A stretch of 64,000 bases of DNA from a phage. Under the pieces are notes generated by a model. That model was not told where the DNA came from. It saw only the letters and a program-made list of their open reading frames with translations, and did no database searches. Position numbers and translations under genes: made by a program. Within the stretch, counting starts at the first letter, position 1. The number at the start of each line of letters is the position of its first letter. The DNA lies in the sequence record NC_100372.1. One strand, 5' to 3'. Shown here one piece after another: positions 1 to 64,000 of this stretch.

Positions 1-32
1 AATACAAAGAGACGATCTGCACACCTAAGAAC

Positions 33-1163
33 GTGGGTCGTGCCAATGAAACTACAGCTGAGCAACAGGCTGAGCTGGAAGCGATCAGTAAGTGGGAAAA
101 ACAAGTCCGTCTGGGGTATGTTGAAAATATGGAAGATTGCGAGCAGGGTGTTGACCTTTTACCCATGCTGGTGCATGACTACCTGAAGCGTGGAAAGGCA
201 CTTAAATTACCTTGCTGGATCTTGCGTAAGTTAGATGGCCTTCGTCTACTGGTTGTTTTCCAAAACGGTGAGCCTAAATTTATTTCCCGTGGTAATAAGT
301 CCTACCCTATTCAAGGAAAGCTTCTGGAGCAACTTCGTTCTTTCCACTTCACCACCGGGATTAAACAGCTCGACGGAGAGATCTATATTCATGGTCTGCC
401 TCTGCAGAAAATAGTGTCTCTTGCTAAACGTTGGCGCACACAGGAAGAGATTCAGGCCGAGATCGATAAAGACTACGAGGCAGATAAAAAACGCCGTCAT
501 GCCGCAATTAAGGCAGGCTTATCAACATACAAAAACTTCAATAAGGTAGATATTCCTGTTGATGTTGAGCCTGTTCGTGATGATTTGCGTTACGGAGGGT
601 ACTGTAGCTATGACTTAGAGTATCATATTTTCGACATCCCTAGTGACAAGGTATGGTGGGATCCGGAAACAGAATCTGGACGATGCAAGGATCTTATGGA
701 TGCAGAAGATACCATTACCACTCTGATGCTTGACCATATCAAGGTTGTTGACGCAGAGCTTGCGTACACAGTTGATCATTGCGAAGAATCTGTTGGTGTA
801 TTCATGTCCGAAGGATATGAAGGTACTATCATGCGTAACTTCTGTGGTAAATACGAATACGGTCAGCGAACATCTGAAGCATTGAAATGGAAAAAGTTCA
901 ACGATGCTGAGGTGAAAGTTATTGACGTTGAGAAAGATAAGAATGATGAAGGTGTTCTTATCTGTGTTGACAAGGAAGGTATCGTTGTTAAAATGAAGAT
1001 GAAAGGTACGCACGAGGAGCGTAGCTATGACAGGATGCAGGAAATGATCGGCAAGTTTGTCACCTTCAAATATCAAGCAAGGACAGAAGACAACAACTAC
1101 CAATTCCCTGTCGGCATCTGCGTCCGAAATGTTAACCCAGACACTTGGGAGGTTCTGGAATGA
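33..1163 (+). CDS. ATP-dependent DNA ligase (possibly 5-prime partial)
   Basis: Motif I KLDGLR (adenylation lysine) and motif V-like LKWKK; reading frame stays open to the window start, so the true start may lie upstream. Confidence 0.75.
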   Translation: MGRANETTAEQQAELEAISKWEKQVRLGYVENMEDCEQGVDLLPMLVHDYLKRGKALKLPCWILRKLDGLRLLVVFQNGEPKFISRGNKSYPIQGKLLEQLRSFHFTTGIKQLDGEIYIHGLPLQKIVSLAKRWRTQEEIQAEIDKDYEADKKRRHAAIKAGLSTYKNFNKVDIPVDVEPVRDDLRYGGYCSYDLEYHIFDIPSDKVWWDPETESGRCKDLMDAEDTITTLMLDHIKVVDAELAYTVDHCEESVGVFMSEGYEGTIMRNFCGKYEYGQRTSEALKWKKFNDAEVKVIDVEKDKNDEGVLICVDKEGIVVKMKMKGTHEERSYDRMQEMIGKFVTFKYQARTEDNNYQFPVGICVRNVNPDTWEVLE

Positions 1164-1190
1164 TGTAGGAAGGTTTAGTAGGTAACGGTA

Positions 1191-1242
1191 GCCAATTGAA
1201 TGATGGTTTTTCAATTGGCACCTGCATAACCACATTATGCAG
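1191..1242 (+). other. Two adjacent perfect inverted repeats (GCCAATTGA..TCAATTGGC and CTGCATAA..TTATGCAG) upstream of the endolysin gene
   Basis: Read directly: 9-bp and 8-bp perfect stems with 11-nt and 5-nt loops; no T-run, so probably not a simple terminator. Confidence 0.5.
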
Positions 1243-1287
1243 TGTTGTTGATCGGGTTAGTTATGAGTAAATTGGAGAGTATGAAAA

Positions 1288-1758
1288 ATGAAACTTGATA
1301 AAAATGTTCAACGAAAAGCTTTCTTGGATATGATCGCATATTCAGAAGGTACAGATAACGGTAGACAACCTACCAAGGATCGGGGCTATGATGTCATAGT
1401 CGGTGGCAAGCTGTTTAGCGATTACAGCAAGCATCCGGGTGTGTACGTTAAGCTAAATGCTAAACTTACCTCCTCTGCTGCGGGGCGCTACCAAGTTTTG
1501 GAGAAGTTTGCTAAACACTATATGAAACAGTTAGGATTACCAGATTTTGGCCCTGCCAGTCAGGATAAGATCGCACTACAATTGATCCGTGAGTGCAAGG
1601 CGCTCGATGATATTGATGAAGGTCGTATTCATCAGGCCATCCATCTTTGCAGATCCCGATGGGCAAGCCTTCCTGGTGCAGGGTACGGTCAGCATGAACA
1701 GAAGATTGAGAAGTTGATCGAGGTGTTTAAAAAGGCAGGCGGCATTGTCCTAGATTAA
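1288..1758 (+). CDS. Endolysin, lambda R-like lytic transglycosylase
   Basis: N-terminus QRKAFLDMIAYSEGTDNGRQ...GYDVIVGG and C-terminal WASLPGAGYGQ closely match the phage lambda R protein as I recall it; catalytic Glu in the SEGT motif. Confidence 0.85.
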   Translation: MKLDKNVQRKAFLDMIAYSEGTDNGRQPTKDRGYDVIVGGKLFSDYSKHPGVYVKLNAKLTSSAAGRYQVLEKFAKHYMKQLGLPDFGPASQDKIALQLIRECKALDDIDEGRIHQAIHLCRSRWASLPGAGYGQHEQKIEKLIEVFKKAGGIVLD

Positions 1759-1761
1759 TCA

Positions 1762-1790
1762 TTGACATGACCACATGGACGTGGTATTGT
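1762..1790 (+). promoter_or_regulatory. Sigma70-like promoter candidate (TTGACA-17-TATTGT)
   Basis: Perfect -35 hexamer, 17 bp spacer, 4/6 -10; upstream of ORF 1822. Confidence 0.35.
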
Positions 1791-1821
1791 TACCTAGTAA
1801 AATGTTAAGAAGGGTTTAACC

Positions 1822-2028
1822 ATGAAAGATTTTCTGTTGGCAATTTTGTTCATGGCAGCATGTCTGGCCTGTGGTGTCGTGTTTGCAGGTGAAACAGCGT
1901 ATCTTGTCGATGTATATCGGGACAATGGTAAACGTATTTGCCTTTATGAAACAAGCCAAGGTGAGCTCTACGAGCTTGTTAAACAAGGCGAGGCTGGATC
2001 TTGTCCTCGGACTCACTTCTTCGAATAA
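1822..2028 (+). CDS. Small protein with N-terminal signal/membrane anchor (possible lysis accessory)
   Basis: Hydrophobic N-terminus LLAILFMAACLACGVVFA directly downstream of the endolysin; RBS-like GAAGGG upstream. Confidence 0.5.
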   Translation: MKDFLLAILFMAACLACGVVFAGETAYLVDVYRDNGKRICLYETSQGELYELVKQGEAGSCPRTHFFE

Positions 2029-2038
2029 GGTTGGTAGT

Positions 2039-2257
2039 ATGGCTTTAGAAGGCACTGATTATATTCACGATTACCGTGGGAGTGCAGTGTATGTGGGCGA
2101 TACTGTTGCAGTATACTACGGTTATGGTTCCCTAGAAACAGCGAAGGTCATACAGATCAAGAATGACCGTGCTAAGCTTGAAGTTTATTACTCTAATGGT
2201 GAAAGATCGATTTCTAAGTGGAAAGATGGTCATTGTATGGTCAAATTGGAGGGCTGA
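2039..2257 (+). CDS. Hypothetical protein
   Basis: ATG preceded by GGTTGGTAG; internal start of track ORF 1871..2257 chosen to avoid overlap. Confidence 0.45.
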   Translation: MALEGTDYIHDYRGSAVYVGDTVAVYYGYGSLETAKVIQIKNDRAKLEVYYSNGERSISKWKDGHCMVKLEG

Positions 2258-2721
2258 TGGAAGACGGACGTTTAATGAAGTCTGAACGCAGGCTTATTGT
2301 GCAGCTGATCCCAGAAACAGCTTGGTATAATAATCTCCGAAACGCTGTGAAGAAGAGTGAGTGGGATAAGATCCGTAAGAAGTGCTACAGAGAAGCCAAC
2401 TATACTTGTGAGGTGTGCGGCGGTAAAGGCAGCAAACATCCGGTGGAGTGTCATGAACTTTACACTTTCGAAGAGGGAGTGATCCGGCTTGTCGGACTGA
2501 TAGCGTTGTGCCCAGATTGTCACACATCGGTGCATCCTGGGTTAGCAAATATCCGTGGAAAGTATGCTCAGGCAGTTAATCAGTTGGCTAAGGTGAATAA
2601 GATCACCAAGGGTATGGCAGAGGCCTATTACCGAGACTGCTTTGCAGAATGGCGGGAGCTTAGCAAAGTTCCTGAATGGAGAACTGACTTTTCGTGGATA
2701 GAGGGTTACCTTGATGGCTAA
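2257..2721 (+). CDS. Cys/His zinc-binding protein, possibly HNH-like nuclease
   Basis: CEVCGG...HPVECHE...CPDCH motif; ATGA start/stop overlap with upstream gene and GGAGGG RBS. Confidence 0.45.
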   Translation: MEDGRLMKSERRLIVQLIPETAWYNNLRNAVKKSEWDKIRKKCYREANYTCEVCGGKGSKHPVECHELYTFEEGVIRLVGLIALCPDCHTSVHPGLANIRGKYAQAVNQLAKVNKITKGMAEAYYRDCFAEWRELSKVPEWRTDFSWIEGYLDG

Positions 2722-3004
2722 GAAACCTGTAAAAGAGAAATTTGATAAGACAGCTTTTGTATTCGATACACCTCTGGACGACATTATTAGAGGTATGCAA
2801 GCACTGTATCGAAAGGCTGAATCTGAGCAGTTGTCTGAATCAGAACTTTACTGGCTTGGTTGGTGGGAGTTAAACCTGCCTAAAGCTGAAAGTTCTTGTC
2901 TGAGAACTGTTAAAACGTGCGCCCAAGAAAACGCCGCACTTGGAATCTACCACAAAAGGAAAAGATCAACAAAAAGCTCTCCAAGAAAGACTAAAAAGTC
3001 TTGA
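2714..3004 (+). CDS. Hypothetical protein with basic C-terminus
   Basis: ATG with GAGGG RBS; lysine/arginine-rich tail. Confidence 0.5.
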   Translation: MAKKPVKEKFDKTAFVFDTPLDDIIRGMQALYRKAESEQLSESELYWLGWWELNLPKAESSCLRTVKTCAQENAALGIYHKRKRSTKSSPRKTKKS

Positions 3005-3030
3005 CAAAAGTGCTATTAATCTGATATTAT
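3001..3030 (+). promoter_or_regulatory. Sigma70-like promoter (TTGACA-18-TATTAT)
   Basis: Perfect -35, 5/6 -10, followed by AGGAGAA RBS and ATG at 3064. Confidence 0.5.
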
Positions 3031-3063
3031 CAGTCAGATATTTATAAACTAGGAGAACTAGAC

Positions 3064-3372
3064 ATGCTTAAAATTTTTATTGTTGAAGATAAAGATATTG
3101 TCCAGTTGTATGCAAACGAGAATCATAAAGGTATGATCCTGAAGAAGGCAAGCAACCTTCATGAAAACACCATTCAACCTGGCGATGTAATTAAGATCTG
3201 TGGCTATCTGATACCAGACTCCTTGATGAAAATAACCCACCACTGGGGGTCTAATCCGTTCCTTTTTGAAAAATATTGGGATGTTGAGTCGCTTATTGCA
3301 GAGAGTGATGATGCATTCCATTACAGCATCCAACCATCTTGCAGAGTAACTAACAGGAGGGTCTTTGAGTAG
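3064..3372 (+). CDS. Hypothetical protein
   Basis: ORF with AGGAGAA RBS downstream of promoter. Confidence 0.55.
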   Translation: MLKIFIVEDKDIVQLYANENHKGMILKKASNLHENTIQPGDVIKICGYLIPDSLMKITHHWGSNPFLFEKYWDVESLIAESDDAFHYSIQPSCRVTNRRVFE

Positions 3373-4504
3373 AGAATATCCGCTTATTGAGTCCATAGAT
3401 TGTCTAGCTGATCTTCTTGAACCTGACGCTATAGTTTATTATGACTTCGATCAGGTTGCATACCAAGCTGCAGCAAGCTGTGAAAAAAGGACAATTGAGG
3501 TAACACATAAAGCCTCCGGACGTAAGAAGGTGTTTAAAACACGAACAGAGTTTTGGGGGAGGCAGAAGAACGCAGTTGGCGGCTGGTTAAAGGCTGAGAA
3601 CACCAACCGTGAAGCTGCATGTAAAAAAGCTGGCAAGGAGTTTATTCCGTGGACACGAGAAGATTTCGATGTCTTGGATATCCAAACCCCTGATCCTGTA
3701 GAGAACTGCTTGCACACAATTAAGTGTAAAGCTAATGCAGTCCTTAACTATCTCGGTATTCCTGAAGATCGGTGCGTAGGGGTGCTTGGAGGAACAGGCA
3801 ATTTCAGACTAGATCTTCCCATGCCGGAACGATATAAAGCCAACCGTAACAATACTCTTCGACCACTGTTGCTTGAAGATGCAAGACAGTATCTACAAAA
3901 GCAATATAACGCTCAAGTGATCAACGGTATTGAAGCTGACGACTGGTTAGCTATCCAGCAATTTGAAGGTTGGAACCACTACCAGAAAACAGGAAAGTTC
4001 AACAAGTTTATTATCTCTATAGATAAGGACCAGCGAACACTTCCTGGGCTTGTATTCGATCCGATGAGGAACGATAAAGGTGATTTTGTAAGAGAGACAC
4101 CTATGCTCATTGATAACGGTATGGGTAACATATTCATGAAACCAAACGGCGATGTTGGTGGGTATGGAATGTTGTTCTTCGGTTATCAAATGCTGTGTGG
4201 TGACTCGGCTGACAATATTAAGCCTTACCAAGGGCTTATTGGTAAAGGAAAGTTTGGAGATGCATCTGCATTCTCCTTACTGTCTCAGTGCAGCACACCG
4301 AAAGAGATGTGGTTAGCAATTATTGATCAGTATAAAAAATGGTTTCCGAAAGGTGCCGTTAAGTATACTGATTTCAATGGTATCGACCGTAGGATTTCCG
4401 TAGGCCAGTGGATGAGTATAATTTTTGACTGTTTGTATATGAAGCGAACATTCAATGATCAAACAAAACTTGTTAACGTTCTTAGAAATGTTGGAGCAAT
4501 TTGA
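3365..4504 (+). CDS. Flap endonuclease / 5-prime to 3-prime exonuclease (T4 RNase H / T5 D15-like)
   Basis: GIEADDWLA motif typical of the FEN family active site, plus acidic clusters; AGGAGG RBS before TTG start. Confidence 0.65.
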   Translation: MSREYPLIESIDCLADLLEPDAIVYYDFDQVAYQAAASCEKRTIEVTHKASGRKKVFKTRTEFWGRQKNAVGGWLKAENTNREAACKKAGKEFIPWTREDFDVLDIQTPDPVENCLHTIKCKANAVLNYLGIPEDRCVGVLGGTGNFRLDLPMPERYKANRNNTLRPLLLEDARQYLQKQYNAQVINGIEADDWLAIQQFEGWNHYQKTGKFNKFIISIDKDQRTLPGLVFDPMRNDKGDFVRETPMLIDNGMGNIFMKPNGDVGGYGMLFFGYQMLCGDSADNIKPYQGLIGKGKFGDASAFSLLSQCSTPKEMWLAIIDQYKKWFPKGAVKYTDFNGIDRRISVGQWMSIIFDCLYMKRTFNDQTKLVNVLRNVGAI

Positions 4505-4827
4505 TGACTAAAAATTCTGTAGATAATGCAATTATGGAAGCTGTTTTTGAGGATGATCATACAACAGGGACCCTTAAAACAAAAAATACATTTATTGTTG
4601 CTACAGGTATGTGGCGGTTGTATGAAGATGACACTATTGCATACATCCTGTATACTGATGATTACGCAGATGATCGTGTATGGTCTGCTGTTTTAAAAGA
4701 AGATTGCGAGCTGATTGAGGGCGAGCGGTTATGCATGTTTACCAGCGTGGAAACAGACGTTAAGCTTTGCTCTCTTGTGCTATTCAAAGACAAAGCTTAT
4801 TCTCCAGATGAAGAGGAAACAGCATGA
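4504..4827 (+). CDS. Hypothetical protein
   Basis: ATGA overlap coupling with upstream gene. Confidence 0.5.
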   Translation: MTKNSVDNAIMEAVFEDDHTTGTLKTKNTFIVATGMWRLYEDDTIAYILYTDDYADDRVWSAVLKEDCELIEGERLCMFTSVETDVKLCSLVLFKDKAYSPDEEETA

Positions 4828-5453
4828 GAGAAAGACTGCTGTCTATAGACCAGTCTCTTACCCACACAGCCTGTGTTGTATGGGACGATGGTAAGCCTGT
4901 TCATAAGATTGTGTTACGCACACAAAGCTCATCTGCAAAAGAGAAGAAACCAGGGACGGTTTCTTTTGCAACAGCTGCTGAGCGTATTGACTGGATCTGC
5001 AAACAGGTTAGATATTATATCCACACGCACGGAGTCGATACTGTGGTTATGGAAGGGCTTTCCTTTGGATCGCGAGGTGATGCCACACGTGAGCTGGCTG
5101 GGTTGTTTTACGGTCTTGAAGTTATGCTTTGGGATGCTTTAGCAGATTGTGAAAATGACGGCCTGTTTAAGGTTCACACAGTGACACCAACAACTGCCAA
5201 AAAGTTTGCTCGTAGTCATCTTCCTGAAGAACTTGCTTTTGAGGAGAAGAAAAAGCTTGACAAAAGGACAGGTAAAGAGCATACTGTGAAGAAACCTGTT
5301 ACGATGGATAAAAAGTTGATGGTTAAGGCCTGCGAAGTATCTGAACCCGGGTTCCTGGATGGGATCAACTTGGTACAAGGTAAGGCCGATCTCGCAGATG
5401 CTTATTGGATAGGCAGGGCGCATCTGGAGGGATTATCGCAAAGCGTAAAATAA
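4824..5453 (+). CDS. RuvC-like Holliday junction resolvase (tentative)
   Basis: LSIDQSLTHTACVV and VMEGLSFGS resemble RuvC/YqgF-fold acidic catalytic motifs. Confidence 0.4.
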   Translation: MRERLLSIDQSLTHTACVVWDDGKPVHKIVLRTQSSSAKEKKPGTVSFATAAERIDWICKQVRYYIHTHGVDTVVMEGLSFGSRGDATRELAGLFYGLEVMLWDALADCENDGLFKVHTVTPTTAKKFARSHLPEELAFEEKKKLDKRTGKEHTVKKPVTMDKKLMVKACEVSEPGFLDGINLVQGKADLADAYWIGRAHLEGLSQSVK

Positions 5454-6010
5454 GAAAGAAAGCTGTCAAAGCCCCCGTTCATAGCGGGTGGCTAAAAGAT
5501 TCTAAGGACATAGCTAACTTTCGGAAAGAATTGTCAGAAGAGCAGGATGGTCTTGATCCGATCTTGTGCGAACCACTTCGTAAGCCTTGTTTAGATCATG
5601 ATCATCTGACTGGTCGTTGCAGGGGTGTTTTGTCCCAATGCACTAATACCTTTGAGGGGTATGTGCTTAAATACTGGATGAAATACTGTAACGAGTATAC
5701 AGATTGCAGTTTATCAGAGGCGTTACGCCGGATGGCTGACTATCTGGAGAAAGACTACAGCGACTTCCCGCTCCACAAAAACTACAGAGATGATATGACA
5801 AAGTTCTTGAGGAGATGCTCTAAAGCTACGATTATTGCACGTGCAGAATCAGATCTCGGTCTTGTCATTAATTCAGAGTATACCAAGCATGAGGCTATTG
5901 AGGCCTACATGCAGGAGTTTATAAAGAAAACTGAGGAGAGAGATTTCTATGGGGACGAAAAAGGTATTCAATCCTTGCGATTCAGTTCTGATCAGGATGA
6001 AATACCGTAA
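5405..6010 (+). CDS. Endonuclease VII-like recombination endonuclease
   Basis: CLDHDHLTGRCRGVLSQCTN matches the T4 gp49 zinc/active-site signature (HLDHDH...VRGLLC..CN); start position uncertain. Confidence 0.65.
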   Translation: MDRQGASGGIIAKRKIRKKAVKAPVHSGWLKDSKDIANFRKELSEEQDGLDPILCEPLRKPCLDHDHLTGRCRGVLSQCTNTFEGYVLKYWMKYCNEYTDCSLSEALRRMADYLEKDYSDFPLHKNYRDDMTKFLRRCSKATIIARAESDLGLVINSEYTKHEAIEAYMQEFIKKTEERDFYGDEKGIQSLRFSSDQDEIP

Positions 6011-6170
6011 CTGGAAAGGTGTTGTTGCAGATCGCTGCGTTACTGAGCCTAATTTATGGTTTGGCTCTACAGAGTATCATAAAGAAGAGCAGTGGTTGAT
6101 GCATGCATTTGACGTAGATAAGGGCGAATACCGTGACTTCGCTTTAAAAGACATTCTTCAGTTTTACTAA
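5997..6170 (+). CDS. Hypothetical small protein
   Basis: Short ORF, weak RBS. Confidence 0.3.
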   Translation: MKYRNWKGVVADRCVTEPNLWFGSTEYHKEEQWLMHAFDVDKGEYRDFALKDILQFY

Positions 6171-6182
6171 GGAATCTTAACG

Positions 6183-7166
6183 ATGATGACAAAGTTAACT
6201 CTTGAGCAAATTTTAACACTAAAGCAACAGGGATACACTAATAGACAAATTGCTCGTGAATTTTTAGGGCGTGAGTCGCGTGAGAGCTGGATCCGACTAC
6301 AGCTTAAACGTGCACAAGAGAATATGTCAGAGATTGTAGGAGAGGCAACGGAGCGCTTCCTTGAAGAACACAAAGGCGCTAAAGTTTGGGTGTATGATAC
6401 AGAGACATCCCCAACAAACGGCTGGTTCTTTGGGCACTATAAGACCAACATTCAAACCTGCGGTATTGAAATTATGCCTTATATGCTAACTTTCGCAGGT
6501 AAATGGTTAGACAGCCCTAGTGTGGTCGACTGTGCTCTTCCTGATTACAAAATGTGGGGCGAGGATATCCACAACGATCTTGAACTGATTCAAGATTTGT
6601 GGTATTATCTGGATAAATGTGATGTTGCAGTAGCGCACAACTCTGGTTTTGACTGTGGATGGGCCAACCAACGATTTGCATTTCACGGTTTACCACCAAC
6701 AAGTCCATACAAAGAGGTTGACACCCTCAAGATGATTAAAAAGGCATTCCGTTTGAATGCAAACACGTTAGAGTATGCATGTAAATACTTCCAACTGGCC
6801 CGACAGAAGCTGATTGACCACACATTTGAAATGTGGATCAAGTGTGTTCATGGTGATCTTGAGGCGTTTAAACAGATGCGGGAGTATAATGTTGGGGACA
6901 TCTTGTCTCTTGAAGGCCTGTATTTGCTGGCGCGTCCGTTTGCTAAGCAGCACCCTAACATGTCGTTGTACTACCAAGATGAGGAGTCAAAAGTTCGTTG
7001 CCCACGTTGTGGTGGAGAACACCTTCACGAGGAAGAAGCTTTGGCGTATACTCAGCTGAGTGCATTTAAAACATACCGCTGCGAAGGTTGTGGATCTGTT
7101 GTTCGTGATCGTAACAACATCCGTACTAGGGAAGAGATGAAAAACACCCTTATTCAGATAATCTAA
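6183..7166 (+). CDS. DnaQ-like 3-prime to 5-prime exonuclease with N-terminal HTH and C-terminal zinc ribbon
   Basis: VYDTETS (Exo I-like) and AHNSGFDCGW (Exo II-like) motifs; CPRCGG...CEGCG zinc ribbon. Confidence 0.5.
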   Translation: MMTKLTLEQILTLKQQGYTNRQIAREFLGRESRESWIRLQLKRAQENMSEIVGEATERFLEEHKGAKVWVYDTETSPTNGWFFGHYKTNIQTCGIEIMPYMLTFAGKWLDSPSVVDCALPDYKMWGEDIHNDLELIQDLWYYLDKCDVAVAHNSGFDCGWANQRFAFHGLPPTSPYKEVDTLKMIKKAFRLNANTLEYACKYFQLARQKLIDHTFEMWIKCVHGDLEAFKQMREYNVGDILSLEGLYLLARPFAKQHPNMSLYYQDEESKVRCPRCGGEHLHEEEALAYTQLSAFKTYRCEGCGSVVRDRNNIRTREEMKNTLIQII

Positions 7167-7174
7167 CAAATAGA

Positions 7175-7200
7175 GGGAGGCTTGCGCCTCCCTTTTCCTT
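7175..7200 (+). terminator. Intrinsic terminator (GGGAGGC-TTGC-GCCTCCC + T-run)
   Basis: 7-bp GC stem, tetraloop, TTTTCCTTTT tail immediately after the exonuclease gene. Confidence 0.6.
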
Positions 7201-7211
7201 TTGGAGGCACT

Positions 7212-8018
7212 TTGAGCAAGAAAGAGTCCAACGACAAATATTACACAGACCCCGAGTATGCAGAATATCTTGTTGGTAAAGTAAAAGGTAAGTATGGGAA
7301 TTGTGCATACGTTGAGCCTTCTGCTGGAAAGGGTTCTTTTTCAAAACTATTTTCAGAGATACTGTCGTATGATTTGGTACCAGATCCTGAATTTGAAGGC
7401 CCAACCCCGTGTATTAAGGCAAACTTCTTAGAGGTGTACCCCAAGGCCGATGTATTCATAGGTAATCCTCCATTCGGCAAAAATTCGTCTTTAGCTTGCA
7501 AGTTCTTTAACCACTGTGCATCATTGCTAGAGCCTGGTGGAGCTATAGCCTTCATCTTGCCACGGACTTTTGAAAAAATATTTTTTGCAAACAAACTGGA
7601 CATGTCGATGCACCTTATTTACAGCGAAAGGTGCCCCAAGAACTCGTTTTTACTTAACGGCAAACCTTATGACGTGCCATGTGTTTTCCAAATTTGGGAG
7701 AAAAAGGTGTGCAATAGGGACCCTGTAGAGATCGGGGAGAATAAGTTATTTTCTTTTAGCACACCGGACGATTACGACTTCTGTATAAGACGTGTTGGGT
7801 ATAATGCTGGGAAAGTATTGGGAGAGGATGACCCAAAATCTGAAGAATCAACATATTTCATAAAATCTTTAGTTGATGGTGTTGACAGAGTGTTTGCTGA
7901 GTGCTATTCTTCTTTTCAAGAAGAAGCAGGTAAGACTGCTGGAATGAAGAGTATAGGCAAGAAAGAACTACAATACATTTTGGAGACCAGGTATGATCAA
8001 AAGTATAGACTTGACTAA
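7212..8018 (+). CDS. DNA N6-adenine methyltransferase
   Basis: YYTDPEY, EPSAGKGSF (AdoMet motif I) and GNPPFG (motif IV); start placed at TTG after GGAGG RBS because the track start sits inside the terminator hairpin. Confidence 0.7.
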   Translation: MSKKESNDKYYTDPEYAEYLVGKVKGKYGNCAYVEPSAGKGSFSKLFSEILSYDLVPDPEFEGPTPCIKANFLEVYPKADVFIGNPPFGKNSSLACKFFNHCASLLEPGGAIAFILPRTFEKIFFANKLDMSMHLIYSERCPKNSFLLNGKPYDVPCVFQIWEKKVCNRDPVEIGENKLFSFSTPDDYDFCIRRVGYNAGKVLGEDDPKSEESTYFIKSLVDGVDRVFAECYSSFQEEAGKTAGMKSIGKKELQYILETRYDQKYRLD

Positions 8019-8451
8019 AGAGCTTACTGATGCAAAAGCTTTTGGTGAGACAGCTGTGCAAAGGGGGCAGGCTATGGGGCTGGCACTACCTTTTGTCTTA
8101 AAAGAGCATTTTACAGATTTTCAGCTTATCCGTGGTGAAAAGGGGATGCTTATTCTGGAGCATAAGCTGAGTAAGAAACGTTATAAAGTTGTTTTTAATT
8201 CTAAAGCTCCAACAAAACTTGGATTCAGAACTTACAATCTCAACCCTTCTTATACTAAGGGTGTTGGAAGAGTGGAACAGCAACATCTCAGTGCTAGAGC
8301 TTCTTTAGCCCCTTTGATGCTAAATTTCTCAGGTGTTGCTTTGGGATACCTGGATAAGAAAAGAGTTCTTCATGTTCGTTTTACAGACTTCGTAACGCTT
8401 TTAGCTAACAACGAAGTAGATGAAAAGGGACGTGTAAAAACAAACTTCTAA
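7993..8451 (+). CDS. Hypothetical protein
   Basis: ORF in operon context. Confidence 0.5.
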   Translation: MIKSIDLTKELTDAKAFGETAVQRGQAMGLALPFVLKEHFTDFQLIRGEKGMLILEHKLSKKRYKVVFNSKAPTKLGFRTYNLNPSYTKGVGRVEQQHLSARASLAPLMLNFSGVALGYLDKKRVLHVRFTDFVTLLANNEVDEKGRVKTNF

Positions 8452-8466
8452 TAACGTGCAGTATGA

Positions 8467-8670
8467 TTGGAGACCGCAATGACACCAGAGTTAACAATTC
8501 CAGACAGCTTTTCAGAAAGCTTTATCCCAGAAATGATGAAGAAGATGCAATCACTGCTTGATCAGATTGAGGAGGCTGTTTGGGAAGACGATGCTGTAGT
8601 AGCTAACGAGCTGGTAGATAAGTGTAAAAGTATTATTGATGCAATTGAAGAATACCACGGAGGTTTTTAA
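8467..8670 (+). CDS. Hypothetical small acidic protein
   Basis: ORF with GGAGACC RBS. Confidence 0.45.
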   Translation: METAMTPELTIPDSFSESFIPEMMKKMQSLLDQIEEAVWEDDAVVANELVDKCKSIIDAIEEYHGGF

Positions 8671-9272
8671 TGGATATTATTGTTCTTAATGCTCCACCAA
8701 GTTCTGGAAAAGACCATATCGCAGATCTTTTGTTGGAAGCCATTCCAAACTCGCATCACCGCGAGGTAAAGGAAATGCTATTCAGTGTGGCAATTAAGGC
8801 AGCGGGTATTTCACCACAGTTGTGGAATGCACTCTATGATCGCCGCTACAAAGAAGAACCGTGCCCGTTCTTAATGATAGACGGCAAGCATGTTTCTCCG
8901 CGAGAATGGATGATCCATTGTAGTGAAAATCTGATTAAACCTATCTTTGGTGAAGACGCTTTCGGTAAGGCCGCAGTCGCATCCTTGAAGAAAGATTTCC
9001 CTGAAGGTAAAGGGGTTGTTGTTTACTCCGATGGTGGCTTCAAAGAGGAGCTGGCATGCCTTGGCGAGTACGCATACAGCACAGGTGGCGATCTTCTACT
9101 GTTCCGTATCCACCGTGCAGGATATGATTGGGGAAATGATTCCAGAACTTACCTTAGCCTAGAGAAGAACGGGATAAAAGGTATCGAGTTTGATGTTGTT
9201 AACCCTGAGGGGTCTCCTTGGGAGTGCGCATCTGAGATTGTGTGCAAGTATATTGATGCTAAAGAGGTCTGA
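8670..9272 (+). CDS. Deoxynucleoside monophosphate kinase-like protein
   Basis: N-terminal VLNAPPSSGKD P-loop-like segment resembling T4 gp1 LSGVKRSGKDT. Confidence 0.5.
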   Translation: MDIIVLNAPPSSGKDHIADLLLEAIPNSHHREVKEMLFSVAIKAAGISPQLWNALYDRRYKEEPCPFLMIDGKHVSPREWMIHCSENLIKPIFGEDAFGKAAVASLKKDFPEGKGVVVYSDGGFKEELACLGEYAYSTGGDLLLFRIHRAGYDWGNDSRTYLSLEKNGIKGIEFDVVNPEGSPWECASEIVCKYIDAKEV

Positions 9273-9277
9273 GAACA

Positions 9278-9871
9278 ATGCTGATCGGAATTGATGTAGA
9301 TTTAACACTGGTAGACTCAGGAACAGCATGGTGGGAGTGGCTAGAGCGTTTATATGGTCCAGCCAGCAAGACAGTCGCTAAACCTTCTAACGGACTGATG
9401 TATTACGATCTGTCAAAGTATTGGCCTGATCGCCCCAAAGAAAACATCATAGGGCCTTTTGATTTCTGGAGTGACCCGTTCCTCTACGACTTTCTTAAGC
9501 CTGAAGAGGGGGCTATTGAGGTTATGAAAGATTTGGTGGCTCGTGGTCACAAGCTTGCATTTATCTCTGTATGCAAGAAAGGTCACCTTGCATCTAAATC
9601 AAGGTTCTTAAAGCGTTGGACCAGCGATTTTATGGATCTGGACGATCACACCCAGGGTCACGGCTTCTACGCCACACATTTCAAAGGTAATGTGGCTGTA
9701 GATGTTATAATTGACGACAGACATGAATACCTGAACCAATTCGCTTCACGCCCTGAAGTTATTAAAATCTTAAAAGACACTCCTTATGAGCAATTCGAGG
9801 AGTTGAAGGTCAGTGTTGACTATACCACCAATAGTTGGTATAAAATAGGAAAGTTTTTAGAAGGTATTTGA
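9278..9871 (+). CDS. HAD-superfamily phosphatase (5-prime deoxyribonucleotidase-like)
   Basis: N-terminal IGIDVDLT fits HAD motif I DxDxT. Confidence 0.5.
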   Translation: MLIGIDVDLTLVDSGTAWWEWLERLYGPASKTVAKPSNGLMYYDLSKYWPDRPKENIIGPFDFWSDPFLYDFLKPEEGAIEVMKDLVARGHKLAFISVCKKGHLASKSRFLKRWTSDFMDLDDHTQGHGFYATHFKGNVAVDVIIDDRHEYLNQFASRPEVIKILKDTPYEQFEELKVSVDYTTNSWYKIGKFLEGI

Positions 9872-9872
9872 A

Positions 9873-10073
9873 ATGGGCAGATGTTCTAAAGGTGGCGATC
9901 CTGTAGTCAGATACGGTGACTGGCTAGAGGTATATGATCTTGGAGGTAAGCTAGTGTATGCCTCCAGGATCACCCAAGACATGTGCTCTGATATGTTTAA
10001 CAGATACCTTGCATTTAAGGCCAACATAAACCCAGACGAAATTTCCAAAATTAAAACAAGGAGAGCTAAATAA
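9873..10073 (+). CDS. Hypothetical protein
   Basis: ORF, start/stop coupling. Confidence 0.45.
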   Translation: MGRCSKGGDPVVRYGDWLEVYDLGGKLVYASRITQDMCSDMFNRYLAFKANINPDEISKIKTRRAK

Positions 10074-11056
10074 TGCTAAAACTGTGCACTGCAAAGATTA
10101 TTGCCGACAGCATTTCCGAGAAAGGTAAGCGTATCACCACTTTTGAGCTAGAGTATCCTCGAATTATTCACTCAGAGCTTATGACACATCGAGTGTTCAG
10201 CCGAAACGCCATGTCTTCTCGTGCAGTTCCTGTCGGTAAGATGCTACAGCAGATCGTGGAGAATCCGGCAATGCCAGTTCGCTTCGGTGTAAATAAGCGA
10301 GGGATGGAAGATGGTGGGGAACACGATCAAAAGATCCGTGTAGAGTATACCGACATGGAGTTAACTCCTGAAGAGTTTTGGAAAGAAGCTGCAAAAAACG
10401 CCGCGTGGCATGCAGAGAAGTTCGCCCTTGCTGGTTACCATAAGCAAGTATGTAATCGCTTAGTGGAGCCGTTTCAGCGCATGAAAACAGTTGTAACAAG
10501 CACCGAGTGGAATAATTTTTTCCATCTGCGTTGCTGGCACGATGCTGATCCTACGATTCAGATGCTGGCTAATTGTATGTGGGATGCTCTTATGAATAGC
10601 ACTCCTGAAACCCTTAAACCAGGCCAATGGCACACCCCATATGTAGAGCACGTTTATTTGGACGGTGAGTTTAACTATGCCGTGCGTGACACAGAAGGGA
10701 AGCTATGCATTCTCGATACTGGAGAAGCTCTATCTATTAGTGCGAGCTGCTGTGCACAAGTATCTTATCGCAATATTGACAGCACGTTTGAAAAAGCAGA
10801 TAGTGTGGCTAAAAAATTGATTGGTGGGGATCGTATTCATGCAAGCCCTTACGAGCACCAGGCGACACCTATGGATCACGATAATGCAATGGAACGTTTA
10901 AACTACTACCTGTCTTCATGTGAAATCACACAAGATAGTTGTGTTTGGCAGGAAGGTGTAACCCATCAAGACCGTGATGGTAAATTCTGGTCTGCCAACT
11001 TTTGTGGGTGGGTTCAGCACAGACAGTTGCTTAATAACCACTTCATGAAAGGGTAA
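10073..11056 (+). CDS. Flavin-dependent thymidylate synthase (ThyX-like)
   Basis: THRVFSRNAMSSRA resembles the ThyX RHR-x7/8-S signature; longer than typical ThyX. Confidence 0.5.
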   Translation: MLKLCTAKIIADSISEKGKRITTFELEYPRIIHSELMTHRVFSRNAMSSRAVPVGKMLQQIVENPAMPVRFGVNKRGMEDGGEHDQKIRVEYTDMELTPEEFWKEAAKNAAWHAEKFALAGYHKQVCNRLVEPFQRMKTVVTSTEWNNFFHLRCWHDADPTIQMLANCMWDALMNSTPETLKPGQWHTPYVEHVYLDGEFNYAVRDTEGKLCILDTGEALSISASCCAQVSYRNIDSTFEKADSVAKKLIGGDRIHASPYEHQATPMDHDNAMERLNYYLSSCEITQDSCVWQEGVTHQDRDGKFWSANFCGWVQHRQLLNNHFMKG

Positions 11057-11085
11057 GCCTATCACAGCGATAGGTAACTTTTGTG

Positions 11086-11114
11086 TTGACTAATAGCATT
11101 AGATAATCTATAAT
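11086..11114 (+). promoter_or_regulatory. Sigma70-like promoter (TTGACT-17-TATAAT)
   Basis: 5/6 -35, perfect -10, 17 bp spacer. Confidence 0.55.
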
Positions 11115-11154
11115 AGTGGCTCACTTTGTTGGTGAGCCAGAAAGGGAGACAGAT

Positions 11155-11616
11155 ATGAGTGATGTTATGATTCCTAAAAAGACATTTATTTCAGTTACTT
11201 TAGATTTCCTATCTACCGTTCCTGGGTTTAACGTTCGCACACGAAACGGTCTTCGAGCTGCACTCTTTGCCGTAGGGTTTGATTTAAAAAATATTGATGT
11301 TCTTCGTGGAAAAAACGTTAGATGCAAAAATAAACCAACTCATTATCGAAAGGCCGATGTATTTGCTGGTGTCATGCGTGCAGACTTTAGATACCCACAA
11401 ATGTATAATGGTGTAGATATTCTAGATGTAGATAAAGCACCCGGTGAGACAATGCTTGTTCAAGATCTTCCGTATGATATCCCCGTAGAGGATCGTGTCA
11501 ATGTAAGAAAGTATACAAAACAATCTGAAAAGGCTGAAGATATTCATATTGTTGATGAACCTTTCAATTTTGAAGATCTGCATCGCCTGGAAAAATTATT
11601 CGGTATTGAAAGCTAA
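11155..11616 (+). CDS. Hypothetical protein
   Basis: ATG after AGGGAGAC RBS; track ORF start at 11116 would precede the predicted transcript start. Confidence 0.5.
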   Translation: MSDVMIPKKTFISVTLDFLSTVPGFNVRTRNGLRAALFAVGFDLKNIDVLRGKNVRCKNKPTHYRKADVFAGVMRADFRYPQMYNGVDILDVDKAPGETMLVQDLPYDIPVEDRVNVRKYTKQSEKAEDIHIVDEPFNFEDLHRLEKLFGIES

Positions 11617-11626
11617 GGTGGTGAAG

Positions 11627-11857
11627 ATGAGTCATAACTCCAAGTGGAAGGATCTTGGTTTTGCAAGTCGGGCAGAATATGTTGGTTGGCTTTGGTTCAA
11701 TGGCCTGACAAACGATATTAAAATGTATGATGATGTTTATTATGACGAGTATACAGGTAAAATTATAAATATCTCTGTAGAAGAGGATACCTTTACCCAA
11801 CAAGATACTGATACCTGCCTTGATAAATACGTTGATGAAGTGGAGGAAGCAAATTGA
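11627..11857 (+). CDS. Hypothetical protein
   Basis: ATG after AAGGTGGTG RBS. Confidence 0.45.
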   Translation: MSHNSKWKDLGFASRAEYVGWLWFNGLTNDIKMYDDVYYDEYTGKIINISVEEDTFTQQDTDTCLDKYVDEVEEAN

Positions 11858-14169
11858 TCACCAAGGTAATTAAAAGCAACGGATGTGAAGTAGCATTCGA
11901 TCCGGAACGTTTAAATAAGGCAGCTATTTTCGGTGACGACGGTAACGGCAATTGGTCACATATTGCACTTGATGCATACAAACGGCTGTATGATGGATGC
12001 ACAACCAAAGAAGTTAACCAAGCTATTATAGACTCCTGTGTTAGCCGTAAGGACGAAGCACATTCTCGTATGGCTGGTCGTGTTCTTATCGGTCAGATTT
12101 ATAAAGAGGCTTTTGGAGGATTCACAAAGATCCCTTCCTTACCATCATTTTACAATACCATGGTTGATAAAGGGTATTGGGAGGATATGGGCTATAGCTT
12201 TACCGAGTTAAACACTTTAGACACTGTTATTGATCACAGTAAAGACCTTGGTTATGGCTATGCAGTCCTTAAACAGTTTCGAGACAAATACGGGATCAAG
12301 GATACTCTTAAAGACACCCTGTTCGAATCTCCACAGATGATGTTTATGGGGATAGCGATGGCTGTCATGAAAAATATGCCGAAAGAACGCCGTATTGACG
12401 ATGTTGTAAAATTATACACTTATCTGTCAGACTTAAAGATCAATGCCCCGACACCGTACTTAAACGGTCTACGCACAGGCAAGACAGGGTATGCATCTTG
12501 TTGTGTAATAAAAGCTGACGATACAGCAAAATCTATTGGTGTGGCACGTGAAGTTGCATACACAATGACGGTTAACCAAGCAGGTATTGGCTACTATTTA
12601 TCATCAAGATCTGCAGGTGATGGTGTTCGTGGTAACACTATTAAACATATGGGCAAGATTCCATATTATCGAGGTATTGATGCTGGAGTTAAGGAGAACA
12701 GACAACAATCACGTGGCGGTTCTGCAACAGTATCATTCCTTGCACTGGACCCGCAGATTGATGAGCTAATCCGTTTGAGAAACCCTATGACTGTTGCTTC
12801 AAAAAGAATCAACACCATGGACTACTCTATAGGTATTAATAGGTCGTTTATCAACCGTGTGGCTAAGAATTTAGATTGGATGCTTGTTTCTTATAAGCAC
12901 GCTCCTCAACTGCATGAGGGTATCTTCACCATGTCTATGGAGGAGTTTGATGCAGAGGTTGATCGTATCGCTAAAGATGACAGTATTCCTAAAACATGGA
13001 TCCGAGCTAGAGATCTTGCTGTTGAGCTGATCACTCAGCGTACCGAGGTTGGAAGGCTGTACGTATACTGGACAGATGAGATGAATAGACATACACCTTT
13101 TAAAGATGTAATCTATTCAAGTAACCTGTGTGCAGAAATAGCCCTCCCGACAAAAGGCTATTCAGATATGCGTAATATCTTCAAGTACGATGTTGATGAT
13201 GGCGAAGTTGCATTGTGCTTCCTGTCATCTCTTGTAGCCGGAAGGGTTACCCCAGAGGAGTATGAGGATGTTGCATACTACACGGTGCTTATGATTGACA
13301 ATGTTATGGAAATCATGACATATCCGTATGAAAATATGGAGAGCACTGTTAAAAAACGCAGATCCATTGGGGTTGGCCTTACTAATGTTGCACATTTTAT
13401 TGCCAGCCACAAGGTTACTTACGGATCTCCTGAAAGTAAACAGCTTGTTCACGATCTTGCAGAACTTCACAGCTACAGCTTGCATAAGGCAAGTTTACGA
13501 TTGGCAAAAGAGCGTGGTGTCTGTGAGTGGATGCATAAAACAAAATACCCGGAGGGTTGGTTACCAATCGACACCTATAACAAAGAGGTCGATAGTGTGG
13601 TGAAAGATCCTTCTCTTAAGCAGGATTGGGAAGGGTTACGTAAAGAAATCATTGAAAATGGTGGGCTACGTAATAGCGTTCTTGAAGCATATATGCCTAA
13701 TGAAAGCTCTTCGCTGGCAACAAACACCACTAACGGGGTTTATCCTGTCCGTGAACACATTATCTTTAAAAAGTCACCACAAGGGCAGGTGCTGTTTATC
13801 GTTCCTGAATATGATGAACTGAAAGAGTATTATACCTCGGCTTGGGACGTTGATACTAGCGACATGATTGATATGTATGCTGTGATTCAAAAATTCACAG
13901 GACAGGCAATCAGTGCTGACCTATATATTGATTACACCAAGTTGAAAGATGGTAAAATTTCAATGAAAGAGCAGCTGGGGTATCTTATCCGTGCTACTAA
14001 ATTCGGGATGAAGACATGGTATTACTTAAACTCTCGGGTTGGTGCTGGTGACTCTTTGACAGAGGAGCTTCACGCGAAGAAACAGGCTGAAGATGAAACC
14101 AGAAAGAACTATCCTTTGATTGCAGATAGTTCAGTTGAAGATCCGTATTGCGAAAGTTGTGCACTGTAA
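11854..14169 (+). CDS. nrdA: Ribonucleoside-diphosphate reductase large subunit (class Ia)
   Basis: ATP-cone N-terminus (VIKSNGCEVAFD), active-site NLCAEIALP, C-terminal CxxC tail. Confidence 0.95.
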   Translation: MITKVIKSNGCEVAFDPERLNKAAIFGDDGNGNWSHIALDAYKRLYDGCTTKEVNQAIIDSCVSRKDEAHSRMAGRVLIGQIYKEAFGGFTKIPSLPSFYNTMVDKGYWEDMGYSFTELNTLDTVIDHSKDLGYGYAVLKQFRDKYGIKDTLKDTLFESPQMMFMGIAMAVMKNMPKERRIDDVVKLYTYLSDLKINAPTPYLNGLRTGKTGYASCCVIKADDTAKSIGVAREVAYTMTVNQAGIGYYLSSRSAGDGVRGNTIKHMGKIPYYRGIDAGVKENRQQSRGGSATVSFLALDPQIDELIRLRNPMTVASKRINTMDYSIGINRSFINRVAKNLDWMLVSYKHAPQLHEGIFTMSMEEFDAEVDRIAKDDSIPKTWIRARDLAVELITQRTEVGRLYVYWTDEMNRHTPFKDVIYSSNLCAEIALPTKGYSDMRNIFKYDVDDGEVALCFLSSLVAGRVTPEEYEDVAYYTVLMIDNVMEIMTYPYENMESTVKKRRSIGVGLTNVAHFIASHKVTYGSPESKQLVHDLAELHSYSLHKASLRLAKERGVCEWMHKTKYPEGWLPIDTYNKEVDSVVKDPSLKQDWEGLRKEIIENGGLRNSVLEAYMPNESSSLATNTTNGVYPVREHIIFKKSPQGQVLFIVPEYDELKEYYTSAWDVDTSDMIDMYAVIQKFTGQAISADLYIDYTKLKDGKISMKEQLGYLIRATKFGMKTWYYLNSRVGAGDSLTEELHAKKQAEDETRKNYPLIADSSVEDPYCESCAL

Positions 14170-14175
14170 TTTAAA

Positions 14176-14197
14176 AAGGGGCTTCGGCCCCATTTTA
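14176..14197 (+). terminator. Intrinsic terminator (GGGGC-TTCG-GCCCC + ATTTTA)
   Basis: GC stem with UUCG tetraloop right after nrdA stop. Confidence 0.55.
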
Positions 14198-14208
14198 GAG
14201 GTAGAATA

Positions 14209-15297
14209 ATGGCTGTATTTAATACTGAGAACACTGCTCATAAAACTGGTGATTATCCGCTGTTTTTAGGACAGCAGATGGGGATGTACGACTCTATTAA
14301 CAAAAAGTACCCACAGCTGTTTGAACTATACAAAAAACAAAAAGAACAAGATTGGGCAGAGGACGAAGTAGATTTGTCACAGTCTATTTCGGATTTCGTA
14401 ACATGCTCAAAGTCAACTTACGATGTAATGGTGCAGACACTGATGTGGCAATGGGAGGCAGACAGTGTTGCAGCAAGATCTATCATTTGTCTGTTTTCAC
14501 CATTTATCACTAATAGTGAACTTTTCACCTTGTTGATGAAGCAGTCTGAGATCGAGGTTCTTCATGCACTAACTTACTCAGAGATTGTTAGACAATGCCT
14601 TCCTAATGCTCGTGAGATTATAGAAGAGATTCAGGAAAACCAGAACGTGCTAAGCAGGTCTGGAGTTATTGTCAAATATATGCAAGAGCTTGAGGTTATT
14701 GGTGCAAAATACCGACTGGATCCTTCCAGTGTTGAAGAAGATGTTGTACGGAAATGTATCCTTAGAGCACTTTTTGCACTTTTAGCTCTAGAGAGTATTG
14801 AGTTTATTGCAAGTTTTGCATGTACGTTCGCAGTAGCTGAGCAAGGTATTTTTGTTCAAGTTGCACAACTCGTTCAAAAAATTATGCTTGATGAGATGCT
14901 GCATTCGAAAGGTGATTTTGCTATCATCGATATCCTGCTTGATGATCCTACATGGGAGCAAAGCTTTCTTGAGATTAAGGGAGAGTTAAAAGAGATTCTT
15001 GACGAAGTACGGATCAAGGAGTACGGTTGGAGTGACTATATTTTCAGCGAAGGAAGGGCGATTATAGGGCTTAACTCACCATTACTTAAAGAATGGGTTG
15101 ACTATAACTGTTCACCGATTTATGATTACTATAACATCGACAAAGACTTTGTGCCGCCAACAAAAGACCCGTTACCGTTTATGCAGGTGTGGATGAAACC
15201 TTCACTGCAACAGACGGCTAACCAGGAAATGTCTAACACCGACTATCGCGTCAACACAACTGTTAATGACGCTGAAGAAGAAATTTGGGAGTTTTAA
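14209..15297 (+). CDS. nrdB: Ribonucleoside-diphosphate reductase small subunit
   Basis: Ferritin-like diiron protein immediately downstream of nrdA, conserved E/H-containing helices, C-terminal acidic tail. Confidence 0.9.
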   Translation: MAVFNTENTAHKTGDYPLFLGQQMGMYDSINKKYPQLFELYKKQKEQDWAEDEVDLSQSISDFVTCSKSTYDVMVQTLMWQWEADSVAARSIICLFSPFITNSELFTLLMKQSEIEVLHALTYSEIVRQCLPNAREIIEEIQENQNVLSRSGVIVKYMQELEVIGAKYRLDPSSVEEDVVRKCILRALFALLALESIEFIASFACTFAVAEQGIFVQVAQLVQKIMLDEMLHSKGDFAIIDILLDDPTWEQSFLEIKGELKEILDEVRIKEYGWSDYIFSEGRAIIGLNSPLLKEWVDYNCSPIYDYYNIDKDFVPPTKDPLPFMQVWMKPSLQQTANQEMSNTDYRVNTTVNDAEEEIWEF

Positions 15298-15300
15298 TAT

Positions 15301-15579
15301 ATGAGCTGTGAAAAATCTTTTTTCATTATCATCTACGGTAAGGATAACTGCCCACATTGTGTAAGAGCAAAAGAATTTGCAGCAAGCAAAGGTATACCTT
15401 TCGTATACAAGACGCTCGGTGAAGGATACACAAAAGAAGAGCTTATTGAGAAGTGTAGTCCATTTGTTCCCAGAACGTTGCCTCAGATCTTCTTGGAAAG
15501 CAACCTTGATAGTGTCCACATAGGTGGTGCTGACGATTTCATCTCTTTTGTTAAGAATGGTTTTGGAGAGAAAAAGTGA
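15301..15579 (+). CDS. Glutaredoxin/thioredoxin-like redoxin (RNR reductant)
   Basis: CPHC active site in a small protein between nrdB and nrdD. Confidence 0.7.
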   Translation: MSCEKSFFIIIYGKDNCPHCVRAKEFAASKGIPFVYKTLGEGYTKEELIEKCSPFVPRTLPQIFLESNLDSVHIGGADDFISFVKNGFGEKK

Positions 15580-17699
15580 AAGTTGTAAAACGGGACGGTA
15601 GAGAAGAGGTCTATAACGGAGTTAAGGTAATCAAGGCGGCAGAGTCCGCCTTACTTGAGTCTGGGCATACTGAAGAAGAAGCTTACCGGATCGCTTGTGC
15701 GATTAATGAAGTTGTTGCCAACAATCTACCAACCGACCAGTGCACGATCTCTGTAAAAAATATCCATATCCTTGTTGAAGATGCTCTTATGGATATGGGT
15801 TTAAAATGTGCAGCCAGAGAATATATCCAGTATAGACAGACAAGAGATAATAACAGAGAGGCAGGTGGAAAACTGCTTGCAGATATTAGTGGCTTCTTGG
15901 ATCGAACTTGTGATGAATTTACAAAAGAAAACGCAAATAAGCCCACTAATCATGTACATACTCATCGTGACCTGCTTGCAGGTATCCTTAGCAAACACCT
16001 TGCATCAACACAGATACTGCCAGATCGTGTCTCCGAAGAGCACAACAAGGGATTCATCCATGTGCATGATCTTGACTATCTGATCAGTCCGTTAACAAAC
16101 TGCTGTTTGGTGAATTATCCGGATATGCTGGAAAACGGATTCAACATTGGCAACGCCCATGTCAGTAAGCCGAAGTCAATAGGGGTTGCAACAACAATCC
16201 TCAGCCAAATCTCTAGTGCAGTAGCTAGTGCTCAATATGGTGGTCAGACCATGAGCCATATTGATCATTATCTGGCGCAGTATGCTGAAGCAACCTATGA
16301 GAAGAATCTTAAATTTTGTCAGGAACATTGGTTGCCGGATGCTGAGACTGTTGCAATGCAAATGACGGATAAAGACGTGTTTGATAGTATGCAAACTTTG
16401 CTATACCAAATCAATACGTTAACTTCTGTCAACGGGCAAACCCCATTCATCACATTAAGTTTAGGACTGGATACCTCAATCTTTGGTAGAATGATTACCA
16501 AAAACTACCTGAAAGTCCACAAAATGGGTCTTGGTGAAGAACGTATCACACCTGTGTTCCCTAAGGTGCTGTTCTTCCTGGAGGAGGGTATCAACATGAA
16601 CCCCGGGGATCCTAACTATGATTTGAAACGATTAGCTCTGGAATGCTCTGCAGAGCGGATTTATCCTGACTTCGTATCTGTACCACTAAATAGAAAAGTG
16701 ACAGGTTCAACAGAAGGTAATGTCACAAGCATGGGTTGCCGGAGTTTTCTTAGCAAATACAATGACTTGGAAACAGGAGAGGAGAAATACCTTGGCAGAT
16801 TTAACTTAGGTGTTGTTAGCCTTAACCTACCAATGATTGCGGCAAAAGCTAAAACGGAAGGTGTTGATTTCTTTGCAGTTCTTGACGAGTACTTGGATCT
16901 GGCATACGAGGCTCATCTTGTAAGGGTTAACCGTCTAAAAGGAACAAAGGCAGGGCAGAACCCCATCATGTGGTGTGAAGGAGCTCTTGCTCGCCTGGAT
17001 CCTGAAGAGAGTATTGATAAACTCTTCTATGACGGGTATGCTTCCATAAGTATTGGATATATTGGTGTGTATGAAACCTGCCAGATTTTAGGCAGAGAGG
17101 GAGACAAGTCCTTAGCTCTTGGGATCCTTCAGCACATGAAAGACGCTTGTGATCGGTACAAAAAAGAAAGTGGTCTGGCATTCAGCTTGTACGGCACTCC
17201 TTCAGAGAGCTTGTGCTATAAGGCTGCAACATGTCTAGATCGTGAATATCCTGAAGTGTTGAAGCACGAGCACGAATACCTTACCAACAGTTTCCACCAG
17301 CCCGTGTGGATCAATAGCTCACCTTTTGACAAGTGGAAGTATGAGGAAGGTTTTGCTATGATCTCTTCTGGCGGTAACATTGGATACATAGAAACACCTA
17401 ACCTGAAAAACAACCTGGATGCTTTGGAATCCCTTGTCGATTTCGGGTATAAACACATTATGTATTTTGGTATTAACCAACCTGTGGATAAATGTCTTAA
17501 GTGCGGATTCTCTGGTGAGTTCAGTGCAACAGCTAAAGGCTTTGTATGCCCAGAGTGCGGAAACCATGAAGAGGGAACGATCAGTGTGATTAGACGTGTA
17601 TCTGGGTATCTGTCCAGTCCAAACTCCCGACCTTACAACAAAGGTAAGCAAGCGGAAGTTATAGAACGGGTTAAGCACTACGGCAGCTGTGGTTGCTGA
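15576..17699 (+). CDS. nrdD: Anaerobic ribonucleoside-triphosphate reductase (class III)
   Basis: C-terminal glycyl-radical motif RVSGYL preceded by a CxxC...CxxC zinc site. Confidence 0.9.
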   Translation: MKVVKRDGREEVYNGVKVIKAAESALLESGHTEEEAYRIACAINEVVANNLPTDQCTISVKNIHILVEDALMDMGLKCAAREYIQYRQTRDNNREAGGKLLADISGFLDRTCDEFTKENANKPTNHVHTHRDLLAGILSKHLASTQILPDRVSEEHNKGFIHVHDLDYLISPLTNCCLVNYPDMLENGFNIGNAHVSKPKSIGVATTILSQISSAVASAQYGGQTMSHIDHYLAQYAEATYEKNLKFCQEHWLPDAETVAMQMTDKDVFDSMQTLLYQINTLTSVNGQTPFITLSLGLDTSIFGRMITKNYLKVHKMGLGEERITPVFPKVLFFLEEGINMNPGDPNYDLKRLALECSAERIYPDFVSVPLNRKVTGSTEGNVTSMGCRSFLSKYNDLETGEEKYLGRFNLGVVSLNLPMIAAKAKTEGVDFFAVLDEYLDLAYEAHLVRVNRLKGTKAGQNPIMWCEGALARLDPEESIDKLFYDGYASISIGYIGVYETCQILGREGDKSLALGILQHMKDACDRYKKESGLAFSLYGTPSESLCYKAATCLDREYPEVLKHEHEYLTNSFHQPVWINSSPFDKWKYEEGFAMISSGGNIGYIETPNLKNNLDALESLVDFGYKHIMYFGINQPVDKCLKCGFSGEFSATAKGFVCPECGNHEEGTISVIRRVSGYLSSPNSRPYNKGKQAEVIERVKHYGSCGC

Positions 17700-17762
17700 T
17701 ACTTGACAAAAGCCACAAGGATGTGGCATATTGTTGTTACACAGTAAACTAGGAGGTGCAGT

Positions 17763-17879
17763 ATGTCGTCAGGTATTTATAAAATTTGCAAGTGTGGTTG
17801 TCATTGCAATCTTCGTTGGTGCAAGGCACTGGATGATTTTATTTGGCATTGTCCTAAATGTGATGCGGAGTACTTATGA
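17763..17879 (+). CDS. Small Cys-rich zinc-ribbon protein (38 aa)
   Basis: AGGAGGTG RBS; CKCGCHC...WHCPKCD; stop overlaps nrdG start (ATGA). Confidence 0.45.
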   Translation: MSSGIYKICKCGCHCNLRWCKALDDFIWHCPKCDAEYL

Positions 17880-18349
17880 ATATTGTCGGATACACAGAAA
17901 TATCCTACACCGAAGGGCCAGGTCTCAGGACGGCCTTGTGGGTATCTGGGTGCCCACACGCTTGTCCTGGTTGCTTTAATCAAGCATTTTGGTCCAAAGA
18001 TAAGGGAAGAGAATTCACCGAAGAAGATTTGCAGAGAATTTTGTCAGATTTGGACAATGAATCTATATGCGGTATTTCTTTGCTTGGTGGAGAGCCTTTG
18101 GCTACGTATAATGAGCCCGGTATTATTAAACTTATGAGGAGAATTAAGGAAAAGTTTGGTGACAAGAAAACTATTCTTGTGTATACTGGGTTCACATTTG
18201 AGCATATCTCTAGTGATGTTCTTGAGCTGGCTGATATCATCATTGATGGCAAGTATGTAAAAGATTTACCAACAAAGAAACCATTCCGAGGCAGCGATAA
18301 CCAAAGAATGTTTAAAAAGGTAGCAGGCGGTTGGGTTCAGGTTGACTAA
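17876..18349 (+). CDS. nrdG: Anaerobic RNR activating enzyme (radical SAM)
   Basis: GCPHACPGCFN radical-SAM cysteine cluster. Confidence 0.85.
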   Translation: MNIVGYTEISYTEGPGLRTALWVSGCPHACPGCFNQAFWSKDKGREFTEEDLQRILSDLDNESICGISLLGGEPLATYNEPGIIKLMRRIKEKFGDKKTILVYTGFTFEHISSDVLELADIIIDGKYVKDLPTKKPFRGSDNQRMFKKVAGGWVQVD

Positions 18350-18352
18350 TCG

Positions 18353-18382
18353 TTGACAAAGCTTTGGTAAGTTGGTTATAAT
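18353..18382 (+). promoter_or_regulatory. Sigma70-like promoter (TTGACA-18-TATAAT)
   Basis: Perfect -35 and -10 hexamers. Confidence 0.5.
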
Positions 18383-18411
18383 TATCGTAATGAAAGCAGA
18401 GGAGGTGCCAA

Positions 18412-18525
18412 ATGGCTAAAAAAGCCTTGAAGAAGGCGTACAAGAAAGAGATTGCGCTTGAGCTTAAGAAAAAACACAAGCGTGAAAAGAAATATCATGA
18501 AGATGAAGAGGGGGTGCAGCAGTGA
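18412..18525 (+). CDS. Small basic protein (37 aa)
   Basis: AGGAGGTG RBS, lysine-rich MAKKALKKAYKK. Confidence 0.4.
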   Translation: MAKKALKKAYKKEIALELKKKHKREKKYHEDEEGVQQ

Positions 18526-18872
18526 CACAAGAGCGTATTGATTTAGCCAGTAAGTTTGTAGATCTCATTTTGCCACGGTTGGTTACTCAACATGCAGACG
18601 CTATTTCTACCAATCTTGATGGCTTACGCCTAATGCTGAACCGAACAGATGACCCACGTATTCGGGCCGATTTAGAGGCCTCTGCCAACAAACTGGAAAA
18701 GTTCTTGCAAGTAGACACGCAAGAAGCCTTGCACAAGATTATGGTGGAAGGTTTCTCTAAAGAATTCACCGTTAAAGAGCTTAAGGAGCTGATCCGCCAA
18801 GAAGAGATGAATATCCGAGTTCAGGCTGTTGCAAGCAGCATGGAAGCGGCTATTGAAAAACTGTTGCAGTAA
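18522..18872 (+). CDS. Hypothetical protein
   Basis: GTG start overlapping upstream stop. Confidence 0.5.
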   Translation: MTQERIDLASKFVDLILPRLVTQHADAISTNLDGLRLMLNRTDDPRIRADLEASANKLEKFLQVDTQEALHKIMVEGFSKEFTVKELKELIRQEEMNIRVQAVASSMEAAIEKLLQ

Positions 18873-18910
18873 AAGTCCTTGACACATCTCAATCTGAAAG
18901 GAGTCCCAAC

Positions 18911-19699
18911 ATGGGTCGAGCTAAAGAAACAAAACGCATGCGTGATGAAGCCAGAGAGGCTCGCAAATCTGATCGCCTGCGTAAGGCTGCTGAGAAATTT
19001 GCTGACGAACGAGAGCACACAGCTCCAGCTCTCCGACCAATGAACAAAAAGCAGCAAAAGTATCTTGATTATCTAGGATCGCGTAAGATTATTATTGTAA
19101 ACGGTGTGTTTGGATCCGGTAAGACATTCATGGCATCCGCATATGCAGGTGATCTTTTGCGTAAGAACGAGATTGATAAGATCATTGTTGCACGCCCTTA
19201 CGTTCAGACAGGAAAGACTTCAGGGTTTAAACCTGGAAACGCAATGCAGAAACTGTGGCCCTATCTCCGAAGCATGATGGACACGATTTGTCGTCGTGTT
19301 GGCAAAGGTGCTTTTGCCGCAATGCTGGGAGATGGTCAGAACAGTCGTATCGAGATCTGTGAAGTTGAAAGCATTCGTGGTCGTAGTTTCGATGAGCGAT
19401 GCTTTGTCCTAATTGACGAGGCACAGCAAACTAACCCTGAAGAGATGTTGTCAATTATCACAAGGATCTCTGATCAGGCCACACTTGTAATCATGGGTGA
19501 TAATAGCCAACGTGACATCCCTGGTAAGTCTGGGCTTGCATGGGTAACGGATTTCTTTACTCGTCATCCAGATCCTGAGGTTGGGATGATTAGCTTTGAT
19601 AGCCCAGATGATGTTGTTCGTTCTGGATTGGGCCGTCAGATTGCACTCAATCTTATTAAGGATCGTGCAAATCATATTTGGACACCTGTTTCCGAGTAA
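18911..19699 (+). CDS. phoH: PhoH-like ATPase
   Basis: Walker A GVFGSGKTF and PhoH-family core; common phage auxiliary gene. Confidence 0.85.
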   Translation: MGRAKETKRMRDEAREARKSDRLRKAAEKFADEREHTAPALRPMNKKQQKYLDYLGSRKIIIVNGVFGSGKTFMASAYAGDLLRKNEIDKIIVARPYVQTGKTSGFKPGNAMQKLWPYLRSMMDTICRRVGKGAFAAMLGDGQNSRIEICEVESIRGRSFDERCFVLIDEAQQTNPEEMLSIITRISDQATLVIMGDNSQRDIPGKSGLAWVTDFFTRHPDPEVGMISFDSPDDVVRSGLGRQIALNLIKDRANHIWTPVSE

Positions 19700-19743
19700 T
19701 ACAAAAGGGTGGTTATTCCACCCTTAAATATCTAAAACAATTA

Positions 19744-19772
19744 TTGACAAACAGATAAGTTTTAGGTATTAT
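19744..19772 (+). promoter_or_regulatory. Sigma70-like promoter (TTGACA-17-TATTAT)
   Basis: Perfect -35, 5/6 -10, followed by AAGGAGAA RBS. Confidence 0.5.
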
Positions 19773-19797
19773 CGAACAAAACAAGGAGAATGACAGT

Positions 19798-20109
19798 ATG
19801 GCTACAATACAAGAGAGACTGAATAAGATATACTGCCTATTTGTCTATAACGGTGAGACAATTTTGGCAAACAAAGGATACAAGAATGTGTGGATTAAGG
19901 ACAGCGGTGGTAACATAATCAACTTGGCGCTACTACGTGAGCGAAGACACCGATTCTTCACTGAGTCCCGTGTTATTGAAAGCAACACATTTTACAGAAC
20001 AGGGGATAAAGTAATTGTTGACAATGACACGTGGTATGTGGTAGACTGGCAATCGTTGACCTGTGATGCTTCTGACAATTGTAAGTATTCCATGGTAATT
20101 GCTAAATAA
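19798..20109 (+). CDS. Hypothetical protein
   Basis: ORF with strong RBS after promoter. Confidence 0.5.
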   Translation: MATIQERLNKIYCLFVYNGETILANKGYKNVWIKDSGGNIINLALLRERRHRFFTESRVIESNTFYRTGDKVIVDNDTWYVVDWQSLTCDASDNCKYSMVIAK

Positions 20110-20170
20110 AGGCAAATGAGAATCAGGTTTAAATAGATCGCTTTTAACTTTCCAACATTAAGGACCTCAC

Positions 20171-21220
20171 ATGAATTTAACACCTCGCAGCACCATGGTA
20201 CACGGCATGAAAGAAAAACAGAACGGCTTCGAACCGATGAGTAATAAAATGTTTGGTATGCCTGGTGGTATTATGGAAACATACAGCTACCCAACGCCAG
20301 TTGTTGACCACGTGCTTTATATTGACGATCTTGATGATTTGCAGGATCATATGTCCCGTTTGCAAACAATTCGTATGGCACGGCCGGAAGAAAGTATCCG
20401 TGTAATTGTTAACAGCCCTGGTGGTTGCGTCCACATTGCTATGGCGTATTTGCAGGCATTCCGCGAGTCTCAGGCAAGCGTTGTTGTACACGCTGAAGGG
20501 ATGTGCTGCTCAGCAGGAACAATCTTATGGCTGGGTTGCAAAGAACGAACTGTGGCTCCGGACACAGAGTTTATGTTCCACTACTATCAAGGTGGCACCT
20601 ATGGCAACGGTGTGAACATGAATACTCAGGTCAACTACTGGAAGAAACGTTTTGAACGCCTGATCGAAAAATACTACGGTGGGGTTCTGACAGAAGATGA
20701 GATCGCATCCATCACGGCTGGTGGAGAAGTGTGGTTGGATGGAGAAGAGCTGGCAGCTCGAACTGGTGCTATCATTCTGGACGATGAAAACATTCAGCGC
20801 ATTCAGAATGGGCAGAAACCGAAAAAGCTTTTGGCAAAAAGTGATGAAGAAGGTGTGCTAGGCGAAGCAGGCCTGCCAGAGATTCACCAATGCACATCTC
20901 TGGACGAGCTGGTCCATGCTGTTGAGTCTGCAAAAGTAAATGGTATGAAAGGTGATGTTCACACTGTGTTCCTGAATCTGCAGATGGAGAGTGGTGAGAC
21001 CGTTAAGATTGCACTGGGTGAGATTACCTCGGAAGATCTGCAGCGATTCTCTGTGGTAGAGCTTCAGGACATTTTGTCCCAATTGAAAACCACCCTGAAC
21101 GGAGGTGAAGAAGTTCAGGTTAAAGATAAGACCCGCAAGCGTCTGGTGGACAATATTATTAAAACAGCAAAAGAGCTCAATGAAAAAATCCTGGGCGCAG
21201 GAATTGTCGAAGAAGCTTAA
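20171..21220 (+). CDS. ClpP-like serine peptidase (S14 fold) with about 150 aa C-terminal extension
   Basis: VIVNSPGG, GMCCSAGTIL (Ser region) and FMFHYYQGG (His region). Confidence 0.6.
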   Translation: MNLTPRSTMVHGMKEKQNGFEPMSNKMFGMPGGIMETYSYPTPVVDHVLYIDDLDDLQDHMSRLQTIRMARPEESIRVIVNSPGGCVHIAMAYLQAFRESQASVVVHAEGMCCSAGTILWLGCKERTVAPDTEFMFHYYQGGTYGNGVNMNTQVNYWKKRFERLIEKYYGGVLTEDEIASITAGGEVWLDGEELAARTGAIILDDENIQRIQNGQKPKKLLAKSDEEGVLGEAGLPEIHQCTSLDELVHAVESAKVNGMKGDVHTVFLNLQMESGETVKIALGEITSEDLQRFSVVELQDILSQLKTTLNGGEEVQVKDKTRKRLVDNIIKTAKELNEKILGAGIVEEA

Positions 21221-21231
21221 ACATTAATCTT

Positions 21232-21256
21232 AAAGCCCTCTTCGGAGGGCTTTTAT
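21232..21256 (+). terminator. Intrinsic terminator (AAGCCCTC-TTCG-GAGGGCTT + TTTTAT)
   Basis: 8-bp stem, UUCG loop, T-run after the ClpP-like gene. Confidence 0.6.
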
Positions 21257-21271
21257 GATCTGGAGATTTGC

Positions 21272-21805
21272 ATGACTTGTGCTAGAAAACCTGACGAACA
21301 ACGTAACGCCTATGATGAATATGTGACACCAGAGTGGTGTGCAGAAGGGTTGTATGACCTCATTCCGTTCCCAGAAGATTGGACCTATTTGGAGCCTTGC
21401 AGGAATAGCGCCTCAGGTGTGTTCTACTCCCGTATGCCGTTAGGATCTGCATGGGGAGAAATCCAAGAAGGTGTTGACTATCTGAATACGGAATACAACC
21501 ATGTTGACTGTATTATCACCAACCCGCCGTACAGCCTGGCTCGTGAGTTTGTGGACAAGGCGTTGAAAGATGCCGACGTAGTTATTATGCTTTTGCGTCT
21601 TAATTTTCTGGAAAGCAAGGCCAGATTTGAATGGTGGCTTGATAATGCCCCTACCACTGTGATCACAATATCTAAGCGTCCATCATTCCAATCGAATGGC
21701 AGAACTGACGGGCAAGCATATGCATATTTTGTGTGGGACAAGAAGAACCGTTTAGACCTACCACCATTTATGTGGTTGGCACCTCCGGAGGCAGACTTGA
21801 AATGA
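21272..21805 (+). CDS. DNA N6-adenine methyltransferase (phage Dam-like)
   Basis: DEYVTPEW and IITNPPY catalytic motif. Confidence 0.7.
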   Translation: MTCARKPDEQRNAYDEYVTPEWCAEGLYDLIPFPEDWTYLEPCRNSASGVFYSRMPLGSAWGEIQEGVDYLNTEYNHVDCIITNPPYSLAREFVDKALKDADVVIMLLRLNFLESKARFEWWLDNAPTTVITISKRPSFQSNGRTDGQAYAYFVWDKKNRLDLPPFMWLAPPEADLK

Positions 21806-22086
21806 AAATGAGTGCTAAGGACAAGTTGCACCAGTTAGCGCTAAAACGTCCTGTAACTCTCCCTGACGAGCTTAACTCCATTTATGATGCGATTGTAGGG
21901 GAGATACAAAATAAGGCGTTAGCAGGCTTTCTGGGATGCGGATTTTCGATAAATCTTCCATCACACCTCTCAGACTACTTCCCACACATCGTTGGGGATT
22001 TGAGGGCAGGAGGTCTGCAGGTGGATGTTGTTGGCATCTCCCCGGAGAAAAATAACACAGTTGCCTACTTGACAGTGACCTGGTAG
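21802..22086 (+). CDS. Hypothetical protein
   Basis: ATGA overlap with upstream gene. Confidence 0.45.
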   Translation: MKMSAKDKLHQLALKRPVTLPDELNSIYDAIVGEIQNKALAGFLGCGFSINLPSHLSDYFPHIVGDLRAGGLQVDVVGISPEKNNTVAYLTVTW

Positions 22087-22122
22087 TAGTGTATTTTGTT
22101 TTCAACAAGAGGGGGGTCATCT

Positions 22123-22362
22123 ATGTATAAGTCATTTTCAATTTACTCAAGACAGGCAAAACACTACACAGAGATTCTGATCACTCAGAAAAAATCTGTG
22201 GAAGGTGAGTGGGAATATCATCATAAAATGTTGCGTCCAGACTGGGTTTTTGATAGGCTTATTGCTATGATCCCTCTTGGAGAAGTATACCCTCTGACAG
22301 GTCATAGGGATGCTTGGGATTTAATTGACTATATAGATTCATTTAAGGAGCCTAGATTATGA
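22123..22362 (+). CDS. Hypothetical protein
   Basis: ATG after GAGGGGGG RBS. Confidence 0.45.
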   Translation: MYKSFSIYSRQAKHYTEILITQKKSVEGEWEYHHKMLRPDWVFDRLIAMIPLGEVYPLTGHRDAWDLIDYIDSFKEPRL

Positions 22363-22757
22363 AGATTGAGATTACTGAAGAAGGTAAGAAAGTCTCTGGT
22401 AACTATGCAACAGTTATCCGTGATGTAATGTTCGAAGTCACTAAGATTGGCACATCCAAGGTTGGTCAAACGGTGAGTGTGCAAGGTAATATCACCGCAG
22501 GAGAGAAGATATTCATCGTGATAAAAGGCCAGGATCCTGTAGAAGGGACAGTTGGACGTGGTGGATACTTGTGTATCTCTGAAGAGCCTCGCATGCTAGT
22601 TGCTGATAACTCCACAGGTAAAAAGCGAGTATGTAACACGGACGAGGTGATGATTATCTATCCAGTCAACCCGGATGATCCGGCAACATGGATTGTGGGA
22701 AATGAAATCTTCTCTTTAGAAGAGCTATCCTTCCCAGCTCCGCGATCTGTTCAGTAA
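22359..22757 (+). CDS. Hypothetical protein (MKIEIT N-terminus)
   Basis: ORF, start/stop coupling. Confidence 0.5.
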   Translation: MKIEITEEGKKVSGNYATVIRDVMFEVTKIGTSKVGQTVSVQGNITAGEKIFIVIKGQDPVEGTVGRGGYLCISEEPRMLVADNSTGKKRVCNTDEVMIIYPVNPDDPATWIVGNEIFSLEELSFPAPRSVQ

Positions 22758-22796
22758 TAATTTATCTTGCCAGGGACGGCAAAAGCAGGAGGTAGC

Positions 22797-23030
22797 ATGA
22801 AAGTTAAATTTCTTACAGATTTAGGGTACCCTTCCTTGGTTGACTGCGTTGGTAAAATTGTGGAAGCAAAACGGCTATCTGCAAACGATAATGTTGTCAT
22901 GGTTAAGGGAAAAGATTTACTAGCTGCAGGTGCAGAGTCTGGCAGGATCTCTCCTGACTATACGTATTACCTGTCTTTAAGTAATCTACCAGAACGAGGC
23001 GGCAAAGGCCTTGAAGTTGTGGAGGAGTGA
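22797..23030 (+). CDS. Small acidic paralog-family protein
   Basis: AGGAGG RBS; MKVKFL N-terminus, VKGKDLLAAGA motif, C-terminal EVVEE. Confidence 0.5.
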   Translation: MKVKFLTDLGYPSLVDCVGKIVEAKRLSANDNVVMVKGKDLLAAGAESGRISPDYTYYLSLSNLPERGGKGLEVVEE

Positions 23031-23572
23031 CAGGTATGCTTCTGATTAACTGGGAAGACCTCTATGGGGACAAAGACCCTGTTGCGTTTGTTGATCGTAG
23101 GTGGAGGTACACTGAAGAACAACTGGCTGCAAAAAATTTAACTGCAAAACGCAGAAAGATCATCCAGTGCAAGTACAAATACGCACAGTTTGCTGCAAAA
23201 GTGTCTCCACAAATCGAGAGTTTTGTACTTAAATTGTATGACGAGTACCTCAAATTCAAATTGGATTTTGTACAGGTATACCGTGCACAGGTACGTCCAG
23301 ATACCAACATCTGTAGATGGAAGGTTGTTTGTGATGGTAAAGATTTGCCGCTCAGTTTGACAATTGAGTGGCGTTGGGGGTATCATGAGTGCGGTTTGTA
23401 TGATATTTGGGATGTCATTGTAGATCCTGCTAAGTACCTGAACACAGAGGAGCTGGAATATATCAATAAGGTTATTCTAGATATGTTTTTCAGCTACACC
23501 CATGAAAACTCTGAGAAAGAACGGGATAATTTTCTTGACACCCTCGGCAACCACCTGCAGTGTACAATTTAA
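23027..23572 (+). CDS. Hypothetical protein
   Basis: ORF in operon. Confidence 0.5.
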   Translation: MTGMLLINWEDLYGDKDPVAFVDRRWRYTEEQLAAKNLTAKRRKIIQCKYKYAQFAAKVSPQIESFVLKLYDEYLKFKLDFVQVYRAQVRPDTNICRWKVVCDGKDLPLSLTIEWRWGYHECGLYDIWDVIVDPAKYLNTEELEYINKVILDMFFSYTHENSEKERDNFLDTLGNHLQCTI

Positions 23573-23590
23573 CCTACAAAGGAGGAGCCA

Positions 23591-23827
23591 ATGAGTATAG
23601 ATGCTGTGCTGATAGGTTACCTGGTAGTAGCTGTTATAACAGCAGTAATCTTGGCAGGTATATGCATCGTGTCTACACGAAGGGTGAAGTTTGATGATTT
23701 TATCACCATCATCACTGCTGCGCCCTTTTGGCCTGTTGTTATCTTCATCGTAATAATGTGCCTAGTTGATTACCACAAGAATATCCGTAAGGAGAAAAAG
23801 GAGAGTAGGGATGGATACCGCACCTAA
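23591..23827 (+). CDS. Small membrane protein
   Basis: Two hydrophobic helices; AAAGGAGGAGCC RBS. Confidence 0.5.
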   Translation: MSIDAVLIGYLVVAVITAVILAGICIVSTRRVKFDDFITIITAAPFWPVVIFIVIMCLVDYHKNIRKEKKESRDGYRT

Positions 23828-23940
23828 AACTGTTTATACTGTTCTTAAAGAGATTGCGTTCTACGCAGATCTTAGCCGGGCACCTTTATGGGAAAAGAAT
23901 ATGTATTTAAAATGGTGCGTGAAATTAGGGGGGCCTTCTA

Positions 23941-24069
23941 ATGTTTCAAGCCATGTTTATTGAAATGCTCTCTGGGGTATTACTGCTGGTAGCCATTTTG
24001 GGTGGCGCGGCACTGATGTATAATTATCTTGAAAAAGGGGACAGTAATGACAAAAAAATAAATCCTTAG
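23941..24069 (+). CDS. Small membrane peptide (42 aa)
   Basis: GGGGGG RBS; hydrophobic core; ends just after an A7 run. Confidence 0.35.
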   Translation: MFQAMFIEMLSGVLLLVAILGGAALMYNYLEKGDSNDKKINP

Positions 24070-24235
24070 AACAGGCTGAAAACCTTCTCCACGAGCTGGT
24101 AAAGGAGTGGAAAGTTGAATACTCAGATTTTAATGCAAGAGAGGGGGAAGATTATTGGCCTACAGAGCGCTCAGAGGGAGAGTGGTATCAAGATTTCATA
24201 GAATGGCTATATCAGACGTGCGATGAGGGGTGACG

Positions 24236-24691
24236 ATGTTTGTTAAATATGTAAAAACGTGCCTCAACAACCTTGGTAGAGAGCATTGGTACACACTGCT
24301 TGAAAAAGGAGAAATTTTAACAAAATCTGGAAAGATAACTTTGATACCTTTGGACGATAAAGACCCGTCACTACTTGTCATAGATGATTACGTTACAGGT
24401 GTGTCGTACGAGGTATCTGTGGAGAGGTTAATACGCAGATCTGGAGGTCCTTATGACCGAAGAGAGTATGTTTTCGATTCCGTTACAGAGAAGGAAGATC
24501 CGTCCCTAATGTTTAGAATGGTAATCAGGGATATGAAATCATCTATAAATAGGATCGTAAAGGACATTAAGGAGCCTTTTAGGGTAAAAGTTAATAAGTT
24601 TTTTGATTCTAAGATCAACATACTCACCGTTGTGCTAGGCGTAATTCAACTTCTGTTAATTTTGCACTATTTTGAACTGTTGTTTAAGTAA
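24236..24691 (+). CDS. Hypothetical protein with C-terminal hydrophobic helix
   Basis: ATG after GAGGGG RBS. Confidence 0.5.
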   Translation: MFVKYVKTCLNNLGREHWYTLLEKGEILTKSGKITLIPLDDKDPSLLVIDDYVTGVSYEVSVERLIRRSGGPYDRREYVFDSVTEKEDPSLMFRMVIRDMKSSINRIVKDIKEPFRVKVNKFFDSKINILTVVLGVIQLLLILHYFELLFK

Positions 24692-24751
24692 TGTGCATTA
24701 TGGCACAAAGGATGTGCCATAATTAAATAAACTAAGAAAGAGGTAGAGAGA

Positions 24752-25099
24752 ATGTCAAAGATTAAATCGATATTAATGTGGGTGGCTGTTGTAGCTTTTG
24801 TAGGATACTGGACTTGGGAAACTGAATTAAAAGATATTGGGTATACCAGCCTTGAGAGCAAGGCGTGCATTGGCATAACCGATGCATTCAGGCAGAATGC
24901 TATGGATCACGAATGTGTCGATGCAGATATAGATGAGAAACTGTCTAAGGACAAAGATTTTTACCATGGTCATGCCTTGCTTGATAGTGGTGACACTGTG
25001 GAATTCTGGTCGTGGTTCCGTGAAGATGGGACAATAAAGACAGCAGTAAAGATTTCCAACAAAGAGTTGATGCTGTTGCAGCAGAAGGAGGTGCAATGA
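24752..25099 (+). CDS. Hypothetical membrane-anchored protein
   Basis: N-terminal TM helix; GAAAGAGG RBS. Confidence 0.5.
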   Translation: MSKIKSILMWVAVVAFVGYWTWETELKDIGYTSLESKACIGITDAFRQNAMDHECVDADIDEKLSKDKDFYHGHALLDSGDTVEFWSWFREDGTIKTAVKISNKELMLLQQKEVQ

Positions 25100-25383
25100 T
25101 CTGGATATCCTACGCTGATGGCACCATGCTGTATACTGCAGGTACTAGATATGAAGTTAAGGAGGACGATAAAAAATTTATCGTAAAAACATTTGACAAG
25201 GACGACAACCTTTTGCTAGAATTGACTTACAAGGTTGGGGATGTATCTAGCATCCAATTAGATTGCGGTCATAAAGATAACCCGCTCAAGAAACCTGGGG
25301 TAGGTAAAGCTTCAGAAGAACGCCTGTCTCGTATTGCAGAAAGCGTTTCTGCACAAAAATCTAAAAAGGGGACTAGAAAATGA
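25096..25383 (+). CDS. Hypothetical protein
   Basis: Coupled ORF. Confidence 0.5.
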   Translation: MIWISYADGTMLYTAGTRYEVKEDDKKFIVKTFDKDDNLLLELTYKVGDVSSIQLDCGHKDNPLKKPGVGKASEERLSRIAESVSAQKSKKGTRK

Positions 25384-25574
25384 AAAACTTACATTTTAAC
25401 ACTTATTACTACAACACTTTGAATGATTTGTATTATATTGTTCGAAGTAAAAATCCTGAAACAGTCCTATTCTGCCGCGAACCTTTCAAAGGAGAGGAAG
25501 TGGAGTCTGAGATGAATGTTAGCCAGATTACCTCTTTGTTGCTCTCAGGTGCAATGGAAGAAGCAATATTCTAA
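25380..25574 (+). CDS. Hypothetical protein
   Basis: Coupled ORF. Confidence 0.45.
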   Translation: MKNLHFNTYYYNTLNDLYYIVRSKNPETVLFCREPFKGEEVESEMNVSQITSLLLSGAMEEAIF

Positions 25575-25592
25575 ACCAGGCGGGAGGGTTTT

Positions 25593-25778
25593 ATGAAGCA
25601 CTATTGTCTGTCTGGTAGGATGGGGGTGGATTGTGATTGGGTTTTCTTAAAACTTGTCAGCGTTCGAGAGTCCATCCCAGAGGAAGAGCAAGAAAGTGAG
25701 CTGATGTCATGGATCAACTATTACGGCAACACTTTCCGGCATGTCAAAATGGAAGAGCTGCCAAACGAGGCTGATTGA
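25593..25778 (+). CDS. Hypothetical protein
   Basis: ORF with GGGAGGG RBS. Confidence 0.4.
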   Translation: MKHYCLSGRMGVDCDWVFLKLVSVRESIPEEEQESELMSWINYYGNTFRHVKMEELPNEAD

Positions 25779-25873
25779 TTATGGTCGCATCAATATTAAC
25801 GTTTATGGGTGGCGTGGCATTCGGATTCATTCTTTGTCTGTTTATAGTTATCATGGCTATGCGAGGCTGAATT

Positions 25874-26158
25874 ATGAAACTGTTCGAGTGGTTTAAAAAG
25901 TTTAAATACCAGGCTGTTGCTGTATCGAAATGGACCGTCCGCTGGGTGGACGATGATGGAACACAAATTCCCGGTGATCAGGATACCGGATACTGGGTTA
26001 TGATGGAGAACGGATTTGGGAAAAGGAAGTTTAAATGTGTTGGTGCTCCTACTCTTTTAAATGTTAGAAGTGTGCCAGGGTACAGCACTATGGTTGTTTG
26101 GGAGCTATCCGGTGTTCCTCCTGCTAATGTGCAATATCTGCCAAACCCAGAAAAATAA
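25874..26158 (+). CDS. Hypothetical protein
   Basis: ORF. Confidence 0.5.
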   Translation: MKLFEWFKKFKYQAVAVSKWTVRWVDDDGTQIPGDQDTGYWVMMENGFGKRKFKCVGAPTLLNVRSVPGYSTMVVWELSGVPPANVQYLPNPEK

Positions 26159-26170
26159 AAGGAGAAGATA

Positions 26171-26455
26171 ATGAGCAATGGTGTTAGCAATAGTGCTGCA
26201 GAGTTTAAAGTGATCTGTAAAGGAACTTATTGGATAGTGAAACAGAAAGTGTACCTATTCGGTTTCATACCGTTTTGGCAGAGATTTTGCTGGGGAGCTA
26301 ACGAGCTTAAGAGATACGCAACCAAGGCTATGGCACTTATTGGTATAGCTGAATACATTGCTGCCAGGGACAGAGAGGGTAAAACTTGTTACTACACTGC
26401 TGACGAGATTCGTAACAGTGTTTACGTTCCACAACCGCCCGATGGAGACCGCTGA
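26171..26455 (+). CDS. Hypothetical protein
   Basis: AAGGAGAAG RBS. Confidence 0.5.
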   Translation: MSNGVSNSAAEFKVICKGTYWIVKQKVYLFGFIPFWQRFCWGANELKRYATKAMALIGIAEYIAARDREGKTCYYTADEIRNSVYVPQPPDGDR

Positions 26456-26679
26456 TGAAAGTTAAAGTTTTAGATTCAAGCTTCTATATTGGTCAGGAGC
26501 CCTTAGTGGGGAAAGTGTTTACCGCTATCCCTAACGAAGATTATCCTGACCTTCTAAAAATAAAAGGTGCAGATCTTATTGCCGCTGGTGCATCCCAGGA
26601 ATGCTTTGACAGTCAGTGGACCTACAACTTTGCCCTAGGAGAGGATGTGGAGATAGTGGAGGACGATCATGAAGGTTAA
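26455..26679 (+). CDS. Small acidic paralog-family protein
   Basis: MKVKVLDS N-terminus, KIKGADLIAAGA motif, acidic C-terminus. Confidence 0.55.
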   Translation: MKVKVLDSSFYIGQEPLVGKVFTAIPNEDYPDLLKIKGADLIAAGASQECFDSQWTYNFALGEDVEIVEDDHEG

Positions 26680-26923
26680 AATTCTTGACTCTAACGTCTA
26701 CTTGGGACAATCCTTCCTGAAAGGAAAGGTAGTACCTGCTGTATACTTCGAAGGGTTGCCGTGGGACGATCCTGTGCGGCAAAATCACAGCCATGTAGGC
26801 CACAATGTGGTGTTCATCTTGGGATCAGACCTGATCGCGGCTGGTGCCCCGGAATATTATTTCGGAGAGGACTCGTATTATGCCTTTGGGGCAGGGTCAG
26901 ATGCAGATATTTTAGAGCTGTGA
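26669..26923 (+). CDS. Small acidic paralog-family protein
   Basis: MKVKILDS N-terminus, ILGSDLIAAGA motif. Confidence 0.55.
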   Translation: MKVKILDSNVYLGQSFLKGKVVPAVYFEGLPWDDPVRQNHSHVGHNVVFILGSDLIAAGAPEYYFGEDSYYAFGAGSDADILEL

Positions 26924-26935
26924 TGGGGAACTGTT

Positions 26936-27334
26936 GTGAAAAATAAACTGTTCAAAGTTACAATGAAAATTCGCGGAGCTTGGAGCGTAAAGCAAGGGCG
27001 TATCCCCGAATTTGAGAAAGACTTCTACGTAGTCTCCACCTCGGAGGAGGCTGCATGCTGGCAGGCTGGCTATGCCTATGCAAGAACCTGGTACGAAGGA
27101 TACCAGACTGGAGGCTATGACGGAGAAATTGTCAGTAAGGGTGTGGAAGAAATTAATGTGTTGACAAGTGAAAAAGTTTTTGTTATAGTGCATCCAGATT
27201 CCAGAGTGAAGCATTACTGGAATGCCAGAACAAAAACCTGGACACCGTTTGCAGATTCTGCTACACCACTTTTAAACCAGAAAGCTCTTGACTCTGCCCC
27301 AAGCTATGGGGTTGTTGAAGAAAAGATAAGCTGA
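26936..27334 (+). CDS. Hypothetical protein (paralog of 29141..29536)
   Basis: Shared VHPDSRVKHYWNARTKTWTP / RHPHSNIAYYWDVLNNEWTP segment. Confidence 0.5.
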   Translation: MKNKLFKVTMKIRGAWSVKQGRIPEFEKDFYVVSTSEEAACWQAGYAYARTWYEGYQTGGYDGEIVSKGVEEINVLTSEKVFVIVHPDSRVKHYWNARTKTWTPFADSATPLLNQKALDSAPSYGVVEEKIS

Positions 27335-27351
27335 AATAGTGGGGTGCTTAC

Positions 27352-27642
27352 ATGATGGATTTAGTTTTGGACGCTGATAACACCGGATCGTTTAAAAAAG
27401 ATGGTGTAATAAGCATGGACCAATCCTGCGATGTCAAGATTGACTCAAAATGGACCTACAAGTTTGACGGTGAGATCTTCGCAAATGATGAGAAGGTCGT
27501 GGATGCTGTAGCCATTTTAAACGCTTTAGGGTATGACCCTGTGAACTCATTGATCAAGGATCCTGTTGAGTTTGCAGAGTATGTTCGTAAAATGGCAGAT
27601 CTTGCAGTAGATATTTTAAAAACTATCGACAACAAGTTGTAA
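27352..27642 (+). CDS. Hypothetical protein
   Basis: ORF. Confidence 0.5.
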   Translation: MMDLVLDADNTGSFKKDGVISMDQSCDVKIDSKWTYKFDGEIFANDEKVVDAVAILNALGYDPVNSLIKDPVEFAEYVRKMADLAVDILKTIDNKL

Positions 27643-27648
27643 AAACTG

Positions 27649-27677
27649 TTGACACAACGCTTCAGATTTAGTATCAT
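27649..27677 (+). promoter_or_regulatory. Sigma70-like promoter (TTGACA-17-TATCAT)
   Basis: Perfect -35, 5/6 -10, directly upstream of the HPF-like gene. Confidence 0.45.
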
Positions 27678-27723
27678 TGTTTTCAAAGAGGGGTTGGTCC
27701 CTCTTCTTTAAAAGGAACACATT

Positions 27724-28041
27724 ATGCAAATTGAAATCACTGGCAACGTAGAGATCACTGAAGGTATGGTGTCTTTCATTTCCAACAAAATGTCCAAGCT
27801 GGAGCGTTTGCACCCCTCTGCCAACTATGCACGTGTGAGTGTAAAAGTTGAAAATGATCACCAGGAAGTTATGGCTTTCATTTTTGACACTTCTGGAAAA
27901 GAAGTTATCGCCAAAGCTAAAGGTAGTGATGCTTACGAGGCAACTGACCGTATGGTAGATGTTGCAGCACGCCAGTTGGCTAAGTGTGGTGGAAAGAAAG
28001 GTAAGGGAAAAGGCAAAGTAAAGATTGACTTTTTAGATTAA
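27724..28041 (+). CDS. Ribosome hibernation promoting factor / RaiA (YfiA) family protein
   Basis: MQIEITGNVEITEGM...KLERL...VSVKVE...ARQLAK aligns along its length with E. coli HPF as I recall it (MQLNITGNNVEITEAL...KLEQY...VVLKVE...ARQLTK); lysine/glycine tail. Confidence 0.8.
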   Translation: MQIEITGNVEITEGMVSFISNKMSKLERLHPSANYARVSVKVENDHQEVMAFIFDTSGKEVIAKAKGSDAYEATDRMVDVAARQLAKCGGKKGKGKGKVKIDFLD

Positions 28042-28178
28042 GGTGCTACAATGGGCACGATTAAGAAATTAATCCCAAATGTAGAGATTGCATGCTTTGA
28101 AATTATGTTTGCAATCGCAGTTGTAGTTAATGTGTTAGGTTACGGCTATTAATATCAAATAATTGAGGAGACCTCTAA

Positions 28179-28448
28179 ATGAAAATTAAATTATTCCAAA
28201 CTGAGCTGGCAGACAAAAACTGTGGACTGGTTGAAGGCATGATCGTTGAAGCACAACCAGTTGACTACATGAAGGTGGTTCGTGATGCCCTGGGTGAAGG
28301 TTTTGATCTGATGGAGCCAGCTCTGCGAGAAGATGTCATCGAAATGGCTAAAAAGCACACACCGGAAGGTTTGGTAGTGTTTGTTGCTCCAGGTAATGGA
28401 GAGGAGTTGATTGTAACTCCGGATGTGTATGAGGTTGTAGAAGAGTAA
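28179..28448 (+). CDS. Small acidic paralog-family protein
   Basis: MKIKLF N-terminus, C-terminal YEVVEE. Confidence 0.55.
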   Translation: MKIKLFQTELADKNCGLVEGMIVEAQPVDYMKVVRDALGEGFDLMEPALREDVIEMAKKHTPEGLVVFVAPGNGEELIVTPDVYEVVEE

Positions 28449-28540
28449 TCCTGCTTGGGTTGGAATACTTTCCTCGACAAGAAAGGTTTATAATTATTTG
28501 TGGGAAAGGAATCCCCATCTCTTACCAGAGGTGATACTAT

Positions 28541-28804
28541 ATGATTGTTTATTTTAAAACTTCAGGTGGATACCCTGATTCTCAAAGCTTGATTGGAAAA
28601 ACGTGCACAGCATACTCACCTCTTGATGAGGAGGTAAGTGGTATCCTACGAGATATGTATCGGATTGATCCACAAGAAGCTTTTGATCAAAACCTTGTAT
28701 TTGTCAAGGGATCAGACATAAAGTCTTTGGGGGCATTCCCTGAAGCAGATGATGATGCTGTTTATTCGTTTATGACACCTTTTGAAGCTATGGTTGTGGG
28801 GTAA
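28541..28804 (+). CDS. Small acidic paralog-family protein
   Basis: FVKGSDIKSLGA motif. Confidence 0.5.
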   Translation: MIVYFKTSGGYPDSQSLIGKTCTAYSPLDEEVSGILRDMYRIDPQEAFDQNLVFVKGSDIKSLGAFPEADDDAVYSFMTPFEAMVVG

Positions 28805-28808
28805 GAAT

Positions 28809-29141
28809 ATGAAAGTACGCTTTATTGGTGAAACAATTCCTGTGCATCTCCGGTCTCCTGAAGACTCTGCAGATCTTGCATCTCAAAAGGCGAGAGGGTA
28901 TGATAAGAAAGTGATCTCAAGCAATGTAGAGCTTGAGGCCACCAGTCTGCCTGACCCAGCTGCATTCTTCAATCATTATGGCTACTATTTTAGCAATCTG
29001 ATGAATATTGGTGAGCTTGTGTTTATTAGTGGTGGAGAGATAGTTAGCAAGCTTGGTGGAGATCCGGATATCTTTCATGAAACCTGTCCTTTTGCATTTG
29101 TGGTGGGTTCAGATGTGGAAGTTATTGAGGAGGTTCGGTAA
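28809..29141 (+). CDS. Small acidic paralog-family protein
   Basis: MKVRFIG start, VVGSDVEVIEE C-terminus. Confidence 0.5.
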   Translation: MKVRFIGETIPVHLRSPEDSADLASQKARGYDKKVISSNVELEATSLPDPAAFFNHYGYYFSNLMNIGELVFISGGEIVSKLGGDPDIFHETCPFAFVVGSDVEVIEEVR

Positions 29142-29536
29142 TGGTAAGTCTATACCGTGTTGAGTATAGCTCGGATACTGTATACAACGTAAGAAGCAAA
29201 GATCGCAGTGATAGAGTGCAAGAAATGTATGTTCTTGCAGATAGTCCGTTATCTGCAGCGTTCAAGGCAGGAGCTCTTGCATCTCGTTGGAAATTTGAGG
29301 GTGGATCTTTCTATGAAGAAACCCTCGAAGATTCTGTTGTTATTTCTTCTGTAGAGGTTTCAACCGACTACGAAGGGAAAAAGTTCGTAATGCGGCACCC
29401 ACACAGCAACATTGCGTACTACTGGGATGTTCTGAACAATGAGTGGACCCCTGATCTTCAGAAGGCCACTGTTCTAACCCCATTCCTGGCAGATAAGTTC
29501 CCACCAGAAGGTAATTTATCTGCACTGTTTCAGTAA
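29141..29536 (+). CDS. Hypothetical protein (paralog of 26936..27334)
   Basis: Shared HP.S..YW....WTP segment. Confidence 0.5.
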   Translation: MVSLYRVEYSSDTVYNVRSKDRSDRVQEMYVLADSPLSAAFKAGALASRWKFEGGSFYEETLEDSVVISSVEVSTDYEGKKFVMRHPHSNIAYYWDVLNNEWTPDLQKATVLTPFLADKFPPEGNLSALFQ

Positions 29537-29554
29537 TTTTATGCCACACAGGTG

Positions 29555-29583
29555 TTGACAACACCAACCCTGTGTGCAATAAT
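29555..29583 (+). promoter_or_regulatory. Sigma70-like promoter (TTGACA-17-AATAAT)
   Basis: Perfect -35, 5/6 -10. Confidence 0.45.
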
Positions 29584-29615
29584 ACCTTCATCTTAACAAG
29601 ATAGGAGACCGACTG

Positions 29616-29873
29616 ATGAAGATTAAATTGAAAAACCTTGAAACGGCAGAGATTCAGGAAGGTGTTGATTTCCGTTCTAAAGATGGAGACATCCTAGAGG
29701 CGAATGTCCCGACATATAAGTTGATTAAAGGTTTTGGCAACGTTCCGGAGGAGGATATTACAGACATTCTTATGATGTTGATCCTTGACGGGACTGTGTT
29801 TGTAGGTGAAGGTGAGAACGCTATTGCAATCCCGAGCCATTTTTATGAAGTAGTTGACGAAGAGGTGCTGTAA
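29616..29873 (+). CDS. Small acidic paralog-family protein
   Basis: MKIKLKNL start, C-terminal YEVVDEEVL. Confidence 0.55.
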   Translation: MKIKLKNLETAEIQEGVDFRSKDGDILEANVPTYKLIKGFGNVPEEDITDILMMLILDGTVFVGEGENAIAIPSHFYEVVDEEVL

Positions 29874-30224
29874 ATGAAAGTAGAGATCACAGGTTTTGAT
29901 ATGAATGCGGTTCCGGAAGATATTTTAGCTAAACTCCCGGAAGGTTTTAGTAACGGTGTTGTGGTGGATGCTGTCCCTCCTACCAAAGACATTCTGCTGC
30001 AGTATGGTGTAGCAGAGGAGGATGTCGATAAAGTTCTTACAATGATGGCAATCGACCGTGTTGTCGTTGTTAAAGGTCTTGAAGGTTTTGATGACGATCC
30101 TCTGATTATTCGTGGTGATGACTATCGCATCATCGACAACGAAGGCCAAGAGTTCTACGAACCTTCTGCTGAAGATGTTCTTAACTTACTACTGGAAGCA
30201 GGCACCGAAGAGGAGGAAGAATAA
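29874..30224 (+). CDS. Small acidic paralog-family protein
   Basis: MKVEITG start, poly-Glu tail. Confidence 0.55.
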   Translation: MKVEITGFDMNAVPEDILAKLPEGFSNGVVVDAVPPTKDILLQYGVAEEDVDKVLTMMAIDRVVVVKGLEGFDDDPLIIRGDDYRIIDNEGQEFYEPSAEDVLNLLLEAGTEEEEE

Positions 30225-30553
30225 TGAAAATTGATCCGTTACTGAAGGCTCGTGCAGAAAAAGCATACACTATCAAGCTGACCTCTCTGGTCCCTACTTG
30301 TCATCCGGATGTAGGTTGGCCTGAAGGCCTGGTAGAGGGGACTGTAACAGCTGCATACCTTCCTAACATCAAATACCTCATGGAGATCTTGGAGATGGAT
30401 GAGGAAACTGCAGAACAGTTCCAGTTAGACATGAAACAAAGTGGGACTCTGGTTATTCACGGGTGGTATAATACTAAAGATGCAGAAGATCCTCTGGTAA
30501 CTTCTAATCTGGCATATGAAATCTTAGGACCTTTGAACTTGGGGGAAGATTAA
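30224..30553 (+). CDS. Hypothetical acidic protein
   Basis: Coupled ORF. Confidence 0.5.
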   Translation: MKIDPLLKARAEKAYTIKLTSLVPTCHPDVGWPEGLVEGTVTAAYLPNIKYLMEILEMDEETAEQFQLDMKQSGTLVIHGWYNTKDAEDPLVTSNLAYEILGPLNLGED

Positions 30554-30840
30554 TGAAAGATTTGGTCAAGATCAAGATTAAAGATACCAATGGAGAACTC
30601 AGCCATTTTGGAATTAACGATGGTGACGAGCTGGTCGCCCACCTGCCTACCAAGGAAGTTGTAAGCAAGGCTGTTGCCGGAGAAGAAGATGCAATGCAGG
30701 CTGCTGGTGTGGATGAAAACTATGTAGCCATGTGCATGTGCCGAGATCAGGTTGTTCTGTATAAAGCGTATCGACCAAATGGAGCACCTGAGTGGCTTGT
30801 TTTCCGACCCGAAGGGTATGAAATTTTAGAGACACTATGA
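30553..30840 (+). CDS. Hypothetical acidic protein
   Basis: Coupled ORF. Confidence 0.5.
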   Translation: MKDLVKIKIKDTNGELSHFGINDGDELVAHLPTKEVVSKAVAGEEDAMQAAGVDENYVAMCMCRDQVVLYKAYRPNGAPEWLVFRPEGYEILETL

Positions 30841-30929
30841 TAAATCTTGCCAAGGTTGCAATGGCACTGCTAATTATTTGCTGGATAGTGACCTTGGCAC
30901 TATGTCTTGTATTTCATTAAGGGGGCTGT

Positions 30930-31193
30930 ATGAACATCTTGGTGTGGGTTGTGGCAGTGGCGTTTGTTGCGTGCCTCTCTTGTTGGGTTGCTGTGAGGAT
31001 TTCTATAGCCACTCTTCGGAAATTAGGGTTCTCAGAGTGGGATATTAATATCCTTTCTTTTCGCAATGAGACAATCTCAGCCGCCCTGCTGTGCAAGAGG
31101 TTTAAGTGGGAACCTTGTGAGGTCATGAACTATCTAAGAACAGGGGATATTCCTGAGAGATTTAAAAAAGTTCTTGACGGCAAAGACAAATGA
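30930..31193 (+). CDS. Small membrane protein
   Basis: N-terminal TM helix; GGGGG RBS. Confidence 0.5.
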   Translation: MNILVWVVAVAFVACLSCWVAVRISIATLRKLGFSEWDINILSFRNETISAALLCKRFKWEPCEVMNYLRTGDIPERFKKVLDGKDK

Positions 31194-31202
31194 TAGTATA
31201 GT
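31174..31202 (+). promoter_or_regulatory. Sigma70-like promoter (TTGACG-17-TATAGT)
   Basis: 5/6 hexamers, followed by AAGAGGTGAGG RBS. Confidence 0.4.
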
Positions 31203-31222
31203 GACTAACAAGAGGTGAGGAA

Positions 31223-31362
31223 TGACTGATTTTACTGAAGCTTTAATGATGGCCTTATCTGTTTTAGCGCTATCGGTGTGTTTTGGAGCGTTATTCACAT
31301 CTCTGGTTAGAGTTTTACATACCATATTATCACCCAAGGAGCACAGTAATGACGAAGATTGA
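31223..31362 (+). CDS. Small membrane peptide (46 aa)
   Basis: Strong RBS, hydrophobic helix. Confidence 0.35.
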
Positions 31363-31627
31363 CTTAAATGCTGGCGACCATTTGTTGTCAAATGCATCGG
31401 GGATTATCTTGGATTCACAATCGGCAACACTTACGAGGCGGTAGTGGCGAAGGTTTATCATGATAAAGTCCTCAGCCTTGTGTTTGACTGTGATGATGAC
31501 GGAGATGACCGTTACGTCTGTGAGGTGCTGGCACGTGACGATAGTGAAGACCAGAAATTCCTGGTTATTGAACTGAACGGTATTTTTGTAGAACGTTAAT
31601 TTAAAACAATATAAGGAGACTCTTACT

Positions 31628-31933
31628 ATGGCTAAATCTAAAGTTGAACTGTTCACCTCTCTGCCTTCTGACACTGCAGAGCGTGATCGCCTCCGTAAAA
31701 CAATTGAAGAGCTGGTGGAACTTCAGCTTCAGATTAAAGATCTGAAAGACGCTATCAAGGATATTATTCTTGTCGAGAAACAGGATCATCTGTATTCTCC
31801 TAAGTTTATCAAGTCATTGGTGGCTACCGAATTCGATATCCGCTACGAAGCTGAAAAACGTCGAGCTAAAATCGAAGAAGAGGTTGAGCACATGTCTGAA
31901 GCAGACATTCTGTTCAAACGCTCTGCAGAATAA
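31628..31933 (+). CDS. Hypothetical coiled-coil-like protein
   Basis: AAGGAGAC RBS. Confidence 0.55.
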   Translation: MAKSKVELFTSLPSDTAERDRLRKTIEELVELQLQIKDLKDAIKDIILVEKQDHLYSPKFIKSLVATEFDIRYEAEKRRAKIEEEVEHMSEADILFKRSAE

Positions 31934-31986
31934 CAACGAGGAGGGGTCTTGGCCCCTATTTTTACTATCTATGGAGAAGATCAGAA

Positions 31987-32313
31987 ATGCTAATGCCGAT
32001 TACTGTAAAAGAGCTAAATGAACGTGATGCAGGGGGCCTGTGGCCTGCACGGAAAATACGCTGCGTTTATATGAAAGAGAATCTTGAGCACCTTGATCAG
32101 CAGATTGCGGTTGGTGATATTTTCGAAGTTCTCTATTCTAATCGTCGCAACTGGGAAACCATTCAACCTTCCGGTTTTGTTCTTGCCAGACTTGATACTG
32201 GAGAAGTGATTATCCCCGGGCTGGATATTGTCTTCGAAATTATCCAGGAGTGGGATCCTGATAAGATTAAATATGAAGAGTTATTCGGTGAAGGTATTAT
32301 CAAGCCTGTGTGA
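31987..32313 (+). CDS. Hypothetical protein
   Basis: ORF. Confidence 0.5.
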   Translation: MLMPITVKELNERDAGGLWPARKIRCVYMKENLEHLDQQIAVGDIFEVLYSNRRNWETIQPSGFVLARLDTGEVIIPGLDIVFEIIQEWDPDKIKYEELFGEGIIKPV

Positions 32314-32621
32314 GGTGGATTATGTCTACAACGACAGCTAAATACTCCTATATGCCAGCAACCTCAGCAGAAATAGACTTCAGTTTCGATGTGTTTCCAT
32401 TGTTTGAGATAGTCCTGGCATACCCAACAATTCTATCTACTCCTGAATCACTTGTACCTGTTAAGTTGCAGAACGCTATGCATTCCATGCACTACAACAA
32501 TAAATGTAGGCACAGATGGTGTCAAGACGAGGAAAAAGATCTGGAGAGTTTGAAAGATTTTGACAGTCACCTTTTGACACCTTTTAGTTACTCAAACCTA
32601 GACAAACCCTCATGGGTATAG
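32310..32621 (+). CDS. Hypothetical protein
   Basis: Coupled ORF. Confidence 0.5.
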   Translation: MRWIMSTTTAKYSYMPATSAEIDFSFDVFPLFEIVLAYPTILSTPESLVPVKLQNAMHSMHYNNKCRHRWCQDEEKDLESLKDFDSHLLTPFSYSNLDKPSWV

Positions 32622-32645
32622 CAAAATATCAAATTTAAGGCACCT

Positions 32646-32672
32646 AGGACGCTCTGTGGCGTCCTTTTCTTT
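32646..32672 (+). terminator. Intrinsic terminator (AGGACGC-loop-GCGTCCT + TTTTCTTT)
   Basis: Hairpin plus T-run after 32621. Confidence 0.55.
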
Positions 32673-32834
32673 ATCTGGTGCACGATTCCATACCTTAGAC
32701 AATTAATCTCCTTACAGAGCGTTTAAAGGCATCCTACAAACAACTCTCTATTTCGAGCGTAGCGAGAACGCACGCCCGTTTTGACCCAAATCACCATACG
32801 CTCGGATTTTAACCAAACCCTCGCGGTGTTTCTG

Positions 32835-32863
32835 TTGACACATTACCGCTCCTGTGATAATAT
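32835..32863 (+). promoter_or_regulatory. Sigma70-like promoter (TTGACA-17-TAATAT)
   Basis: Perfect -35, 5/6 -10. Confidence 0.45.
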
Positions 32864-32895
32864 CCACACATCGTTTGAAGAATATGGGATACACA

Positions 32896-32976
32896 ATGAA
32901 AACATTGTCAGAGGTTTTAGTGGTGATCCTGATGATCATTGCGTCCATAGCGGCTGTTGCCGGAATATGCTTATAG
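32896..32976 (+). CDS. Very small hydrophobic peptide (26 aa, MKTLSEVLVVILMIIASIAAVAGICL)
   Basis: Single TM helix ORF 30 bp downstream of a promoter; weak RBS. Confidence 0.35.
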   Translation: MKTLSEVLVVILMIIASIAAVAGICL

Positions 32977-33051
32977 CATCGACACGTTCCAGCCATATGT
33001 CGATAAAGTCTTATTTTTTAAACATGTTGCCGGAATACTCACGGGTGGAAC

Positions 33052-33237
33052 ATGACCAACACACATGCATCTACAGAAACATCTGAAGGAGTGACAGAGG
33101 AAAACTTCAATTCTGAGGATTCTCTATCTCCGTCCCAGGTGGACCCTGAGGCTGATGACCTAACGTGGGAGGATATCATAGCCATCTGGTTCTCTATTAT
33201 GCCTGAGCACGAAGAGTTCAGAGGTGGGAGACTATGA
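33052..33237 (+). CDS. Hypothetical acidic protein
   Basis: ORF only. Confidence 0.35.
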   Translation: MTNTHASTETSEGVTEENFNSEDSLSPSQVDPEADDLTWEDIIAIWFSIMPEHEEFRGGRL

Positions 33238-33357
33238 AGCACCGAGCCCACATAAGTTTATCATGCTAAAGCATGGCCTGAAGGGGCAAACGTGCATAAT
33301 TCCATCGTATTGGAACGTATAAACCCCGTTCACACTCTCATTTCCAGAGGAGATTTC

Positions 33358-33573
33358 ATGAAAATAGAAATATTTGGTGGGGCTGACAACACTCGTGGCC
33401 TGATTTACCTTGAATTCGATGAATCTTACCTGCCAGAGGTGTTAAATATAGATGCTGTTGCGGAAGCCCTTGATGTAGACCCTAAAGATCTCTACTCCCG
33501 TGCTGAGATTGATGGTTGGGAAGAGACTCTGAACATTGATTTCAGTGAAGTAGTAGATGAACCTTTGGACTGA
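33358..33573 (+). CDS. Hypothetical small acidic protein (MKIEIFGG start)
   Basis: ATG after AGAGGAG RBS. Confidence 0.45.
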   Translation: MKIEIFGGADNTRGLIYLEFDESYLPEVLNIDAVAEALDVDPKDLYSRAEIDGWEETLNIDFSEVVDEPLD

Positions 33574-33936
33574 CACACAAGTCTGCTTTGCAGGTTTAGC
33601 TGCTCAGCTAAGGTTCTGGAGTCACCTATAACATCTTCCAACTAAATTTCCTACCAACACAGTTACTTACCCACCACACATGACTGTTTGCTTGTTTAGT
33701 GAGCAGTCATCCCTTGACATTCTTGCCTATCTTGATAAAATTAAGTTCTTCTCTTTTCTTTTACCGAGTAATTCGGGTTTTCTGTTCTCTTCGGTTTGAA
33801 GGGGTATGGAGATACACCTGAGTGAACAGGGTGAACAACCGAACCTTTAGCTATGGCATTAGCATGGCGAAGCGGACGGGTGACGAAAGAGGGGCCGGAG
33901 GACACCAGTCACTGCCATATAGTATATGGGTGATAA

Positions 33937-34476
33937 CCTGAAGAGTCTGAATAAGTGTTTAAGTACCAGTCAGAGGAAAAGGTGAATGGTAGCCGAAGGG
34001 GGAGGGGGGTTTCTTATATCTTTAATTTGTATACTTTATATACACTTGTAAACCAATTCAATTAGGATCTGTTTACCACACAAAGTGGATGGAGACAAAT
34101 ATCACCTATTAAACTTGAATTATTTATAGAAAATACCACAACACCGCTTAAGTCTTTGATTTTACACACAAATCTTACAAATATCCTACCTCCATATTTA
34201 ACATACTTGTAACATATTCCATATCCTACCTGCCTGATCAATTTACTCCCACCACATTCCCACATTTTCCCTGTCTGTACTACCCCACCCCCGCCGGGAG
34301 TCCCGTCATATCTGGCTTTCCAGCAAATATCACACCCACAAATATCATCACCTGAAGAGGGTTTCATCCCATAATACCTGCCTTACCTGAAGAGCGCTTC
34401 ATACACCACCTAAATTTTTTAATTGACCCCTCCCCGCCGCCGGAGAGGTTGGCTTTTCCCACACAGGCCTGAAGAG
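33937..34476. repeat. Four dispersed copies of CCTGAAGAG (about 33937, 34351, 34386, 34468)
   Basis: Read directly from the sequence. Confidence 0.6.
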
Positions 34477-34491
34477 TCAGCCAGAAATATC
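34097..34491. repeat. Five copies of AAATATC(A/C) in a CA-rich stretch
   Basis: Copies near 34097, 34179, 34325, 34340, 34485. Confidence 0.5.
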
Positions 34492-35023
34492 TGAACAGGT
34501 CCAGTTATGCCCCGATTTTGTGCTTGTCCTACAGGAGTGCTGCCCTGTCAGGAGCCGGTAGCGACTGGAGTGCTGCCAGGCGGACGGAATGGGAATACTT
34601 CTCATTTTTATAATAATTCTCAAATATCGAGGCAGTGAGGCAAATTAATAGGCCAGGCCGTTCACACAGTGGCACAACATTTGCAATCTATCTTGTGGGA
34701 GTGAATGAGAATACCTATCATTGTGAGAATGGTTATCATTACGGGCAATTTAACATAATACCTATTATGCGCACCACTGGCGATACATACAGGGATTGAT
34801 AACATGGGTTACTGTTTACGCACATAACAATTATATTTATTACTATTTGTGTGGGATATAGTTAGCAACCAATAGATTAGATATTGACCTGCAGACTTCT
34901 GACCGTCCAGACGTCTAAACGCCCACACAACAAGGATTATACATACATTCCTGAATGTAAACAGGGCCGCAAAAAATGCTACCATACCAGTTTGTAAATT
35001 TTTCATGCAGCACTTGACAAAGA

Positions 35024-35107
35024 GGAGAAAAACTTGTCTGACACAATGTGACAAAATTGCCACTTTTGACACTTTTACCTTTGACACAATATGACACAAT
35101 AACGGCT
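35024..35107. repeat. Array of TTGACA/TGACAC hexamers including three TGACACAAT
   Basis: Six TGACA(A/C) within 85 bp. Confidence 0.6.
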
Positions 35108-35136
35108 GTTACTATTCCATATCTCACTGTTTACGT

Positions 35137-35190
35137 ATAGACTGTTTACGCCTGAATAGTTTACGCCCAAACTGTTTACACAGAGATGAT
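35137..35190. repeat. Tandem CTGTTTAC(G/A) iteron-like repeats x4 (further copies near 34812 and 35583)
   Basis: actgtttacg, actgtttacg, tagtttacg, actgtttaca in series. Confidence 0.6.
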
Positions 35191-35202
35191 AAGCCATGAC
35201 AT

Positions 35203-35432
35203 TCGTTTGCATGAAAACAATTAACAAGTTAATAATATATGACATAATATAAAAGCAGGGCAACTATTAGAAGATCTATAGTTGCCTTGCTTGTTATGTC
35301 ATGATTAACTAAATACAAGGCAACTATGATCTGAATAATAGATTGCAGAAAAACTATCACGGGGGTGATTGTTACTGCTTTTATATTATGTCGCGACTCC
35401 GTCGCGCCATGCCATTCGTTTGCATAGTTGCC
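35203..35432. repeat. Nested symmetry block: 20-bp direct repeat, 15-bp perfect inverted repeat, four GGCAACTAT copies
   Basis: Direct repeat GCCATGNCATTCGTTTGCAT at 35203 and 35406; inverted arms GACATAATATAAAAG at 35251-35265 and 35378-35392; GGCAACTAT at 35269 and 35329 with reverse complements at 35288 and 35424. Confidence 0.65.
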
Positions 35433-36039
35433 TTATTGTTACAGGTAAAACAATTACATTATTAATTATTTCTTATCTTTCTCTTAGTCATCTAATGATT
35501 CCAGTCAGTATAGTAATGTACAGTAAACATTAGACGACTAAAGATTTCTCTGTGTATAATAACTTATCGTGACAATTTCGAACTGTTTACGAAAAATGTT
35601 GACACCTGAGCTGATTTATGTTATGCAGTTTACACGAATAATTATTTTATGCAGGTATTGACTATTCCGTTATTCTGTGGTTGGAATAAATACTTTGCAG
35701 ACTATAGAATGGCGTGCGTACGTGAATTCTGAGATCTGGCGGCTATAGTTATACTCGATTTTTCGCGTAGAACACGCTTTCGATGCTGTGTAAGTGTATG
35801 ACTTATAAAGATTTTTAGTTGTTGACAAGATATTGGAGATGTGCATCAGGTTAAAATTTGTGCAATAGCGGCATTACGTGCACTTTTGGGAGAGAAAACG
35901 GGTAAAAATGGCCCTGCTACCACACAATGAAAGATTATGCAATGGTTATTTTCCATGTATATTTGTACAGTATGTGGGATTGATGGCTAGTCAATTATTC
36001 CACTTGCCAGGTAGGGCCGTTTATGGTAGGAGAAGAGCA

Positions 36040-36068
36040 GACAAAAAGAAAGGGGCCTTTAAGCCCCT
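36040..36068 (-). terminator. Intrinsic terminator for the leftward block (AAGGGGC-loop-GCCCCTT with U-run on the minus strand)
   Basis: Hairpin followed on the minus strand by TTTCTTTTT, just downstream of gene 36088..36507. Confidence 0.5.
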
Positions 36069-36087
36069 TGATAATTCAGTTAAGAAA

Positions 36088-36507
36088 TTATAATGATTCG
36101 TATATTTCAAAAATCCGATTTGCCAGGTCGTTACGGTAGCGGAATTTTTCATCGCGCTTGATCATTAAATCCTTATAGCCGTACTCTTTAAGCACTTCAT
36201 TAACTTTATAGCGGCATACCTGCATATTATCTTGAGCGTCACCAATAAACTTGTTGCTGTGGTGCATTGCTTTAATTTCTTCTTCCAGGACCAGGGCAAC
36301 TACCCGGACCGGATCAAGCTGGTAGGCGGTAACATCTATGCGGCATTGTAGACGGCTTTTAACGTCTGCCACCGGATATACTGCAACCTCTTCCCCGTCA
36401 ACATTGACAATAATTAGTTTACCATCGATTTCGAATCCTTTCGCCGCCGGACCGTGACAAAAAGCGTTATCAAAGCTATATGCCGGATTATCAGATTTAA
36501 TGTTCAT
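36088..36507 (-). CDS. Hypothetical protein
   Basis: ORF with upstream promoter. Confidence 0.5.
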   Translation of the reverse strand: MNIKSDNPAYSFDNAFCHGPAAKGFEIDGKLIIVNVDGEEVAVYPVADVKSRLQCRIDVTAYQLDPVRVVALVLEEEIKAMHHSNKFIGDAQDNMQVCRYKVNEVLKEYGYKDLMIKRDEKFRYRNDLANRIFEIYESL

Positions 36508-36556
36508 GGTGTTTTTACCTCTTAGTTAATTTTCTTACAACTTCCCTTCAAAAAAG

Positions 36557-36585
36557 AATATAGCAAAACTGCCGATCCCTGTCAA
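36557..36585 (-). promoter_or_regulatory. Sigma70-like promoter on minus strand (TTGACA-17-TATATT)
   Basis: Reverse complement of 36557-36585. Confidence 0.45.
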
Positions 36586-36651
36586 CAAGGGATAGCATAA
36601 TTTTTATGTGATCAAGGGGCTTTATCGCCCCTGACCATGCAACCTGTTGTA

Positions 36652-36915
36652 TTATTTGTTGCTCATCCAGTTTTCCCAAGCTGCCTGATAATCTGCCTCA
36701 CTACGGCGGATCTCTTCTTGTTCTTCAAGCCGGATCTCTTCTTCCAGGTACCCCAAGATATCGGCTTTTTTGGTCTGGCGTAACATCCAATCGTCTTTTT
36801 TGCGAGTAAAGATCTTGTACGCTTTCTCGCAAACTTCTTTTTTGCTACCTTTTTGGACTTCAAGAATTCTGTAAGCCATGTACTGAACTAGTTTGAGCTG
36901 GTCAAGACGTTTCAT
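36652..36915 (-). CDS. Hypothetical protein
   Basis: ORF. Confidence 0.5.
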   Translation of the reverse strand: MKRLDQLKLVQYMAYRILEVQKGSKKEVCEKAYKIFTRKKDDWMLRQTKKADILGYLEEEIRLEEQEEIRRSEADYQAAWENWMSNK

Positions 36916-36971
36916 GATGTTTTCCTCTTTATGTGGTTCGTTTCGATTAGTTGATAATATAGCATGAATTG

Positions 36972-37190
36972 CTATTTACTCACAACAATATCGAAAACAA
37001 ATTTTTCTTTGTTGTCAAAACTCACGTATCCGATTCGACCACGCAATCCCCGAGTAGTGCCGTATTCGTAACCATCAAGGCCTTTAACCTTCCAATCCGT
37101 ACCCATTAAAACCGCATTATATTTCTGACCAACTACAAAAGCGCTACCAGTTGATTCAATGCAAACAACTTTAATTTTACGGGTTGCCAT
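36972..37190 (-). CDS. Hypothetical protein
   Basis: ORF. Confidence 0.45.
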   Translation of the reverse strand: MATRKIKVVCIESTGSAFVVGQKYNAVLMGTDWKVKGLDGYEYGTTRGLRGRIGYVSFDNKEKFVFDIVVSK

Positions 37191-37252
37191 TTTCTTTCTC
37201 TCTTTTTGTGCGGTTCTGATTAGTGGGCCTTTTGGCCCGTGTCATTATCTTA

Positions 37253-37525
37253 TTACTTACGGCGGCAGAATTCAAGCGTTTTTAATTGATAATCTTCCTC
37301 AGCCTGAAGTACAACCGCCTCGATCATTTCGTTGGCATTGTTGAAGCCATACCCTTTAGCGAACTCGTCCGCACCACCTTCGTGATCATGTTCTGCGTTC
37401 ATCGCTTCCACGAAATGGAATTCAAGATTATTGAGATAAGGGCTTGATGTTCCGTCCTCTTTTTCGATGAGATCCCAAATAGTATTAAAACGTGATTCGA
37501 CTTCTTGGTTAATCCAGCTTAACAT
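37253..37525 (-). CDS. Hypothetical acidic protein
   Basis: ORF. Confidence 0.5.
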   Translation of the reverse strand: MLSWINQEVESRFNTIWDLIEKEDGTSSPYLNNLEFHFVEAMNAEHDHEGGADEFAKGYGFNNANEMIEAVVLQAEEDYQLKTLEFCRRK

Positions 37526-37632
37526 GGCGTTTTCCTCTCTTCTGGTTGTTGTGTGGGCACTTTTGCCCCTTCAAGATAAATGTTACCCCACCGCCTGGCA
37601 GGTGTCAACGGTTTTTATAGTTTTTTATATGA

Positions 37633-37676
37633 CAGGCACCCCCGGTGATTGTCTCCCCCCGTCGCCAGGTGCCTGC
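37633..37676 (-). repeat. Conserved GC-rich element, reverse-orientation copy (core GGGAGACAATCACCGGGGGTGCC)
   Basis: Reverse complement matches the elements at 45328 and 45461. Confidence 0.6.
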
Positions 37677-37737
37677 CGTGAAACAAGTATAACAAAAAAC
37701 AGGACCATTACAAGCCCTGTTTTATGGTTTATAAAGA

Positions 37738-37929
37738 TTATATTTTTTCGCCTATATAGTCCGGTCGGTTTTTCTCTGTCATACGCTTAAGCAATTCTTG
37801 CATGTTGCTTATGGCTTGCAGTGTATCCTCTTCAAGGGATGAATCGAGATAATCAGGATCATTCTTCACCTTGCAATGGTTATGGTAACGTAGTACTGCC
37901 AGTACTTTTTTAACTTCTTCTGCTGTCAT
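37738..37929 (-). CDS. Hypothetical protein
   Basis: ORF. Confidence 0.4.
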   Translation of the reverse strand: MTAEEVKKVLAVLRYHNHCKVKNDPDYLDSSLEEDTLQAISNMQELLKRMTEKNRPDYIGEKI

Positions 37930-37937
37930 TATTCCAC

Positions 37938-38072
37938 CTAAAACAATGAGTTAATATATAACATTAGATCGCTGACTACCAGGACAACACTGATCAGCAC
38001 ATACCTAACCATAAGGGGAAAGATCGCCAACATTGCCACCACGATCCCCATGGTAATAATTATCTTTCTCAT
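37938..38072 (-). CDS. Small membrane peptide (44 aa)
   Basis: Hydrophobic ORF tightly coupled to the upstream stop; weak RBS. Confidence 0.3.
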   Translation of the reverse strand: MRKIIITMGIVVAMLAIFPLMVRYVLISVVLVVSDLMLYINSLF

Positions 38073-38074
38073 GG

Positions 38075-38359
38075 TTAACGGTTCACGTAAGTTTTCCCGT
38101 TTACGGTTATCGGCAGATCCTCCAGGTCTGGATCTTCTTTAAGGTCGCGAGCAAGTTCACCGCACCGGACGCCCTCGAATCCGTAGTACTCTGTAGTGCC
38201 GTCCTTAAAAGTTTTTGCGGCAAGGCATAGGCGATAAGTAACCCCGATTTGATTGACGGCATGGATATCAGTTAGATCTACCTCTTTTGCCAACTCTTTA
38301 GCCATTACAGGCGCATTAAGTCCAACAACCAGGGCAACCACTGCGATCATCTTTTTCAT
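38075..38359 (-). CDS. Small secreted protein
   Basis: N-terminal signal peptide MKKMIAVVALVVGLNAPVMA. Confidence 0.5.
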   Translation of the reverse strand: MKKMIAVVALVVGLNAPVMAKELAKEVDLTDIHAVNQIGVTYRLCLAAKTFKDGTTEYYGFEGVRCGELARDLKEDPDLEDLPITVNGKTYVNR

Positions 38360-38450
38360 TGTGTCTATCCTCTTTCTGCTACGTTTAAGGCGGCAGTAAC
38401 CGCCTGTTTATGCTTTGTTGGTTAATTTTCGGGTATCTGTATAAATTAAA

Positions 38451-38666
38451 CTATGCTGTACGCTCAACTATAACAACGGCTTGAGGGATCTCACCTTCAA
38501 CCACTATCAAGGCTTTTTTCTGCGTGATAGATATCTTTACCCGCTTCAGCGTGGCGGTAAAATCTTTCATTTCGTCACGTGGTGTTTTAGTGCAATACCA
38601 GATCTCAGGCTTGCCGATCTGCAAGTTGCGTAAAAATTCTGTTTTGCCTGTTTTGTTGGTGATCAT
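38451..38666 (-). CDS. Hypothetical protein
   Basis: ORF. Confidence 0.45.
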   Translation of the reverse strand: MITNKTGKTEFLRNLQIGKPEIWYCTKTPRDEMKDFTATLKRVKISITQKKALIVVEGEIPQAVVIVERTA

Positions 38667-38722
38667 TTGCCCCTCTTTATTTTTTCATAATTTCAGGAGG
38701 GGCCTTTTCGGCCCCGCCAGGC

Positions 38723-39007
38723 TTATTTATTGATGGCGTGCAACGGGAAAGGTACGCCAGGTTGATAGATAACTTTTACAACCTCATCAGGGCAAAAGAA
38801 GTTGCAAAATTCACCGCAATAGGCTTCGTCTTCTTTTAGCTCTTCATCAACATACTCAAAAAAGTAGTCGATGCTTGGATAATCCTGGCCGGGATTATAG
38901 TCGACCATTGTCAGGACTAGCTCAAGATCGTTGCGTAGGATATGCATACCAGCTTTTAAGTATTTGGCTTCCATTTCTACTACATCGCCAACGGTAACAA
39001 TAGCCAT
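38723..39007 (-). CDS. Hypothetical acidic protein
   Basis: ORF. Confidence 0.5.
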   Translation of the reverse strand: MAIVTVGDVVEMEAKYLKAGMHILRNDLELVLTMVDYNPGQDYPSIDYFFEYVDEELKEDEAYCGEFCNFFCPDEVVKVIYQPGVPFPLHAINK

Positions 39008-39215
39008 GGTTTTAACTCCTATCTATCCGGTTAATGATTGGAGGCCTCACCGCCCCCCCCGACACCCTTTATTATCCATATTGTAGGACTTGATGCAAGT
39101 ACTTCTTTAAAAAATTTTTAAGCGCCTTGGGGCCGCTGTAACGCCAAAATAATAAAGGCCATGCGGGTTGCATAGCCTTTAGATGATTATATCGCTGTAG
39201 GCCCTGCTGGGGGCC

Positions 39216-39566
39216 TTATTTTGCATTATTTCCTATATTGCCGCTACGGTACCAGCGTTTACGGTGAAAATGGTAATAATCGCCATCGGCATTGAACATC
39301 AGATGGTTTTCAATAACCAGCTTACGAAGGTGGGCCGGATCTTGTTCCATTCTTGCCAGACTCTGGCGGCTGTTACGTAAGCGGATAAATTCCATATTCA
39401 GGCCGTTGATTGCAGCATGGATGTCAAAGTAACCACCTTTGAGACGTTCACGCATGGCGTTAATCTCAACACAATATACAGATTTCTCACAAATCAAGGT
39501 ATTAGCCAGGGCGCGGACCTGGGCAAGGGGGTTAAGCTCATTAAGGTAATATAGTTTTACTTTCAT
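39216..39566 (-). CDS. Hypothetical protein
   Basis: ORF. Confidence 0.5.
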   Translation of the reverse strand: MKVKLYYLNELNPLAQVRALANTLICEKSVYCVEINAMRERLKGGYFDIHAAINGLNMEFIRLRNSRQSLARMEQDPAHLRKLVIENHLMFNADGDYYHFHRKRWYRSGNIGNNAK

Positions 39567-39583
39567 AAAATAACCTGCTGAAA

Positions 39584-39883
39584 CTAGTTTGAGAAAACAT
39601 CGTTCACAATAGCGATCACAATGCCGTTCACCTTGTCACGGTCAACAATGCACAAATCGCCATAGATCATGTGGTAGTCTGGATGATCTTTCACGGAATA
39701 ATCAATGAGTGTTTTCTTATCGTCCAGCTTACTAACTTCCATTCTCATAACGATATGAGAATCATCAAAGGCATTATTCCGAAAAGTCATAACCTGACCG
39801 CCAGGGCACCCGGTGATCTCTACTTCCACGCCGTCTACGATCTGACCATCAAAGAAATAAAGATTATTAGCCTGGATAAACAT
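39584..39883 (-). CDS. Hypothetical protein
   Basis: Start moved to the ATG 8 nt after AAGGAG. Confidence 0.5.
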   Translation of the reverse strand: MFIQANNLYFFDGQIVDGVEVEITGCPGGQVMTFRNNAFDDSHIVMRMEVSKLDDKKTLIDYSVKDHPDYHMIYGDLCIVDRDKVNGIVIAIVNDVFSN

Positions 39884-39974
39884 GATCATTACTCCTTTTT
39901 GCACTGATTATTTTAACAGGGTTTAAATTTACTTTATTGATGGCCCTGGAGTCAAGGCCATCTAAAAATAAATT

Positions 39975-40175
39975 TTACAGGCCTACAATCTCTTTAATTC
40001 GTTTTACTGCTGCCTCAGCGCCTTGAGGGTAAAAATTATGGTAACCAATCACGCGGGTAATACTGATCGCCACTTGATGATCTTCATAATCGCCTTTGAA
40101 GATTTCTTGACCGTCAATCAGCACGGCAATTTTTTCTTCTTTTTTGAAGTTAATAACGCGGATATTGTTGCTCAT
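39975..40175 (-). CDS. Hypothetical protein
   Basis: Start at MSNNIRV after AAAGGAGAAACAAA RBS. Confidence 0.45.
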   Translation of the reverse strand: MSNNIRVINFKKEEKIAVLIDGQEIFKGDYEDHQVAISITRVIGYHNFYPQGAEAAVKRIKEIVGL

Positions 40176-40289
40176 TTTGTTTCTCCTTTCTGGTCTTTGT
40201 GTTGGTGGGGATTGCTCCCCGTTGATTGTTATTATCCATATTTCCGGACCGGATTGCAACACCCTAGAAGAAAAATTTTTGAAAAAGTT

Positions 40290-40312
40290 AAGCCCCCAGG
40301 GATTGGGGGCCG
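40290..40312 (-). terminator. Intrinsic terminator candidate (GCCCCCA-loop-TGGGGGC, U-rich tail on minus strand)
   Basis: Hairpin downstream of the small gene 40316..40435. Confidence 0.4.
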
Positions 40313-40315
40313 TTA

Positions 40316-40435
40316 TCAGTTACTTACAGCGATAAAGTACATCCCTACGCCTAACAATATTTCAAGGGCGATGATCTCAAGCCATACCGTAACACGGCGC
40401 ACCTTATCGGTGCGGGGCTTATCCTTGGGTGTCAT
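40316..40435 (-). CDS. Small membrane peptide (39 aa)
   Basis: AGGAGG...GGGGGAG RBS; hydrophobic C-terminal half. Confidence 0.35.
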   Translation of the reverse strand: MTPKDKPRTDKVRRVTVWLEIIALEILLGVGMYFIAVSN

Positions 40436-40601
40436 CGTCTCCCCCTTTCCTCCTGTTAGCAGTGACGTGGTTTGCAATGGCCCCCAGGAGTATTATCACC
40501 ACGCACATTACAAGAAAAATTATCTCTGTCGTTGTTCGATCCATTGTTATAAAATTCCTTAAGATCAGGCCTGAAAATAAAGCTTTCGTTATTGAATCCA
40601 T
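40419..40601 (-). CDS. Small membrane protein
   Basis: ORF with TM helix. Confidence 0.35.
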   Translation of the reverse strand: MDSITKALFSGLILRNFITMDRTTTEIIFLVMCVVIILLGAIANHVTANRRKGGDDDTQG

Positions 40602-40654
40602 CCCGCCAGGCGGCTGGCTTCAAATCTTCACTAAATGGATTAATTAACGTGGTA

Positions 40655-41026
40655 TTATTTAAACGGCTGGCCCACATATTTTCTATTCCTCTCAAATAAG
40701 CGATCCGCCTCAGTTAAACAAATCTCATGGGCGTGATCTCTGGTTTTAGCTTCATCGAAAACCTGTTGTGCAAGGCTGCAACGTAGGGAGACTGGAAGAT
40801 CACTATAATAGGCGTTGACAAACGTTTGAGCGTCGTACAGGTCTGAAAATACTTTACCCTTTCTATTATTCCCCTTGTCAACAATTGCAAGGATAACCAA
40901 TACAATAGTTGCAACCACTCCCAGGAAGATAGATATAATAAACCATAAAAAGGCGGATCTACCCATCTTGCCAGCGATCCAGGCGTTAAACAAGGCAACT
41001 AATATAGCCAAAATAATAAATTCCAT
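40655..41026 (-). CDS. Membrane protein (two TM helices)
   Basis: Start at MEFIIL after AAAGAGG RBS. Confidence 0.5.
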   Translation of the reverse strand: MEFIILAILVALFNAWIAGKMGRSAFLWFIISIFLGVVATIVLVILAIVDKGNNRKGKVFSDLYDAQTFVNAYYSDLPVSLRCSLAQQVFDEAKTRDHAHEICLTEADRLFERNRKYVGQPFK

Positions 41027-41093
41027 TCTATGTACCTCTTTTACAGTTCTGATTAACAATAAGGCGGCAAATATGCCGCCGCCTGTTACCTGA

Positions 41094-41474
41094 TTAAAAA
41101 TTATCGCCGTAAATCTTTCCGCTTTCTACCCATACCACCACGCGGGGCATACTATCCCACACATCTTGTTTTAGATTGAGCGAGTGCAGTTCTTCGGTGG
41201 TGCTCATACCGGGCACGGGCTGATTGTATACTGCAAAACGACCGCCTGCATAATCATAGGCCAGGGTTAAATCACACTGGATCATCTTTTTGATCATGGC
41301 ATTAAGCATAGCGTTAGCCGCGTACTGATCTCGTTTTAATGGCAACTCTTTAATCAGTTTGCGATAGTTTTCGATATGGTCGCACACTGTTTCACGCGGA
41401 AGATCTTTCATATCTTCACGGAATGTAACCAGGTTAAACATAACGGTGTCAATAGCTTTAGTAGTGTTTTTCAT
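41094..41474 (-). CDS. Hypothetical protein
   Basis: Start at MKNTTK after AAGAGGAAAAC RBS. Confidence 0.5.
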   Translation of the reverse strand: MKNTTKAIDTVMFNLVTFREDMKDLPRETVCDHIENYRKLIKELPLKRDQYAANAMLNAMIKKMIQCDLTLAYDYAGGRFAVYNQPVPGMSTTEELHSLNLKQDVWDSMPRVVVWVESGKIYGDNF

Positions 41475-41565
41475 GATGTTTTCCTCTTTGTTTTGTGGGA
41501 GGCAAGTCATCTCGCCCCCTTGAGTTTTAAATATAGCAGGTTTTTAGATTATTGCAACACTTTAT

Positions 41566-42189
41566 TTATGAAAAACTCATCTCACCATATTCATCCACAT
41601 CAAACCGCCAATCATTGGCTTCAATAAGGCCGATCAGGTTTTCGGTAGTAAACTGTTCAAGATAGGCCTCCTCCAGGTCTACATAAACCTTGCGGGATAG
41701 CTCCCGTACCGTCTCGGTGATCAGCTCTTCCAGGTCTTCCACTTTGTTTTCTTGTTTGGCGGTCAGATCTAGCCAGGTGGTATCAATGTATCCGCTTACA
41801 GTGTTTTCATGGCTGTAATGGCTGTACTTGTCGCGTTCAACACTGGCTGATAACTCGCCATCGTGCATTGTGCCGAACAAGTGACGAATTGATCGGAACT
41901 TGGTCAGGGCCTTTACTTTACGCAAGAATTTTTCTAAATCCACGTTTTCAGCACTGATTGACGCGCCGTCACCCTGGCACCAAAAGCCGGACCAATGTAC
42001 TTCGGTATCTTCAAGGCCGTACTCTGGAAAAACTTGTTCTTTATAATATTCAATTACACTTTCTGCGAAAAAATCCTCTCCGCTGTGTTCTTCTCTTTCG
42101 CGGACCATTTCAATAGCTTTTTCTTTTTGTTCGTCGGTCAGCACGTCGAAAGATAAATTGCAACCTGTGGTAATGTTAACGGTGGTCAT
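41566..42189 (-). CDS. Hypothetical acidic protein (207 aa)
   Basis: Glu/Asp-rich, HWSGFWCQGDGASI segment; no confident family assignment. Confidence 0.55.
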   Translation of the reverse strand: MTTVNITTGCNLSFDVLTDEQKEKAIEMVREREEHSGEDFFAESVIEYYKEQVFPEYGLEDTEVHWSGFWCQGDGASISAENVDLEKFLRKVKALTKFRSIRHLFGTMHDGELSASVERDKYSHYSHENTVSGYIDTTWLDLTAKQENKVEDLEELITETVRELSRKVYVDLEEAYLEQFTTENLIGLIEANDWRFDVDEYGEMSFS

Positions 42190-42263
42190 GATATTTTCTC
42201 CTGTTTTCTTTATTAGTGGCGGGAAGTTTTCCCGCCTGTGTGTTTAATTATACTTATTGAGAT

Positions 42264-42524
42264 TTACTTGTCAACACTATTTTTTAAATTATTGTGGCGT
42301 AAAATGTTCAAGATCTCTTCAACGTCATCAACACGGCGGTAATTTTTAAACGCTACCAATTGCCCCATGATTTTAATCACTGGGCGGCCTTGCCAGTGCC
42401 CCTGGAGAAAGCGCGCCTTGACTTTATCGGTGGAGCTATCACGCCACCAAATGGCCTTGTTGTTGCAGTAGTAAAAATTATTCAGGACAACATCAACCTT
42501 ATCAAAATTTTTTAATTTACGCAT
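42264..42524 (-). CDS. Hypothetical protein
   Basis: ORF with upstream promoter. Confidence 0.5.
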   Translation of the reverse strand: MRKLKNFDKVDVVLNNFYYCNNKAIWWRDSSTDKVKARFLQGHWQGRPVIKIMGQLVAFKNYRRVDDVEEILNILRHNNLKNSVDK

Positions 42525-42556
42525 GGCGTTTACTCCTTTCTCTCTTTGATGTGGTT

Positions 42557-42584
42557 AGTATAGCTAACCTGTTTAAGATGTCAA
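42557..42584 (-). promoter_or_regulatory. Sigma70-like promoter on minus strand (TTGACA-16-TATACT)
   Basis: Reverse complement of 42557-42584. Confidence 0.45.
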
Positions 42585-42730
42585 GCTTTAAATAAAATCA
42601 CTGTCAATAATATTTTTAACGCCATAAAACGGCCCTGGGCGATGTTTTCAGGTTAAGAAAGGCGATTGCATAGGTGGGGGCCTTTTCGGCGCTTACAGGG
42701 CCAACCAGGGGCGCTATTCGTAGGATAGAA

Positions 42731-42757
42731 ATAAAAAGCCCCGCACAATGGCGGGGC
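42731..42757 (-). terminator. Intrinsic terminator (GCCCCGC-loop-GCGGGGC with TTTTTATTT on minus strand)
   Basis: Strong hairpin plus U-run immediately after gene 42766..42963. Confidence 0.65.
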
Positions 42758-42765
42758 GTTGGTTG

Positions 42766-42963
42766 TTATTTGTCTTTATGGCGGTATCGTTCTGCCTGTC
42801 GTTCACGTTCCAAAAGTAGGCCAGGCAATTTACGATCATAATGATTTCGCCAGATCTTTCCAAATCTTTTTGGCTTATTTAGTTTATTGTTACGCTGGCG
42901 GCGTTCCGGCAGCTCTTCGGAATCATGAGATCGCTTTACAATCTTCTCAAAATTAATCTTCAT
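42766..42963 (-). CDS. Hypothetical basic protein
   Basis: Start at MKINFEK after AGGGGG RBS. Confidence 0.45.
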   Translation of the reverse strand: MKINFEKIVKRSHDSEELPERRQRNNKLNKPKRFGKIWRNHYDRKLPGLLLERERQAERYRHKDK

Positions 42964-43306
42964 ATATTCCCCCCTTGCTAACTTCAATATTTGCCTGAAT
43001 AGCCCGGATACGGCGCTTTATAACTTCCTGGTCTGTGTGATCGTATCCCCAAAAGTCTACAATTTTTGCGCCCCCCGCCTCCAGGCGGTATAGTGTTTCC
43101 TGCATCTTGTAAGCCGGGACCGGTCGCGGTGTTACTTGGTCACCTTCTTTATTTTTATACTTTATAATATAATCTTCGTTATCGTTGAATGCCCAAAATG
43201 GATATTTTGCAAGGGCGTTGCTTTCTTTTTCGTTCTTAGATTGGATCTTGTTTACAATTAAAGCCGTAGCAATAGCGCCGATAATAAAACTTGCACCGCT
43301 GATCAT
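42953..43306 (-). CDS. Membrane-anchored protein
   Basis: Start at MISGAS after GAAAGGAGAA RBS; N-terminal TM helix. Confidence 0.5.
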   Translation of the reverse strand: MISGASFIIGAIATALIVNKIQSKNEKESNALAKYPFWAFNDNEDYIIKYKNKEGDQVTPRPVPAYKMQETLYRLEAGGAKIVDFWGYDHTDQEVIKRRIRAIQANIEVSKGGIYED

Positions 43307-43381
43307 GTTACTTTCTCCTTTCATGGTGTTAATAAATTATCTTTATAGATGGCCCTGCAGCCAGGACCACCGAAAAAATAA

Positions 43382-43627
43382 CTATTTCACAATGCCCACA
43401 AAACAGATCCCGCCTTCCCCGACGTAGGCAATATCGGTCACTTTGTAGTCGGTTAAGATCTGTTTATTCAGATCATTAATAAAATCGGTCATTGCGTTGG
43501 TGTAGTTGTCTTCCATGTCTAGGGAATAATCCCAGGTGTAAACCTTTTTACGTCCGAAGCCTTTAACAACAACACGGGCACCTTTGGTGTTGGTTGGTGC
43601 ATAGTATTTAGTGATTAGTGCTGCCAT
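43382..43627 (-). CDS. Hypothetical protein
   Basis: ORF. Confidence 0.5.
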   Translation of the reverse strand: MAALITKYYAPTNTKGARVVVKGFGRKKVYTWDYSLDMEDNYTNAMTDFINDLNKQILTDYKVTDIAYVGEGGICFVGIVK

Positions 43628-43716
43628 GGTTTTAACTCCTCTGTATTAGTTCAGTGTTAACAGTGTAAAGTTTACTTTATTGATGGCCCTGGAGTCAAGG
43701 CCATCTAAAAATAAAC

Positions 43717-44121
43717 TTAGTAAGTTTTCAGTACTTTACCGTCCAACCTGTCAAGCTGGATCTCGATAGCTGCAGAAAACCTATTGTACACCACGTCGCC
43801 CATGGAATCCAACCAGTCTATGACGTTATACACCTGCTCTTTGTTCTTGCAGGTCCGGATCCGTTTCATGATGTAAGCCGGATCAATATTGGTACTTTCG
43901 TTGGTGTTCCCCTGTACCTGATTTGCCGTATTAGTTACATCTTTAATGGCCTTTACCACCACCTGGAAGGGCTTTAAGGTGCCTTTTGCGTTCATCTCAC
44001 GCGCTTTTGCGGCGCGGTTGTTATATGTTACACAACGGCGGCAAATGTTCACCAAATGCATGTCAATAATTTTTTCATCGTTTGCCAGTTCGTTCATGAT
44101 GCGGCGTACGTTCTTATTCAT
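43717..44121 (-). CDS. Hypothetical protein
   Basis: ORF. Confidence 0.5.
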   Translation of the reverse strand: MNKNVRRIMNELANDEKIIDMHLVNICRRCVTYNNRAAKAREMNAKGTLKPFQVVVKAIKDVTNTANQVQGNTNESTNIDPAYIMKRIRTCKNKEQVYNVIDWLDSMGDVVYNRFSAAIEIQLDRLDGKVLKTY

Positions 44122-44140
44122 GATCTTTTTCCTTTGTGTT

Positions 44141-44165
44141 GGCGGGAAACATTCCCGCCTTTTGT
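44141..44165 (+). other. Hairpin GGCGGGAA-ACAT-TTCCCGCC with T-run on the plus strand only
   Basis: Sits in the 5-prime leader of a minus-strand gene; near-identical hairpin at about 42203-42222. Confidence 0.4.
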
Positions 44166-44203
44166 GACTAGTTTACTTGAATTTTGCAGCGTGTCAACAA
44201 TTT

Positions 44204-44602
44204 TTATTCGTGGGCGCATGTTACAATGTGCTTTTTATAGCCCAGGTGGTTAGCAAGTGCCGACAAAAACTCTTCTTCATAGATCCAGCCGTTGGCAGTG
44301 ATCCCCATAGCATTTAATGCGCTCTCAAGTGCTGCATTAGCTTTATCGTAACCGTGACCGCTCGCCTTCCCGCCAGTATAACCGTACTTATTGTTCTTGT
44401 TGTCGTGAATCCAAAAAACGCAGTATTGAGTGTTCCCGCTGGCGGCGGCATAATACCGGATCTCAGCTACTTCGTGCAAATTATTGTCATCGTCCAGGCC
44501 CACCAGATTATAAGCCTTGTAAAATCCACGATCACGGCGGCAGTTCTTGACATCAGAAAAAGAAAAGTCCGCATTATCAAAATTAAAGGTAGTGGTTTTC
44601 AT
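44204..44602 (-). CDS. Hypothetical protein
   Basis: ORF. Confidence 0.5.
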   Translation of the reverse strand: MKTTTFNFDNADFSFSDVKNCRRDRGFYKAYNLVGLDDDNNLHEVAEIRYYAAASGNTQYCVFWIHDNKNNKYGYTGGKASGHGYDKANAALESALNAMGITANGWIYEEEFLSALANHLGYKKHIVTCAHE

Positions 44603-44666
44603 GATTTTATCCTCTTAGTGTCTTTTGTGCTTTTAGTGTATTTGGTGTCGGACTGTATGTCAATAC

Positions 44667-44864
44667 TTATTTTTTATTAAACCAGTGGTTGATCTGGCCT
44701 TTTGTCAGGGCGCAACGATTAAGCTGTTGCCGGGTATAGCTCTGACCGCGACGGAATTTATAAAGGCCTTGCCCGTTGTTGATGGTTACGTCCACCTGGC
44801 AAATCATTTGATCGGTGACGGCCTGGCGAGTGTTGCGACGTACTTTAATTCCGTAGGCGTTCAT
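44667..44864 (-). CDS. Hypothetical basic protein
   Basis: ORF. Confidence 0.45.
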   Translation of the reverse strand: MNAYGIKVRRNTRQAVTDQMICQVDVTINNGQGLYKFRRGQSYTRQQLNRCALTKGQINHWFNKK

Positions 44865-44947
44865 GATTTTTATCCTCTCTGTTAATTAGTGTGGTGTTGT
44901 TCACCTTGCGAGGATAAGAATAACAGAACTATCCGAGCTGTCAACCA

Positions 44948-45121
44948 TTAGTTAGAATTATTTTTTGGGCAGAATTCTCCAGCCGCCGCCCCTGCCAGGT
45001 TAACCATCATTTTTTCGTACTCTTCTTTATGTTCCAACGCTCCCGCCATAGCCTTTTCAACCAGGGCGATAGCCTCAGCGTCATTAATCGCTACATTTCC
45101 AGGGATCCTATTACCTTTCAT
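44948..45121 (-). CDS. Small protein (57 aa), below the ORF-track size cutoff
   Basis: Hand-translated MKGNRIPGNVAINDAEAIALVEKAMAGALEHKEEYEKMMVNLAGAAAGEFCPKNNSN with GAGGAGG RBS. Confidence 0.4.
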   Translation of the reverse strand: MKGNRIPGNVAINDAEAIALVEKAMAGALEHKEEYEKMMVNLAGAAAGEFCPKNNSN

Positions 45122-45327
45122 TTTTGTACCTCCTCTTCAATTGTTACCTGCCCTGTAGCATAGGCCTACCAGGTTTGCAAGCTTTCACTCTCTCCTACCT
45201 GGTCAGTCAGGTCCTGCCAGGCTGGCCCCGCCAGGTTGCAGCGGTTGGTGTATTATGTTAGAAAAAATTTTTGAAGAAGTGTTGACAGCGGCCCCGCCAG
45301 GTGGCACAATATACCTATCGAAAGGAC

Positions 45328-45398
45328 GGCAGGCACCGGTGACGGGGGAGACAACCACCGGGGATGGGCGCTGCATAAAATGAGAACGGTTATCATTA
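45328..45398 (+). repeat. Conserved module copy 1: GC-rich element (GGCAGGCACC..GGGAGACAACCACCGGGG) followed by GAGAACGGTTATCATT
   Basis: Read directly; a second copy lies 135 bp downstream and a third element in reverse orientation at 37633. Confidence 0.6.
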
Positions 45399-45460
45399 TC
45401 ATTTAAAAATTTATGCAAAAAATCCTTGCTTTCTTTGTCCTGTGTGATACTATAATAACA

Positions 45461-45533
45461 AGCCGGGGCAACAGGGGCCGGGAGACAATCACCGGGGGTG
45501 CCCGTTATTCTGCAAACGAGAATGATTATCATT
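45461..45533 (+). repeat. Conserved module copy 2: GGGAGACAATCACCGGGGGTGCC followed by GAGAATGATTATCATT
   Basis: 21-bp core identical to the reverse complement of 37641-37661. Confidence 0.6.
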
Positions 45534-45663
45534 CAAAATTCTAAATGAGAACTTTTCGCATTTCATAAATTTAGTTAGCATGCTAATTACCTACCGTGAC
45601 AATTCTATATAAAATAATACCTCCTTAAATATTTCCATATACAAATTTTAAAAATCCATTTCC

Positions 45664-45830
45664 GAAAACGAAAAATCGATTTCGTCCCCAAAAATTTCAG
45701 GTCGAGCTCCGGAACGATTTCCAGAAAATCTGATTCAGAAAACGAAAAACAGATCGAGTACTAAGAAATTTATCGAGAAAAATTTTCAGAAAATTCAATC
45801 TTTGAAACGAAAAACAGATCGAGTACTGAG
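45664..45830. repeat. Three degenerate tandem repeats (about 70 bp) with core GAAAACGAAAAACAGATCGAGTACT
   Basis: Cores at about 45664, 45738, 45804. Confidence 0.55.
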
Positions 45831-46138
45831 AGAGATGTATCAAAACCTGCTGAGAATAATGGGTTTATTGTTATAAAGGGTCAAAGGTAAGCTGGGAAAG
45901 TTCCGGTAGAAGGGTGAGAGTATGTGCGGAAAATCTGGAATAGTAACTTAAAGTACGGTGCGAACGATAGAATGAGCAGCACATCTTATCGCGCCTGTCT
46001 TGAAAAATCCATTTTAGTTTTCGATCCATTTTCTGATTTTCTAAGAATTTTAAAATATCCGGCTAGGTAAAATATCAAAAGGAGGAAATCCATTTTAGAA
46101 ATCCTCCTTATACTTGATGTGCCAGGGATTTTCAAGTA

Positions 46139-46468
46139 TCAACTGTCTTTGTTTTTAGGCTTGTGCATACGTAGAGGTATGGTCTTTATAACATTCCATC
46201 TGCCCAACCCCTCCCAGTTCCAATTGTGAGCGTGATACCCAGTTATGCATGCACTGCTGGCGTGATCATAAGCATAAGAGAACGCTATGCGAACCAGGTG
46301 GGGCCAGTCCCTCCACGGCTGTGGACCGTAAGCCTTTCTCCAACACCGACACAAACTAATTGTCTCAAGAATAGGTAGAATAACAAATCCATATACCGCC
46401 ACCAAAATGGTAAGAGCAATGATTGTCAGGAATACATACCCTGCAGTTGAAATAATGATCTCTGTCAT
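46139..46468 (-). CDS. Membrane protein
   Basis: N-terminal TM helices. Confidence 0.5.
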   Translation of the reverse strand: MTEIIISTAGYVFLTIIALTILVAVYGFVILPILETISLCRCWRKAYGPQPWRDWPHLVRIAFSYAYDHASSACITGYHAHNWNWEGLGRWNVIKTIPLRMHKPKNKDS

Positions 46469-46668
46469 TTGTCATCCCCTTTCTTACGGATATAGATGTG
46501 AGAGCCTGCTTGTACATAAATTTCCCGACCATCTTCTGCAAAGATGTGGAATACACGGTCGCCTTCGTATTCAATACGGGATATCTTCATAACGGTCTTC
46601 CCACCCGGAATGCGGATCTCATCACCCACAGCAATGTTCCATGCAGATTTAAGCTTAAACATCTGCAC
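46465..46668 (-). CDS. Hypothetical protein
   Basis: Coupled ORF. Confidence 0.45.
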   Translation of the reverse strand: MQMFKLKSAWNIAVGDEIRIPGGKTVMKISRIEYEGDRVFHIFAEDGREIYVQAGSHIYIRKKGDDK

Positions 46669-46900
46669 CCCCCTTTGGGAGCTCTAACTCTGGCATAGCC
46701 ATATACGCCACGACAGGGTTGTAATCAAAGTAGAAATGACCGTTAATTATCCCAGTTTTGTGGGCATAGTCACCAGATCCTGCAAGAACAATCTCGCAAA
46801 CTCCGAAATCCACCTCGCCATTCTCATCTGCCATGGCTACAATATACTTTCCTAGAGGCATGTTTTTAACGCCGTCTACAAATGTCCACCCTTTGTTCAT
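46655..46900 (-). CDS. Hypothetical protein
   Basis: ORF. Confidence 0.5.
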   Translation of the reverse strand: MNKGWTFVDGVKNMPLGKYIVAMADENGEVDFGVCEIVLAGSGDYAHKTGIINGHFYFDYNPVVAYMAMPELELPKGGADV

Positions 46901-46920
46901 ACTTTATCTCCTGCACTTTC

Positions 46921-47253
46921 TTAAGGTAACCAGTAAACAATTTCGCCTTTCAGTTCCATGTCGTTACCGACATAGATTTTCCAGCCATCCATTTTAGCCA
47001 CTGCAGGAGTGAAGCCCGTAGAACCACTAACCTCTTTCCAAGTCCCGTAGTCAGGTTGCCAGATATAGAATCCACCTCCCTTGTCCCATGCTCCATATAC
47101 CACATCGAGCAGGTTGCCCATTGCAACAATAGTAGGCCGTGGGAATAATACATCTACAGATGCGCCACAATTTCGGGTAGATTTTAAATTACAATCCCAA
47201 AAGATGTCTGCCAGTGTGGCGGCGATAGCTTTACGTCTTTCTAATGTTACCAT
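46921..47253 (-). CDS. Hypothetical protein
   Basis: ORF. Confidence 0.5.
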   Translation of the reverse strand: MVTLERRKAIAATLADIFWDCNLKSTRNCGASVDVLFPRPTIVAMGNLLDVVYGAWDKGGGFYIWQPDYGTWKEVSGSTGFTPAVAKMDGWKIYVGNDMELKGEIVYWLP

Positions 47254-47263
47254 GGCACGATAC

Positions 47264-47455
47264 TCACTTGTTGTTAAGAAGTTCTAAAACTTTCTGTTTT
47301 ACTTTATCAAGGTCTGTTGATTCAAAAATTGTGCGATATCCCCAACTTTGCCCATAGGAATAACTGCAATCCCCGTAACACCATTGCTCAACTTGATAGT
47401 ATTCAAGGAATGGGTGCTGTCTGACTATGATACCGTCTCGATTAAAAATTACCAT
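47264..47455 (-). CDS. Hypothetical protein
   Basis: ORF. Confidence 0.45.
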   Translation of the reverse strand: MVIFNRDGIIVRQHPFLEYYQVEQWCYGDCSYSYGQSWGYRTIFESTDLDKVKQKVLELLNNK

Positions 47456-47518
47456 AATTTATCCCTCTCTGCTAGTCTATGTTTGTATTATATACTGCAG
47501 TTTTCAGATGTCAACCTT

Positions 47519-47713
47519 TTACAGGTTACTCCAGTATAATCGGCATTTACACTTCGGGCAATGAGGTTCTTTTATGTAATAACCATCAGTCTTTGGAACA
47601 CTTTTTGGTGCAGTTTTAAGATTGTACCGAGTAAAGCACCGGAAGCAGGTTACCTCTCCTACCTGTTGATCGTTTATCCACTCACCAGAGTAAAGCTCTT
47701 TCTTGTTTCTCAT
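47519..47713 (-). CDS. Small zinc-ribbon protein
   Basis: CFRCF...CPKCKC; start at MRNKK after GGGGAGAG RBS. Confidence 0.45.
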   Translation of the reverse strand: MRNKKELYSGEWINDQQVGEVTCFRCFTRYNLKTAPKSVPKTDGYYIKEPHCPKCKCRLYWSNL

Positions 47714-47738
47714 AATTCTCTCCCCAATCCTCTGCAAT

Positions 47739-47910
47739 CTTATACCAGAATCTCCAGCCAGAAAGCACACGGGAACACTTTGAGGATTGAATCTTTACTA
47801 GGCTCGGAAGTTCTTTTTCCGTAGGGCAGGTAGAAATACCCTCCTGCAGATTCAAACATGGCTCCTTCTGTTGTATCTATCACAGCTAGAATTAAGATTT
47901 TAGTCTCCAT
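47739..47910 (-). CDS. Small protein (56 aa), below the ORF-track cutoff
   Basis: Hand-translated METKILILAVIDTTEGAMFESAGGYFYLPYGKRTSEPSKDSILKVFPCAFWLEILV with AGGGGAG RBS. Confidence 0.35.
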
Positions 47911-47964
47911 AGTGCTCCCCTGTCTTAATCGTTGTGGTGACTATACCACCTTAAAATATAGCTG

Positions 47965-48423
47965 TCAACACTCTTTGTACTCCACCACGATAATATCTAT
48001 ATCAAAAGTGGCAAGGTTAATAATGTCCTCTACATGTTCCCACTTCAAACCGCCTATGCCGCACCCGATCTTAGGGATGTAGAATGGTAAAATCGACCCC
48101 TCAAATACTTCATTGACTCGCTCAAAGCCTTTCAGTATTGAGAAATATTCAGCATTAGGCCCTGGGTAGAACTGAGTATACAGATTTATTCCGTAGACAA
48201 TACCTCTCGGAGATAAGTGCTCCCAGCGGGAGAACGCGCCCAGTTTACTTAGGCAACCGTGCATAGTCATTTTATCAGCTTCCAATGCTTGAGGGAACTC
48301 ACGGGCAATCTGTTTTGCTACACCCTTACCCATTGTGTGGAAGCAGTTACAACCGTGGATCAGGTGACCATCACCGCTCTTAAAAAGGGAGATTAAATCT
48401 CCCTCTACAGTATCAATAATCAC
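47965..48423 (-). CDS. Macro-domain protein (ADP-ribose binding/hydrolase-like)
   Basis: HGCNCFHTMGKGVAKQI resembles the macro-domain glycine-rich ADP-ribose pocket; C-terminal IPKIGCGIGGL resembles the second conserved loop; start placed at GTG after GAGGAG RBS. Confidence 0.5.
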   Translation of the reverse strand: MIIDTVEGDLISLFKSGDGHLIHGCNCFHTMGKGVAKQIAREFPQALEADKMTMHGCLSKLGAFSRWEHLSPRGIVYGINLYTQFYPGPNAEYFSILKGFERVNEVFEGSILPFYIPKIGCGIGGLKWEHVEDIINLATFDIDIIVVEYKEC

Positions 48424-48838
48424 GATATTCCAGCTCCTCTTCCACAATTTCAAAAAACTCAGTCCAGCACTGTGGCATATTGGAGTTACCGAAGTGGCTT
48501 TCATAGTAAAGGTTTTTACCGCTCGGAAGATAGAAATCTGTTACCTCATAAAATCCACAATCGTCGCACTCTCCCTCTTCAAACTTGGCCTTAACCTTAA
48601 TGCCGAGGAAGGTGAAAAGTTTATGGATATCTTCGGTCTCGAACTCCCAATTAATGTTGTTTTCCGCATCGGTGTAAAACTGGATCAGTAGGCCATCATC
48701 CATTTTTCCAAAATATTCTGTGAAGTAGCTTCCTTCCCAGAAGTCTTTGTGACAAATAATATCCATGCGCTTGCCCATAATAAAGGTGTGGGCGTTTCGT
48801 GCATCGTCACGAATCAGTTTTGGCATTTCATAAATCAT
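48413..48838 (-). CDS. Hypothetical acidic protein
   Basis: ORF. Confidence 0.5.
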   Translation of the reverse strand: MIYEMPKLIRDDARNAHTFIMGKRMDIICHKDFWEGSYFTEYFGKMDDGLLIQFYTDAENNINWEFETEDIHKLFTFLGIKVKAKFEEGECDDCGFYEVTDFYLPSGKNLYYESHFGNSNMPQCWTEFFEIVEEELEYRDY

Positions 48839-48903
48839 CGTAGTTCTCCAGGATCAATAGGTGGTGCTACAGGAAGATCATAAAACATGGCGATCACATT
48901 CTC

Positions 48904-49101
48904 TTACGCAGGAATTGCTTCAAACAGGCCGTTATCGATACCATCCTTCAAGTAAAGATTATACTCTATGTCAGTATCTGTGTAAAGGGCAGCATCTAGC
49001 ATTCTATCTGTGAGTCCATCCATTGGGTGGAGAAACCACCACCCACGCCAGTCAAAGTAACAACCTGGTGCATCTTCTCTCACACGGATTCGATAAATCA
49101 T
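48904..49101 (-). CDS. Hypothetical protein
   Basis: AGGAGG RBS. Confidence 0.45.
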   Translation of the reverse strand: MIYRIRVREDAPGCYFDWRGWWFLHPMDGLTDRMLDAALYTDTDIEYNLYLKDGIDNGLFEAIPA

Positions 49102-49170
49102 GGGCAGTGGCCTCCTGTTAGTTACACATCCCAGTTTTCTTCGTTCATCACATCCTCCAGCTCAACAAGG

Positions 49171-49202
49171 TTATAATTGCACACCTTACAACCCGTGTCA
49201 AC
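49171..49202 (-). promoter_or_regulatory. Sigma70-like promoter on minus strand (TTGACA-17-AATTAT)
   Basis: Perfect -35, 4/6 -10. Confidence 0.35.
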
Positions 49203-49614
49203 AGAAAACTTCAACAAATTCTTCCACAGTTTTAATGTCATGGGAAAAAGGTTTGCGGCTATAACGGGCAATAGCACTGTCAACCACCGCCCGGTACTCC
49301 AAATCTTCAGAATATTTCATGAAGCATTGCAACGTCTCTGGACAGATAGCCAGATAGCTCCACCACCCCTCTTCAGATTGGTAGTCAAATCCCATACTCT
49401 CTAGCCACGAAGCGTATACACCTGCACCTTCCAGCCAGTGAGTATTTTCATCAAGAAACTTGTTCACAGTCATGTGAGCTTCTAAGCATTTATCCAGCTC
49501 TTTTCCGTTAACCAGCCACGCACTGACAGTGGCGCATCCAAGATCCACAGATTGAGCTGATAGATTGTATTGGTCATAGTTCTCAGGTTTAACAATGATA
49601 TCTTCTAATGTCAT
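49198..49614 (-). CDS. Hypothetical protein
   Basis: ORF. Confidence 0.5.
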   Translation of the reverse strand: MTLEDIIVKPENYDQYNLSAQSVDLGCATVSAWLVNGKELDKCLEAHMTVNKFLDENTHWLEGAGVYASWLESMGFDYQSEEGWWSYLAICPETLQCFMKYSEDLEYRAVVDSAIARYSRKPFSHDIKTVEEFVEVFC

Positions 49615-49631
49615 TTTTCAGTCCTCTATAT

Positions 49632-49660
49632 ACAAAAATGCCCCACCCTTTCGGGTAGGG
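49632..49660 (-). terminator. Intrinsic terminator with GAAA tetraloop (GCCCUACCC-GAAA-GGGUGGGGC + U-run)
   Basis: 9-bp stem with one G-U pair, followed on the minus strand by ATTTTT; downstream of the SSB-like gene. Confidence 0.65.
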
Positions 49661-49676
49661 CTATGTTAACTAGATG

Positions 49677-50903
49677 TTAAAAAGGTATGTCATCATCAAA
49701 GGCGTACTGTGCCGGATTCTGATCCATCGGGTCGTCTTCCGCATCATCTACAGGAGGAGCGTCTACAGTGTTTTGCTGTGGGGCGGCTTCCTGTTTGGCA
49801 GCTTGAGGCTCTTGATGGTCAGTGGCTCCAGCACCGTTCTTGATCCAATCATACAACGGTTCAGCAAGATTAGTCAAGACATCTTTTGCCTCTGCAGTAA
49901 TTGCTACTGCAAAATCATCAACTTTCGTTTTCTTGTCAATACGGCGACAAGCGTTCAATACCGCATTACCAACACTGGCACCTACTTCATCTTCAGTTCG
50001 GTTAGTGGCTTGAGCGTACTCTTTCTTAAGCTCGATGGTGACCACGTGCAGTGTTTTAGCCACATCTAAAGGGCTGTCAATCTTAAACCCGCGATCCAGG
50101 ATGATCTGCAATGCATTGATACTGTGCCCTGTCTCTACACCGATGGGGTCGTAAGAGGATTTACGCTTACCACCAGAACCTTGTGTACCGTTCTCTGCTT
50201 TAGGCGGGTAGGCCTTGAAGCCGCTGATAATATTCCCGGTGTCTTTGTCAACAATAGCTGCAACACGACCACCTACCACCAGGTCTTTAAGCTGCTCATC
50301 AGAGACAACCATAGCACCTTCACCAATCTTGTGATCATTGACAGTAACCACGTTGCCAACAATCTGAGTCACATCGCCATAGATGCGTAAAACGTCCTGA
50401 TTGGCATTCTGCTGAGGTTTCTGCTTCTGGCCTTGTGATTGTGCACCTTGTTGCTGTTTTTGCTGCTGAGTCGCTGCTGGAGCCTCTCCTGCACCCAGCT
50501 TGACCATCTTAGCCAGGGAGCCTTTGTAATAGGTCTTACCGTTATGCTCGTTTGCCTTCAAAGGGATATTTACGATCCATCCTGGCGTTACAGTTTCCCA
50601 CTTGTCATCAATTTTAACAGAGACAGAGTCTTGATGACCCGGTTTAAGCAGCTTATCACCCATACTGATCCAAACTTCTTCACCACCTTGAAGCAGGTTA
50701 TCAGAGGAATCCAGTTCAGAAATCAGTAAAGAGATGGTGTGGCTGGATTCAATTTTCTTACCTTGCCACACAGTGGTTTTAATACCTGTTGTAGGATCAG
50801 CACCTTTGATAGGCTTGATGCTGACACGTTTAATCATGCCGTGAGCCAGTAAAACAGTTTCACGCGGATTCATCGGGTTAGCGAATTGTTGAATAACGCT
50901 CAT
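49677..50903 (-). CDS. Single-stranded DNA-binding protein-like (long form)
   Basis: C-terminal acidic tail ending DDDIPF, as in bacterial SSB; Gln/Gly-rich linker. Confidence 0.55.
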   Translation of the reverse strand: MSVIQQFANPMNPRETVLLAHGMIKRVSIKPIKGADPTTGIKTTVWQGKKIESSHTISLLISELDSSDNLLQGGEEVWISMGDKLLKPGHQDSVSVKIDDKWETVTPGWIVNIPLKANEHNGKTYYKGSLAKMVKLGAGEAPAATQQQKQQQGAQSQGQKQKPQQNANQDVLRIYGDVTQIVGNVVTVNDHKIGEGAMVVSDEQLKDLVVGGRVAAIVDKDTGNIISGFKAYPPKAENGTQGSGGKRKSSYDPIGVETGHSINALQIILDRGFKIDSPLDVAKTLHVVTIELKKEYAQATNRTEDEVGASVGNAVLNACRRIDKKTKVDDFAVAITAEAKDVLTNLAEPLYDWIKNGAGATDHQEPQAAKQEAAPQQNTVDAPPVDDAEDDPMDQNPAQYAFDDDIPF

Positions 50904-51379
50904 TATTTATCTCCTTGTTCTTCGTTAGTGTTTGCCGTGTGTGCAAACCCTGCTTGAATTAATTTGTCCTGAACTTGAGCCAACAGGCCCATTGCAAAAC
51001 TTGTGGTCCCAGAGAGGGCCATCAGCATATCTCGTTGTTGAGCTACCCAACCTAAGGCATAGTCCAAACGACGATATTTTTCTTCTTCACGCAGAGCCTG
51101 GAATAATTGTTCAGCCTCTGGCTGTTGTGTAAGCTCCTGAAGTCTTCCCATGAAAGAAGAAAGCACTAGCAGAAGAGACACTTGATCTTTACTTAACCCT
51201 AAGAAAAATTCTTGAGGTTGTTCTTGCTCGTTCATCGCAACCGACGCTTGATCGTTCATTTGTTCCATTATGGAATCTCCGATTTTATTTGAACAACATA
51301 GAAGGAGACACCATTTTAGCATCTCCTTCTGCAAATTACAACAGGTATTTGTTAGCCAATTACTTCGAAAGTACCCCAA
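50903..51379 (-). CDS. Hypothetical protein
   Basis: Coupled ORF. Confidence 0.5.
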   Translation of the reverse strand: MGYFRSNWLTNTCCNLQKEMLKWCLLLCCSNKIGDSIMEQMNDQASVAMNEQEQPQEFFLGLSKDQVSLLLVLSSFMGRLQELTQQPEAEQLFQALREEEKYRRLDYALGWVAQQRDMLMALSGTTSFAMGLLAQVQDKLIQAGFAHTANTNEEQGDK

Positions 51380-51597
51380 CTCCCGTTCAGCAGGCAGGTG
51401 ATCGGATCACCATCATCGTCAATTATTTCAAAGTTTTCAACATCCAGAATATGGTCATCGAACACAATGCTCTTATCGCCACCACCAGAAATAACAGCGT
51501 ATTCCTTACCTTGTGTTAGGTTCTGGCAACCTTTGCCGCCGAAACCAACTTCAACACAACGTACTTTCTGTCCTGCGCGAGCAACTACTCCAGCCAT
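51352..51597 (-). CDS. Hypothetical protein
   Basis: ORF. Confidence 0.45.
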   Translation of the reverse strand: MAGVVARAGQKVRCVEVGFGGKGCQNLTQGKEYAVISGGGDKSIVFDDHILDVENFEIIDDDGDPITCLLNGSWGTFEVIG

Positions 51598-51614
51598 CTT
51601 AAGGTCTCCTGATA

Positions 51615-51935
51615 TTAATCGTCAAGTTCAAAATAGATTTTAACAGCTTCATCAAAGATTGGAATCCCGATGTTGTTGATAAGCTGCCAAACTACCATAT
51701 CTTTTCCTGGATCTGGGAGAATGTCAACCTTTCTCCATGCGCTGTATATCCAGTTCGGACCGCCTTCTGCACTAACTGGTAGATTTTCACCAGCTTCTTG
51801 TAAATACTTATACAGCAAAAGGTATTCTGGGTACTCTAGAACACTGTCCTCTGTAGTATATAGCAGTTCACGGTATACTTTCAAGAATCCTGTTGGGTTG
51901 ATGTTTTCAGTCTTCATTTGCTGCTTCTCCTGCAT
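51615..51935 (-). CDS. Hypothetical protein
   Basis: ORF. Confidence 0.5.
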   Translation of the reverse strand: MQEKQQMKTENINPTGFLKVYRELLYTTEDSVLEYPEYLLLYKYLQEAGENLPVSAEGGPNWIYSAWRKVDILPDPGKDMVVWQLINNIGIPIFDEAVKIYFELDD

Positions 51936-52311
51936 TCATCAGATCTGCCATAGCGTCACCAACGAAGAGGACAACCACGTCGTTGACAGCGTCAGCATCA
52001 TCTTTATTGATGTTGCTGAATTTGGGGCACACTGCAATGACCATATAGACCCCGTTGCCCAACTGAACAGTGCGTGTAGTGCACATTAGTGTGGTGCTTG
52101 TGCCTTCTTTAAAGGCAAATCCTTGCAGACGTTCTTCCAGAGAGTCACCTGTGGATTTCAACAAGGCAAGATCGCCCAATGCGTAGGTAGTGTCCTCATA
52201 GGTCAGTCCAGAGGTCAATGTTGCCTTTCCATCAGAAACTATAATAACCCCATCGGCACCGTCAAGCTCAGAGGCTTCAAAGATATTAATATCCCAAATG
52301 TTTTTCATCAC
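51907..52311 (-). CDS. Hypothetical acidic protein
   Basis: ORF. Confidence 0.5.
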   Translation of the reverse strand: MMKNIWDINIFEASELDGADGVIIVSDGKATLTSGLTYEDTTYALGDLALLKSTGDSLEERLQGFAFKEGTSTTLMCTTRTVQLGNGVYMVIAVCPKFSNINKDDADAVNDVVVLFVGDAMADLMNAGEAANED

Positions 52312-52628
52312 GCTTCCTCGTCATCTAATGAGTTGAAGATTTCACCGAAGTATTCTAAGACTTCCAGCTCACGGGTGGTGCAGAAAACACAGTCCCCGTT
52401 GTCATCTTCGATAACGGCCTCTTTACCAAGAACATCCACTTCAAATTCGTCGTTTAACAGAACGGAACCTGTGTAAACTTTATCTGCCGTGCAGTCCCGA
52501 AAAGCAGAGTCCTTCTCCAAGTAGTCTGGCTTAACCTTGGCTTTAATTCGTTGATATTGTTTGGTCATTGCTGTGGTCCCCTTTCGTTTTGATAGGGCCA
52601 TTATATTAGGCCCTATCGCTATTGTCAA
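52308..52628 (-). CDS. Hypothetical Cys-containing protein (paralog of 52632..52886)
   Basis: Shared AFRDCT/AFKDCT and DDNGDCVFCT/DDEGDSVWCT segments. Confidence 0.5.
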   Translation of the reverse strand: MTIAIGPNIMALSKRKGTTAMTKQYQRIKAKVKPDYLEKDSAFRDCTADKVYTGSVLLNDEFEVDVLGKEAVIEDDNGDCVFCTTRELEVLEYFGEIFNSLDDEEA

Positions 52629-52631
52629 GTA

Positions 52632-52886
52632 TTAATGCTCAGGTTTTACAAAAACTACTTCGTTAACAGTGCACCAGACAGAATCTCCTTCATCATCTTT
52701 AAAGGTAAGACACTGGGCTGAGTTTTCCAACTCATCGAGCTCTTCTTGTGATAAATAGGTCCCTTCTTCCAGAAGAGCTTTTACCAGAGGGTTCTCACAA
52801 AACTCTGCTTCATAAACTGTACCGATTGTGCAATCTTTAAAAGCTCGGTCATTTGCAACGCACTCTGGCTTCAAAGTGATTTTCAT
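52632..52886 (-). CDS. Hypothetical Cys-containing protein (paralog of 52308..52628)
   Basis: See paralog. Confidence 0.5.
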   Translation of the reverse strand: MKITLKPECVANDRAFKDCTIGTVYEAEFCENPLVKALLEEGTYLSQEELDELENSAQCLTFKDDEGDSVWCTVNEVVFVKPEH

Positions 52887-52962
52887 TTTAGCAGTCTCCT
52901 CAATTATTTAAAAATCAACTCTCTGTTTGTGTGGAGCATCTTATATCCAATCTTACTTCTTG

Positions 52963-53334
52963 TCAATGACTATTTTCAATCATCCACACAGGGTCGAGGT
53001 AAATTTGTTGGCGTTTTGCCCAATGACAAACTTCATTGTACATCTGAATCTCTTTGTCTGTCAATTCACGAATAGGCTCATCTATACCCTCATTTTTGTG
53101 GTAATCCCAGTCGGCATCGATTTCCCACAACCATGACTTACGATCTTCACGCTTACGCACACAAAAGTCCCCAGGACGGCCTGCCAGTGCATTTAAGAAC
53201 TCGTTCTCCGCTCGCTCCTGAAGAATACTAAGGAGCAAAACGTTGGAGCATGACCGTAAAATATGCTTCAGCTCACAATCATCAATCTCAACTTCAATAC
53301 GTTGCTTGACTGTGTGGGTACCTTTTACTAACAT
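52963..53334 (-). CDS. Hypothetical protein
   Basis: Start at MLVKGTH after AGAGGAGG RBS. Confidence 0.5.
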   Translation of the reverse strand: MLVKGTHTVKQRIEVEIDDCELKHILRSCSNVLLLSILQERAENEFLNALAGRPGDFCVRKREDRKSWLWEIDADWDYHKNEGIDEPIRELTDKEIQMYNEVCHWAKRQQIYLDPVWMIENSH

Positions 53335-53344
53335 TCTACCTCCT

Positions 53345-53539
53345 CTATACAAACTCTGCAAGGGTTGTGTTGTTCACCGCACCACAGTAGATGGAATATC
53401 CCAACCCATTATGGTGCAGAAACCACGGCACACCTTGGTCATCCTTCACGTATACATCTCCATTTTCCGTGAAGGGCCAATACTCTTCCCCAAGGGTAAA
53501 ATACCTACTCATACCTTCAGCCAGATACTTTACTTTCAT
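53345..53539 (-). CDS. Small paralog-family protein (WF/WY motif)
   Basis: DDQGVPWFLHHNGLGYSIY resembles the next two genes. Confidence 0.45.
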   Translation of the reverse strand: MKVKYLAEGMSRYFTLGEEYWPFTENGDVYVKDDQGVPWFLHHNGLGYSIYCGAVNNTTLAEFV

Positions 53540-53763
53540 AGATCCTCTTCAACAACTACAAACTTGGCAAGTAGGGTGGTCCCATAGATATGATACTCAC
53601 CATTTGCCAGATGGGAGATATACCAGGAGATACCGTCCTCGTCTTCGATCATATTGTTCCTGCGATCCTTATCGTAATAAACCTTGTAGACCTTACCTTC
53701 TTCAAAGAATGACAGGTCTGTCATCTTTTCTTCTACAAATGTAGCTTTAACCAAAGTTGTCAT
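53536..53763 (-). CDS. Small paralog-family protein
   Basis: DEDGISWYISHLANGEYHIY. Confidence 0.45.
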   Translation of the reverse strand: MTTLVKATFVEEKMTDLSFFEEGKVYKVYYDKDRRNNMIEDEDGISWYISHLANGEYHIYGTTLLAKFVVVEEDL

Positions 53764-54044
53764 TGATCTGTCTCCTTCTTGTTGAGCCGGAACACTGCAA
53801 TAATAGCATTTCCAAGATGCAGTGTCAAATCATTCCCCAGATACCATAACATTCCACGGTCATCTTTGATGAAAGGATAACAATCCGGTGCTTTCCAGAC
53901 ATTATACACTTTGCCGACCTGAAAGAAATCAGGCCCTGTTGGAATTTTAGTACCGGGCCACACTTGAGACACCTGAACGCACTCTACCTGCATAATGACA
54001 GGGATAGTCATAGAAGTAAATGTTTTTGTTGGTTCTACTACCAT
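53760..54044 (-). CDS. Small paralog-family protein
   Basis: DDRGMLWYLGNDLTLHLG; start at MVVEPT after AGAGGAGAC RBS. Confidence 0.45.
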   Translation of the reverse strand: MVVEPTKTFTSMTIPVIMQVECVQVSQVWPGTKIPTGPDFFQVGKVYNVWKAPDCYPFIKDDRGMLWYLGNDLTLHLGNAIIAVFRLNKKETDQ

Positions 54045-54093
54045 AAAAGTCTCCTCTCTGTCTAACAACACTTCCGTGTGTTGATAGTTTACA

Positions 54094-56871
54094 TTAGTGA
54101 CAATCGCCCCAGTTACGACCGCACAAGTATTCACCTGTGATCTGGAACGGAACGCCCATCATTTTAGAAGCCTGCCAGAAGCAATGCACCACCATTTCGC
54201 CCACAGGGCTCCAGATAAGTTCAAGCTTTCCGTCATCGTTCAAGATAGGATCGTATACCGTATTTCCGTCCTTGTCAACCACTTCGTTTCCGTCCTCATT
54301 TTTGCGTGCCTTTTTGTACTTATGACCGTCGAACACATGAAGTTTAGCCTCTTGTTGGGCTTTAAATGTTTCCAGCTCTTCAATTGTGTCGAAGGTGTAT
54401 ACAGTTTTATACTTAGGGGTGTCAGGCACTTGAAGCTGATATTCGTCATGGTAATAAATAATACGACGAACACCTTCATCATACCATCCACGCTTCACCA
54501 TTTGGTGGTGCATGAGGATTCCGACCAAGTCGCACAACGATGCACCGCCATTTTGCTGATATGCATTAAGCAAAGAGTGTTTAGAGCGGGTCCAAATGGC
54601 ATGCCCGTCAAAAGAGTAGATAAATTTCTTACCTGTTGCTTCCCAGAATTTCTCCAGATCCTCTTTGCGCCCCTTAAGACCTGGGTTGGCATCCCAGAGA
54701 GCATCAATTACTCTCTGCCCCAGTTCTGGAGAGATATCCAGCATATCTGCAACTTTATCTTTTTGTGCCCCATACATAACCCCATACGTGATAGGTTTAC
54801 CATCGTTACGAGACACCTCTCTACCTGCTACTTTTGTATATGCCTCAGCATTGTTTTGGTGCGCGTCCCCGTTACTTACAACATCATAATACAGACCGTT
54901 GTCAAACTCAAAGGCACCCCAGGCCCCGATGAGCTGCTCTAAGTTGGACCCGTCAATACCGATCTCAAAGTATCCAGGAGGAACACCCCACAGACTACGC
55001 ATCTCTTTACCCATAACCACTTTAGGAGATGGTTTAGGCATGTTTGCACAAATACTATGTTTCTGTCTGGAAGTGTTTGTTAATCCAGAACTTTTAGCAG
55101 GAAGCTTGTGGTCAATCTTCAAACGTGGATGATTAAGAAGACCAGTATCTACCTTATCTTCCTTGATTGGATCAAGGACCGATCTGCGGTTTCGCAATGA
55201 TAACCACAAAACGATATCTTTAGCCATCTCTCCGTTCAATTTTTCAAGATTCGGGCACAGGTGTCCAAACGTATCTTTCAGTTGCGGAGAAGTAATAAGC
55301 GCTCTGGCTTTTCTACGTATCTTCCCAAACACTTCCTTTTTAATCCTTTCTGAGTTAGGGAAGCTTCGGAACTTGTGCACGGTTGTCTGGAACTTAGCAT
55401 CGGTTTTGTTCCAGAAGTTGATAATCAGGTCACAATACTCTGACTCTAAAAGCTCGTCCATATATGCATATACTCGTGCATCAACATCTGCATCAGGTAG
55501 AGCTTTCTTCTTGCTGTCTTTAGTTACATCCTTAGTTCTCCACATTGTCGGAAGCCAACCAGCACTGATCAGGTATCGCTTAATGTCGTCCTGGTTGCTG
55601 ATTTTCATAGGTATCTTGCAGTCCGGCATTCGCTTCTGCTGTAGATCACTTATTGCCTGATCCATTAGCTCTTTAGGTAAAGGTTGTGGTGTGGAGGTGC
55701 CCTTAATATAGCCTCTCAAGAAATCAGCCATCTTATCGGGGTCTTTGCAGCCCATCTCTTCACACCATTTTATCCCCATCTTGCTGACATCTCCTGTGGA
55801 GGTAAATGCTCGCTTAGGCGGGGCTTTGAACTCTAAAGCGCTCATGTCCACAGGATAGCCAAGCTTATCTTTTAACCATTTCCAACCATTATTGGAGATT
55901 GTCCCATCTTGGTTAAACGGCTTTTCAGGGAACTTGGGCCGCTGAGACATTGACAACTCTTTTAAAGGAAGTTGAGGTTCAACACGATCAGCGATCTCTT
56001 TCATCCACGCATCGCAACGGTCCCGTAAAGCAATAGCCCCATCTATGTCGAAATACACCCCCTGTCGAGCCTGCAGCTCCATCAGAAAGTGCTGTAACAT
56101 GCCTCGGCGTAATGCGTTCTTCCAGGTGATTTTCTTGAAGCCTTTCGGCTTCTCTTTGGCAGGATCGTACATAAAGTTCTGCATGTCAGATTTGCCGTAG
56201 AATACACCTTTTGATTCCGCTACCAACTCCTTCCAGAGCAACTCCTGGATGATAACGTCCTCGAACACACGATCCACATACTTCCACAGAGGAAGCTCAC
56301 GCCAGTCATCGATTTGAACTTTCTGGTTACCAAGGGCATAGCCCCATGCCATAAGGCCATGAGGTCCAACAGGTTGCATTTTCTTGGTAACTGGATTAAA
56401 TACTGCGTCCGGACAACCTTTTGGCAAAGGGCGGTCAGGCCACAAGATTCGACTCATTGCTAACGTATCGAACAGATTAACCTGGTGGTCGTTGATAGTC
56501 CCCATGCATTTAGGATCACGGAACATATCAAAATGAATACCGGATAATCTCTCCATCAGCATAAAGTCGTAGCTGTAGCAGTTATGACAGTTCAAAGCTG
56601 TAGGTGACCAGTCTGAGTTGCCTGTAAGCCAGCCTTCCAACTCTGAAAAATCTGCTATGCGAGCCTCAAAATCTGTATAAAGGGTCTTCTTTGCCAGAAT
56701 GAAGTTCTTAGCTTTCTCCACATCCTCTTCAGAGTAGTGTGTGCGGTCATTTAGAGGAAGGAACAGCATAAAACGGTTCTTATTCAGCTCTTTAAACAAA
56801 CCGCAGTGATAATAAAGATCTGGGTCTTCCAGCAGGCCAGAGGCCTCAAAATCGAACGACCACATGCTCAT
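54094..56871 (-). CDS. Family A DNA polymerase with N-terminal 3-prime to 5-prime exonuclease domain
   Basis: Exo I FDFEASG; motif B KPITYGVMYGAQ; motif C YYHDEYQLQV. Confidence 0.85.
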   Translation of the reverse strand: MSMWSFDFEASGLLEDPDLYYHCGLFKELNKNRFMLFLPLNDRTHYSEEDVEKAKNFILAKKTLYTDFEARIADFSELEGWLTGNSDWSPTALNCHNCYSYDFMLMERLSGIHFDMFRDPKCMGTINDHQVNLFDTLAMSRILWPDRPLPKGCPDAVFNPVTKKMQPVGPHGLMAWGYALGNQKVQIDDWRELPLWKYVDRVFEDVIIQELLWKELVAESKGVFYGKSDMQNFMYDPAKEKPKGFKKITWKNALRRGMLQHFLMELQARQGVYFDIDGAIALRDRCDAWMKEIADRVEPQLPLKELSMSQRPKFPEKPFNQDGTISNNGWKWLKDKLGYPVDMSALEFKAPPKRAFTSTGDVSKMGIKWCEEMGCKDPDKMADFLRGYIKGTSTPQPLPKELMDQAISDLQQKRMPDCKIPMKISNQDDIKRYLISAGWLPTMWRTKDVTKDSKKKALPDADVDARVYAYMDELLESEYCDLIINFWNKTDAKFQTTVHKFRSFPNSERIKKEVFGKIRRKARALITSPQLKDTFGHLCPNLEKLNGEMAKDIVLWLSLRNRRSVLDPIKEDKVDTGLLNHPRLKIDHKLPAKSSGLTNTSRQKHSICANMPKPSPKVVMGKEMRSLWGVPPGYFEIGIDGSNLEQLIGAWGAFEFDNGLYYDVVSNGDAHQNNAEAYTKVAGREVSRNDGKPITYGVMYGAQKDKVADMLDISPELGQRVIDALWDANPGLKGRKEDLEKFWEATGKKFIYSFDGHAIWTRSKHSLLNAYQQNGGASLCDLVGILMHHQMVKRGWYDEGVRRIIYYHDEYQLQVPDTPKYKTVYTFDTIEELETFKAQQEAKLHVFDGHKYKKARKNEDGNEVVDKDGNTVYDPILNDDGKLELIWSPVGEMVVHCFWQASKMMGVPFQITGEYLCGRNWGDCH

Positions 56872-56929
56872 ATACAGTTCTCCTTAAAGGGGAGGCGGTT
56901 GTACTACCCCTCCCACTCTTGGTTAAACA

Positions 56930-59008
56930 TTAAAAAGGTGTTTCGTCGTCTTCAAAACCAGGAACGTGGTTAGAGGACGGATCATCATACTGAAGATCTT
57001 CCTGTGTGTCAACAGGGTTAACAGCAGGGGTTATAACCTTATCAGCCACAACCTTGCCCACAGGTGTTTCTACAACTGCATGCTCCTGATCCTCAAACAT
57101 AGCCTGAGGTCTCCAAACAACCTCCCCACCTTCCCCATCTGTAAACATCTGCATTTCTTTGTCCCAGTACCAGTTGCTGGCATCATGGAACTTGCCTGTG
57201 TGGGGATCCATAACTAGAGTGTCTGCAATACCTAAGGTTTTTGCTGGGCGGTTTTTAAGACCTACCAGTCGGACACGTCCACGGGAACGATCCACCATCT
57301 CCTCTGCCTCTACCCCGACAACCACCCAGCTAAGTTGCTCCAATCCGGCACTACCGCGAAGGTTCTCTTTTCGTACAGGGTACCAGAAAGGTAACGGATT
57401 TCCATCCTTATCCTTCGGAGGTACAATCTCTGTGCGCTTCAGGTGAGCAATCACCAAGATAAACACATTAAACTGCTTACAGAACGCGGCTAGTTGAGTC
57501 ATAGCCATGTCAAGTTCTTTGCGCTCATCCTTAACATTAAGCCCTGAAATCACCATAGACAAGTGATCCAGCACAATGTAACGGCAGTGATACAGGCACA
57601 CCATTTGTTTAAGCTTAGTGATCAGCTCATCTACAGGAATGGAGCCGAAATGCTTGAACACTTTGATTTTTCCGGCCTTGGCCCAAGATTGATGAATCTC
57701 AGCGTGCTCCTGATCGGTCAGGAACTGACTGGGGTCTTCAACAAACTCTTTAACATCAAACCCCAGCTGGTTAGCGTACAGAGAGTTGATTGCTTCCTCA
57801 GGATCCTCTTCAAGGTGAATCAGGCACAGGCGATCATCCTCTTCATAATCATCAGCTTTAGGGCATGTTGGATCCATCAAGTATCTTGCAATGCAATGTT
57901 CCAGCTTCTTGGCTACAGTTGTTTTACCACCGCCAGACGGGCCTGTCAGCATCATCAAGGTGCCTTTGTGGAGTCCTTTCAGCATCTTCTGCAGTTTAGG
58001 GAACTCTGCACTAATATCCACGCCATTGGAAGTCTTCTTACGAAGAGATTCAATGGAGAAGTCTTCTAAATCAGATACAGCATCAGGCACATATTTGACT
58101 GGGTGACGGAACATGTTGACAATATCTTCCAGCTTTTTAGCCTTCAGCATGTCACGAATATCTTTTACACCATCAGGGTCGTTTACCTCACCTGGGTATT
58201 CCACGTGGTAAACGTTGTCAGCCATCAAAAATGCTGCGATATTATGCGTAGCTTCAACACCTTTGATAACGTGTTTTTGCTTCTCTACCTCGTTAGCTGC
58301 ATCGTTGTCCATTGCAAGGACTACTGTTCCGTAGCTACGGATAAATTTCTCATTGTTCGCAAAAGTGTCTACGGCGTTTGCACACCCGCAGTTAATTCCG
58401 ACAAAAGGCAGGCATGGTTTTCCTGCCAGATCACCGCCGTTGATAACTGCATCAATCCCATCCTGGACTTCTTTAGCCCACTGCTTCACCTTCGCCGGGG
58501 CTTTAGCATTGGTGAGAATTCCTTTTACTTGTACCTGATATGCAGCCTGCCACGCTGCAATAACATCTCCTTCCCCCTCACAAACGTTAATCTGCTTGCG
58601 GTTGTTGGAGGATGCACACAGCTTTTGACCAAACATCTGGGAGTTGGCCTTTACTATGCCGACAACCGAGAAATGGCCCCTTTGCTCTTTAGGGATTGTC
58701 CAGTCACGCTTTTTAAAGCCAGATAGATTACCGTAGCGGTCATAATACGGAAAGTAGGTGGCAGTAACAGTTACGCCATCCTCTTGGGATAGCGATGATC
58801 GTACACCAAAATATTGTGCAGCCATCAGTCCAATATTTTGTTGTGGAACAGGGACAATTTTAGTGTTTTCTAAAACAGTCTCCACAGTTTCAACTTCTTT
58901 TTCATCACGATAGTCTCGTTTCACACTTCCCCCACTTTTATACTTAGTTGCTTTCGGGTTTGGCTCACCGAAACGGTTGTATGCAGATGCCATGAATTTA
59001 CTGCCCAT
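56930..59008 (-). CDS. DNA primase/helicase fusion (TOPRIM primase + DnaB-like helicase, T7 gp4-like)
   Basis: TOPRIM VCEGEGD and VLAMDNDAANE; Walker A TGPSGGGKTT; Walker B VLDHLS; start at ATG after AAGGAGAAG RBS. Confidence 0.8.
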   Translation of the reverse strand: MGSKFMASAYNRFGEPNPKATKYKSGGSVKRDYRDEKEVETVETVLENTKIVPVPQQNIGLMAAQYFGVRSSLSQEDGVTVTATYFPYYDRYGNLSGFKKRDWTIPKEQRGHFSVVGIVKANSQMFGQKLCASSNNRKQINVCEGEGDVIAAWQAAYQVQVKGILTNAKAPAKVKQWAKEVQDGIDAVINGGDLAGKPCLPFVGINCGCANAVDTFANNEKFIRSYGTVVLAMDNDAANEVEKQKHVIKGVEATHNIAAFLMADNVYHVEYPGEVNDPDGVKDIRDMLKAKKLEDIVNMFRHPVKYVPDAVSDLEDFSIESLRKKTSNGVDISAEFPKLQKMLKGLHKGTLMMLTGPSGGGKTTVAKKLEHCIARYLMDPTCPKADDYEEDDRLCLIHLEEDPEEAINSLYANQLGFDVKEFVEDPSQFLTDQEHAEIHQSWAKAGKIKVFKHFGSIPVDELITKLKQMVCLYHCRYIVLDHLSMVISGLNVKDERKELDMAMTQLAAFCKQFNVFILVIAHLKRTEIVPPKDKDGNPLPFWYPVRKENLRGSAGLEQLSWVVVGVEAEEMVDRSRGRVRLVGLKNRPAKTLGIADTLVMDPHTGKFHDASNWYWDKEMQMFTDGEGGEVVWRPQAMFEDQEHAVVETPVGKVVADKVITPAVNPVDTQEDLQYDDPSSNHVPGFEDDETPF

Positions 59009-59792
59009 CAATTCTTCTCCTTACTACAGGCTCGTTTGCTAAGAATACAGCTCTTGCCCAGCCACGTGGTGTAAGGCTTCGAATCATCTTCGTCCTTGCA
59101 CTCTTTCCACCTAGCTTAGCGTGTTGCATGGAATAACCACTAACCACATCAACTATTTGCGGGACAGGTTTTGTGGCGGGGATTATAAATCCATTTCCTA
59201 TCCAACCGCAAGTTATTTTTGGGTAGGCATCACGTGGAGCTATAAATTCAGGAAACCATGGGTTTACATCATCCTCTGGTAAATACCCACCATAATCCGA
59301 AGGATGAAAACGGTAATCAGGTTTTCGCCACAGTGTTGACATAACTCCTACAGGGTTCTCTACATGCCACGGGCAATCGTAAATCTCTCCCAACTCTTCT
59401 GCAACCCGAGCATCTTTCACAGCATTAATTTGGATCAGAGGATCCTTAGCCAGCTTTTTCTTAAAGTGTGCAGCTCCGGATACTGCTAAATGCGTGCACG
59501 GAGGAAATGCAAGAATAAAGTCTGGAGCTGGATACATGCAAAAAGTTTCTTGAGGGAACCATGGATCAATCCAATAATCCACATAGTGAATGTTAGGATG
59601 ATCTGTTATCACCTCTGCATAACTACCGTGGTCAGCACCTTCTGCATTAAAGCACAGGCACAGGTACCCAGCTTTTGCCCAGTCAATAACTGCACCACCA
59701 GACCCGTCAAATAGACTCCACACAACACCTTTGTGGTAGTGTTCTTTGTAGATAAATTTCAATTTGCTGTCTCCTAATGCAAAAAGCCCCAC
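58998..59792 (-). CDS. DNA cytosine-5 methyltransferase-like protein (tentative)
   Basis: SLFDGSGG (motif I-like), AFPPCTHLAVSG (PC motif-like), HVENPVG (ENV-like); only 264 aa, so assignment is tentative. Confidence 0.4.
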   Translation of the reverse strand: MGLFALGDSKLKFIYKEHYHKGVVWSLFDGSGGAVIDWAKAGYLCLCFNAEGADHGSYAEVITDHPNIHYVDYWIDPWFPQETFCMYPAPDFILAFPPCTHLAVSGAAHFKKKLAKDPLIQINAVKDARVAEELGEIYDCPWHVENPVGVMSTLWRKPDYRFHPSDYGGYLPEDDVNPWFPEFIAPRDAYPKITCGWIGNGFIIPATKPVPQIVDVVSGYSMQHAKLGGKSARTKMIRSLTPRGWARAVFLANEPVVRRRIDGQ

Positions 59793-59808
59793 CCTTTCGG
59801 GCAGGGCC
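59781..59808 (-). terminator. Intrinsic terminator with GAAA tetraloop, near-identical to the one at 49632
   Basis: GCCCUGCCC-GAAA-GGGUGGGGC + UUUUU on the minus strand; coordinates may be off by 1. Confidence 0.6.
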
Positions 59809-59813
59809 TAGTG

Positions 59814-60296
59814 TTAAACCCGGATACCTATTGTATACTCGGTGGATACCAATGTCAAATCTAAATTTAAAATTTCTTGCATCTCATAGTATGCATCCAG
59901 AGTGAGATACATTTCCCCATCCTCTTCTACATACTTGTCGAGATGTTTGAGGCACTTTGGATAACTATCAAGGGCAGCTTTTAAGCACTCAAACTCCGTG
60001 CTGTTGATGAATCCTTCCATCTTAGCTACCCGTTCTGGAGTAACAATAGCACTGTAGTGAGATTTAGCTTCCTGAATGCAATGGGTCCAAGCATCAACTT
60101 TCTCTTCAAAAAGCCCGAAGAATTTCTTTTTGGTGAGTTTCAGATTTTTTAAGTGCTTAAGCACTCGGTTGCCGATTACAGCCACATCACGAAACTTAAA
60201 GATAACTTTGTCGATATCCTCGCGGCCTATTTTCACAAAGCAGGCCTTGCACATCTCGGGAGCAGCGTAGCCTACCTTCCACATAAAATCTGACAT
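59814..60296 (-). CDS. Hypothetical protein
   Basis: ORF; start verified as ATG. Confidence 0.5.
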   Translation of the reverse strand: MSDFMWKVGYAAPEMCKACFVKIGREDIDKVIFKFRDVAVIGNRVLKHLKNLKLTKKKFFGLFEEKVDAWTHCIQEAKSHYSAIVTPERVAKMEGFINSTEFECLKAALDSYPKCLKHLDKYVEEDGEMYLTLDAYYEMQEILNLDLTLVSTEYTIGIRV

Positions 60297-60308
60297 AACA
60301 CTCTCTCC

Positions 60309-60704
60309 TTATTCCTGAAAAGCAACAATATCATATGCACTTGCAGATGATCCTGGTGAAGAGTGACTCCAGTCTAGGTCATCAGAGTAGTCAGCATACT
60401 GTGCACCGCTACGTAGTTTGTATTTTACCCACTTACCTGGTGCAGGGTTTTCACCACCTTCCCATGCTTCCCAGCCTTCTGGTAGGCCATCCTGAGAGTA
60501 GTCGTCCACCTCACTAATAATCTTAGGGTTTGGCACCAAGATTCCGGCTGGTTCTTCCTTCTTAGCAAGTGTCCACACAATGTATGTGTCTGAACAGGAG
60601 CATGTCAGTAAAGTATACCCACTGTTCAGAACTTCTGAAAGCTCTTTTTCAGCATCTTCTAATTTGGTTAGGTGGTATTGGATAATCTTCACATCTGTAA
60701 TCAT
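60309..60704 (-). CDS. Hypothetical protein
   Basis: ORF. Confidence 0.5.
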   Translation of the reverse strand: MITDVKIIQYHLTKLEDAEKELSEVLNSGYTLLTCSCSDTYIVWTLAKKEEPAGILVPNPKIISEVDDYSQDGLPEGWEAWEGGENPAPGKWVKYKLRSGAQYADYSDDLDWSHSSPGSSASAYDIVAFQE

Positions 60705-61006
60705 TAGAAACCTCCTGTCTCTTCAGCAAATGCAGCCGCTGTCGTCGCTGCATCCAGATAGGACTCTAGTTCACGTGCTGCACGTTTGTAAATCGAGTGG
60801 CGCAGATCATTTGGTAACTGGTGAAAATCAACCTCTTCTCCGTTGTGGTAAACATGCACATCAGTAATCTGTCTAAATCCATAATAATCAACATCAGAAT
60901 CACGGCACTCCGGATCTGGCAACTGGACAACTGCCTGAGCTTCTACAGTGAGCATATCGTCAAGTTCGAAATCGATTTCAAAAGTGTATGGTTTATAACG
61001 CTTCAT
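60704..61006 (-). CDS. Hypothetical acidic protein
   Basis: Coupled ORF. Confidence 0.5.
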   Translation of the reverse strand: MKRYKPYTFEIDFELDDMLTVEAQAVVQLPDPECRDSDVDYYGFRQITDVHVYHNGEEVDFHQLPNDLRHSIYKRAARELESYLDAATTAAAFAEETGGF

Positions 61007-61031
61007 CGTTTGGTGCTCTCCTCAGTTTTGT

Positions 61032-61062
61032 GGGGAGGAGTTCCTCCCCCTTTTTTTTTTTT
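61032..61062 (+). terminator. Plus-strand intrinsic terminator (GGGGAGG-AGTT-CCTCCCC + T12) inside the minus-strand block
   Basis: 7-bp stem followed by 12 T on the plus strand; the minus strand has the A-run before the hairpin. Confidence 0.55.
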
Positions 61063-61076
61063 ATACTCACATCTTA

Positions 61077-61418
61077 CTACTCAAGGTCTTCAGAGTCAAG
61101 CTCAAAAAGAATCAAACTGTGCATGCCTGCAGAGAGATCAACACACCCTGCAACAATAAGGGTTTGATAGTAAGGTTCAGCACCCTCAATATCTTCGTTA
61201 AAATCCACAACAAGGTAGTCACCTTTGTTAAAGGTGTATTTGTCCGATGTAAACGCAAAACCTGCCCAGTCCCCTACTGCAGGATCTTTATCAGTCACCT
61301 TTGTTAGCAGTAGATCTTTTTCACGGGATCTTTTAGTAAAATCGTGAATCACAACATCCTTCTCTTCAGGAGTCGGATTGCCACACACGTAGTTAACGAT
61401 ATTTCTCCACAAACTCAT
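61077..61418 (-). CDS. Hypothetical protein
   Basis: ORF. Confidence 0.5.
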   Translation of the reverse strand: MSLWRNIVNYVCGNPTPEEKDVVIHDFTKRSREKDLLLTKVTDKDPAVGDWAGFAFTSDKYTFNKGDYLVVDFNEDIEGAEPYYQTLIVAGCVDLSAGMHSLILFELDSEDLE

Positions 61419-62785
61419 ACGTCCCCCTTTTCTGCTCTAGTTTCAAAATCTTTCCTGACTTTCTCGTCTAAGCCAGGGAAAGTTGTATTATAAAACTCTA
61501 CGACTCTCGGGTCAACAATAATATCCACCTCTCTTAATGGACGCAACAAGTTTATTCCTTGTATCGTCTTAACCCGACTCAAGGCAACATACGTCATTCC
61601 GGGAGAGAAAGCTCCGTTCTTTCCGAGGTCTAGGTTGTAACAATCTAACGTAAGTCCTTGACTTTTGTGCGATGTTACTGCGTACCCAGATTTCAAAGGA
61701 AGTTGCTCATAAGACCCGATCACAACCCTCTCTATGAACTTCTCCATCTTCCTTTCGGCAATATTGTACCTCTGGGAAGGTTTGTACTCGTTATTCTCCC
61801 ACAATCTCGGCTCAATTTCAACCTGTGTCCCGTCTTCCAGCTCAACCACCACAGACTTGGTCTTGAATTTTACCACTGTGGCGCGTGTCCCGTTGACATA
61901 GTACGGAACTTTGTGTGTCGGGTCAACATCGTTTGAGGTTATCATAACCTTCATCCCTATCTTCAGCCTCATTTCCTGCTCCACAGGCAGTGTGGAGGGG
62001 AACTTACCTTTCATTTTACCAATGTAGGTCTTCTCTGGGGCCTTGATGGCATCATAGAAACGTCTGTTCACCTCCTCTGCTTGCTTATTGGTGGCACAGA
62101 TGGTCAAGGCATCTGTTGGGACACCACCATGATAGCAACGAGTGTTAAGCTCTGCTACAACCTCTTTTATGCGACGACCTTCACGAACACAGTTCAACAT
62201 TGTGGCGAAGCGAACAGATTCCTGACGGAACTGGTCTACTAATGCTATATTGTGAAGATTAAGATCCTCCCAAGATTTTGTATAGCAACACAGGTCTGTG
62301 TGGTAGAAGTTGAAGTAGGCTTCTTTCTCCATAGAAGAGACAACTGGGGGTGCTTGGTAGAAATCTCCAAACAATAACACCTGAATGCCTCCGAAAGGTT
62401 TGTCATTTTTCCGAAGAAAGCGGAGTTTTCTATCCATCTCTATGAACTTGTCAGCACGGATCATAGAGATTTCATCGATAATTAGGATGGTAAATGCCTT
62501 GCTTTTCAGAGGCTTTGCTGTTTTTGCCCTTATTGCTGTCCAGTCTGACTCCATGCTCACACCTGCGGCAAGATCGAAAGTTCGGTGCGCTGTTGCTCCA
62601 TTAACGTTTAAAGCGGCTACCCCTGTCGGGGCAACCGTTATGCAAGAGTCTCCATACATGGACTGGATCATGTTGATAAGATATGTCTTCCCGGTTCCAC
62701 CAGGTCCACTTACGAAGACATTCTCACCGCTCATGATTGCAACAAGGGCAGCATCTGTGCCTACATCGTACTGCCCTTTTTCCAT
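61415..62785 (-). CDS. SF1 DNA helicase, Dda/Pif1/RecD-like
   Basis: Walker A VSGPGGTGKTY, motif Ia VAPTGVAA, Walker B IIDEISMI. Confidence 0.75.
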   Translation of the reverse strand: MEKGQYDVGTDAALVAIMSGENVFVSGPGGTGKTYLINMIQSMYGDSCITVAPTGVAALNVNGATAHRTFDLAAGVSMESDWTAIRAKTAKPLKSKAFTILIIDEISMIRADKFIEMDRKLRFLRKNDKPFGGIQVLLFGDFYQAPPVVSSMEKEAYFNFYHTDLCCYTKSWEDLNLHNIALVDQFRQESVRFATMLNCVREGRRIKEVVAELNTRCYHGGVPTDALTICATNKQAEEVNRRFYDAIKAPEKTYIGKMKGKFPSTLPVEQEMRLKIGMKVMITSNDVDPTHKVPYYVNGTRATVVKFKTKSVVVELEDGTQVEIEPRLWENNEYKPSQRYNIAERKMEKFIERVVIGSYEQLPLKSGYAVTSHKSQGLTLDCYNLDLGKNGAFSPGMTYVALSRVKTIQGINLLRPLREVDIIVDPRVVEFYNTTFPGLDEKVRKDFETRAEKGDV

Positions 62786-63990
62786 TACGCCTCCTCGTAG
62801 ATAATGTCGATAGTATTACCGTCGCGGTCAACCACGTACTCAATTGGGTCGCCATCTTTGCGCGATTCTGGAGCTACTACGATTTCGTAGCGGCATGCAC
62901 GGCACTTGGCGCTGTTGTGTTGGTAAGGTACACTAACTACATCGGCAGGGTCAACCATAACCGTCATCACAGTTCCGTAGCTCTTTGCATACTCTTTGCT
63001 GGCACAGTGCAGGCCATAAGAGCATGCAGCTTCCGGATCATCCTCTACAAAGTTACGAGGCATGGATACAAAAGCCCCCTGGTATTGTGGGACTTTACCA
63101 CTGTGCCAATCCACCCACTTGTCGCCGTTAAACTGAACCCCTTTGTAGCAAATGATTCGACCATCTTCTGCAATCTGAATGTCGTTTGCCTGCATAAAAT
63201 CGTAGAGCATGTTTACAGATTTTGCAGAAGGATTGCGTAGCAGGCGAACGAGGAATTTCACATAGCGGTCATCCAGTGTTCCGTCTGCATAATCTTTCTC
63301 AATTTTCTTTGCAATGGTGGATCGCATCTCTACACCGTAGTAGTAGAGCTTACCGTCTTTCATGATCAGGTTGTCTGCAAGTGTGGTGAACTCATTCTTG
63401 CGTTCCAGCCAGACAAGGATTTCACCAATTGCCTCGTCATATTCCTGAACAGAGATATGGTCGAAAACTTTCTGGTAAACTTCCTCACTTTCACTGCGGC
63501 GAATTTCAAAAATACCTTCGTTGCAGGTGATCTGGAGGAGTTCCCCGCAAATAACCACCAAAGGCTCGATGCTTCGGGTCTGTTGCTGAGACACACTGCT
63601 CACCACCTCCAGCACCGGGTCTTTTACTTCTACTAAAGGTTCTTCTGACTTGATTGCTACCCCAGTGAACCCTACACCGTGAACAACACACAGTGGATAT
63701 ACCACACCCCAACGTTTAACGGAACCTTCTCCTAAATCTAAGATCATGGCGTACTTACCGTTATCTTCCAGCCCATATCGAAATAAACGGGCCTCTTCAC
63801 GGGTTTCAAAATCCTCACGGGTGTAGCAGACGCTGTCACGGTCAGGATCGAACAACTCTGGGGCACCTACTGCCAGTGTCCAGGTTGTGTTACCTTTCTC
63901 AATAGCGCATGTGAAACCCTTCTTCTCAAGCTCTGCACGGCGGTCACGTGCTTCTTTACGAGTTTTGAAATGTTCGTAGATGAAAATCAT
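62785..63990 (-). CDS. Hypothetical protein with duplicated N-terminal segment
   Basis: 401 aa; two similar N-terminal segments (FKTRKEARDRRAELEKKGF / FETREEARLFRYGLEDNGKY); no family recognised. Confidence 0.55.
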   Translation of the reverse strand: MIFIYEHFKTRKEARDRRAELEKKGFTCAIEKGNTTWTLAVGAPELFDPDRDSVCYTREDFETREEARLFRYGLEDNGKYAMILDLGEGSVKRWGVVYPLCVVHGVGFTGVAIKSEEPLVEVKDPVLEVVSSVSQQQTRSIEPLVVICGELLQITCNEGIFEIRRSESEEVYQKVFDHISVQEYDEAIGEILVWLERKNEFTTLADNLIMKDGKLYYYGVEMRSTIAKKIEKDYADGTLDDRYVKFLVRLLRNPSAKSVNMLYDFMQANDIQIAEDGRIICYKGVQFNGDKWVDWHSGKVPQYQGAFVSMPRNFVEDDPEAACSYGLHCASKEYAKSYGTVMTVMVDPADVVSVPYQHNSAKCRACRYEIVVAPESRKDGDPIEYVVDRDGNTIDIIYEEA

Positions 63991-64000
63991 CTTGGTCTCC

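Follow-up and report, generated by a model that had tools for sequence, protein, structure and literature searches.

The window (the whole stretch of 64,000 nucleotides analyzed here, sequence record NC_100372.1) comes from an rV5-like coliphage of the genus Vequintavirus. Its minus strand carries the genes between 36 and 64 kb, and a non-coding island spans positions 45122 to 45870. Within this island, a GC-rich element occurs in two tandem copies (A and B) on the plus strand, each followed by an AT-rich motif. A third copy (C) lies 7.8 kb from the tandem pair on the other strand, in the orientation of the flanking early genes. The coordinates are collected in Table 1.

We searched the window for the 23-mer GGGAGACAATCACCGGGGGTGCC, allowing up to three mismatches. 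The sequence was found, exactly, only at 45480-45502 (plus strand, copy B) and 37635-37657 (minus strand, copy C), and it had zero matches in the 100 shuffles of the comparison. Copy A, which reads GGGAGACAACCACCGGGGATGGG at 45346-45368 (plus strand), differs from the 23-mer at more than three positions, and GGGAGACAAYCACCGG is the sole sequence common to the three copies. The original prediction had described a 21-bp exact match at three sites; the match is in fact longer and exact at two, with copy A sharing only the common part. Its other positional claims were borne out. The tandem spacing, given as about 135 bp, measured 134 to 136 bp, the reverse-strand copy is present with its 8-bp inverted repeat, and the AT-rich motif predicted at 34725 matches there exactly. 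The repeat bounding copy C is perfect over 8 bp (CAGGCACC at 37634-37641 and GGTGCCTG at 37668-37675) and lengthens to 10 bp with one G.T. Searching the window for the AT-rich sequence GAGAAYGRTTATCATT located it at 34725, 45382, and 45518, and an additional AT-rich motif, GAGAATACCTATCATT, starts at 34707.

A covariance model trained on 23 homologues, with window copies A, B, and C among them, returned exactly three copies in the window: 45454-45513 (60.2 bits), 37624-37683 (49.8 bits), and 45322-45379 (32.9 bits). The next match (50888-50942, 17 bits) lies on a gene start and was rejected as a chance hit. Further along the island are three direct repeats, which fall into families D1 and D2; a scan placed a minus-strand terminator-like site within them, at 45695-45658.

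Table 1. Features of the module and their positions in the window
Feature	Position	Strand	Details
Module A promoter	45258..45310	+	A/T tract; -35 TTGACA 45282-45287; 17-nt CCAGG-rich spacer; -10 CACAAT 45305-45310
GC-rich element copy A (diverged)	45322..45379	+	Core GGGAGACAACCACCGG 45346-45361; inner stem CCGGTG/CACCGG
Fur-type operator array A	45376..45406		6-bp-phased 19-mers at 45376, 45382, 45388
Module B promoter	45426..45456	+	-35 TTGCTT 45426-45431; 19-nt spacer; perfect -10 TATAAT 45451-45456; read from sequence
GC-rich element copy B (ancestral)	45454..45513	+	Core 23-mer 45480-45502; stem GGGCA/TGCCC; invariant GAGACAATCACC
Fur-type operator array B	45507..45562		19-mers at 45512 and 45518 (15/19); perfect palindrome GAATGAT-T-ATCATTC
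Weak promoter candidate	45536-45531 and 45512-45507	-	TTGAAT, 18 nt, CAGAAT; read from sequence
Three diverged direct repeats (about 65 to 78 bp)	45651..45831		Each with A/T tract, small variable hairpin, (A)GATCGAGTAC
Module C promoter	37686..37713	-	TTGTAA, 16 nt, TATACT with TG; promoter scan
GC-rich element copy C	37624..37683	-	Core 23-mer 37657-37635; no Fur box after it
Copy C closing stem, 10 bp	37677-37668 and 37641-37632		GGCAGGCACC with GGTGCCTGTC
Two adjacent Fur-type boxes, large non-coding hub	34701..34743		GAGAATACCTATCATT and GAGAATGGTTATCATT

Promoters and conservation of the module

The GC-rich cores of copies A, B, and C lie about 25 to 31 nt downstream of a predicted σ70-type promoter on the same strand. 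The module A promoter scored 10/12 matches in the promoter scan, and a TG precedes its -10 hexamer. Its GTGTTGACA fits the early-promoter consensus of Certrevirus, AAAA(N3)TGTTGAC (PMC7344957). Reliance on host-type promoters has been reported for these phages (PMC3606486; PMC7344957): the rV5 paper reports σ70-type promoters (PMC3606486), and the CB7 paper describes a common σ70-like early promoter (PMC7344957). The module B promoter was missed by the promoter scan because its spacer exceeds 18 nt; its -35 hexamer recurs in phAPEC8, there with a 16-nt spacer. The module C promoter overlaps the terminator (37723-37696, from the terminator scan) of the upstream minus-strand gene.

Promoters of the form TTGMNN-16/17-TATTAT are found at the homologous position in all genera, and almost every copy in every genus has a σ70-type promoter at a near-fixed distance upstream. 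All three window copies, as well as homologues in every genus, thus have a promoter of their own, as a small regulatory RNA gene would. The original prediction had left it to be checked whether the copies mark transcript starts, and each can be tied to a start since a predicted σ70-type promoter lies directly upstream of it. The element follows only 3 of the roughly 30 to 40 intergenic early-type promoter candidates in the window. Simple GC hairpins follow other early promoters of the window, and stem-loops at the 5' end are a habit of this phage. That only three promoters are followed by the invariant loop described below implies a specific partner.

Modules A and B represent a tandem duplication of a whole unit of about 140 bp that comprises an A-tract, the promoter, the GC-rich element, and the AT-rich box. 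Mean column identity in the three-module alignment is about 69%, and A and B are nearly unchanged in four relatives that span the region (rV5 and three metagenome/IMG-VR contigs), in which the flanks vary. This level of identity, together with the retention in relatives, indicates old, selected sequence, not the recent duplication or assembly artifact that the original prediction had named as its refutation.

BLAST detected the region in about 260 phage records, with matches outside Vequintavirus to module B only. We compared loci from Mydovirus, Seunavirus, Certrevirus, unclassified Vequintavirinae, Stephanstirmvirinae, Plateaulakevirus, and Otagovirus, as well as IMG/VR and metagenome contigs, in which pattern scans gave few extra sequences. 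Module B occupies a syntenic non-coding locus in Seunavirus, Mydovirus, Certrevirus, Stephanstirmvirinae, the Aeromonas phages of Plateaulakevirus, and a Pseudomonas phage of Otagovirus. The order at most loci is the σ70-type promoter (TTGMNN-16/17-TATTAT), then CACATRGCG, a variable GC-rich stretch, the invariant GAGACAAWCACC, and CCTGCCYGYYATTC, and after these one to four AT-rich palindromes. Three direct repeats of about 78 bp complete most Vequintavirinae loci and are weaker in the Aeromonas phages. Triple repeats homologous to those of the window follow the boxes in Seunavirus, Mydovirus, Certrevirus, and TH18, and a further promoter precedes them in Seunavirus, Mydovirus, and TH18; none were seen at the loci of phAPEC8, the Klebsiella Stephanstirmvirinae, and the Pseudomonas phage. 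The boxes and CCTGCC are retained in the Aeromonas 2L372X/PAc lineage, which lacks GAGACAAWCACC.

In the Certrevirus phages CR8 and KaOmega, a second promoter and element copy with one AT-rich box lies 10 to 11 kb from the first. Its orientation is that of the flanking genes, which makes it an analogue of window copy C. Different phages have unrelated genes downstream of the second copy, which argues that the conserved unit is the non-coding module itself. The small CDSs that precede the element on the plus strand in other genera fall into at least four unrelated families and have no counterpart in the window, and we therefore did not count them as part of the module. When 185,579 bacterial genomes were scanned for the core, only 7 matches were returned, all of them in unrelated taxa, approximately the number estimated by chance.

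Predicted folding and sequence constraint in the GC-rich element

The one helix with support, which we call P1a (AURGCG/YGYYAU), is paired in 84.8% of alignment cells, compared to 25 to 59% in slid controls. It begins 6 to 7 nt past the -10 hexamer, i.e., at about +1, and it is the register that extends to 10 bp in copy C. Pair 10-57 is GC in 8 sequences, AU in 7, and GU in 6; the covariation shuffle controls were borderline (23/500), and the sequences are phylogenetically clustered. Wobble counts differ between the strands, with 23 G.U versus 12 A.C cells overall and 14 versus 2 in the well-aligned rows. This excess of G.U indicates that the pairing works better on the promoter strand. The interior of the element depends on the lineage (CCCGG/CCGGG in Certrevirus, CGG/CCG in Seunavirus), and the 5' half varies in sequence and length yet stays GC-rich and complementary to the 3' half. 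Throughout the alignment, GAGACAAWCACC, which corresponds to a 12-nt loop, and CCTGCC are invariant.

RNAalifold gave no consensus structure on the 23-sequence alignment, and a second helix is paired in 56% of cells. The mean folding z-score is weak on both strands (plus, -0.84; minus, -0.49). Individual scores stand out only in CR8, KaOmega, and window copies C (MFE of -24.6 to -27.3 kcal/mol; z-score of -2.8 to -3.1) and A (MFE of -20.1 kcal/mol; z-score of -2.3). Given this modest backing from thermodynamics and covariation, a function in RNA is favored rather than established, and the GC-rich half probably acts in RNA. In the window, PVP-SE1, and CR8, the elements are not followed by a terminator-like site on the plus strand, and phAPEC8 has a weak AUUCU/AGAAU hairpin after the element, lacking a U run. 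A discrete small RNA would consequently have no predicted 3' end. We detected no trans target of the invariant loop in the window, in which sequences with at most two mismatches numbered 14 against about 10 expected and the only close matches were the three copies themselves. For a processing signal, another of the suggested identities, we found no evidence.

Alternatively, the GC-rich core could be a DNA operator at +20 to +45 of selected early promoters for a phage DNA-binding protein, one that, e.g., shuts them, with the helix being incidental. The invariance of GAGACAAWCACC and CCTGCC despite the weak thermodynamic support for a fold would suit such a site, as would the near-fixed distance from the -10 hexamer and the restriction of the element to phages. 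However, the core is neither palindromic nor repeated, in contrast to most operators. Moreover, the covariation of pair 10-57, the bias of G.U pairs to one strand, and the persistent complementarity of the variable 5' half argue for pairing in RNA, and we consider the operator unlikely.

Non-coding identities in databases were also searched. No Rfam family reached the gathering threshold in the window, and at E values up to 10 nothing lay over the element in the window and 11 homologous loci. By eye, ToxI, CRISPR I-F repeats, RyhB or its targets, CsrA sites, preQ1-I tails, and MntR boxes were weak or unconserved across the copies and were rejected.

Resemblance of the AT-rich motif to Fur operators

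The AT-rich consensus, AAATGAGAAT-N-ATTMTCATTY, contains TGAGAAT-N-ATTMTCA, in which each half differs by a single base from the Fur 7-1-7 repeat TGATAAT-N-ATTATCA. We scored sites against the 19-bp Fur consensus GATAATGATAATCATTATC, to which real sites match at about 11 to 16 of 19 positions. The site at 45382 (GATAATGATAACCGTTCTC) is the single best match in the 64 kb, with 16/19, and those at 45518 and 34725 each reach 15/19; these three motifs are the best matches in the window, each with neighbors phased at 6 bp, and are among five sites attaining 15/19. At a threshold of at least 13/19, 59 sites were observed in the window versus about 24 in shuffles. In rV5, box A scores 17/19. Both TGAGAAT-G-ATTATCA and GAATGAT-T-ATCATTC are present as 7-1-7 inverted repeats, and the 19-mers overlap in steps of 6 bp (45376/82/88, 45512/18, and 34701/07/19/25). 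Array B has a degenerate third box at 45543-45562. Variants of the motif are uncompensated as an RNA hairpin (e.g., GCGAATGGTTATC), which fits a protein-binding site.

Both GATAATGAGAATCATTATT and TGTAATGATAACCATTCTC appear in a published list of iron boxes (PMC10665472), and the minus strand of the hub box at 34725-34743, CGTAATGATAACCATTCTC, matches the latter at 18 of 19 positions. The hub stretch is conserved in Vequintavirus only and is annotated as a repeat_region in phage naswa. Extra Fur-type boxes are located about 120 to 165 bp from the physical genome end.

One to four Fur-type boxes follow the element in 20 of 21 loci from annotated records. Across the 21 loci, 45 sites of at least 14/19 lie within 160 nt downstream of the element and 3 elsewhere, a roughly 175-fold higher density, of which only the additional boxes are independent evidence because the loci were fetched by similarity that included the first box. 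The Aeromonas and Pseudomonas hosts of these phages share the same Fur box. Fur-type boxes persist in the Aeromonas phages and are recognizable in the Pseudomonas phage, where they are weaker (below 14/19). The boxes sit at about +55 to +130 of strong plus-strand promoters, and in copies A and B and the Certrevirus second copies a box lies 10 to 45 nt beyond the element. Only in copy B do they also overlap the weak minus-strand promoter candidate.

The AT-rich motif is, at the level of its consensus, a look-alike of the host Fur operator. This divides the proposal of a phage-specific regulatory site: it describes well a conserved non-coding module that we did not find in bacterial genomes, and it does not describe the AT-rich motif, which resembles an operator of the host. 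The GC-rich core and the AT-rich motif, which had been paired in one module, are two different kinds of site.

Interpretation and comparison with known systems

We favor, at a probability of about 0.45, a conserved non-coding module with a Fur-gated promoter-proximal leader or small RNA. In this model, the module consists of a host σ70-type early promoter, a GC-rich segment of about 50 nt, and one to four Fur operators. Host RNA polymerase would initiate early in infection and produce a leader or small RNA with a structured 5' end. The GC-rich transcript, from about +1, would fold as an imperfect stem-loop, with the 5' end sequestered and the invariant GAGACAAWCACC exposed, and the conserved loop may serve as the recognition surface for a partner. 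Iron-loaded Fur bound at +55 to +130 would act as a roadblock that gates extension of the transcript, making the output of the locus dependent on the iron status of the host. At copy B, Fur may also silence the weak convergent promoter, which could otherwise yield an iron-dependent antisense transcript. Tandem duplication gave rise to A and B, and copy C, with promoter and element, heads an early-gene block.

The order of promoter, element, and box at A, B, and the Certrevirus second copies suggests that downstream Fur gates elongation. Two observations count against such gating: copy C has no Fur box, and the boxes lie downstream of a strong promoter and not over it. Fur operators normally overlap the promoter under repression. 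The Fur look-alikes hint that these virulent phages may read host iron status. In its broadest form, the model would describe an ancestral locus common to an entire clade of large, virulent phages (Vequintavirinae, Stephanstirmvirinae, Plateaulakevirus, and Otagovirus), whose hosts range from Escherichia to Aeromonas and Pseudomonas. An unclassified promoter-proximal structured RNA would be coupled there to host Fur operators and would sense iron. Iron sensing there would set early transcription or replication. We regard this broader form as tentative and rather doubtful.

The functional transcript might instead come from the opposite strand, driven by the promoter TTGAAT-18-CAGAAT, whose spacer is the Fur box. 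It would be Fur repressed and active under iron limitation. The RNA would start with GGUGWUUGUCUC, be antisense to the promoter-strand RNA, and form the leader of the left-hand genes in rV5-like phages, and the face-to-face promoters would constitute an iron-dependent switch. This layout, with a Fur box over the -35/-10 region, is the classical one; both hexamers are conserved in most enterobacterial phages, and the scan gave an additional minus-strand promoter-like site at 45566-45538. Furthermore, with terminator-like repeats at 45650-45830, a promoter is needed for the minus-strand genes left of 45121. On the other hand, the hexamers are weak (4/6 each), are lost in the Aeromonas phages and copy A, and are absent at the Certrevirus second copies and copy C. 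The left neighbor in other genera is a plus-strand gene, and the G.U bias favors the promoter strand. On balance, a transcript from the opposite strand seems to us quite improbable.

Another reading is a replication origin or similar DNA-processing site, primed or activated by a transcript, at which the three repeats of about 78 bp would act as iterons and the AT-rich boxes as the region for unwinding or for a host factor. The T7 primary origin and T4 ori(uvsY) have a similar architecture. Tandem promoters, AT-rich boxes, and three long direct repeats with A-tracts and GATC are conserved across genera, and the origin of rV5 is undefined (PMC3606486). However, GC skew has no inflection at 45 kb and changes sign at 33 to 34 kb, where it tracks gene orientation. 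The repeats are missing from copy C and from the second copies in Certrevirus, and no initiator gene is adjacent. An origin at this locus is improbable.

It is very unlikely that the boxes are decoys on which replicating phage DNA titrates Fur and derepresses iron uptake, with the GC-rich element an unrelated promoter leader. A decoy would call for several high-quality boxes in each genome, grouped in non-coding DNA and lacking an obvious regulated gene, as is observed, but there are only about 5 to 7 per genome. Their positions also track that of the element tightly in several lineages, which points to an action in cis.

The repeat could also be a repeated peptide motif of a real gene, rV5 gp193/ORF198, represented here by a minus-strand ORF at 45203-45532. 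The gene is annotated in rV5 and many relatives, and its ORF is open through copies A and B in all rV5-like phages examined. Against this, the ORF lacks a ribosome-binding site, starts with an ATG located within the Fur palindrome, and has a C terminus that is frameshifted among close relatives. Other genera conserve the element where such an ORF does not exist, and at copy C the corresponding ORF runs across real genes of the opposite strand. Lengths between the anchors of the element vary by non-multiples of three, which indicates that the element is not coding. A peptide motif is thus highly improbable, and ORFs of the gp193 type are probably spurious. Last, although OY978796.1 (a Klebsiella phage) annotates tRNA-Met and tRNA-Ile there on the minus strand, a tRNA or tRNA remnant is refuted by ARAGORN, which found no tRNA in that locus or the window, and by the lack of a tRNA match in the Rfam scan to E 10, so that these calls, too, are probably spurious.

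Together, these results describe a real and deeply conserved phage control module that is apparently undescribed. The genome papers on rV5 and Certrevirus make no mention of it, and we found no report of conserved Fur-operator arrays or the GC-rich element in virulent phages in full-text searches. On temperate phages, toxin and transporter genes are known to be controlled by Fur. If Fur binds the boxes, broad-host-range phages of therapeutic type, among them rV5, phAPEC8, and PVP-SE1, would sense the iron status of the host, which would be directly relevant to phage performance at iron-limited infection sites. In that case, the GC-rich element would represent a new RNA or DNA signal of phages. 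The annotation of the locus is corrected as well, with respect to the gp193-type ORFs and the tRNA-Met/Ile calls.

Several known systems share parts of this architecture. Coliphage 186 pR/pL and P22 ant/sar are face-to-face promoter switches, and copy B likewise has a strong and a weak convergent promoter about 50 bp apart with overlapping transcripts predicted; unlike in those switches, the convergent promoter here is a weak consensus match and is missing in some lineages. The ompA 5' UTR exemplifies the 5'-terminal stem-loops that stabilize mRNA. The phage helix similarly lies at or within 1 to 2 nt of the predicted start, but its invariant 12-nt loop, conserved from Escherichia to Pseudomonas phages, is more than a simple stabilizer would need. 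The nut sites of lambda and P22 (boxA and boxB) and the put sites of HK022 are promoter-proximal RNA signals of lambdoid phages. They resemble the GC-rich element as short structured RNA candidates just past early promoters, in several copies and both orientations, generic to the genes that follow, and the GACAA of the P22 boxB loop is also found in the loop of the element. The phage module differs in that it has no 5-bp hairpin with a pentaloop, no Rfam match, and no identified N-like protein, and no boxA-like sequence was seen by eye.

PrrF1 and PrrF2 of Pseudomonas are tandem Fur-controlled small RNA genes; in both genes, the promoter carries an overlapping Fur box and the RNA is ended by an intrinsic terminator. 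The phage modules share the tandem arrangement (about 100 to 140 bp apart) and the unit of a structured RNA candidate with a Fur box, but the phage box follows the RNA element, no terminator was seen, and there is no sequence similarity. Finally, in comparison with gammaproteobacterial Fur operators (e.g., aerobactin iucA, GATAATGAGAATCATTATT), the phage boxes are predicted, occur in virulent phages, lie downstream of a strong promoter, and have no iron gene nearby. They nevertheless share the 7-1-7 repeat, one base per half off, and the 6-bp phasing, and they match the consensus at 14 to 17 of 19 positions, with one box at 18/19 to TGTAATGATAACCATTCTC.

Repeats and neighboring genes of the module

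Downstream of the Fur-type boxes, which resemble the operator of the host Fur protein, the phage carries three diverged direct repeats (see the table below). All three units contain AAAAATTTTT, a small hairpin and (C)GATCGAGWAC, and pairing in the hairpin is maintained despite changes in its sequence. On the minus strand, T runs come after these hairpins, which gives them a terminator-like look; the repeats could be iterons or tandem terminators. The triple layout is kept across Vequintavirinae genera, and Aeromonas phages have a weaker form of it.

In other genera, small plus-strand coding sequences (CDSs) are located 200 to 400 bp upstream of the module. Since these belong to at least four unrelated families, the site looks like a variable gene slot adjoining a fixed noncoding module. 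Pseudomonas phage Astolliot (locus L024, 801-870) differs from all other lineages within the module itself. Here, a perfect complement (GTTTGTCTC) of the invariant loop GAGACAAAC lies 15 nt downstream of it; therefore, the motif is predicted to be locked in a 9-bp hairpin. About 17 to 19 records labeled "Campylobacter phage" (MG0656xx) are >90% identical to this region of the rV5-like coliphage, and their host label looks doubtful.

Features in the window and in homologous loci of other phages (L-numbers, own coordinates)
Feature	Location	Remark
Diverged direct repeats, ~65-78 bp (three)	window 45651-45831	after Fur-type boxes
Comparable triple repeats	L003 about 1630-1870; also L011, L013, L017	
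Small CDS, 60-94 aa	L003 1097-1279; L010-L012, L014-L017 about 450-900	plus strand
CYGCCAGG/CCTGG motif (contains CCWGG)	window 45160-45306, 37590-37604, 35991-36012, 36107-36128	recurrent
Small GC hairpins after sigma70-type early promoters	window about 42215-42240, about 44140-44165, about 37555-37575	minus strand
ORFs running through GC elements	window 45203-45532 (-), 37467-37790 (+); L031 1277-1555	
Annotated tRNA-Lys, tRNA-Ile, tRNA-Met	L001 878-1573	Klebsiella phage vB_Kpn_K45PH128C2 record
Large noncoding hub	window 33900-36100	many repeat families
CTGTTTACG-type iterons	window 34804-35591	in hub
TGACAC(A) repeats	window 35039-35100	in hub
Inverted repeats, 18-19 bp	window 35241-35441	in hub

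Promoter motifs, leader hairpins and annotations

The CYGCCAGG/CCTGG motif lies inside or beside promoter spacers (e.g., TTGACAGCGGCCCCGCCAGGTGG and TTGACACCTGCCAGGCGG), and the module promoter of related phages carries TTGCAACCTGGGG. The motif may mark clustered Dcm sites or a promoter element specific to the phage. A small GC hairpin (e.g., GGCGGGAAAACTTCCCGCC, GGCGGGAATGTTTCCCGCC or GGGGCAAAAGTGCCC) lies 10 to 16 nt downstream of several sigma70-type early promoters, before the ribosome-binding site. Early transcripts of this phage seem to carry such stem-loops in their 5' leaders as a rule.

The ORFs that cross the GC elements, namely rV5 gp193/ORF198 (a hypothetical ORF annotated across the two tandem copies) and related frames, are likely artifacts of annotation in stop-poor, GC-rich DNA; the ORF through the reverse-strand copy overlaps real genes of the opposite strand. 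In the Klebsiella phage record, the tRNA-Ile and tRNA-Met calls cover the promoter, the GC-rich element and the Fur-type boxes, and none of the three tRNAs was backed by ARAGORN or Rfam.

Noncoding hub and genome end

GC skew changes sign within the hub, where plus- and minus-strand gene blocks converge. The first base of several Vequintavirus records maps about 60 bp ahead of window position 34640, and terminal redundancies of 458 bp were reported for HdK5 and EdH4 (PMC6563267). Together, these data suggest a physical genome end near 34580 and a terminal repeat at about 34580-35040. By the same mapping of record starts, the two Fur-type boxes of the hub (34701-34743) would be inside this terminal repeat, about 120 to 165 bp from the genome end.

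What the first reader, a model, noticed from the sequence alone, without database searches (positions are those of the whole stretch)
47965..48423. Macro-domain protein in the early gene cluster
Macro domains bind or hydrolyse ADP-ribose derivatives. In a phage early region this could reverse ADP-ribosylation-based defence or degrade a nucleotide-derived immune signal.
Basis: partly seen in the sequence, partly recalled or inferred. Interest (0 to 1): 0.55.

Follow-up and report, generated by a model that had tools for sequence, protein, structure and literature searches.

The report
Phage macrodomain that likely counters DarT
This is a real, conserved 152-residue macrodomain gene of a V5-like E. 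coli phage; it is a clear homologue of phage T4 Tk.4/AdfM, which T4 needs to escape the DNA-ADP-ribosylating DarTG2 defence, so it is a plausible anti-defence enzyme of a known kind and not something new.

Summary
Window 47965-48423 (minus strand, GTG start, 152 aa) encodes a full-length Macro domain: Pfam PF01661 scores 32 bits against a cut-off of 22, and the AlphaFold2 model has pLDDT 96.4. The nearest solved folds are TARG1, DarG, Poa1p, BT1257 and SCO6735. The window is a Vequintavirus (rV5-like E. coli myovirus), and close relatives already annotate this gene as 'macro domain protein', 'Poa1p-like' or 'phosphatase'.

The protein is 41% identical over its whole length (E 7e-43) to T4 Tk.4. 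A 2025 preprint named Tk.4 AdfM because its deletion sensitises T4 to DarTG2. The protein is 70% identical to the gene in the tk.4 slot of a Krischvirus.

Both glycine loops are conserved. The residue at the DarG/TARG1 catalytic lysine position is an invariant glutamine (Q84, motif NLYTQ), as in SCO6735, which removes ADP-ribose from thymidine in ssDNA. There is no DarT-binding domain.

Best reading (about 0.6): a catalytic, stand-alone eraser of DarT2-made ADP-ribosyl-thymidine on phage DNA, probably expressed early. Enzyme activity, substrate and timing are inferred, not shown, and no Vequintavirus has been tested.

Main rival: clearing soluble ADP-ribose derivatives from the phage's own sirtuin/RNA-ligase module.

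Verdict: a new member of a known kind, of modest interest.

The parts
47965..48423 (-). Macrodomain gene: 152 codons plus TGA, GTG start. Homologue of T4 Tk.4/AdfM.
   Evidence: ORF and translation. Pfam Macro 32 bits against cut-off 22. PHROG 335 at 3e-61. AF2 pLDDT 96.4. 41% identity, E 7e-43, to T4 Tk.4. dN/dS 0.07-0.23.
48316..48357 (-). Loop 1, H23-G-C-N26-C-F-H-T-M-G32-K-G34-V-A36. It holds the ADP-ribose-binding glycine loop and N26, the equivalent of DarG N22 and SCO6735 N27.
   Evidence: Translation verified. N26, G34 and A36 are invariant, and H23, G24, C27, M31 and G32 are conserved in at least 90% of 72 homologues. Aligned to DarG 'VNCVGVMGKGIA' and SCO6735 'HVCNDLGGWGKGFV'.
48172..48186 (-). 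Motif N80-L-Y-T-Q84. Q84 occupies the position of the catalytic lysine of DarG (K80) and TARG1 (K84), and equals Gln85 of SCO6735.
   Evidence: Translation verified. N80 and Q84 are invariant in 72 homologues. Alignments to DarG 'NFPTK', TARG1 'LITK' and SCO6735 'NMIGQ'. SCO6735 Q85A is inactive (PMC9411070).
48049..48075 (-). Loop 2, P117-K-I-G120-C-G122-I-G124-G125, the second glycine-rich diphosphate-binding loop. G124 sits where TARG1 has the catalytic Asp125.
   Evidence: Translation verified. P117 and G120 are invariant, and I119, G122 and G125 are conserved in at least 90%. Alignment to TARG1 'PRIGCGLDR'.
48434..48439 (-). Shine-Dalgarno-like GAGGAG, 10 nt upstream of the GTG start and inside the 3' end of the upstream gene.
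   Evidence: Read directly from the sequence.
48413..48838 (-). Upstream 141-aa gene of unknown function. Its stop overlaps the macrodomain start by 11 nt, so the two are probably co-transcribed and translationally coupled.
   Evidence: ORF list. No Pfam, NCBIfam or PADLOC hit. PHROG 8157 'unknown function'. Not similar to T4 Vs. Same arrangement in relatives.
48958..48986 (-). Sigma-70-like promoter match (TTTACA-17-TATAAT, 11 of 12) upstream of the 141-aa gene and the macrodomain gene. Candidate promoter of the pair.
   Evidence: Consensus scan. Sequence verified. This is a pattern match only, not a mapped promoter.
49640..49661 (-). Intrinsic-terminator-like hairpin (9 pairs, 7 G-C) plus a T run after the 408-aa gene. 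It bounds the transcription unit on its upstream side.
   Evidence: Scan. A terminator is annotated at the same place in phage HdK5.

Best explanation
The gene encodes a stand-alone macrodomain of the ALC1-like class (TARG1, DarG, SCO6735). It most likely works as an anti-DarT factor of the T4 Tk.4/AdfM type. It is probably made early from host-type promoters. The protein binds the ADP-ribose that the host DarT2 toxin attaches to thymidines in single-stranded phage DNA and hydrolyses the ribose-base bond. This releases free ADP-ribose and restores a replicable template. It acts only as an eraser: it lacks the C-terminal DarT-binding domain of DarG, so it cannot sequester the toxin. Its chemistry is probably that of SCO6735, where Gln84 and Asn26 position the distal ribose and a water molecule, and not the lysine chemistry of DarG or TARG1. 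Shown here: the ORF, the Macro fold, conserved binding loops, an invariant Asn/Gln pair, purifying selection, and full-length homology to T4 Tk.4. Taken from the literature: the T4 tk.4 knockout is DarTG2-sensitive, and SCO6735 cleaves thymidine-linked ADP-ribose. Inferred: that this protein is catalytically active, that ADP-ribosyl-thymidine DNA is its substrate, and that it is expressed early.
For: Macro domain by HMM and fold. The closest solved relatives by profile are SCO6735 (5e3b, 1.6e-18), M. tuberculosis DarG (5m3i, 2.2e-18), BT1257 and TARG1. The only NCBIfam hit is antitoxin_DarG and the only PADLOC hit is DarG, and both cover only the macrodomain part. T4 Tk.4 is 41% identical over 152 residues, E 7e-43, with the same motifs HGCNCFHTMG and NLYTQF.PGPN. 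tk.4 was the single significant hit of a T4 transposon library on DarTG2, and its clean knockout is DarTG2-sensitive. A Krischvirus carries a 70%-identical gene in the tk.4 slot, in the order regB - vs.1 - vs - macro. N26 and Q84 are invariant in 72 homologues. In SCO6735 the equivalent residues N27 and Q85 are needed for cleavage of thymidine-linked ADP-ribose on ssDNA, and that enzyme rescues E. coli from DarT (PMC9411070). A DarG2-like macrodomain of PhiKZ removes DarT2 marks from DNA, so phage macrodomains do act this way (PMC13309987). The host is E. coli, in which DarTG2 is a known defence (PMC11825919). dN/dS is 0.07-0.23. Sigma-70-like promoters are enriched around the gene.
Against: No Vequintavirus has been tested on DarTG2. 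The Bas54 transposon study did not report this gene. A literature search found no DarTG data for this subfamily beyond a NADAR protein in Bas60-62. Identity to T4 Tk.4 is only 41%, and macrodomain substrate range cannot be read from sequence. The T4 preprint shows genetics only, not enzymology. The catalytic lysine of DarG is absent. The lysine-rich mobile loop that SCO6735 uses for DNA binding is also absent, and K33 is not conserved in the family. The protein is acidic (pI 5.45), unlike DarG, SCO6735 and TARG1 (pI 8.6-9.7), although the DNA-active PhiKZ AdfM is acidic too. Bacterial members of the same clade are stand-alone genes in unrelated neighbourhoods with no recurrent partner, so the clade as a whole is not tied to DarT. 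Relatives of this phage carry a sirtuin/RNA-ligase module that could supply a different substrate.
Confidence: 0.6

Rival explanations
1. It is a metabolic clean-up enzyme for soluble ADP-ribose derivatives made by the phage itself. V5-like phages carry a sirtuin next to a T4-like RNA ligase, a MazG pyrophosphatase and a phosphoesterase. This module is predicted to repair cleaved tRNA in a KptA-like, NAD-dependent way. The macrodomain would then dephosphorylate ADP-ribose-1''-phosphate (Poa1p-like), or deacylate O-acyl-ADP-ribose, produced by that module.
For: The relative NHEP1 (97.5% nt identity over the query region) encodes 'Sir2 NAD-dependent deacetylase', 'RNA ligase', 'nucleotide pyrophosphohydrolase' and 'phosphoesterase' just left of the window. 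Iyer et al. 2022 describe exactly this neighbourhood in Escherichia phage V5 and predict ADPr>P as a product (PMC9503650). Yeast Poa1p is among the best sequence and fold matches. H23 and T30 appear to align to Poa1p residues H23 and S30, which were mutated in PDB entries 6lfs and 6lft (the numbering offset is my inference). Many records annotate the family as 'phosphatase' or 'Poa1p-like'.
Against: The macrodomain gene lies about 48 kb from that module, in a different, oppositely oriented gene block. Iyer et al. note that these sirtuins are not coupled to a Macro gene. In the one stretch of T4 read here, tk.4 sits among tk, vs and regB with no sirtuin or RNA ligase beside it, and it has a DarTG2 phenotype. 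The 'phosphatase' name is inherited annotation, not a test. The two roles are not mutually exclusive.
Confidence: 0.17
2. It counters a different ADP-ribose-based host defence. It could remove ADP-ribose from proteins or RNA modified by other defence ADP-ribosyltransferases. It could also destroy ADP-ribose-derived second messengers or toxins, such as Thoeris cyclic ADPR isomers or ADPr-1''P from RES toxins.
For: Macrodomains act on many 1''- and 2''-linked ADP-ribose conjugates. Iyer et al. argue from phyletic patterns that phage Macro domains mainly target soluble derivatives. SCO6735 also de-modifies proteins. The family occurs in 2802 of 50,697 phage records across many host genera, which is wider than one would expect for a single defence target.
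Against: There is no specific evidence for any of these substrates. T4, which carries Tk.4, is still strongly restricted by the mRNA ADP-ribosyltransferase system CmdTAC (PMC11618068). DarTG2 is the only defence for which a member of this clade has a phenotype. The only defence-library and NCBIfam matches are to DarG.
Confidence: 0.15
3. It is a non-catalytic ADP-ribose binder (reader or sponge), or a decaying passenger gene, because the catalytic lysine of DarG/TARG1 is missing.
For: Q84 replaces the lysine, and G124 replaces the TARG1 aspartate. A few truncated homologues of 92-121 aa turned up in the homologue search, one of them on a 135.5-kb contig of V5-like size (P0017, P0019, P0037).
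Against: The glutamine is invariant across 72 homologues, not a sporadic loss. SCO6735 has the same Gln and is highly active, and Q85A abolishes its activity. T4 Tk.4 has the same Gln and has a phenotype. dN/dS of 0.07-0.23 indicates selection on the whole protein. All binding-loop residues are intact.
Confidence: 0.04

Closest known systems
Phage T4 Tk.4 = AdfM (anti-DarT factor Macrodomain; bioRxiv 10.1101/2025.11.20.689424)
   Same: Stand-alone protein of about 150 aa. 41% identity over the full length, E 7e-43. Same start position. Same motifs HGCNCFHTMG.G.A, NLYTQF.PGPN and P.IG.GIG, including the Gln at the catalytic-Lys position. It lies among small genes on the same strand as replication and nucleotide-metabolism genes. 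A Krischvirus gene in the tk.4 slot is 70% identical to the window protein.
   Different: Different phage family (Straboviridae against Vequintavirinae). Different neighbours: the upstream gene here is not a vs homologue. The DarTG2 phenotype is shown only for T4, and the enzymology of Tk.4 itself is still inferred.
Streptomyces coelicolor SCO6735 and Bacteroides BT1257 (Gln-type ALC1-like macrodomains; PDB 5e3b, 2fg1/2afc)
   Same: SCO6735 is the best profile hit in the PDB (1.6e-18). Gln at the catalytic-Lys position (Q84 = Gln85) and the supporting Asn (N26 = Asn27). Stand-alone, with no DarT partner. In a rough NJ tree this pair is sister to the phage/bacterial HGCNC clade.
   Different: Only about 26% identity. 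SCO6735 has a longer, lysine-bearing mobile loop (K89, K93) and Val25, and it is basic (pI 9.7). The window protein has a shorter loop without lysines, Gly24, and pI 5.45.
DarG antitoxin macrodomain (M. tuberculosis 5m3i, T. aquaticus 5m31/5m3e; NCBIfam NF048014)
   Same: Same fold (Foldseek probability 1.00, TM about 0.75). The Asn of the 'VNC' motif and both glycine loops are shared. It is the only named family hit in NCBIfam and PADLOC.
   Different: Catalytic Lys80 is replaced by Gln. There is no C-terminal DarT-binding domain (152 aa against about 340). There is no adjacent darT. The score of 44 bits is far below the equivalog cut-off of 250.
PhiKZ gp104 = chimallivirus AdfM (Cell Rep 2026, PMC13309987)
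   Same: A phage-encoded stand-alone macrodomain that removes DarT2 ADP-ribose from DNA. The proposed job is the same, the protein is acidic, and the Asn is conserved.
   Different: Only 22-26% identity. It is the Lys type ('FPTK', K78) and groups with DarG, not with the T4/V5 clade. It is imported into the phage nucleus, which V5-like phages are not known to form.
Human TARG1/OARD1 (PDB 4j5r)
   Same: Top Foldseek hit (E 1.7e-10, TM 0.78-0.85), of similar size and topology.
   Different: The Lys84/Asp125 catalytic dyad is absent; the equivalent residues here are Q84 and G124.
Yeast Poa1p (ADP-ribose-1''-phosphate phosphatase; PDB 6lfq-6lfu)
   Same: Significant sequence and fold match. The shared 'IHxCNC' motif includes the His. 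It is the source of the 'phosphatase' and 'Poa1p-like' labels in phage records.
   Different: About 22% identity, larger rmsd (4.3-4.8 A), and a longer protein with insertions. No activity on ADP-ribose-1''-phosphate has been reported for any phage member that I found.

Membership tests
Macro domain superfamily (Pfam PF01661) | Sequence score at or above the Pfam gathering threshold, over the whole domain | tested here: met
   32 bits against a cut-off of 22, E 1.3e-7, profile positions 1-118 of 118.
Macro domain superfamily (Pfam PF01661) | Three-layer alpha/beta/alpha macro fold | tested here: met
   AF2 model pLDDT 96.4, pTM 0.91. 176 PDB matches with E <= 0.001, and those listed were macrodomains or enzymes designed on a macrodomain scaffold. 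The top matches are TARG1, DarG and Poa1p.
Macro domain superfamily (Pfam PF01661) | Conserved glycine-rich ADP-ribose/diphosphate-binding loops | tested here: met
   The G32-x-G34 loop and the G120-x-G122-x-G-G125 loop are invariant or conserved in at least 90% of 72 homologues.
Macro domain superfamily (Pfam PF01661) | Binds or hydrolyses ADP-ribose derivatives | not testable with these tools
   Needs ITC or enzyme assays.
T4 Tk.4/AdfM-type anti-DarT2 macrodomain | Full-length homology to T4 Tk.4 with shared signature motifs | tested here: met
   41% identity, E 7e-43, residues 1-150 against 1-152. HGCNCFHTMG and NLYTQ are shared. It groups with Tk.4 in an NJ tree.
T4 Tk.4/AdfM-type anti-DarT2 macrodomain | Conserved genomic position (tk.4 slot next to vs) | tested here: not met
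   The upstream gene is unrelated to Vs, and the neighbours are V5-specific families of unknown function. The link is indirect: a Krischvirus gene in the tk.4 slot is 70% identical to the window protein.
T4 Tk.4/AdfM-type anti-DarT2 macrodomain | Required for phage growth on DarTG2-expressing hosts | not testable with these tools
   Shown only for T4. No data for Vequintavirinae.
DarG antitoxin (NCBIfam NF048014, type II TA) | Equivalog-level score and a two-domain architecture (macrodomain plus C-terminal DarT-binding domain) | tested here: not met
   44.1 bits against a cut-off of 250. Only profile positions 3-143 of 338 are matched, and the protein is 152 aa.
DarG antitoxin (NCBIfam NF048014, type II TA) | Catalytic Lys (T. 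aquaticus K80) after the conserved Thr | tested here: not met
   Q84 aligns to this Lys and is invariant in the family.
DarG antitoxin (NCBIfam NF048014, type II TA) | Encoded next to a darT toxin gene | tested here: not met
   Neighbouring genes have no Pfam hit, the upstream 141-aa gene has no PADLOC hit, and the PHROG matches of the neighbours are all 'unknown function'.
SCO6735-type (Gln-type ALC1-like) macrodomain hydrolase | Gln at the catalytic-Lys position, supported by the Asn of the first loop (SCO6735 Gln85 and Asn27) | tested here: met
   Q84 and N26 are aligned and invariant. The role of these residues is taken from PMC9411070.
SCO6735-type (Gln-type ALC1-like) macrodomain hydrolase | Extended lysine-bearing mobile loop (K89, K93) and Val25, reported as SCO6735-specific | tested here: not met
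   The loop after Q84 is about 5-6 residues shorter and has no Lys, and Gly24 replaces Val25.
TARG1/OARD1 | Lys84/Asp125 catalytic dyad | tested here: not met
   Q84 and G124 occupy the aligned positions.
Chimallivirus AdfM (PhiKZ gp104) | DarG2-like Lys-type active site (N23/K78) and close sequence relationship | tested here: not met
   22-26% identity. gp104 has 'FPTK', and it groups with DarG, apart from the window protein.
Poa1p-like ADP-ribose-1''-phosphate phosphatase | Phosphatase activity on ADP-ribose-1''-phosphate, with residues H23 and S30 studied by mutation | tested here: inconclusive
   His23 and Thr30 appear to align to the Poa1p residues (PDB titles; the numbering offset is inferred). 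Identity is only about 22%, and activity cannot be tested here.

The most novel reading that the evidence does not exclude
The T4 Tk.4 / V5 macrodomains may not be captured DarG antitoxin domains. They would form a separate, Gln-type 'HGCNC...N.YTQ' clade shared with stand-alone bacterial genes that have no DarT partner. On this reading, phages co-opted a general-purpose cellular de-ADP-ribosylase, which uses lysine-independent, SCO6735-like chemistry. In V5-like phages it may serve two roles: erasing DarT2 marks on DNA, and clearing ADP-ribose by-products of the phage's own sirtuin-based RNA-repair module. This would make it a broad-spectrum counter to NAD-based immunity and not a one-system antidote.
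Probability: 0.25. Interest if true: 0.45.

Novelty: new member of a known kind. Interest (0 to 1): 0.27.

Why it matters
If the protein is an AdfM-type enzyme, then V5-like phages are intrinsically protected against DarTG2. These phages are widely used and proposed for E. coli O157 biocontrol and for therapy. The protection would help to predict their host range on DarTG2-carrying strains. It would also extend the T4 finding to a family present in about 5% of sequenced phage genomes (2802 of 50,697 records). The small mechanistic point of interest is that the T4/V5 lineage carries Gln in place of the catalytic Lys of DarG and of PhiKZ AdfM. Two unrelated macrodomain lineages have therefore been recruited by phages for what looks like the same job. 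Beyond that, the finding is ordinary: macrodomains occur in about 41% of myoviruses (PMC9503650), and this gene is already labelled as one in GenBank.

Tried and rejected
1. The longer ORF from the ATG at 48504 (179 aa, used in the NHEP1 record). Rejected because the extension overlaps the upstream gene, and T4, Krischvirus and the other Vequintavirus records all start at the GTG-aligned position.

2. A functional partner in the overlapping upstream 141-aa gene. It has no Pfam, NCBIfam or PADLOC hit. Its PHROG is 'unknown function'. It is not a Vs homologue and not a DarG C-terminal domain.

3. A NADAR (AdfN) or ADP-ribosyltransferase partner in the window. Twenty of the larger unannotated ORFs were scanned against Pfam. 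None was NADAR or an ART; the only hits were NT5C, endonuclease VII, Clp protease and a weak methyltransferase match. Smaller ORFs were not scanned.

4. Origin from DarTG operons. 346 bacterial loci carry stand-alone homologues of about 150 aa. For 35 of them, 120 neighbouring ORFs matched 136 different Pfam families, and none recurred in more than 4. DarT was not among the 25 most frequent families. Only the top 25 were visible, so a rare DarT neighbour cannot be excluded.

5. Net charge as a test of DNA binding. It is uninformative, because the DNA-active PhiKZ AdfM is as acidic as the window protein.

6. tRNA genes and Rfam families in the window. None were found.

7. The mBio AdfB 'antitoxin mimic'. 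It is a 77-aa DarT binder, not a macrodomain, and is not relevant here.
Full report
**The object.** Window 47965-48423 holds a minus-strand ORF of 152 codons plus a TGA stop, starting with GTG at 48423. The mechanical ORF runs further up to an ATG at 48504. That extension lies inside the preceding gene (48413-48838), whose stop overlaps the GTG by 11 nt. T4 Tk.4 and a Krischvirus homologue both begin at the residue aligned to the GTG. Three Vequintavirus records annotate the same 459-nt CDS. A GAGGAG sits 10 nt upstream.

**The phage.** The 2.7 kb around the gene is 98% identical to Escherichia phage ECP2303, and it matches 118 phage records, most of them Escherichia phages. The records I opened are classified as Vequintavirus, the rV5-like myoviruses of about 136 kb. 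The relative NHEP1 covers the whole window. Using it as a guide, the left half of the window is a plus-strand block of replication and nucleotide-metabolism genes. The right half is a minus-strand block that runs from helicase, primase and DNA polymerase through dozens of small genes of unknown function. The macrodomain gene lies in that second block, about 6 kb downstream of the polymerase gene. All ten neighbours tested fall in PHROG families of unknown function, and the five of them that were also scanned against Pfam have no family there.

**Is it a macrodomain?** Yes.
- Pfam Macro scores 32 bits against a gathering score of 22, over the whole model.
- PHROG 335 matches at 3e-61.
- An AlphaFold2 model built on 72 homologues has pLDDT 96.4.
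- Foldseek against the PDB puts TARG1, T. aquaticus and M. tuberculosis DarG, yeast Poa1p, BT1257 and SCO6735 at the top, all with probability 1.00.
- A family profile against PDB sequences gives the same set at 1e-18 to 1e-14.

This places the protein in the ALC1-like class of macrodomains; the class name is used as in PMC9411070. Both glycine loops are conserved. The invariant residues are N26, G34, A36, N80, Q84, P117 and G120. dN/dS against three orthologues is 0.07-0.23.

**Active-site reading.** In DarG (K80) and TARG1 (K84) a lysine that follows a conserved Thr is catalytic. Here that position is Q84 (motif NLYTQ), and it is invariant in the family. The TARG1 aspartate (D125) is G124 here. 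SCO6735 and BT1257 also have Gln at this position. According to PMC9411070:
- SCO6735 removes ADP-ribose from thymidine in ssDNA more efficiently than DarG or TARG1.
- It rescues E. coli from DarT.
- It loses activity in Q85A and N27S mutants.

The window protein keeps both residues (Q84, N26). It lacks the longer lysine-bearing loop and the Val25 that the authors regard as SCO6735-specific. The missing lysine is therefore not a sign of inactivity. It is a lineage character that points to lysine-independent chemistry.

**Link to known phage biology.** tblastn finds homologues in 2802 of 50,697 phage records. These include T4-like phages, where the hit lies under 'tk.4: phosphatase' next to vs. 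I fetched the T4 locus: Tk.4 is 41% identical over its whole length, E 7e-43, with the same motifs. A 2025 preprint reports three things (10.1101/2025.11.20.689424):
- tk.4 was the single significant hit when a T4 transposon library was grown on DarTG2.
- A clean knockout is DarTG2-sensitive.
- The authors named the gene adfM and inferred, but did not show, enzymatic removal of ADP-ribose from DNA.

An earlier paper had noted that T4 lacking adfA and adfN is still DarTG2-resistant (PMC11825919). Krischvirus phage Whisky carries a gene 70% identical to the window protein in the syntenic regB - vs.1 - vs - macro position. This ties the V5 gene to the tk.4 lineage and indicates lateral exchange.

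A second, independently named AdfM is PhiKZ gp104. It has been shown biochemically to strip DarT2 marks from DNA (PMC13309987). It is only 22-26% identical, is of the Lys type, and groups with DarG.

The only NCBIfam and PADLOC hits of the window protein are to DarG. They are far below the equivalog cut-off and restricted to its macrodomain half. No DarT-binding domain is present in the protein or, as far as tested, in its neighbours.

**Where the clade comes from.** A scan of one genome per bacterial species found 346 loci encoding stand-alone proteins of about 150 aa with HGCNC...NAYTQ, for example in Desulfobacter, Ruegeria, Verrucomicrobia and Bacteroidota. For 35 of these loci, 120 neighbouring ORFs matched 136 different Pfam families. 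None recurred in more than four, and no DarT appeared among the 25 most frequent. In a rough neighbour-joining tree without support values:
- The window protein, T4 Tk.4, other phage members and these bacterial genes form one group.
- That group is sister to SCO6735/BT1257.
- It is separate from DarG/gp104 and from TARG1.

The T4/V5 lineage therefore looks like a co-opted stand-alone hydrolase, not a detached DarG domain. This is suggestive only.

**Expression.** Sigma-70-like promoter matches are enriched in the minus-strand small-gene block: 18 against 9.1 +/- 3.1, and 50 against 31.4 +/- 4.8. The high-scoring sites are mostly on the minus strand. One 11-of-12 match at 48986-48958 lies upstream of the 141-aa gene and the macrodomain gene. 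A terminator-like hairpin at 49661-49640 lies after the preceding 408-aa gene. This fits transcription by unmodified host polymerase, which means early expression, but these are pattern matches only.

**Rivals.**
1. *Clean-up of the phage's own ADP-ribose by-products.* The relative NHEP1 carries a sirtuin, a T4-like RNA ligase, a MazG-type pyrophosphatase and a phosphoesterase just left of the window. Iyer et al. 2022 predict that this V5 module performs NAD-dependent RNA-end repair and releases ADPr>P. A Poa1p-like macrodomain could clear the product. Against this, the genes are about 48 kb apart in different blocks. Those authors also note that no Macro gene is coupled to these sirtuins. The T4 homologue sits among tk, vs and regB, with no such module in the stretch read here, and it has a DarTG2 phenotype.
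2. *A different ADP-ribose-based defence or signal.* This is possible in principle but has no specific support. T4, which has Tk.4, is still restricted by the mRNA ADP-ribosyltransferase system CmdTAC.
3. *A non-catalytic binder.* This is unlikely given the invariant Gln, the SCO6735 precedent and purifying selection.

**Verdict.** The most likely function is an AdfM-type eraser of DarT2 ADP-ribosyl-thymidine (confidence about 0.6). Nothing has been tested in a Vequintavirus: the Bas54 transposon study did not report this gene, and a literature search found no DarTG2 data for this group. It is a new member of a known kind and of modest interest. The one feature worth a specialist's attention is the split between a Gln-type (T4/V5) and a Lys-type (PhiKZ) 'AdfM' lineage.

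Noticed in passing
window ~33000-36000 (densest at 35039-35650): This is the junction where the plus-strand gene block meets the minus-strand small-gene block. It has few convincing ORFs and an AT-rich stretch (GC 0.34-0.36 against about 0.42). It also has a cluster of short direct and inverted repeats, for example a perfect 18-nt inverted repeat at 35241-35258 / 35375-35392, a hairpin at 35253-35267 / 35278-35292, and TGACACAAT(G/A)TGACA repeated at 35039 and 35082. The HIDEN-SEQ preprint reports an intergenic region of about 2 kb between oppositely transcribed genes in the Vequintavirinae phage Bas54 that tolerates no transposon insertion. This may be the same locus, perhaps an origin or a regulatory region. 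No Rfam family or tRNA was found there.
   Followed up: partly
window 32500-51500, minus strand: Sigma-70-like promoter matches and intrinsic-terminator-like hairpins are both enriched across the block of small genes of unknown function. Promoters: 50 against 31.4 +/- 4.8, and 18 against 9.1 +/- 3.1. Terminators: 23 against 12.2 +/- 3.2. There are perfect 12-of-12 promoter matches at 47514-47487 and 42274-42247. This suggests many short host-polymerase transcription units.
   Followed up: partly
L007 (Enterobacteria phage Whisky, Krischvirus) 3001-3456: A T4-like Krischvirus carries, in the tk.4 slot, a macrodomain gene 70% identical to the Vequintavirus protein. That is much closer than T4's own Tk.4 (41%). 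It implies lateral exchange of this gene between two unrelated myovirus groups that infect enterobacteria.
   Followed up: partly
L010 (phage NHEP1) 14696-18549, just left of the window's start: A close relative encodes, side by side, a phosphoesterase, an ATPase, a T4-like RNA ligase, a Sir2-family protein and a nucleotide pyrophosphohydrolase. Iyer et al. 2022 predict this module to be a sirtuin-based, NAD-dependent RNA-repair system in phage V5. It lies outside the window, so it is not verified for this phage.
   Followed up: partly
window 48413-48838 (minus strand): A 141-aa protein of unknown function whose stop overlaps the macrodomain start by 11 nt. This arrangement is conserved in Vequintavirus relatives. 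It has no hit in Pfam, NCBIfam or PADLOC, and only a V5-specific PHROG. Whether it works with the macrodomain is unknown.
   Followed up: partly
window 49677-50903 (minus strand): A 408-aa protein with long low-complexity Gln/Ala/Pro-rich stretches and an acidic C-terminal tail ending in ...DDDIPF. It has no Pfam hit, and PHROG 4477 is 'unknown function'. The acidic tail is reminiscent of single-stranded-DNA-binding proteins; this is my recollection and was not tested.
   Followed up: no
search result: Sixteen records named 'Campylobacter phage' (15 with host Campylobacter jejuni) match this E. coli Vequintavirus region at 80% nucleotide identity or more. This is unexpected for such distant hosts and suggests mislabelled or contaminated records.
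   Followed up: no
window 9278-9871 (+), 5405-6010 (+), 20171-21220 (+): ORFs annotated as hypothetical or only generically in relatives have Pfam matches. These are a 5'-deoxynucleotidase (NT5C, 26.5 bits against a cut-off of 24.8), endonuclease VII (31.7 bits) and a Clp protease domain (48.2 bits).
   Followed up: no

What the first reader, a model, noticed from the sequence alone, without database searches (positions are those of the whole stretch)
49632..59808. Two near-identical GAAA-tetraloop terminators 10 kb apart
The 9-bp stem / GAAA loop / U-run terminators downstream of the SSB-like gene (49632-49660) and downstream of gene 59814..60296 (59781-59808) share about 35 of 40 bases. Such conservation suggests a common regulatory function, for example an antitermination target, rather than independent origin.
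Basis: seen in the sequence. Interest (0 to 1): 0.4.

Follow-up and report, generated by a model that had tools for sequence, protein, structure and literature searches.

The report
Duplicated transcription terminator in rV5-like phage
Two nearly identical copies of one ordinary transcription stop signal bracket the DNA-replication genes of an rV5-like E. coli phage; both were already predicted as terminators in 2013, and their likeness is best explained by duplication, not by a special shared regulator.

Summary
On the minus (coding) strand, 49661..49640 and 59807..59786 are 9-bp-stem/GAAA-loop hairpins (about -20 kcal/mol), each followed by five U. They match at 21 of 22 hairpin bases and 37 of 42 aligned columns. 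The window is a Vequintavirus (rV5/FV3-like coliphage). In relatives the two hairpins are identical (22/22), including the same two G.U wobbles. Complete genomes carry two copies, with one unresolved record showing three. The exact 22-mer was found nowhere else: not in IMG/VR outside this genus, and not in E. coli.

Both are already listed as predicted rho-independent terminators t213 and t232 of rV5 (Kropinski 2013, Table S4), along with promoter P231 just upstream of t232. Similarity beyond the hairpin is limited to a short 5' flank that varies within the genus, the U-run, and an unexceptional ribosome-binding region. All stem substitutions seen at site 1 keep pairing. The two copies change independently.

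Site 2 follows a genus-specific 160-aa ORFan and lies in a roughly 100-nt block (promoter, leader, hairpin, RBS) with no variable column in six genomes. No convincing sigma-70 promoter lies between it and the primase/helicase gene, so it must be read through.

Verdict: paralogous intrinsic terminators, low interest. Regulated antitermination remains untested.

The parts
49640..49661 (-). Site 1 hairpin: GCCCTACCC GAAA GGGTGGGGC (9-bp stem, GAAA tetraloop). Ortholog of rV5 terminator t213.
   Evidence: -20.1 kcal/mol. rV5 Table S4 lists t213. The window carries a private G>A that turns a G.U pair into A-U.
49632..49639 (-). Site 1 tail, A-UUUUU-GU (U-tract).
49662..49676 (-). Site 1 5' flank, CATCTAGTTAACATA. 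The TTAACA-TA part aligns with site 2. It varies in the genus (CTAACA, CTGACA).
59786..59807 (-). Site 2 hairpin: GCCCTGCCC GAAA GGGTGGGGC. Ortholog of rV5 terminator t232. Invariant in every genome inspected.
   Evidence: (-20.3 kcal/mol).
59779..59785 (-). Site 2 tail, UUUUU-GC (U-tract).
59808..59818 (-). Site 2 5' flank, TTTAACACTAG. It includes the TAA stop (59816..59814) of the 160-aa gene.
59830..59858 (-). Sigma-70-type promoter TTGACA-17-TACAAT (rV5 P231). It lies inside the 3' end of the 160-aa gene, about 20 nt upstream of the site 2 hairpin.
   Evidence: 11/12 match. Annotated as P231 in the rV5 record and in Table S4. Invariant in 6 genomes.
59771..59870 (-). Block of about 100 nt with no variable column in 6 genomes: AT-rich stretch, promoter, leader, hairpin, U-run, Shine-Dalgarno.
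   Evidence: Also, the 49-mer is at least 99% identical in 112 records, while the surrounding 1 kb is 90-95% identical in 109 records.
49677..50903 (-). 408-aa gene upstream of site 1, ending ..DDDIPF. Putative SSB; phrog_4477, unknown function.
49198..49614 (-). 138-aa gene of unknown function. Its ATG lies 19 nt after the last U of the site 1 U-run.
59814..60296 (-). 160-aa ORFan upstream of site 2, found only in Vequintavirus.
   Evidence: 115 records, all at least 95% identical, none outside the genus.
58998..59762 (-). DNA methyltransferase gene (TTG start) directly behind site 2. It overlaps the start of the primase/helicase gene (56930..59008).
   Evidence: phrog_757.

Best explanation
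The two elements are paralogous copies of one intrinsic (Rho-independent) transcription terminator. It was duplicated in the ancestor of the genus Vequintavirus and has been kept by selection on the RNA hairpin.

Both copies act on the leftward, host-RNA-polymerase-transcribed early/replication gene string. In the sense-strand RNA, a -20 kcal/mol GNRA-capped hairpin followed by five U should release a fraction of polymerases.

Site 1 marks the end of the conserved replication block, after the SSB-like gene (or after the optional endonuclease VII gene that follows it in rV5-type genomes). Related genera also have a terminator at this position, but with an unrelated sequence.

Site 2 sits at the 3' end of a genus-specific 160-aa ORFan that was inserted in front of the methyltransferase-primase/helicase-polymerase genes. 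It is fused to promoter P231 into one strongly conserved promoter-leader-terminator-RBS unit. Functionally this is an insulator/attenuator that sets how much transcription enters the replication genes.

Both sites must be leaky, because the next genes start about 20 nt behind each U-run (19 nt at site 1, 18 nt at site 2) with their own ribosome-binding sites.

Shown: sequence, fold, copy number, conservation, context. Inferred: termination itself, leakiness, direction and time of the duplication.
For: - Hairpin plus U-tract sit on the coding strand, right after stop codons. Folds are stable and unambiguous.
- Both were predicted as terminators by ARNold/MFOLD in rV5 (t213 and t232, each -22.3 kcal/mol) and are annotated as terminators in the Murica, EdH4 and HdK5 records.
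- In the genus consensus the two hairpins are identical 22/22, with the same two G.U wobbles. This is the top pair among 190 terminator pairs.
- There are two places per complete genome. The exact 22-mer occurs in IMG/VR only in two Vequintavirus contigs, twice each, and is absent from 5,426 E. coli genomes.
- The four stem substitutions seen at site 1 all keep a standard pair, and three of them turn G.U into a Watson-Crick pair (63/63 cells paired). G.U pairs exist only in the sense-strand RNA, so selection acts at the RNA level.
- PVP-SE1 and Iguana have a different, bidirectional terminator after the SSB-like or endonuclease gene.
- Iguana, 4MG and phAPEC8 have the MTase gene with no hairpin in front. 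The 160-aa gene is genus-specific.
Against: - No transcript data exist for any Vequintavirus in the searched literature, so termination and its efficiency are unmeasured.
- A strong promoter placed about 20 nt upstream of a strong terminator (site 2) is an odd design for a plain terminator.
- The roughly 100-nt block without a single variable column in six genomes suggests more constraint than a terminator alone needs.
- Only five U follow each hairpin. At site 1 an A separates stem and U-run, so efficiency may be modest.
- No double compensatory changes were seen.
Confidence: 0.75

Rival explanations
1. Shared regulatory target: a phage- or host-encoded factor recognises the GAAA hairpin (a nut/boxB-like or Q-like system) and switches both terminators off at a set time. 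This would open the replication block (site 2) and the genes behind it (site 1).
For: - An essential primase/helicase gene lies behind site 2 with no convincing sigma-70 promoter in between.
- The order promoter P231, about 20-nt leader, terminator resembles lambda PR'-tR'.
- The whole unit shows no variable column in six genomes, including about 15 codons with no synonymous change.
- The site 2 49-mer is at least 99% identical in 112 records although its flanks are about 93% identical.
- The loop is a GNRA type, as in lambda boxB (from memory).
Against: - Site 1 has no comparable promoter.
- The shared 5' flank is not conserved at site 1 (TTAACA, CTAACA or CTGACA) and matches only the UUUAACA half of the boxA consensus.
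- The hairpin has a 9-bp stem with a true tetraloop and its own U-run, unlike boxB.
- The copies drift independently.
- There is no alternative fold and no Rfam hit.
- No antiterminator homolog was identified, though only 10 neighbouring proteins were scanned.
Confidence: 0.1
2. Independent origin: two terminators converged on the same optimal design (G+C stem, GNRA loop, GGGGC-UUUUUG end), so the likeness is generic.
For: - T4-type phages carry very similar terminators. Examples are GCCCCGACC-GAAA-GGTTGGGGC-TTTTTG after the T4 tRNA region (19/22 with site 2) and a Mosigvirus example.
- rV5 terminators t041 and t052 share the frame GCC(C)T...GGGGC-TTTTTG.
- The ribosome-binding-site similarity downstream is unexceptional; many RBS pairs in the window score higher.
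Against: - The T4-type matches have E-values of 0.08-3 in a 2.3-Gb search, which is chance level.
- Within the genus the pair is 22/22, including inner stem, loop and both wobble positions, plus part of the 5' flank. This is far above the next-best terminator pair.
- Other strong terminators in the window have unrelated stems.
Confidence: 0.05
3. Recombination cassette boundary: the repeat is a PeSL-like linker. Genes are gained, lost or circularised at it by short-homology recombination, and termination is a side function.
For: - Site 2 has the full PeSL layout: AT-rich stretch, sigma-70 promoter, stem-loop, SD, start. This matches the class with the stem-loop downstream of the -10.
- It abuts a genus-specific ORFan.
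- Site 1 abuts a presence/absence polymorphism of an endonuclease VII gene, whose junction keeps TAACATCTAG.
- The window holds other repeated promoter/stem-loop cassettes.
Against: - There are only two copies per genome, 10.1 kb apart, flanking essential genes.
- No genome among about 120 lacks or has rearranged the interval.
- Site 1 has no promoter part.
- Identity is confined to about 40 nt.
Confidence: 0.08
4. DNA-level element: a cruciform, replication origin or packaging signal rather than an RNA signal.
For: - Location next to the replication genes.
- A promoter followed by a G-rich transcript could in principle prime replication, as in T4 or ColE1 R-loop origins (from memory).
Against: - Two G.T wobbles in the consensus become A.C mismatches on the other strand.
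- The Murica C>T change keeps pairing only in the sense RNA.
- The U-run is on the sense strand only.
- Nothing else origin-like (iterons, AT-rich unwinding element) was seen at either site.
Confidence: 0.02

Closest known systems
Predicted terminators t213 and t232 and promoter P231 of phage rV5 (Kropinski et al. 2013, Virol J 10:76, Additional file 4)
   Same: These are the orthologous elements. The rV5 hairpin is the same GCCCTGCCCGAAAGGGTGGGGC at both sites (the window's site 1 differs by one base), in the same positions after genes 213 and 232, with P231 directly upstream of t232.
   Different: The paper lists them without noting that they are identical or that P231 precedes t232. The window (FV3-type) lacks gene 213 (endonuclease VII) and has a private G>A in site 1.
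Canonical E. coli-type intrinsic (Rho-independent) terminators with GNRA or UUCG tetraloops, including those of T4-type phages (for example the terminator after the T4 tRNA/species 1 RNA region, X03016)
   Same: 9-bp G+C-rich stem, tetraloop, GGGGC-UUUUUG end, placed just after a gene. The T4 example matches site 2 at 19/22.
   Different: There is no evidence of homology with the T4 elements (E-values 0.08-3). Here two copies in one genome are identical.
PeSLs (promoter-early stem-loops) of T4-type phages (Arbiol et al. 2010, PMC2839356; Comeau et al. 2014, PMC4122927)
   Same: Site 2 is a composite of an AT-rich stretch, a near-consensus sigma-70 promoter, a stem-loop that can terminate, an SD and a start codon, next to an ORFan. 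Repeated copies occur in one genome.
   Different: PeSLs occur in many copies in hyperplastic regions and are wholly intergenic. Here there are two copies, the promoter lies inside a coding region, site 1 has no promoter, and no mini-circles or shuffling have been shown.
Lambda late control: PR' - qut - tR' (6S RNA) with antiterminator Q, and lambda nut (boxA/boxB) with N
   Same: At site 2 a promoter is followed closely by a terminator in front of a long essential operon. The hairpin has a GNRA-type loop.
   Different: No Q or N homolog was identified and the boxA consensus is not met. The hairpin is itself the terminator, and site 1 lacks the promoter. Knowledge of the lambda system is from memory, not tested here.
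Morons (gene plus own promoter/terminator inserted between conserved phage genes)
   Same: The genus-specific 160-aa gene with a terminator at its 3' end is inserted between conserved genes (ligase-like small gene and MTase).
   Different: No own promoter is evident upstream of the 160-aa gene. The promoter in the unit points to the downstream gene.

Membership tests
Intrinsic (Rho-independent) terminator | Stable G+C-rich stem-loop in the transcript | tested here: met
   -20.1 and -20.3 kcal/mol, z = -5.1 and -3.9. Pair probabilities are about 1.0 in 300-nt context.
Intrinsic (Rho-independent) terminator | U-rich tract immediately 3' of the stem | tested here: met
   Site 2 has UUUUUGC directly after the stem. 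Site 1 has A then UUUUUGU. Both are short (5 U).
Intrinsic (Rho-independent) terminator | Sense-strand location downstream of a coding region | tested here: met
   15 nt after the stop of the 408-aa gene and 6 nt after the stop of the 160-aa gene, on the coding strand.
Intrinsic (Rho-independent) terminator | RNA 3' ends / polymerase release at the U-tract | not testable with these tools
   No Vequintavirus transcript data were found.
PeSL (T4-type promoter-early stem-loop cassette) | Near-consensus sigma-70 promoter joined to the stem-loop in one conserved unit ending at SD/start | tested here: inconclusive
   Met at site 2 (TTGACA-17-TACAAT, AT-rich upstream, invariant unit). Not met at site 1, where the best candidate is only ATGACA-19-TAACAT by eye and the scan reports no promoter within about 190 nt upstream.
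PeSL (T4-type promoter-early stem-loop cassette) | Many dispersed copies flanking variable ORFans in hyperplastic regions | tested here: not met
   Two copies per genome. They flank the conserved replication block, although each abuts one variable or genus-specific gene.
PeSL (T4-type promoter-early stem-loop cassette) | Recombination between copies (mini-circles, module shuffling) | not testable with these tools
   No rearranged genome was seen among about 120 records. Inverse PCR would be needed.
Lambda-type nut site (N antitermination) | boxA element (CGCUCUUA / GCUCUUUAACAA-like) 5' of the hairpin | tested here: not met
   By-eye reading of the sequences. Site 2 has GGGUUUAACAC, which matches only UUUAACA. 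The site 1 flank varies (UUAACA, CUAACA, CUGACA) within the genus. The consensus is quoted from memory.
Lambda-type nut site (N antitermination) | boxB: short (5-bp) stem with GNRA-like pentaloop, not itself a terminator | tested here: not met
   9-bp stem, 4-nt GAAA loop, followed by a U-run.
Lambda-type nut site (N antitermination) | Phage-encoded N-like (arginine-rich) protein | not tested
   Only 10 neighbouring proteins were scanned against Pfam and 7 of the same proteins against PHROGs, with no relevant hit.
Q-type late antitermination unit (promoter - pause/qut - terminator) | Promoter closely followed by a terminator ahead of a long operon | tested here: inconclusive
   The architecture is present at site 2 only. 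By eye (not scanned), no clear -10-like pause element was seen in the about 20-nt leader. No Q homolog was sought genome-wide.
REP/MITE-like dispersed palindromic repeats | Numerous copies per genome, often in both orientations | tested here: not met
   Two copies, same orientation.

The most novel reading that the evidence does not exclude
The roughly 100-nt unit at 59771..59870 (promoter P231, about 20-nt leader, terminator hairpin, RBS), which shows no variable column in six genomes, may not be a passive terminator. It could be a checkpoint for the replication genes. In that reading P231 mostly makes a roughly 45-nt terminated RNA, until a phage factor that recognises the GAAA hairpin (also present at site 1) suppresses termination. 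Alternatively, the short G-rich transcript itself could act as a small RNA or an R-loop primer. The identical hairpin at site 1 would then be a second target of the same factor.
Probability: 0.1. Interest if true: 0.55.

Novelty: already known. Interest (0 to 1): 0.15.

Why it matters
As it stands it matters little. It documents that a coliphage genus carries two copies of one terminator, one at each end of its replication gene block, and that annotation pipelines can treat them as ordinary terminators.

Two modest points of value remain. First, the site 2 promoter-terminator-RBS unit is far more conserved than its surroundings. It gates essential replication genes, so it is a cheap, well-defined place to look for regulated read-through in a phage group with no transcript map. 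Second, together with the other repeated promoter/stem-loop cassettes in the window, it hints that rV5-like phages use PeSL-like regulatory cassettes, which have so far been described for T4-type phages.

Tried and rejected
- Rfam at E<=1 over 44-64 kb: no match.
- Host origin: blastn of the 49-mer against 5,426 E. coli genomes gave only two chance-level hits, E=3.
- Wider distribution: the exact 22-mer occurs in IMG/VR only in two Vequintavirus contigs. The search for related loci with the SSB-like protein returned only those two contigs.
- Homology with T4-type terminators: rejected, E-values 0.08-3, although the design is the same.
- Downstream similarity as part of the repeat: rejected. 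The 34-nt RBS regions score in the top 0.6% of 9,180 pairs, but mainly through the U-run, and many unrelated RBS pairs score higher.
- Alternative or antiterminator folds: none in 300-nt contexts.
- boxA-like reading of the shared TTAACA: rejected, because it is variable at site 1.
- Concerted evolution: not seen. Variants at site 1 are not mirrored at site 2.
- Terminator in front of the MTase gene in other genera: absent in Iguana, 4MG and phAPEC8.
- Pfam on ten neighbouring proteins: only a Macro domain. PHROGs: the MTase, with no named function for the other flanking genes (weak secondary hits to DNA-ligase and MTase families for two upstream small ORFs).
- Transcriptome literature for Vequintavirus: none found.
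- The third 'place' reported for KP869102.1: not located in its first 12 kb. Left unresolved.

Full report
WHAT THE WINDOW IS
Megablast of 47-62 kb finds 128 phage records, 109 of them covering at least 80% of the query at 90-97.5% identity. All are rV5/FV3-like E. coli myoviruses of the genus Vequintavirus, about 137 kb. The 'Campylobacter phage' records among them are classified as Vequintavirus and flagged UNVERIFIED. Genes between 44 and 64 kb run on the minus strand.

THE OBSERVATION
On the minus strand, site 1 reads TTAACATA-GCCCTACCC-GAAA-GGGTGGGGC-A-TTTTT-GT (hairpin 49661..49640). Site 2 reads TTTAACACTAG-GCCCTGCCC-GAAA-GGGTGGGGC-TTTTT-GC (hairpin 59807..59786).
- The hairpins differ at one base. 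A local alignment gives 37 matches in 42 columns around them.
- The 16-mer CCCGAAAGGGTGGGGC occurs exactly twice in the window. Only 0.22 matches are expected by chance even with 3 mismatches allowed.
- Each hairpin folds at about -20 kcal/mol, well below shuffled controls, and forms with probability about 1.0 within 300 nt of context. No competing structure appears.

ALREADY DESCRIBED
The rV5 genome paper (Kropinski et al. 2013, PMC3606486) lists both elements in Additional file 4. These are t213 (121343..121370, GCCCTGCCCGAAAGGGTGGGGCATTTTT) and t232 (132395..132422, GGCCCTGCCCGAAAGGGTGGGGCTTTTT), each -22.3 kcal/mol. The same file lists a sigma-70 promoter P231 (132444..132472) directly upstream of t232. 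The rV5 GenBank record annotates P231. The Murica record annotates site 2 as a terminator, and the EdH4 and HdK5 records annotate site 1. The paper does not remark on the identity of the two terminators.

IS THE LIKENESS MORE THAN GENERIC?
Yes.
- In relatives the two hairpins are identical at 22/22. This includes the loop and the same two G.U wobbles, U5.G18 and G6.U17. The window's G>A at site 1 is private.
- Among rV5's 20 predicted terminators the pair scores 25, against a mean of 7.8 (sd 2.8) and a next-best of 19.
- Other strong terminators in the window have unrelated stems.
There is nonetheless a generic component.
- rV5 terminators t041 and t052 share the frame GCC(C)T...GGGGC-TTTTTG.
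- T4-type phages have look-alikes such as GCCCCGACC-GAAA-GGTTGGGGC-TTTTTG. Those matches have E-values of 0.08-3 in a 2.3-Gb search, so they show a common design rather than homology.
- Downstream of the U-run, the apparent similarity (RBS and start) is not exceptional. It is in the top 0.6% of 9,180 RBS-region pairs, but the score comes largely from the U-run, and unrelated gene starts in the window score up to twice as high.
- Upstream, the shared TTAACA..TAG is short and is not conserved at site 1 within the genus (CTAACA in 12A_SA_NWU, CTGACA in rV5).
The repeated unit is thus about 40 nt: a few flank bases, the hairpin and the U-run.

COPY NUMBER AND DISTRIBUTION
blastn with either ~48-nt site (48 nt for site 1, 49 nt for site 2) finds two places per complete Vequintavirus genome. 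One record shows three; the third place was not located. The exact 22-mer occurs in IMG/VR only in two Vequintavirus contigs, twice each. It is absent from E. coli genomes. Rfam has nothing.

CONSERVATION AND VARIATION
Site 2:
- The 49-mer is at least 99% identical in 112 records, although the surrounding 1 kb is 90-95% identical in 109 records.
- In six genomes aligned here, about 100 consecutive columns show no variation. They run from the AT-rich stretch before the -35 of P231, through the leader, hairpin and U-run, to the Shine-Dalgarno. The flanks vary at about one column in eight.
Site 1 is more variable.
- Four point substitutions occur in the stem: G6>A (window), C9>U (Murica), U17>C (C7) and G18>A (12A_SA_NWU). 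There is also one C insertion (HdK5).
- All four substitutions keep a standard pair, and three convert a G.U into a Watson-Crick pair.
- No double compensatory change is seen, so this is moderate evidence for selection on structure, not proof.
- G.U pairs exist only in the sense-strand RNA, so the selected structure is RNA, not a DNA cruciform.
- Variants at site 1 are not mirrored at site 2, so there is no sign of ongoing gene conversion.

CONTEXT
Site 1:
- It lies 15 nt after the stop of a 408-aa gene with an SSB-type acidic tail (function unassigned). The ATG of a 138-aa gene of unknown function follows 19 nt after the last U of the U-run.
- In rV5-type genomes an endonuclease VII gene sits between the 408-aa gene and the terminator. 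The window lacks it, and both forms share the junction TAACATCTAG.
- In the more distant relatives PVP-SE1 (Seunavirus) and Klebsiella phage Iguana (genus not given in its record), the 408-aa gene (or its neighbouring endonuclease gene) ends the transcription unit. There it is followed by a bidirectional terminator of unrelated sequence.
- A terminator at this position is therefore old, but this particular sequence is genus-specific.
Site 2:
- It lies 6 nt after the stop of a 160-aa ORFan found only in Vequintavirus (115 records). The TTG start of a DNA methyltransferase gene follows 18 nt after the last U of the U-run. That gene overlaps the primase/helicase gene, and the DNA polymerase gene comes next.
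- In Iguana, 4MG and phAPEC8 the methyltransferase gene follows its upstream neighbour closely. No terminator-type hairpin (G+C stem plus U-run) precedes it.
- Site 2 is therefore a genus-specific addition that came with, or after, the ORFan.
- The scan finds no convincing sigma-70 promoter between site 2 and the primase/helicase start. The next strong one is at 57012..56984.

HOW IT MOST LIKELY WORKS
Both elements are intrinsic terminators acting on host RNA polymerase as it transcribes the leftward early/replication genes. They derive from one sequence by duplication in the Vequintavirus ancestor.
- Site 1 ends the conserved replication block.
- Site 2 insulates that block from upstream transcription. 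With P231 it forms an attenuator-like unit.
- Both must be leaky, because the next genes, including an essential one, depend on read-through.
These functional steps are inferred from anatomy. No transcript data for this genus were found.

A common origin is supported. A common special regulator is neither required nor indicated.
- Points against: there is no promoter at site 1, the flank motif is not conserved, no alternative fold exists, and the copies drift independently.
- Points that keep it open: P231 is oddly placed upstream of t232. Elsewhere in rV5 the order is terminator then promoter, for example t052/P051 and t041/P040. The unit is also extremely conserved.
I put about 0.1 on regulated antitermination.

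COMPARISON WITH KNOWN SYSTEMS
- The elements meet the sequence-level criteria of intrinsic terminators.
- Site 2 resembles the PeSL class with the stem-loop downstream of the -10 (Arbiol 2010). The pair fails the PeSL criteria of many dispersed copies and a promoter in each copy.
- Lambda nut criteria (boxA, boxB form) are not met.

VERDICT
This is a real but ordinary feature. It was already catalogued as predicted terminators, and the only new point is that the two are paralogous copies.

Noticed in passing
window 39925-39975, 43334-43384, 43668-43718 (minus strand): Three copies of a 51-nt repeat; two are 96% identical and lie 3.7 kb apart. It comprises an AT-rich stretch, a 9-bp hairpin GATGGCCTT-GACTCC-AGGGCCATC that overlaps a TTGACT -35, then a -10 (TAAATT/TAAACT) after 18 nt, followed by an RBS and ATG. 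This is the layout of T4-type PeSL cassettes, which I have not seen reported for rV5-like phages.
   Followed up: partly
window 42218-42236 with promoter 42274-42247, and 44141-44159 with promoter 44197-44170 (minus strand): A second pair of near-identical hairpins, GGCGGGAA-N3-TTCCCGCC. Each starts 10 nt after the -10 of a strong sigma-70 promoter (rV5 P192, P194) and is followed by an RBS. They look like 5'-terminal mRNA stem-loops. The T-run is on the opposite strand only.
   Followed up: partly
window 49670-49677; L006 11233-11811; L019 1887-2510: Presence/absence polymorphism of an endonuclease VII/HNH-type gene (about 190-207 aa) between the SSB-like gene and terminator t213. It is present in rV5-type genomes and absent in this window. 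Both forms keep TAACATCTAG at the junction, and the 3' end of the SSB-like gene differs between them (DDSIPF vs DDDIPF), as expected near a homing endonuclease.
   Followed up: partly
window 45651-45831: Cluster of imperfect direct repeats of 47-55 nt (AAAATC..GAAAACGAAAAA..CAGATCGAGTACT.AGA) spaced 65-74 nt apart, with a long A/T-rich hairpin at 45695-45658. It may lie in a non-coding stretch, and an iteron-like origin was not examined.
   Followed up: no
window 28154-28187 (+) and 52878-52911 (-): The ribosome-binding regions of two genes on opposite strands are nearly identical (AATAATTGAGGAGAC..CTAAAATGAAAAT). This was the highest score of 9,180 RBS-region pairs. A second such pair lies at gene starts 39007 and 43627, next to the 51-nt repeats.
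   Followed up: no
window 54094-56871 (-); L019 6598-9883; L008 1323-4947; L023 6858-7592: The DNA polymerase is one 925-aa ORF here. In the rV5 record it is annotated as a shorter polymerase plus several small ORFs. In PVP-SE1 it is interrupted by a LAGLIDADG endonuclease gene. O157 typing phage 4 has an AP2-domain gene between the polymerase and helicase genes.
   Followed up: no
rV5 genome 34158-34191 and 48359-48391 (outside the window): rV5 terminators t041 and t052 share the frame GCC(C)T...GGGGC-TTTTTG, with a U.G wobble near the stem base. t052 shares a 16-nt exact run (GGGTGGGGCTTTTTGC) with site 2. This may be a looser terminator family in the genus.
   Followed up: partly
phage records MG0656xx ('Campylobacter phage' C7, A112b, D1 and others): Sixteen records named Campylobacter phage match this E. 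coli Vequintavirus at 90-97% identity. The one inspected (C7) is flagged UNVERIFIED and classified as Vequintavirus, so these are probably mislabelled or contaminant phages.
   Followed up: no
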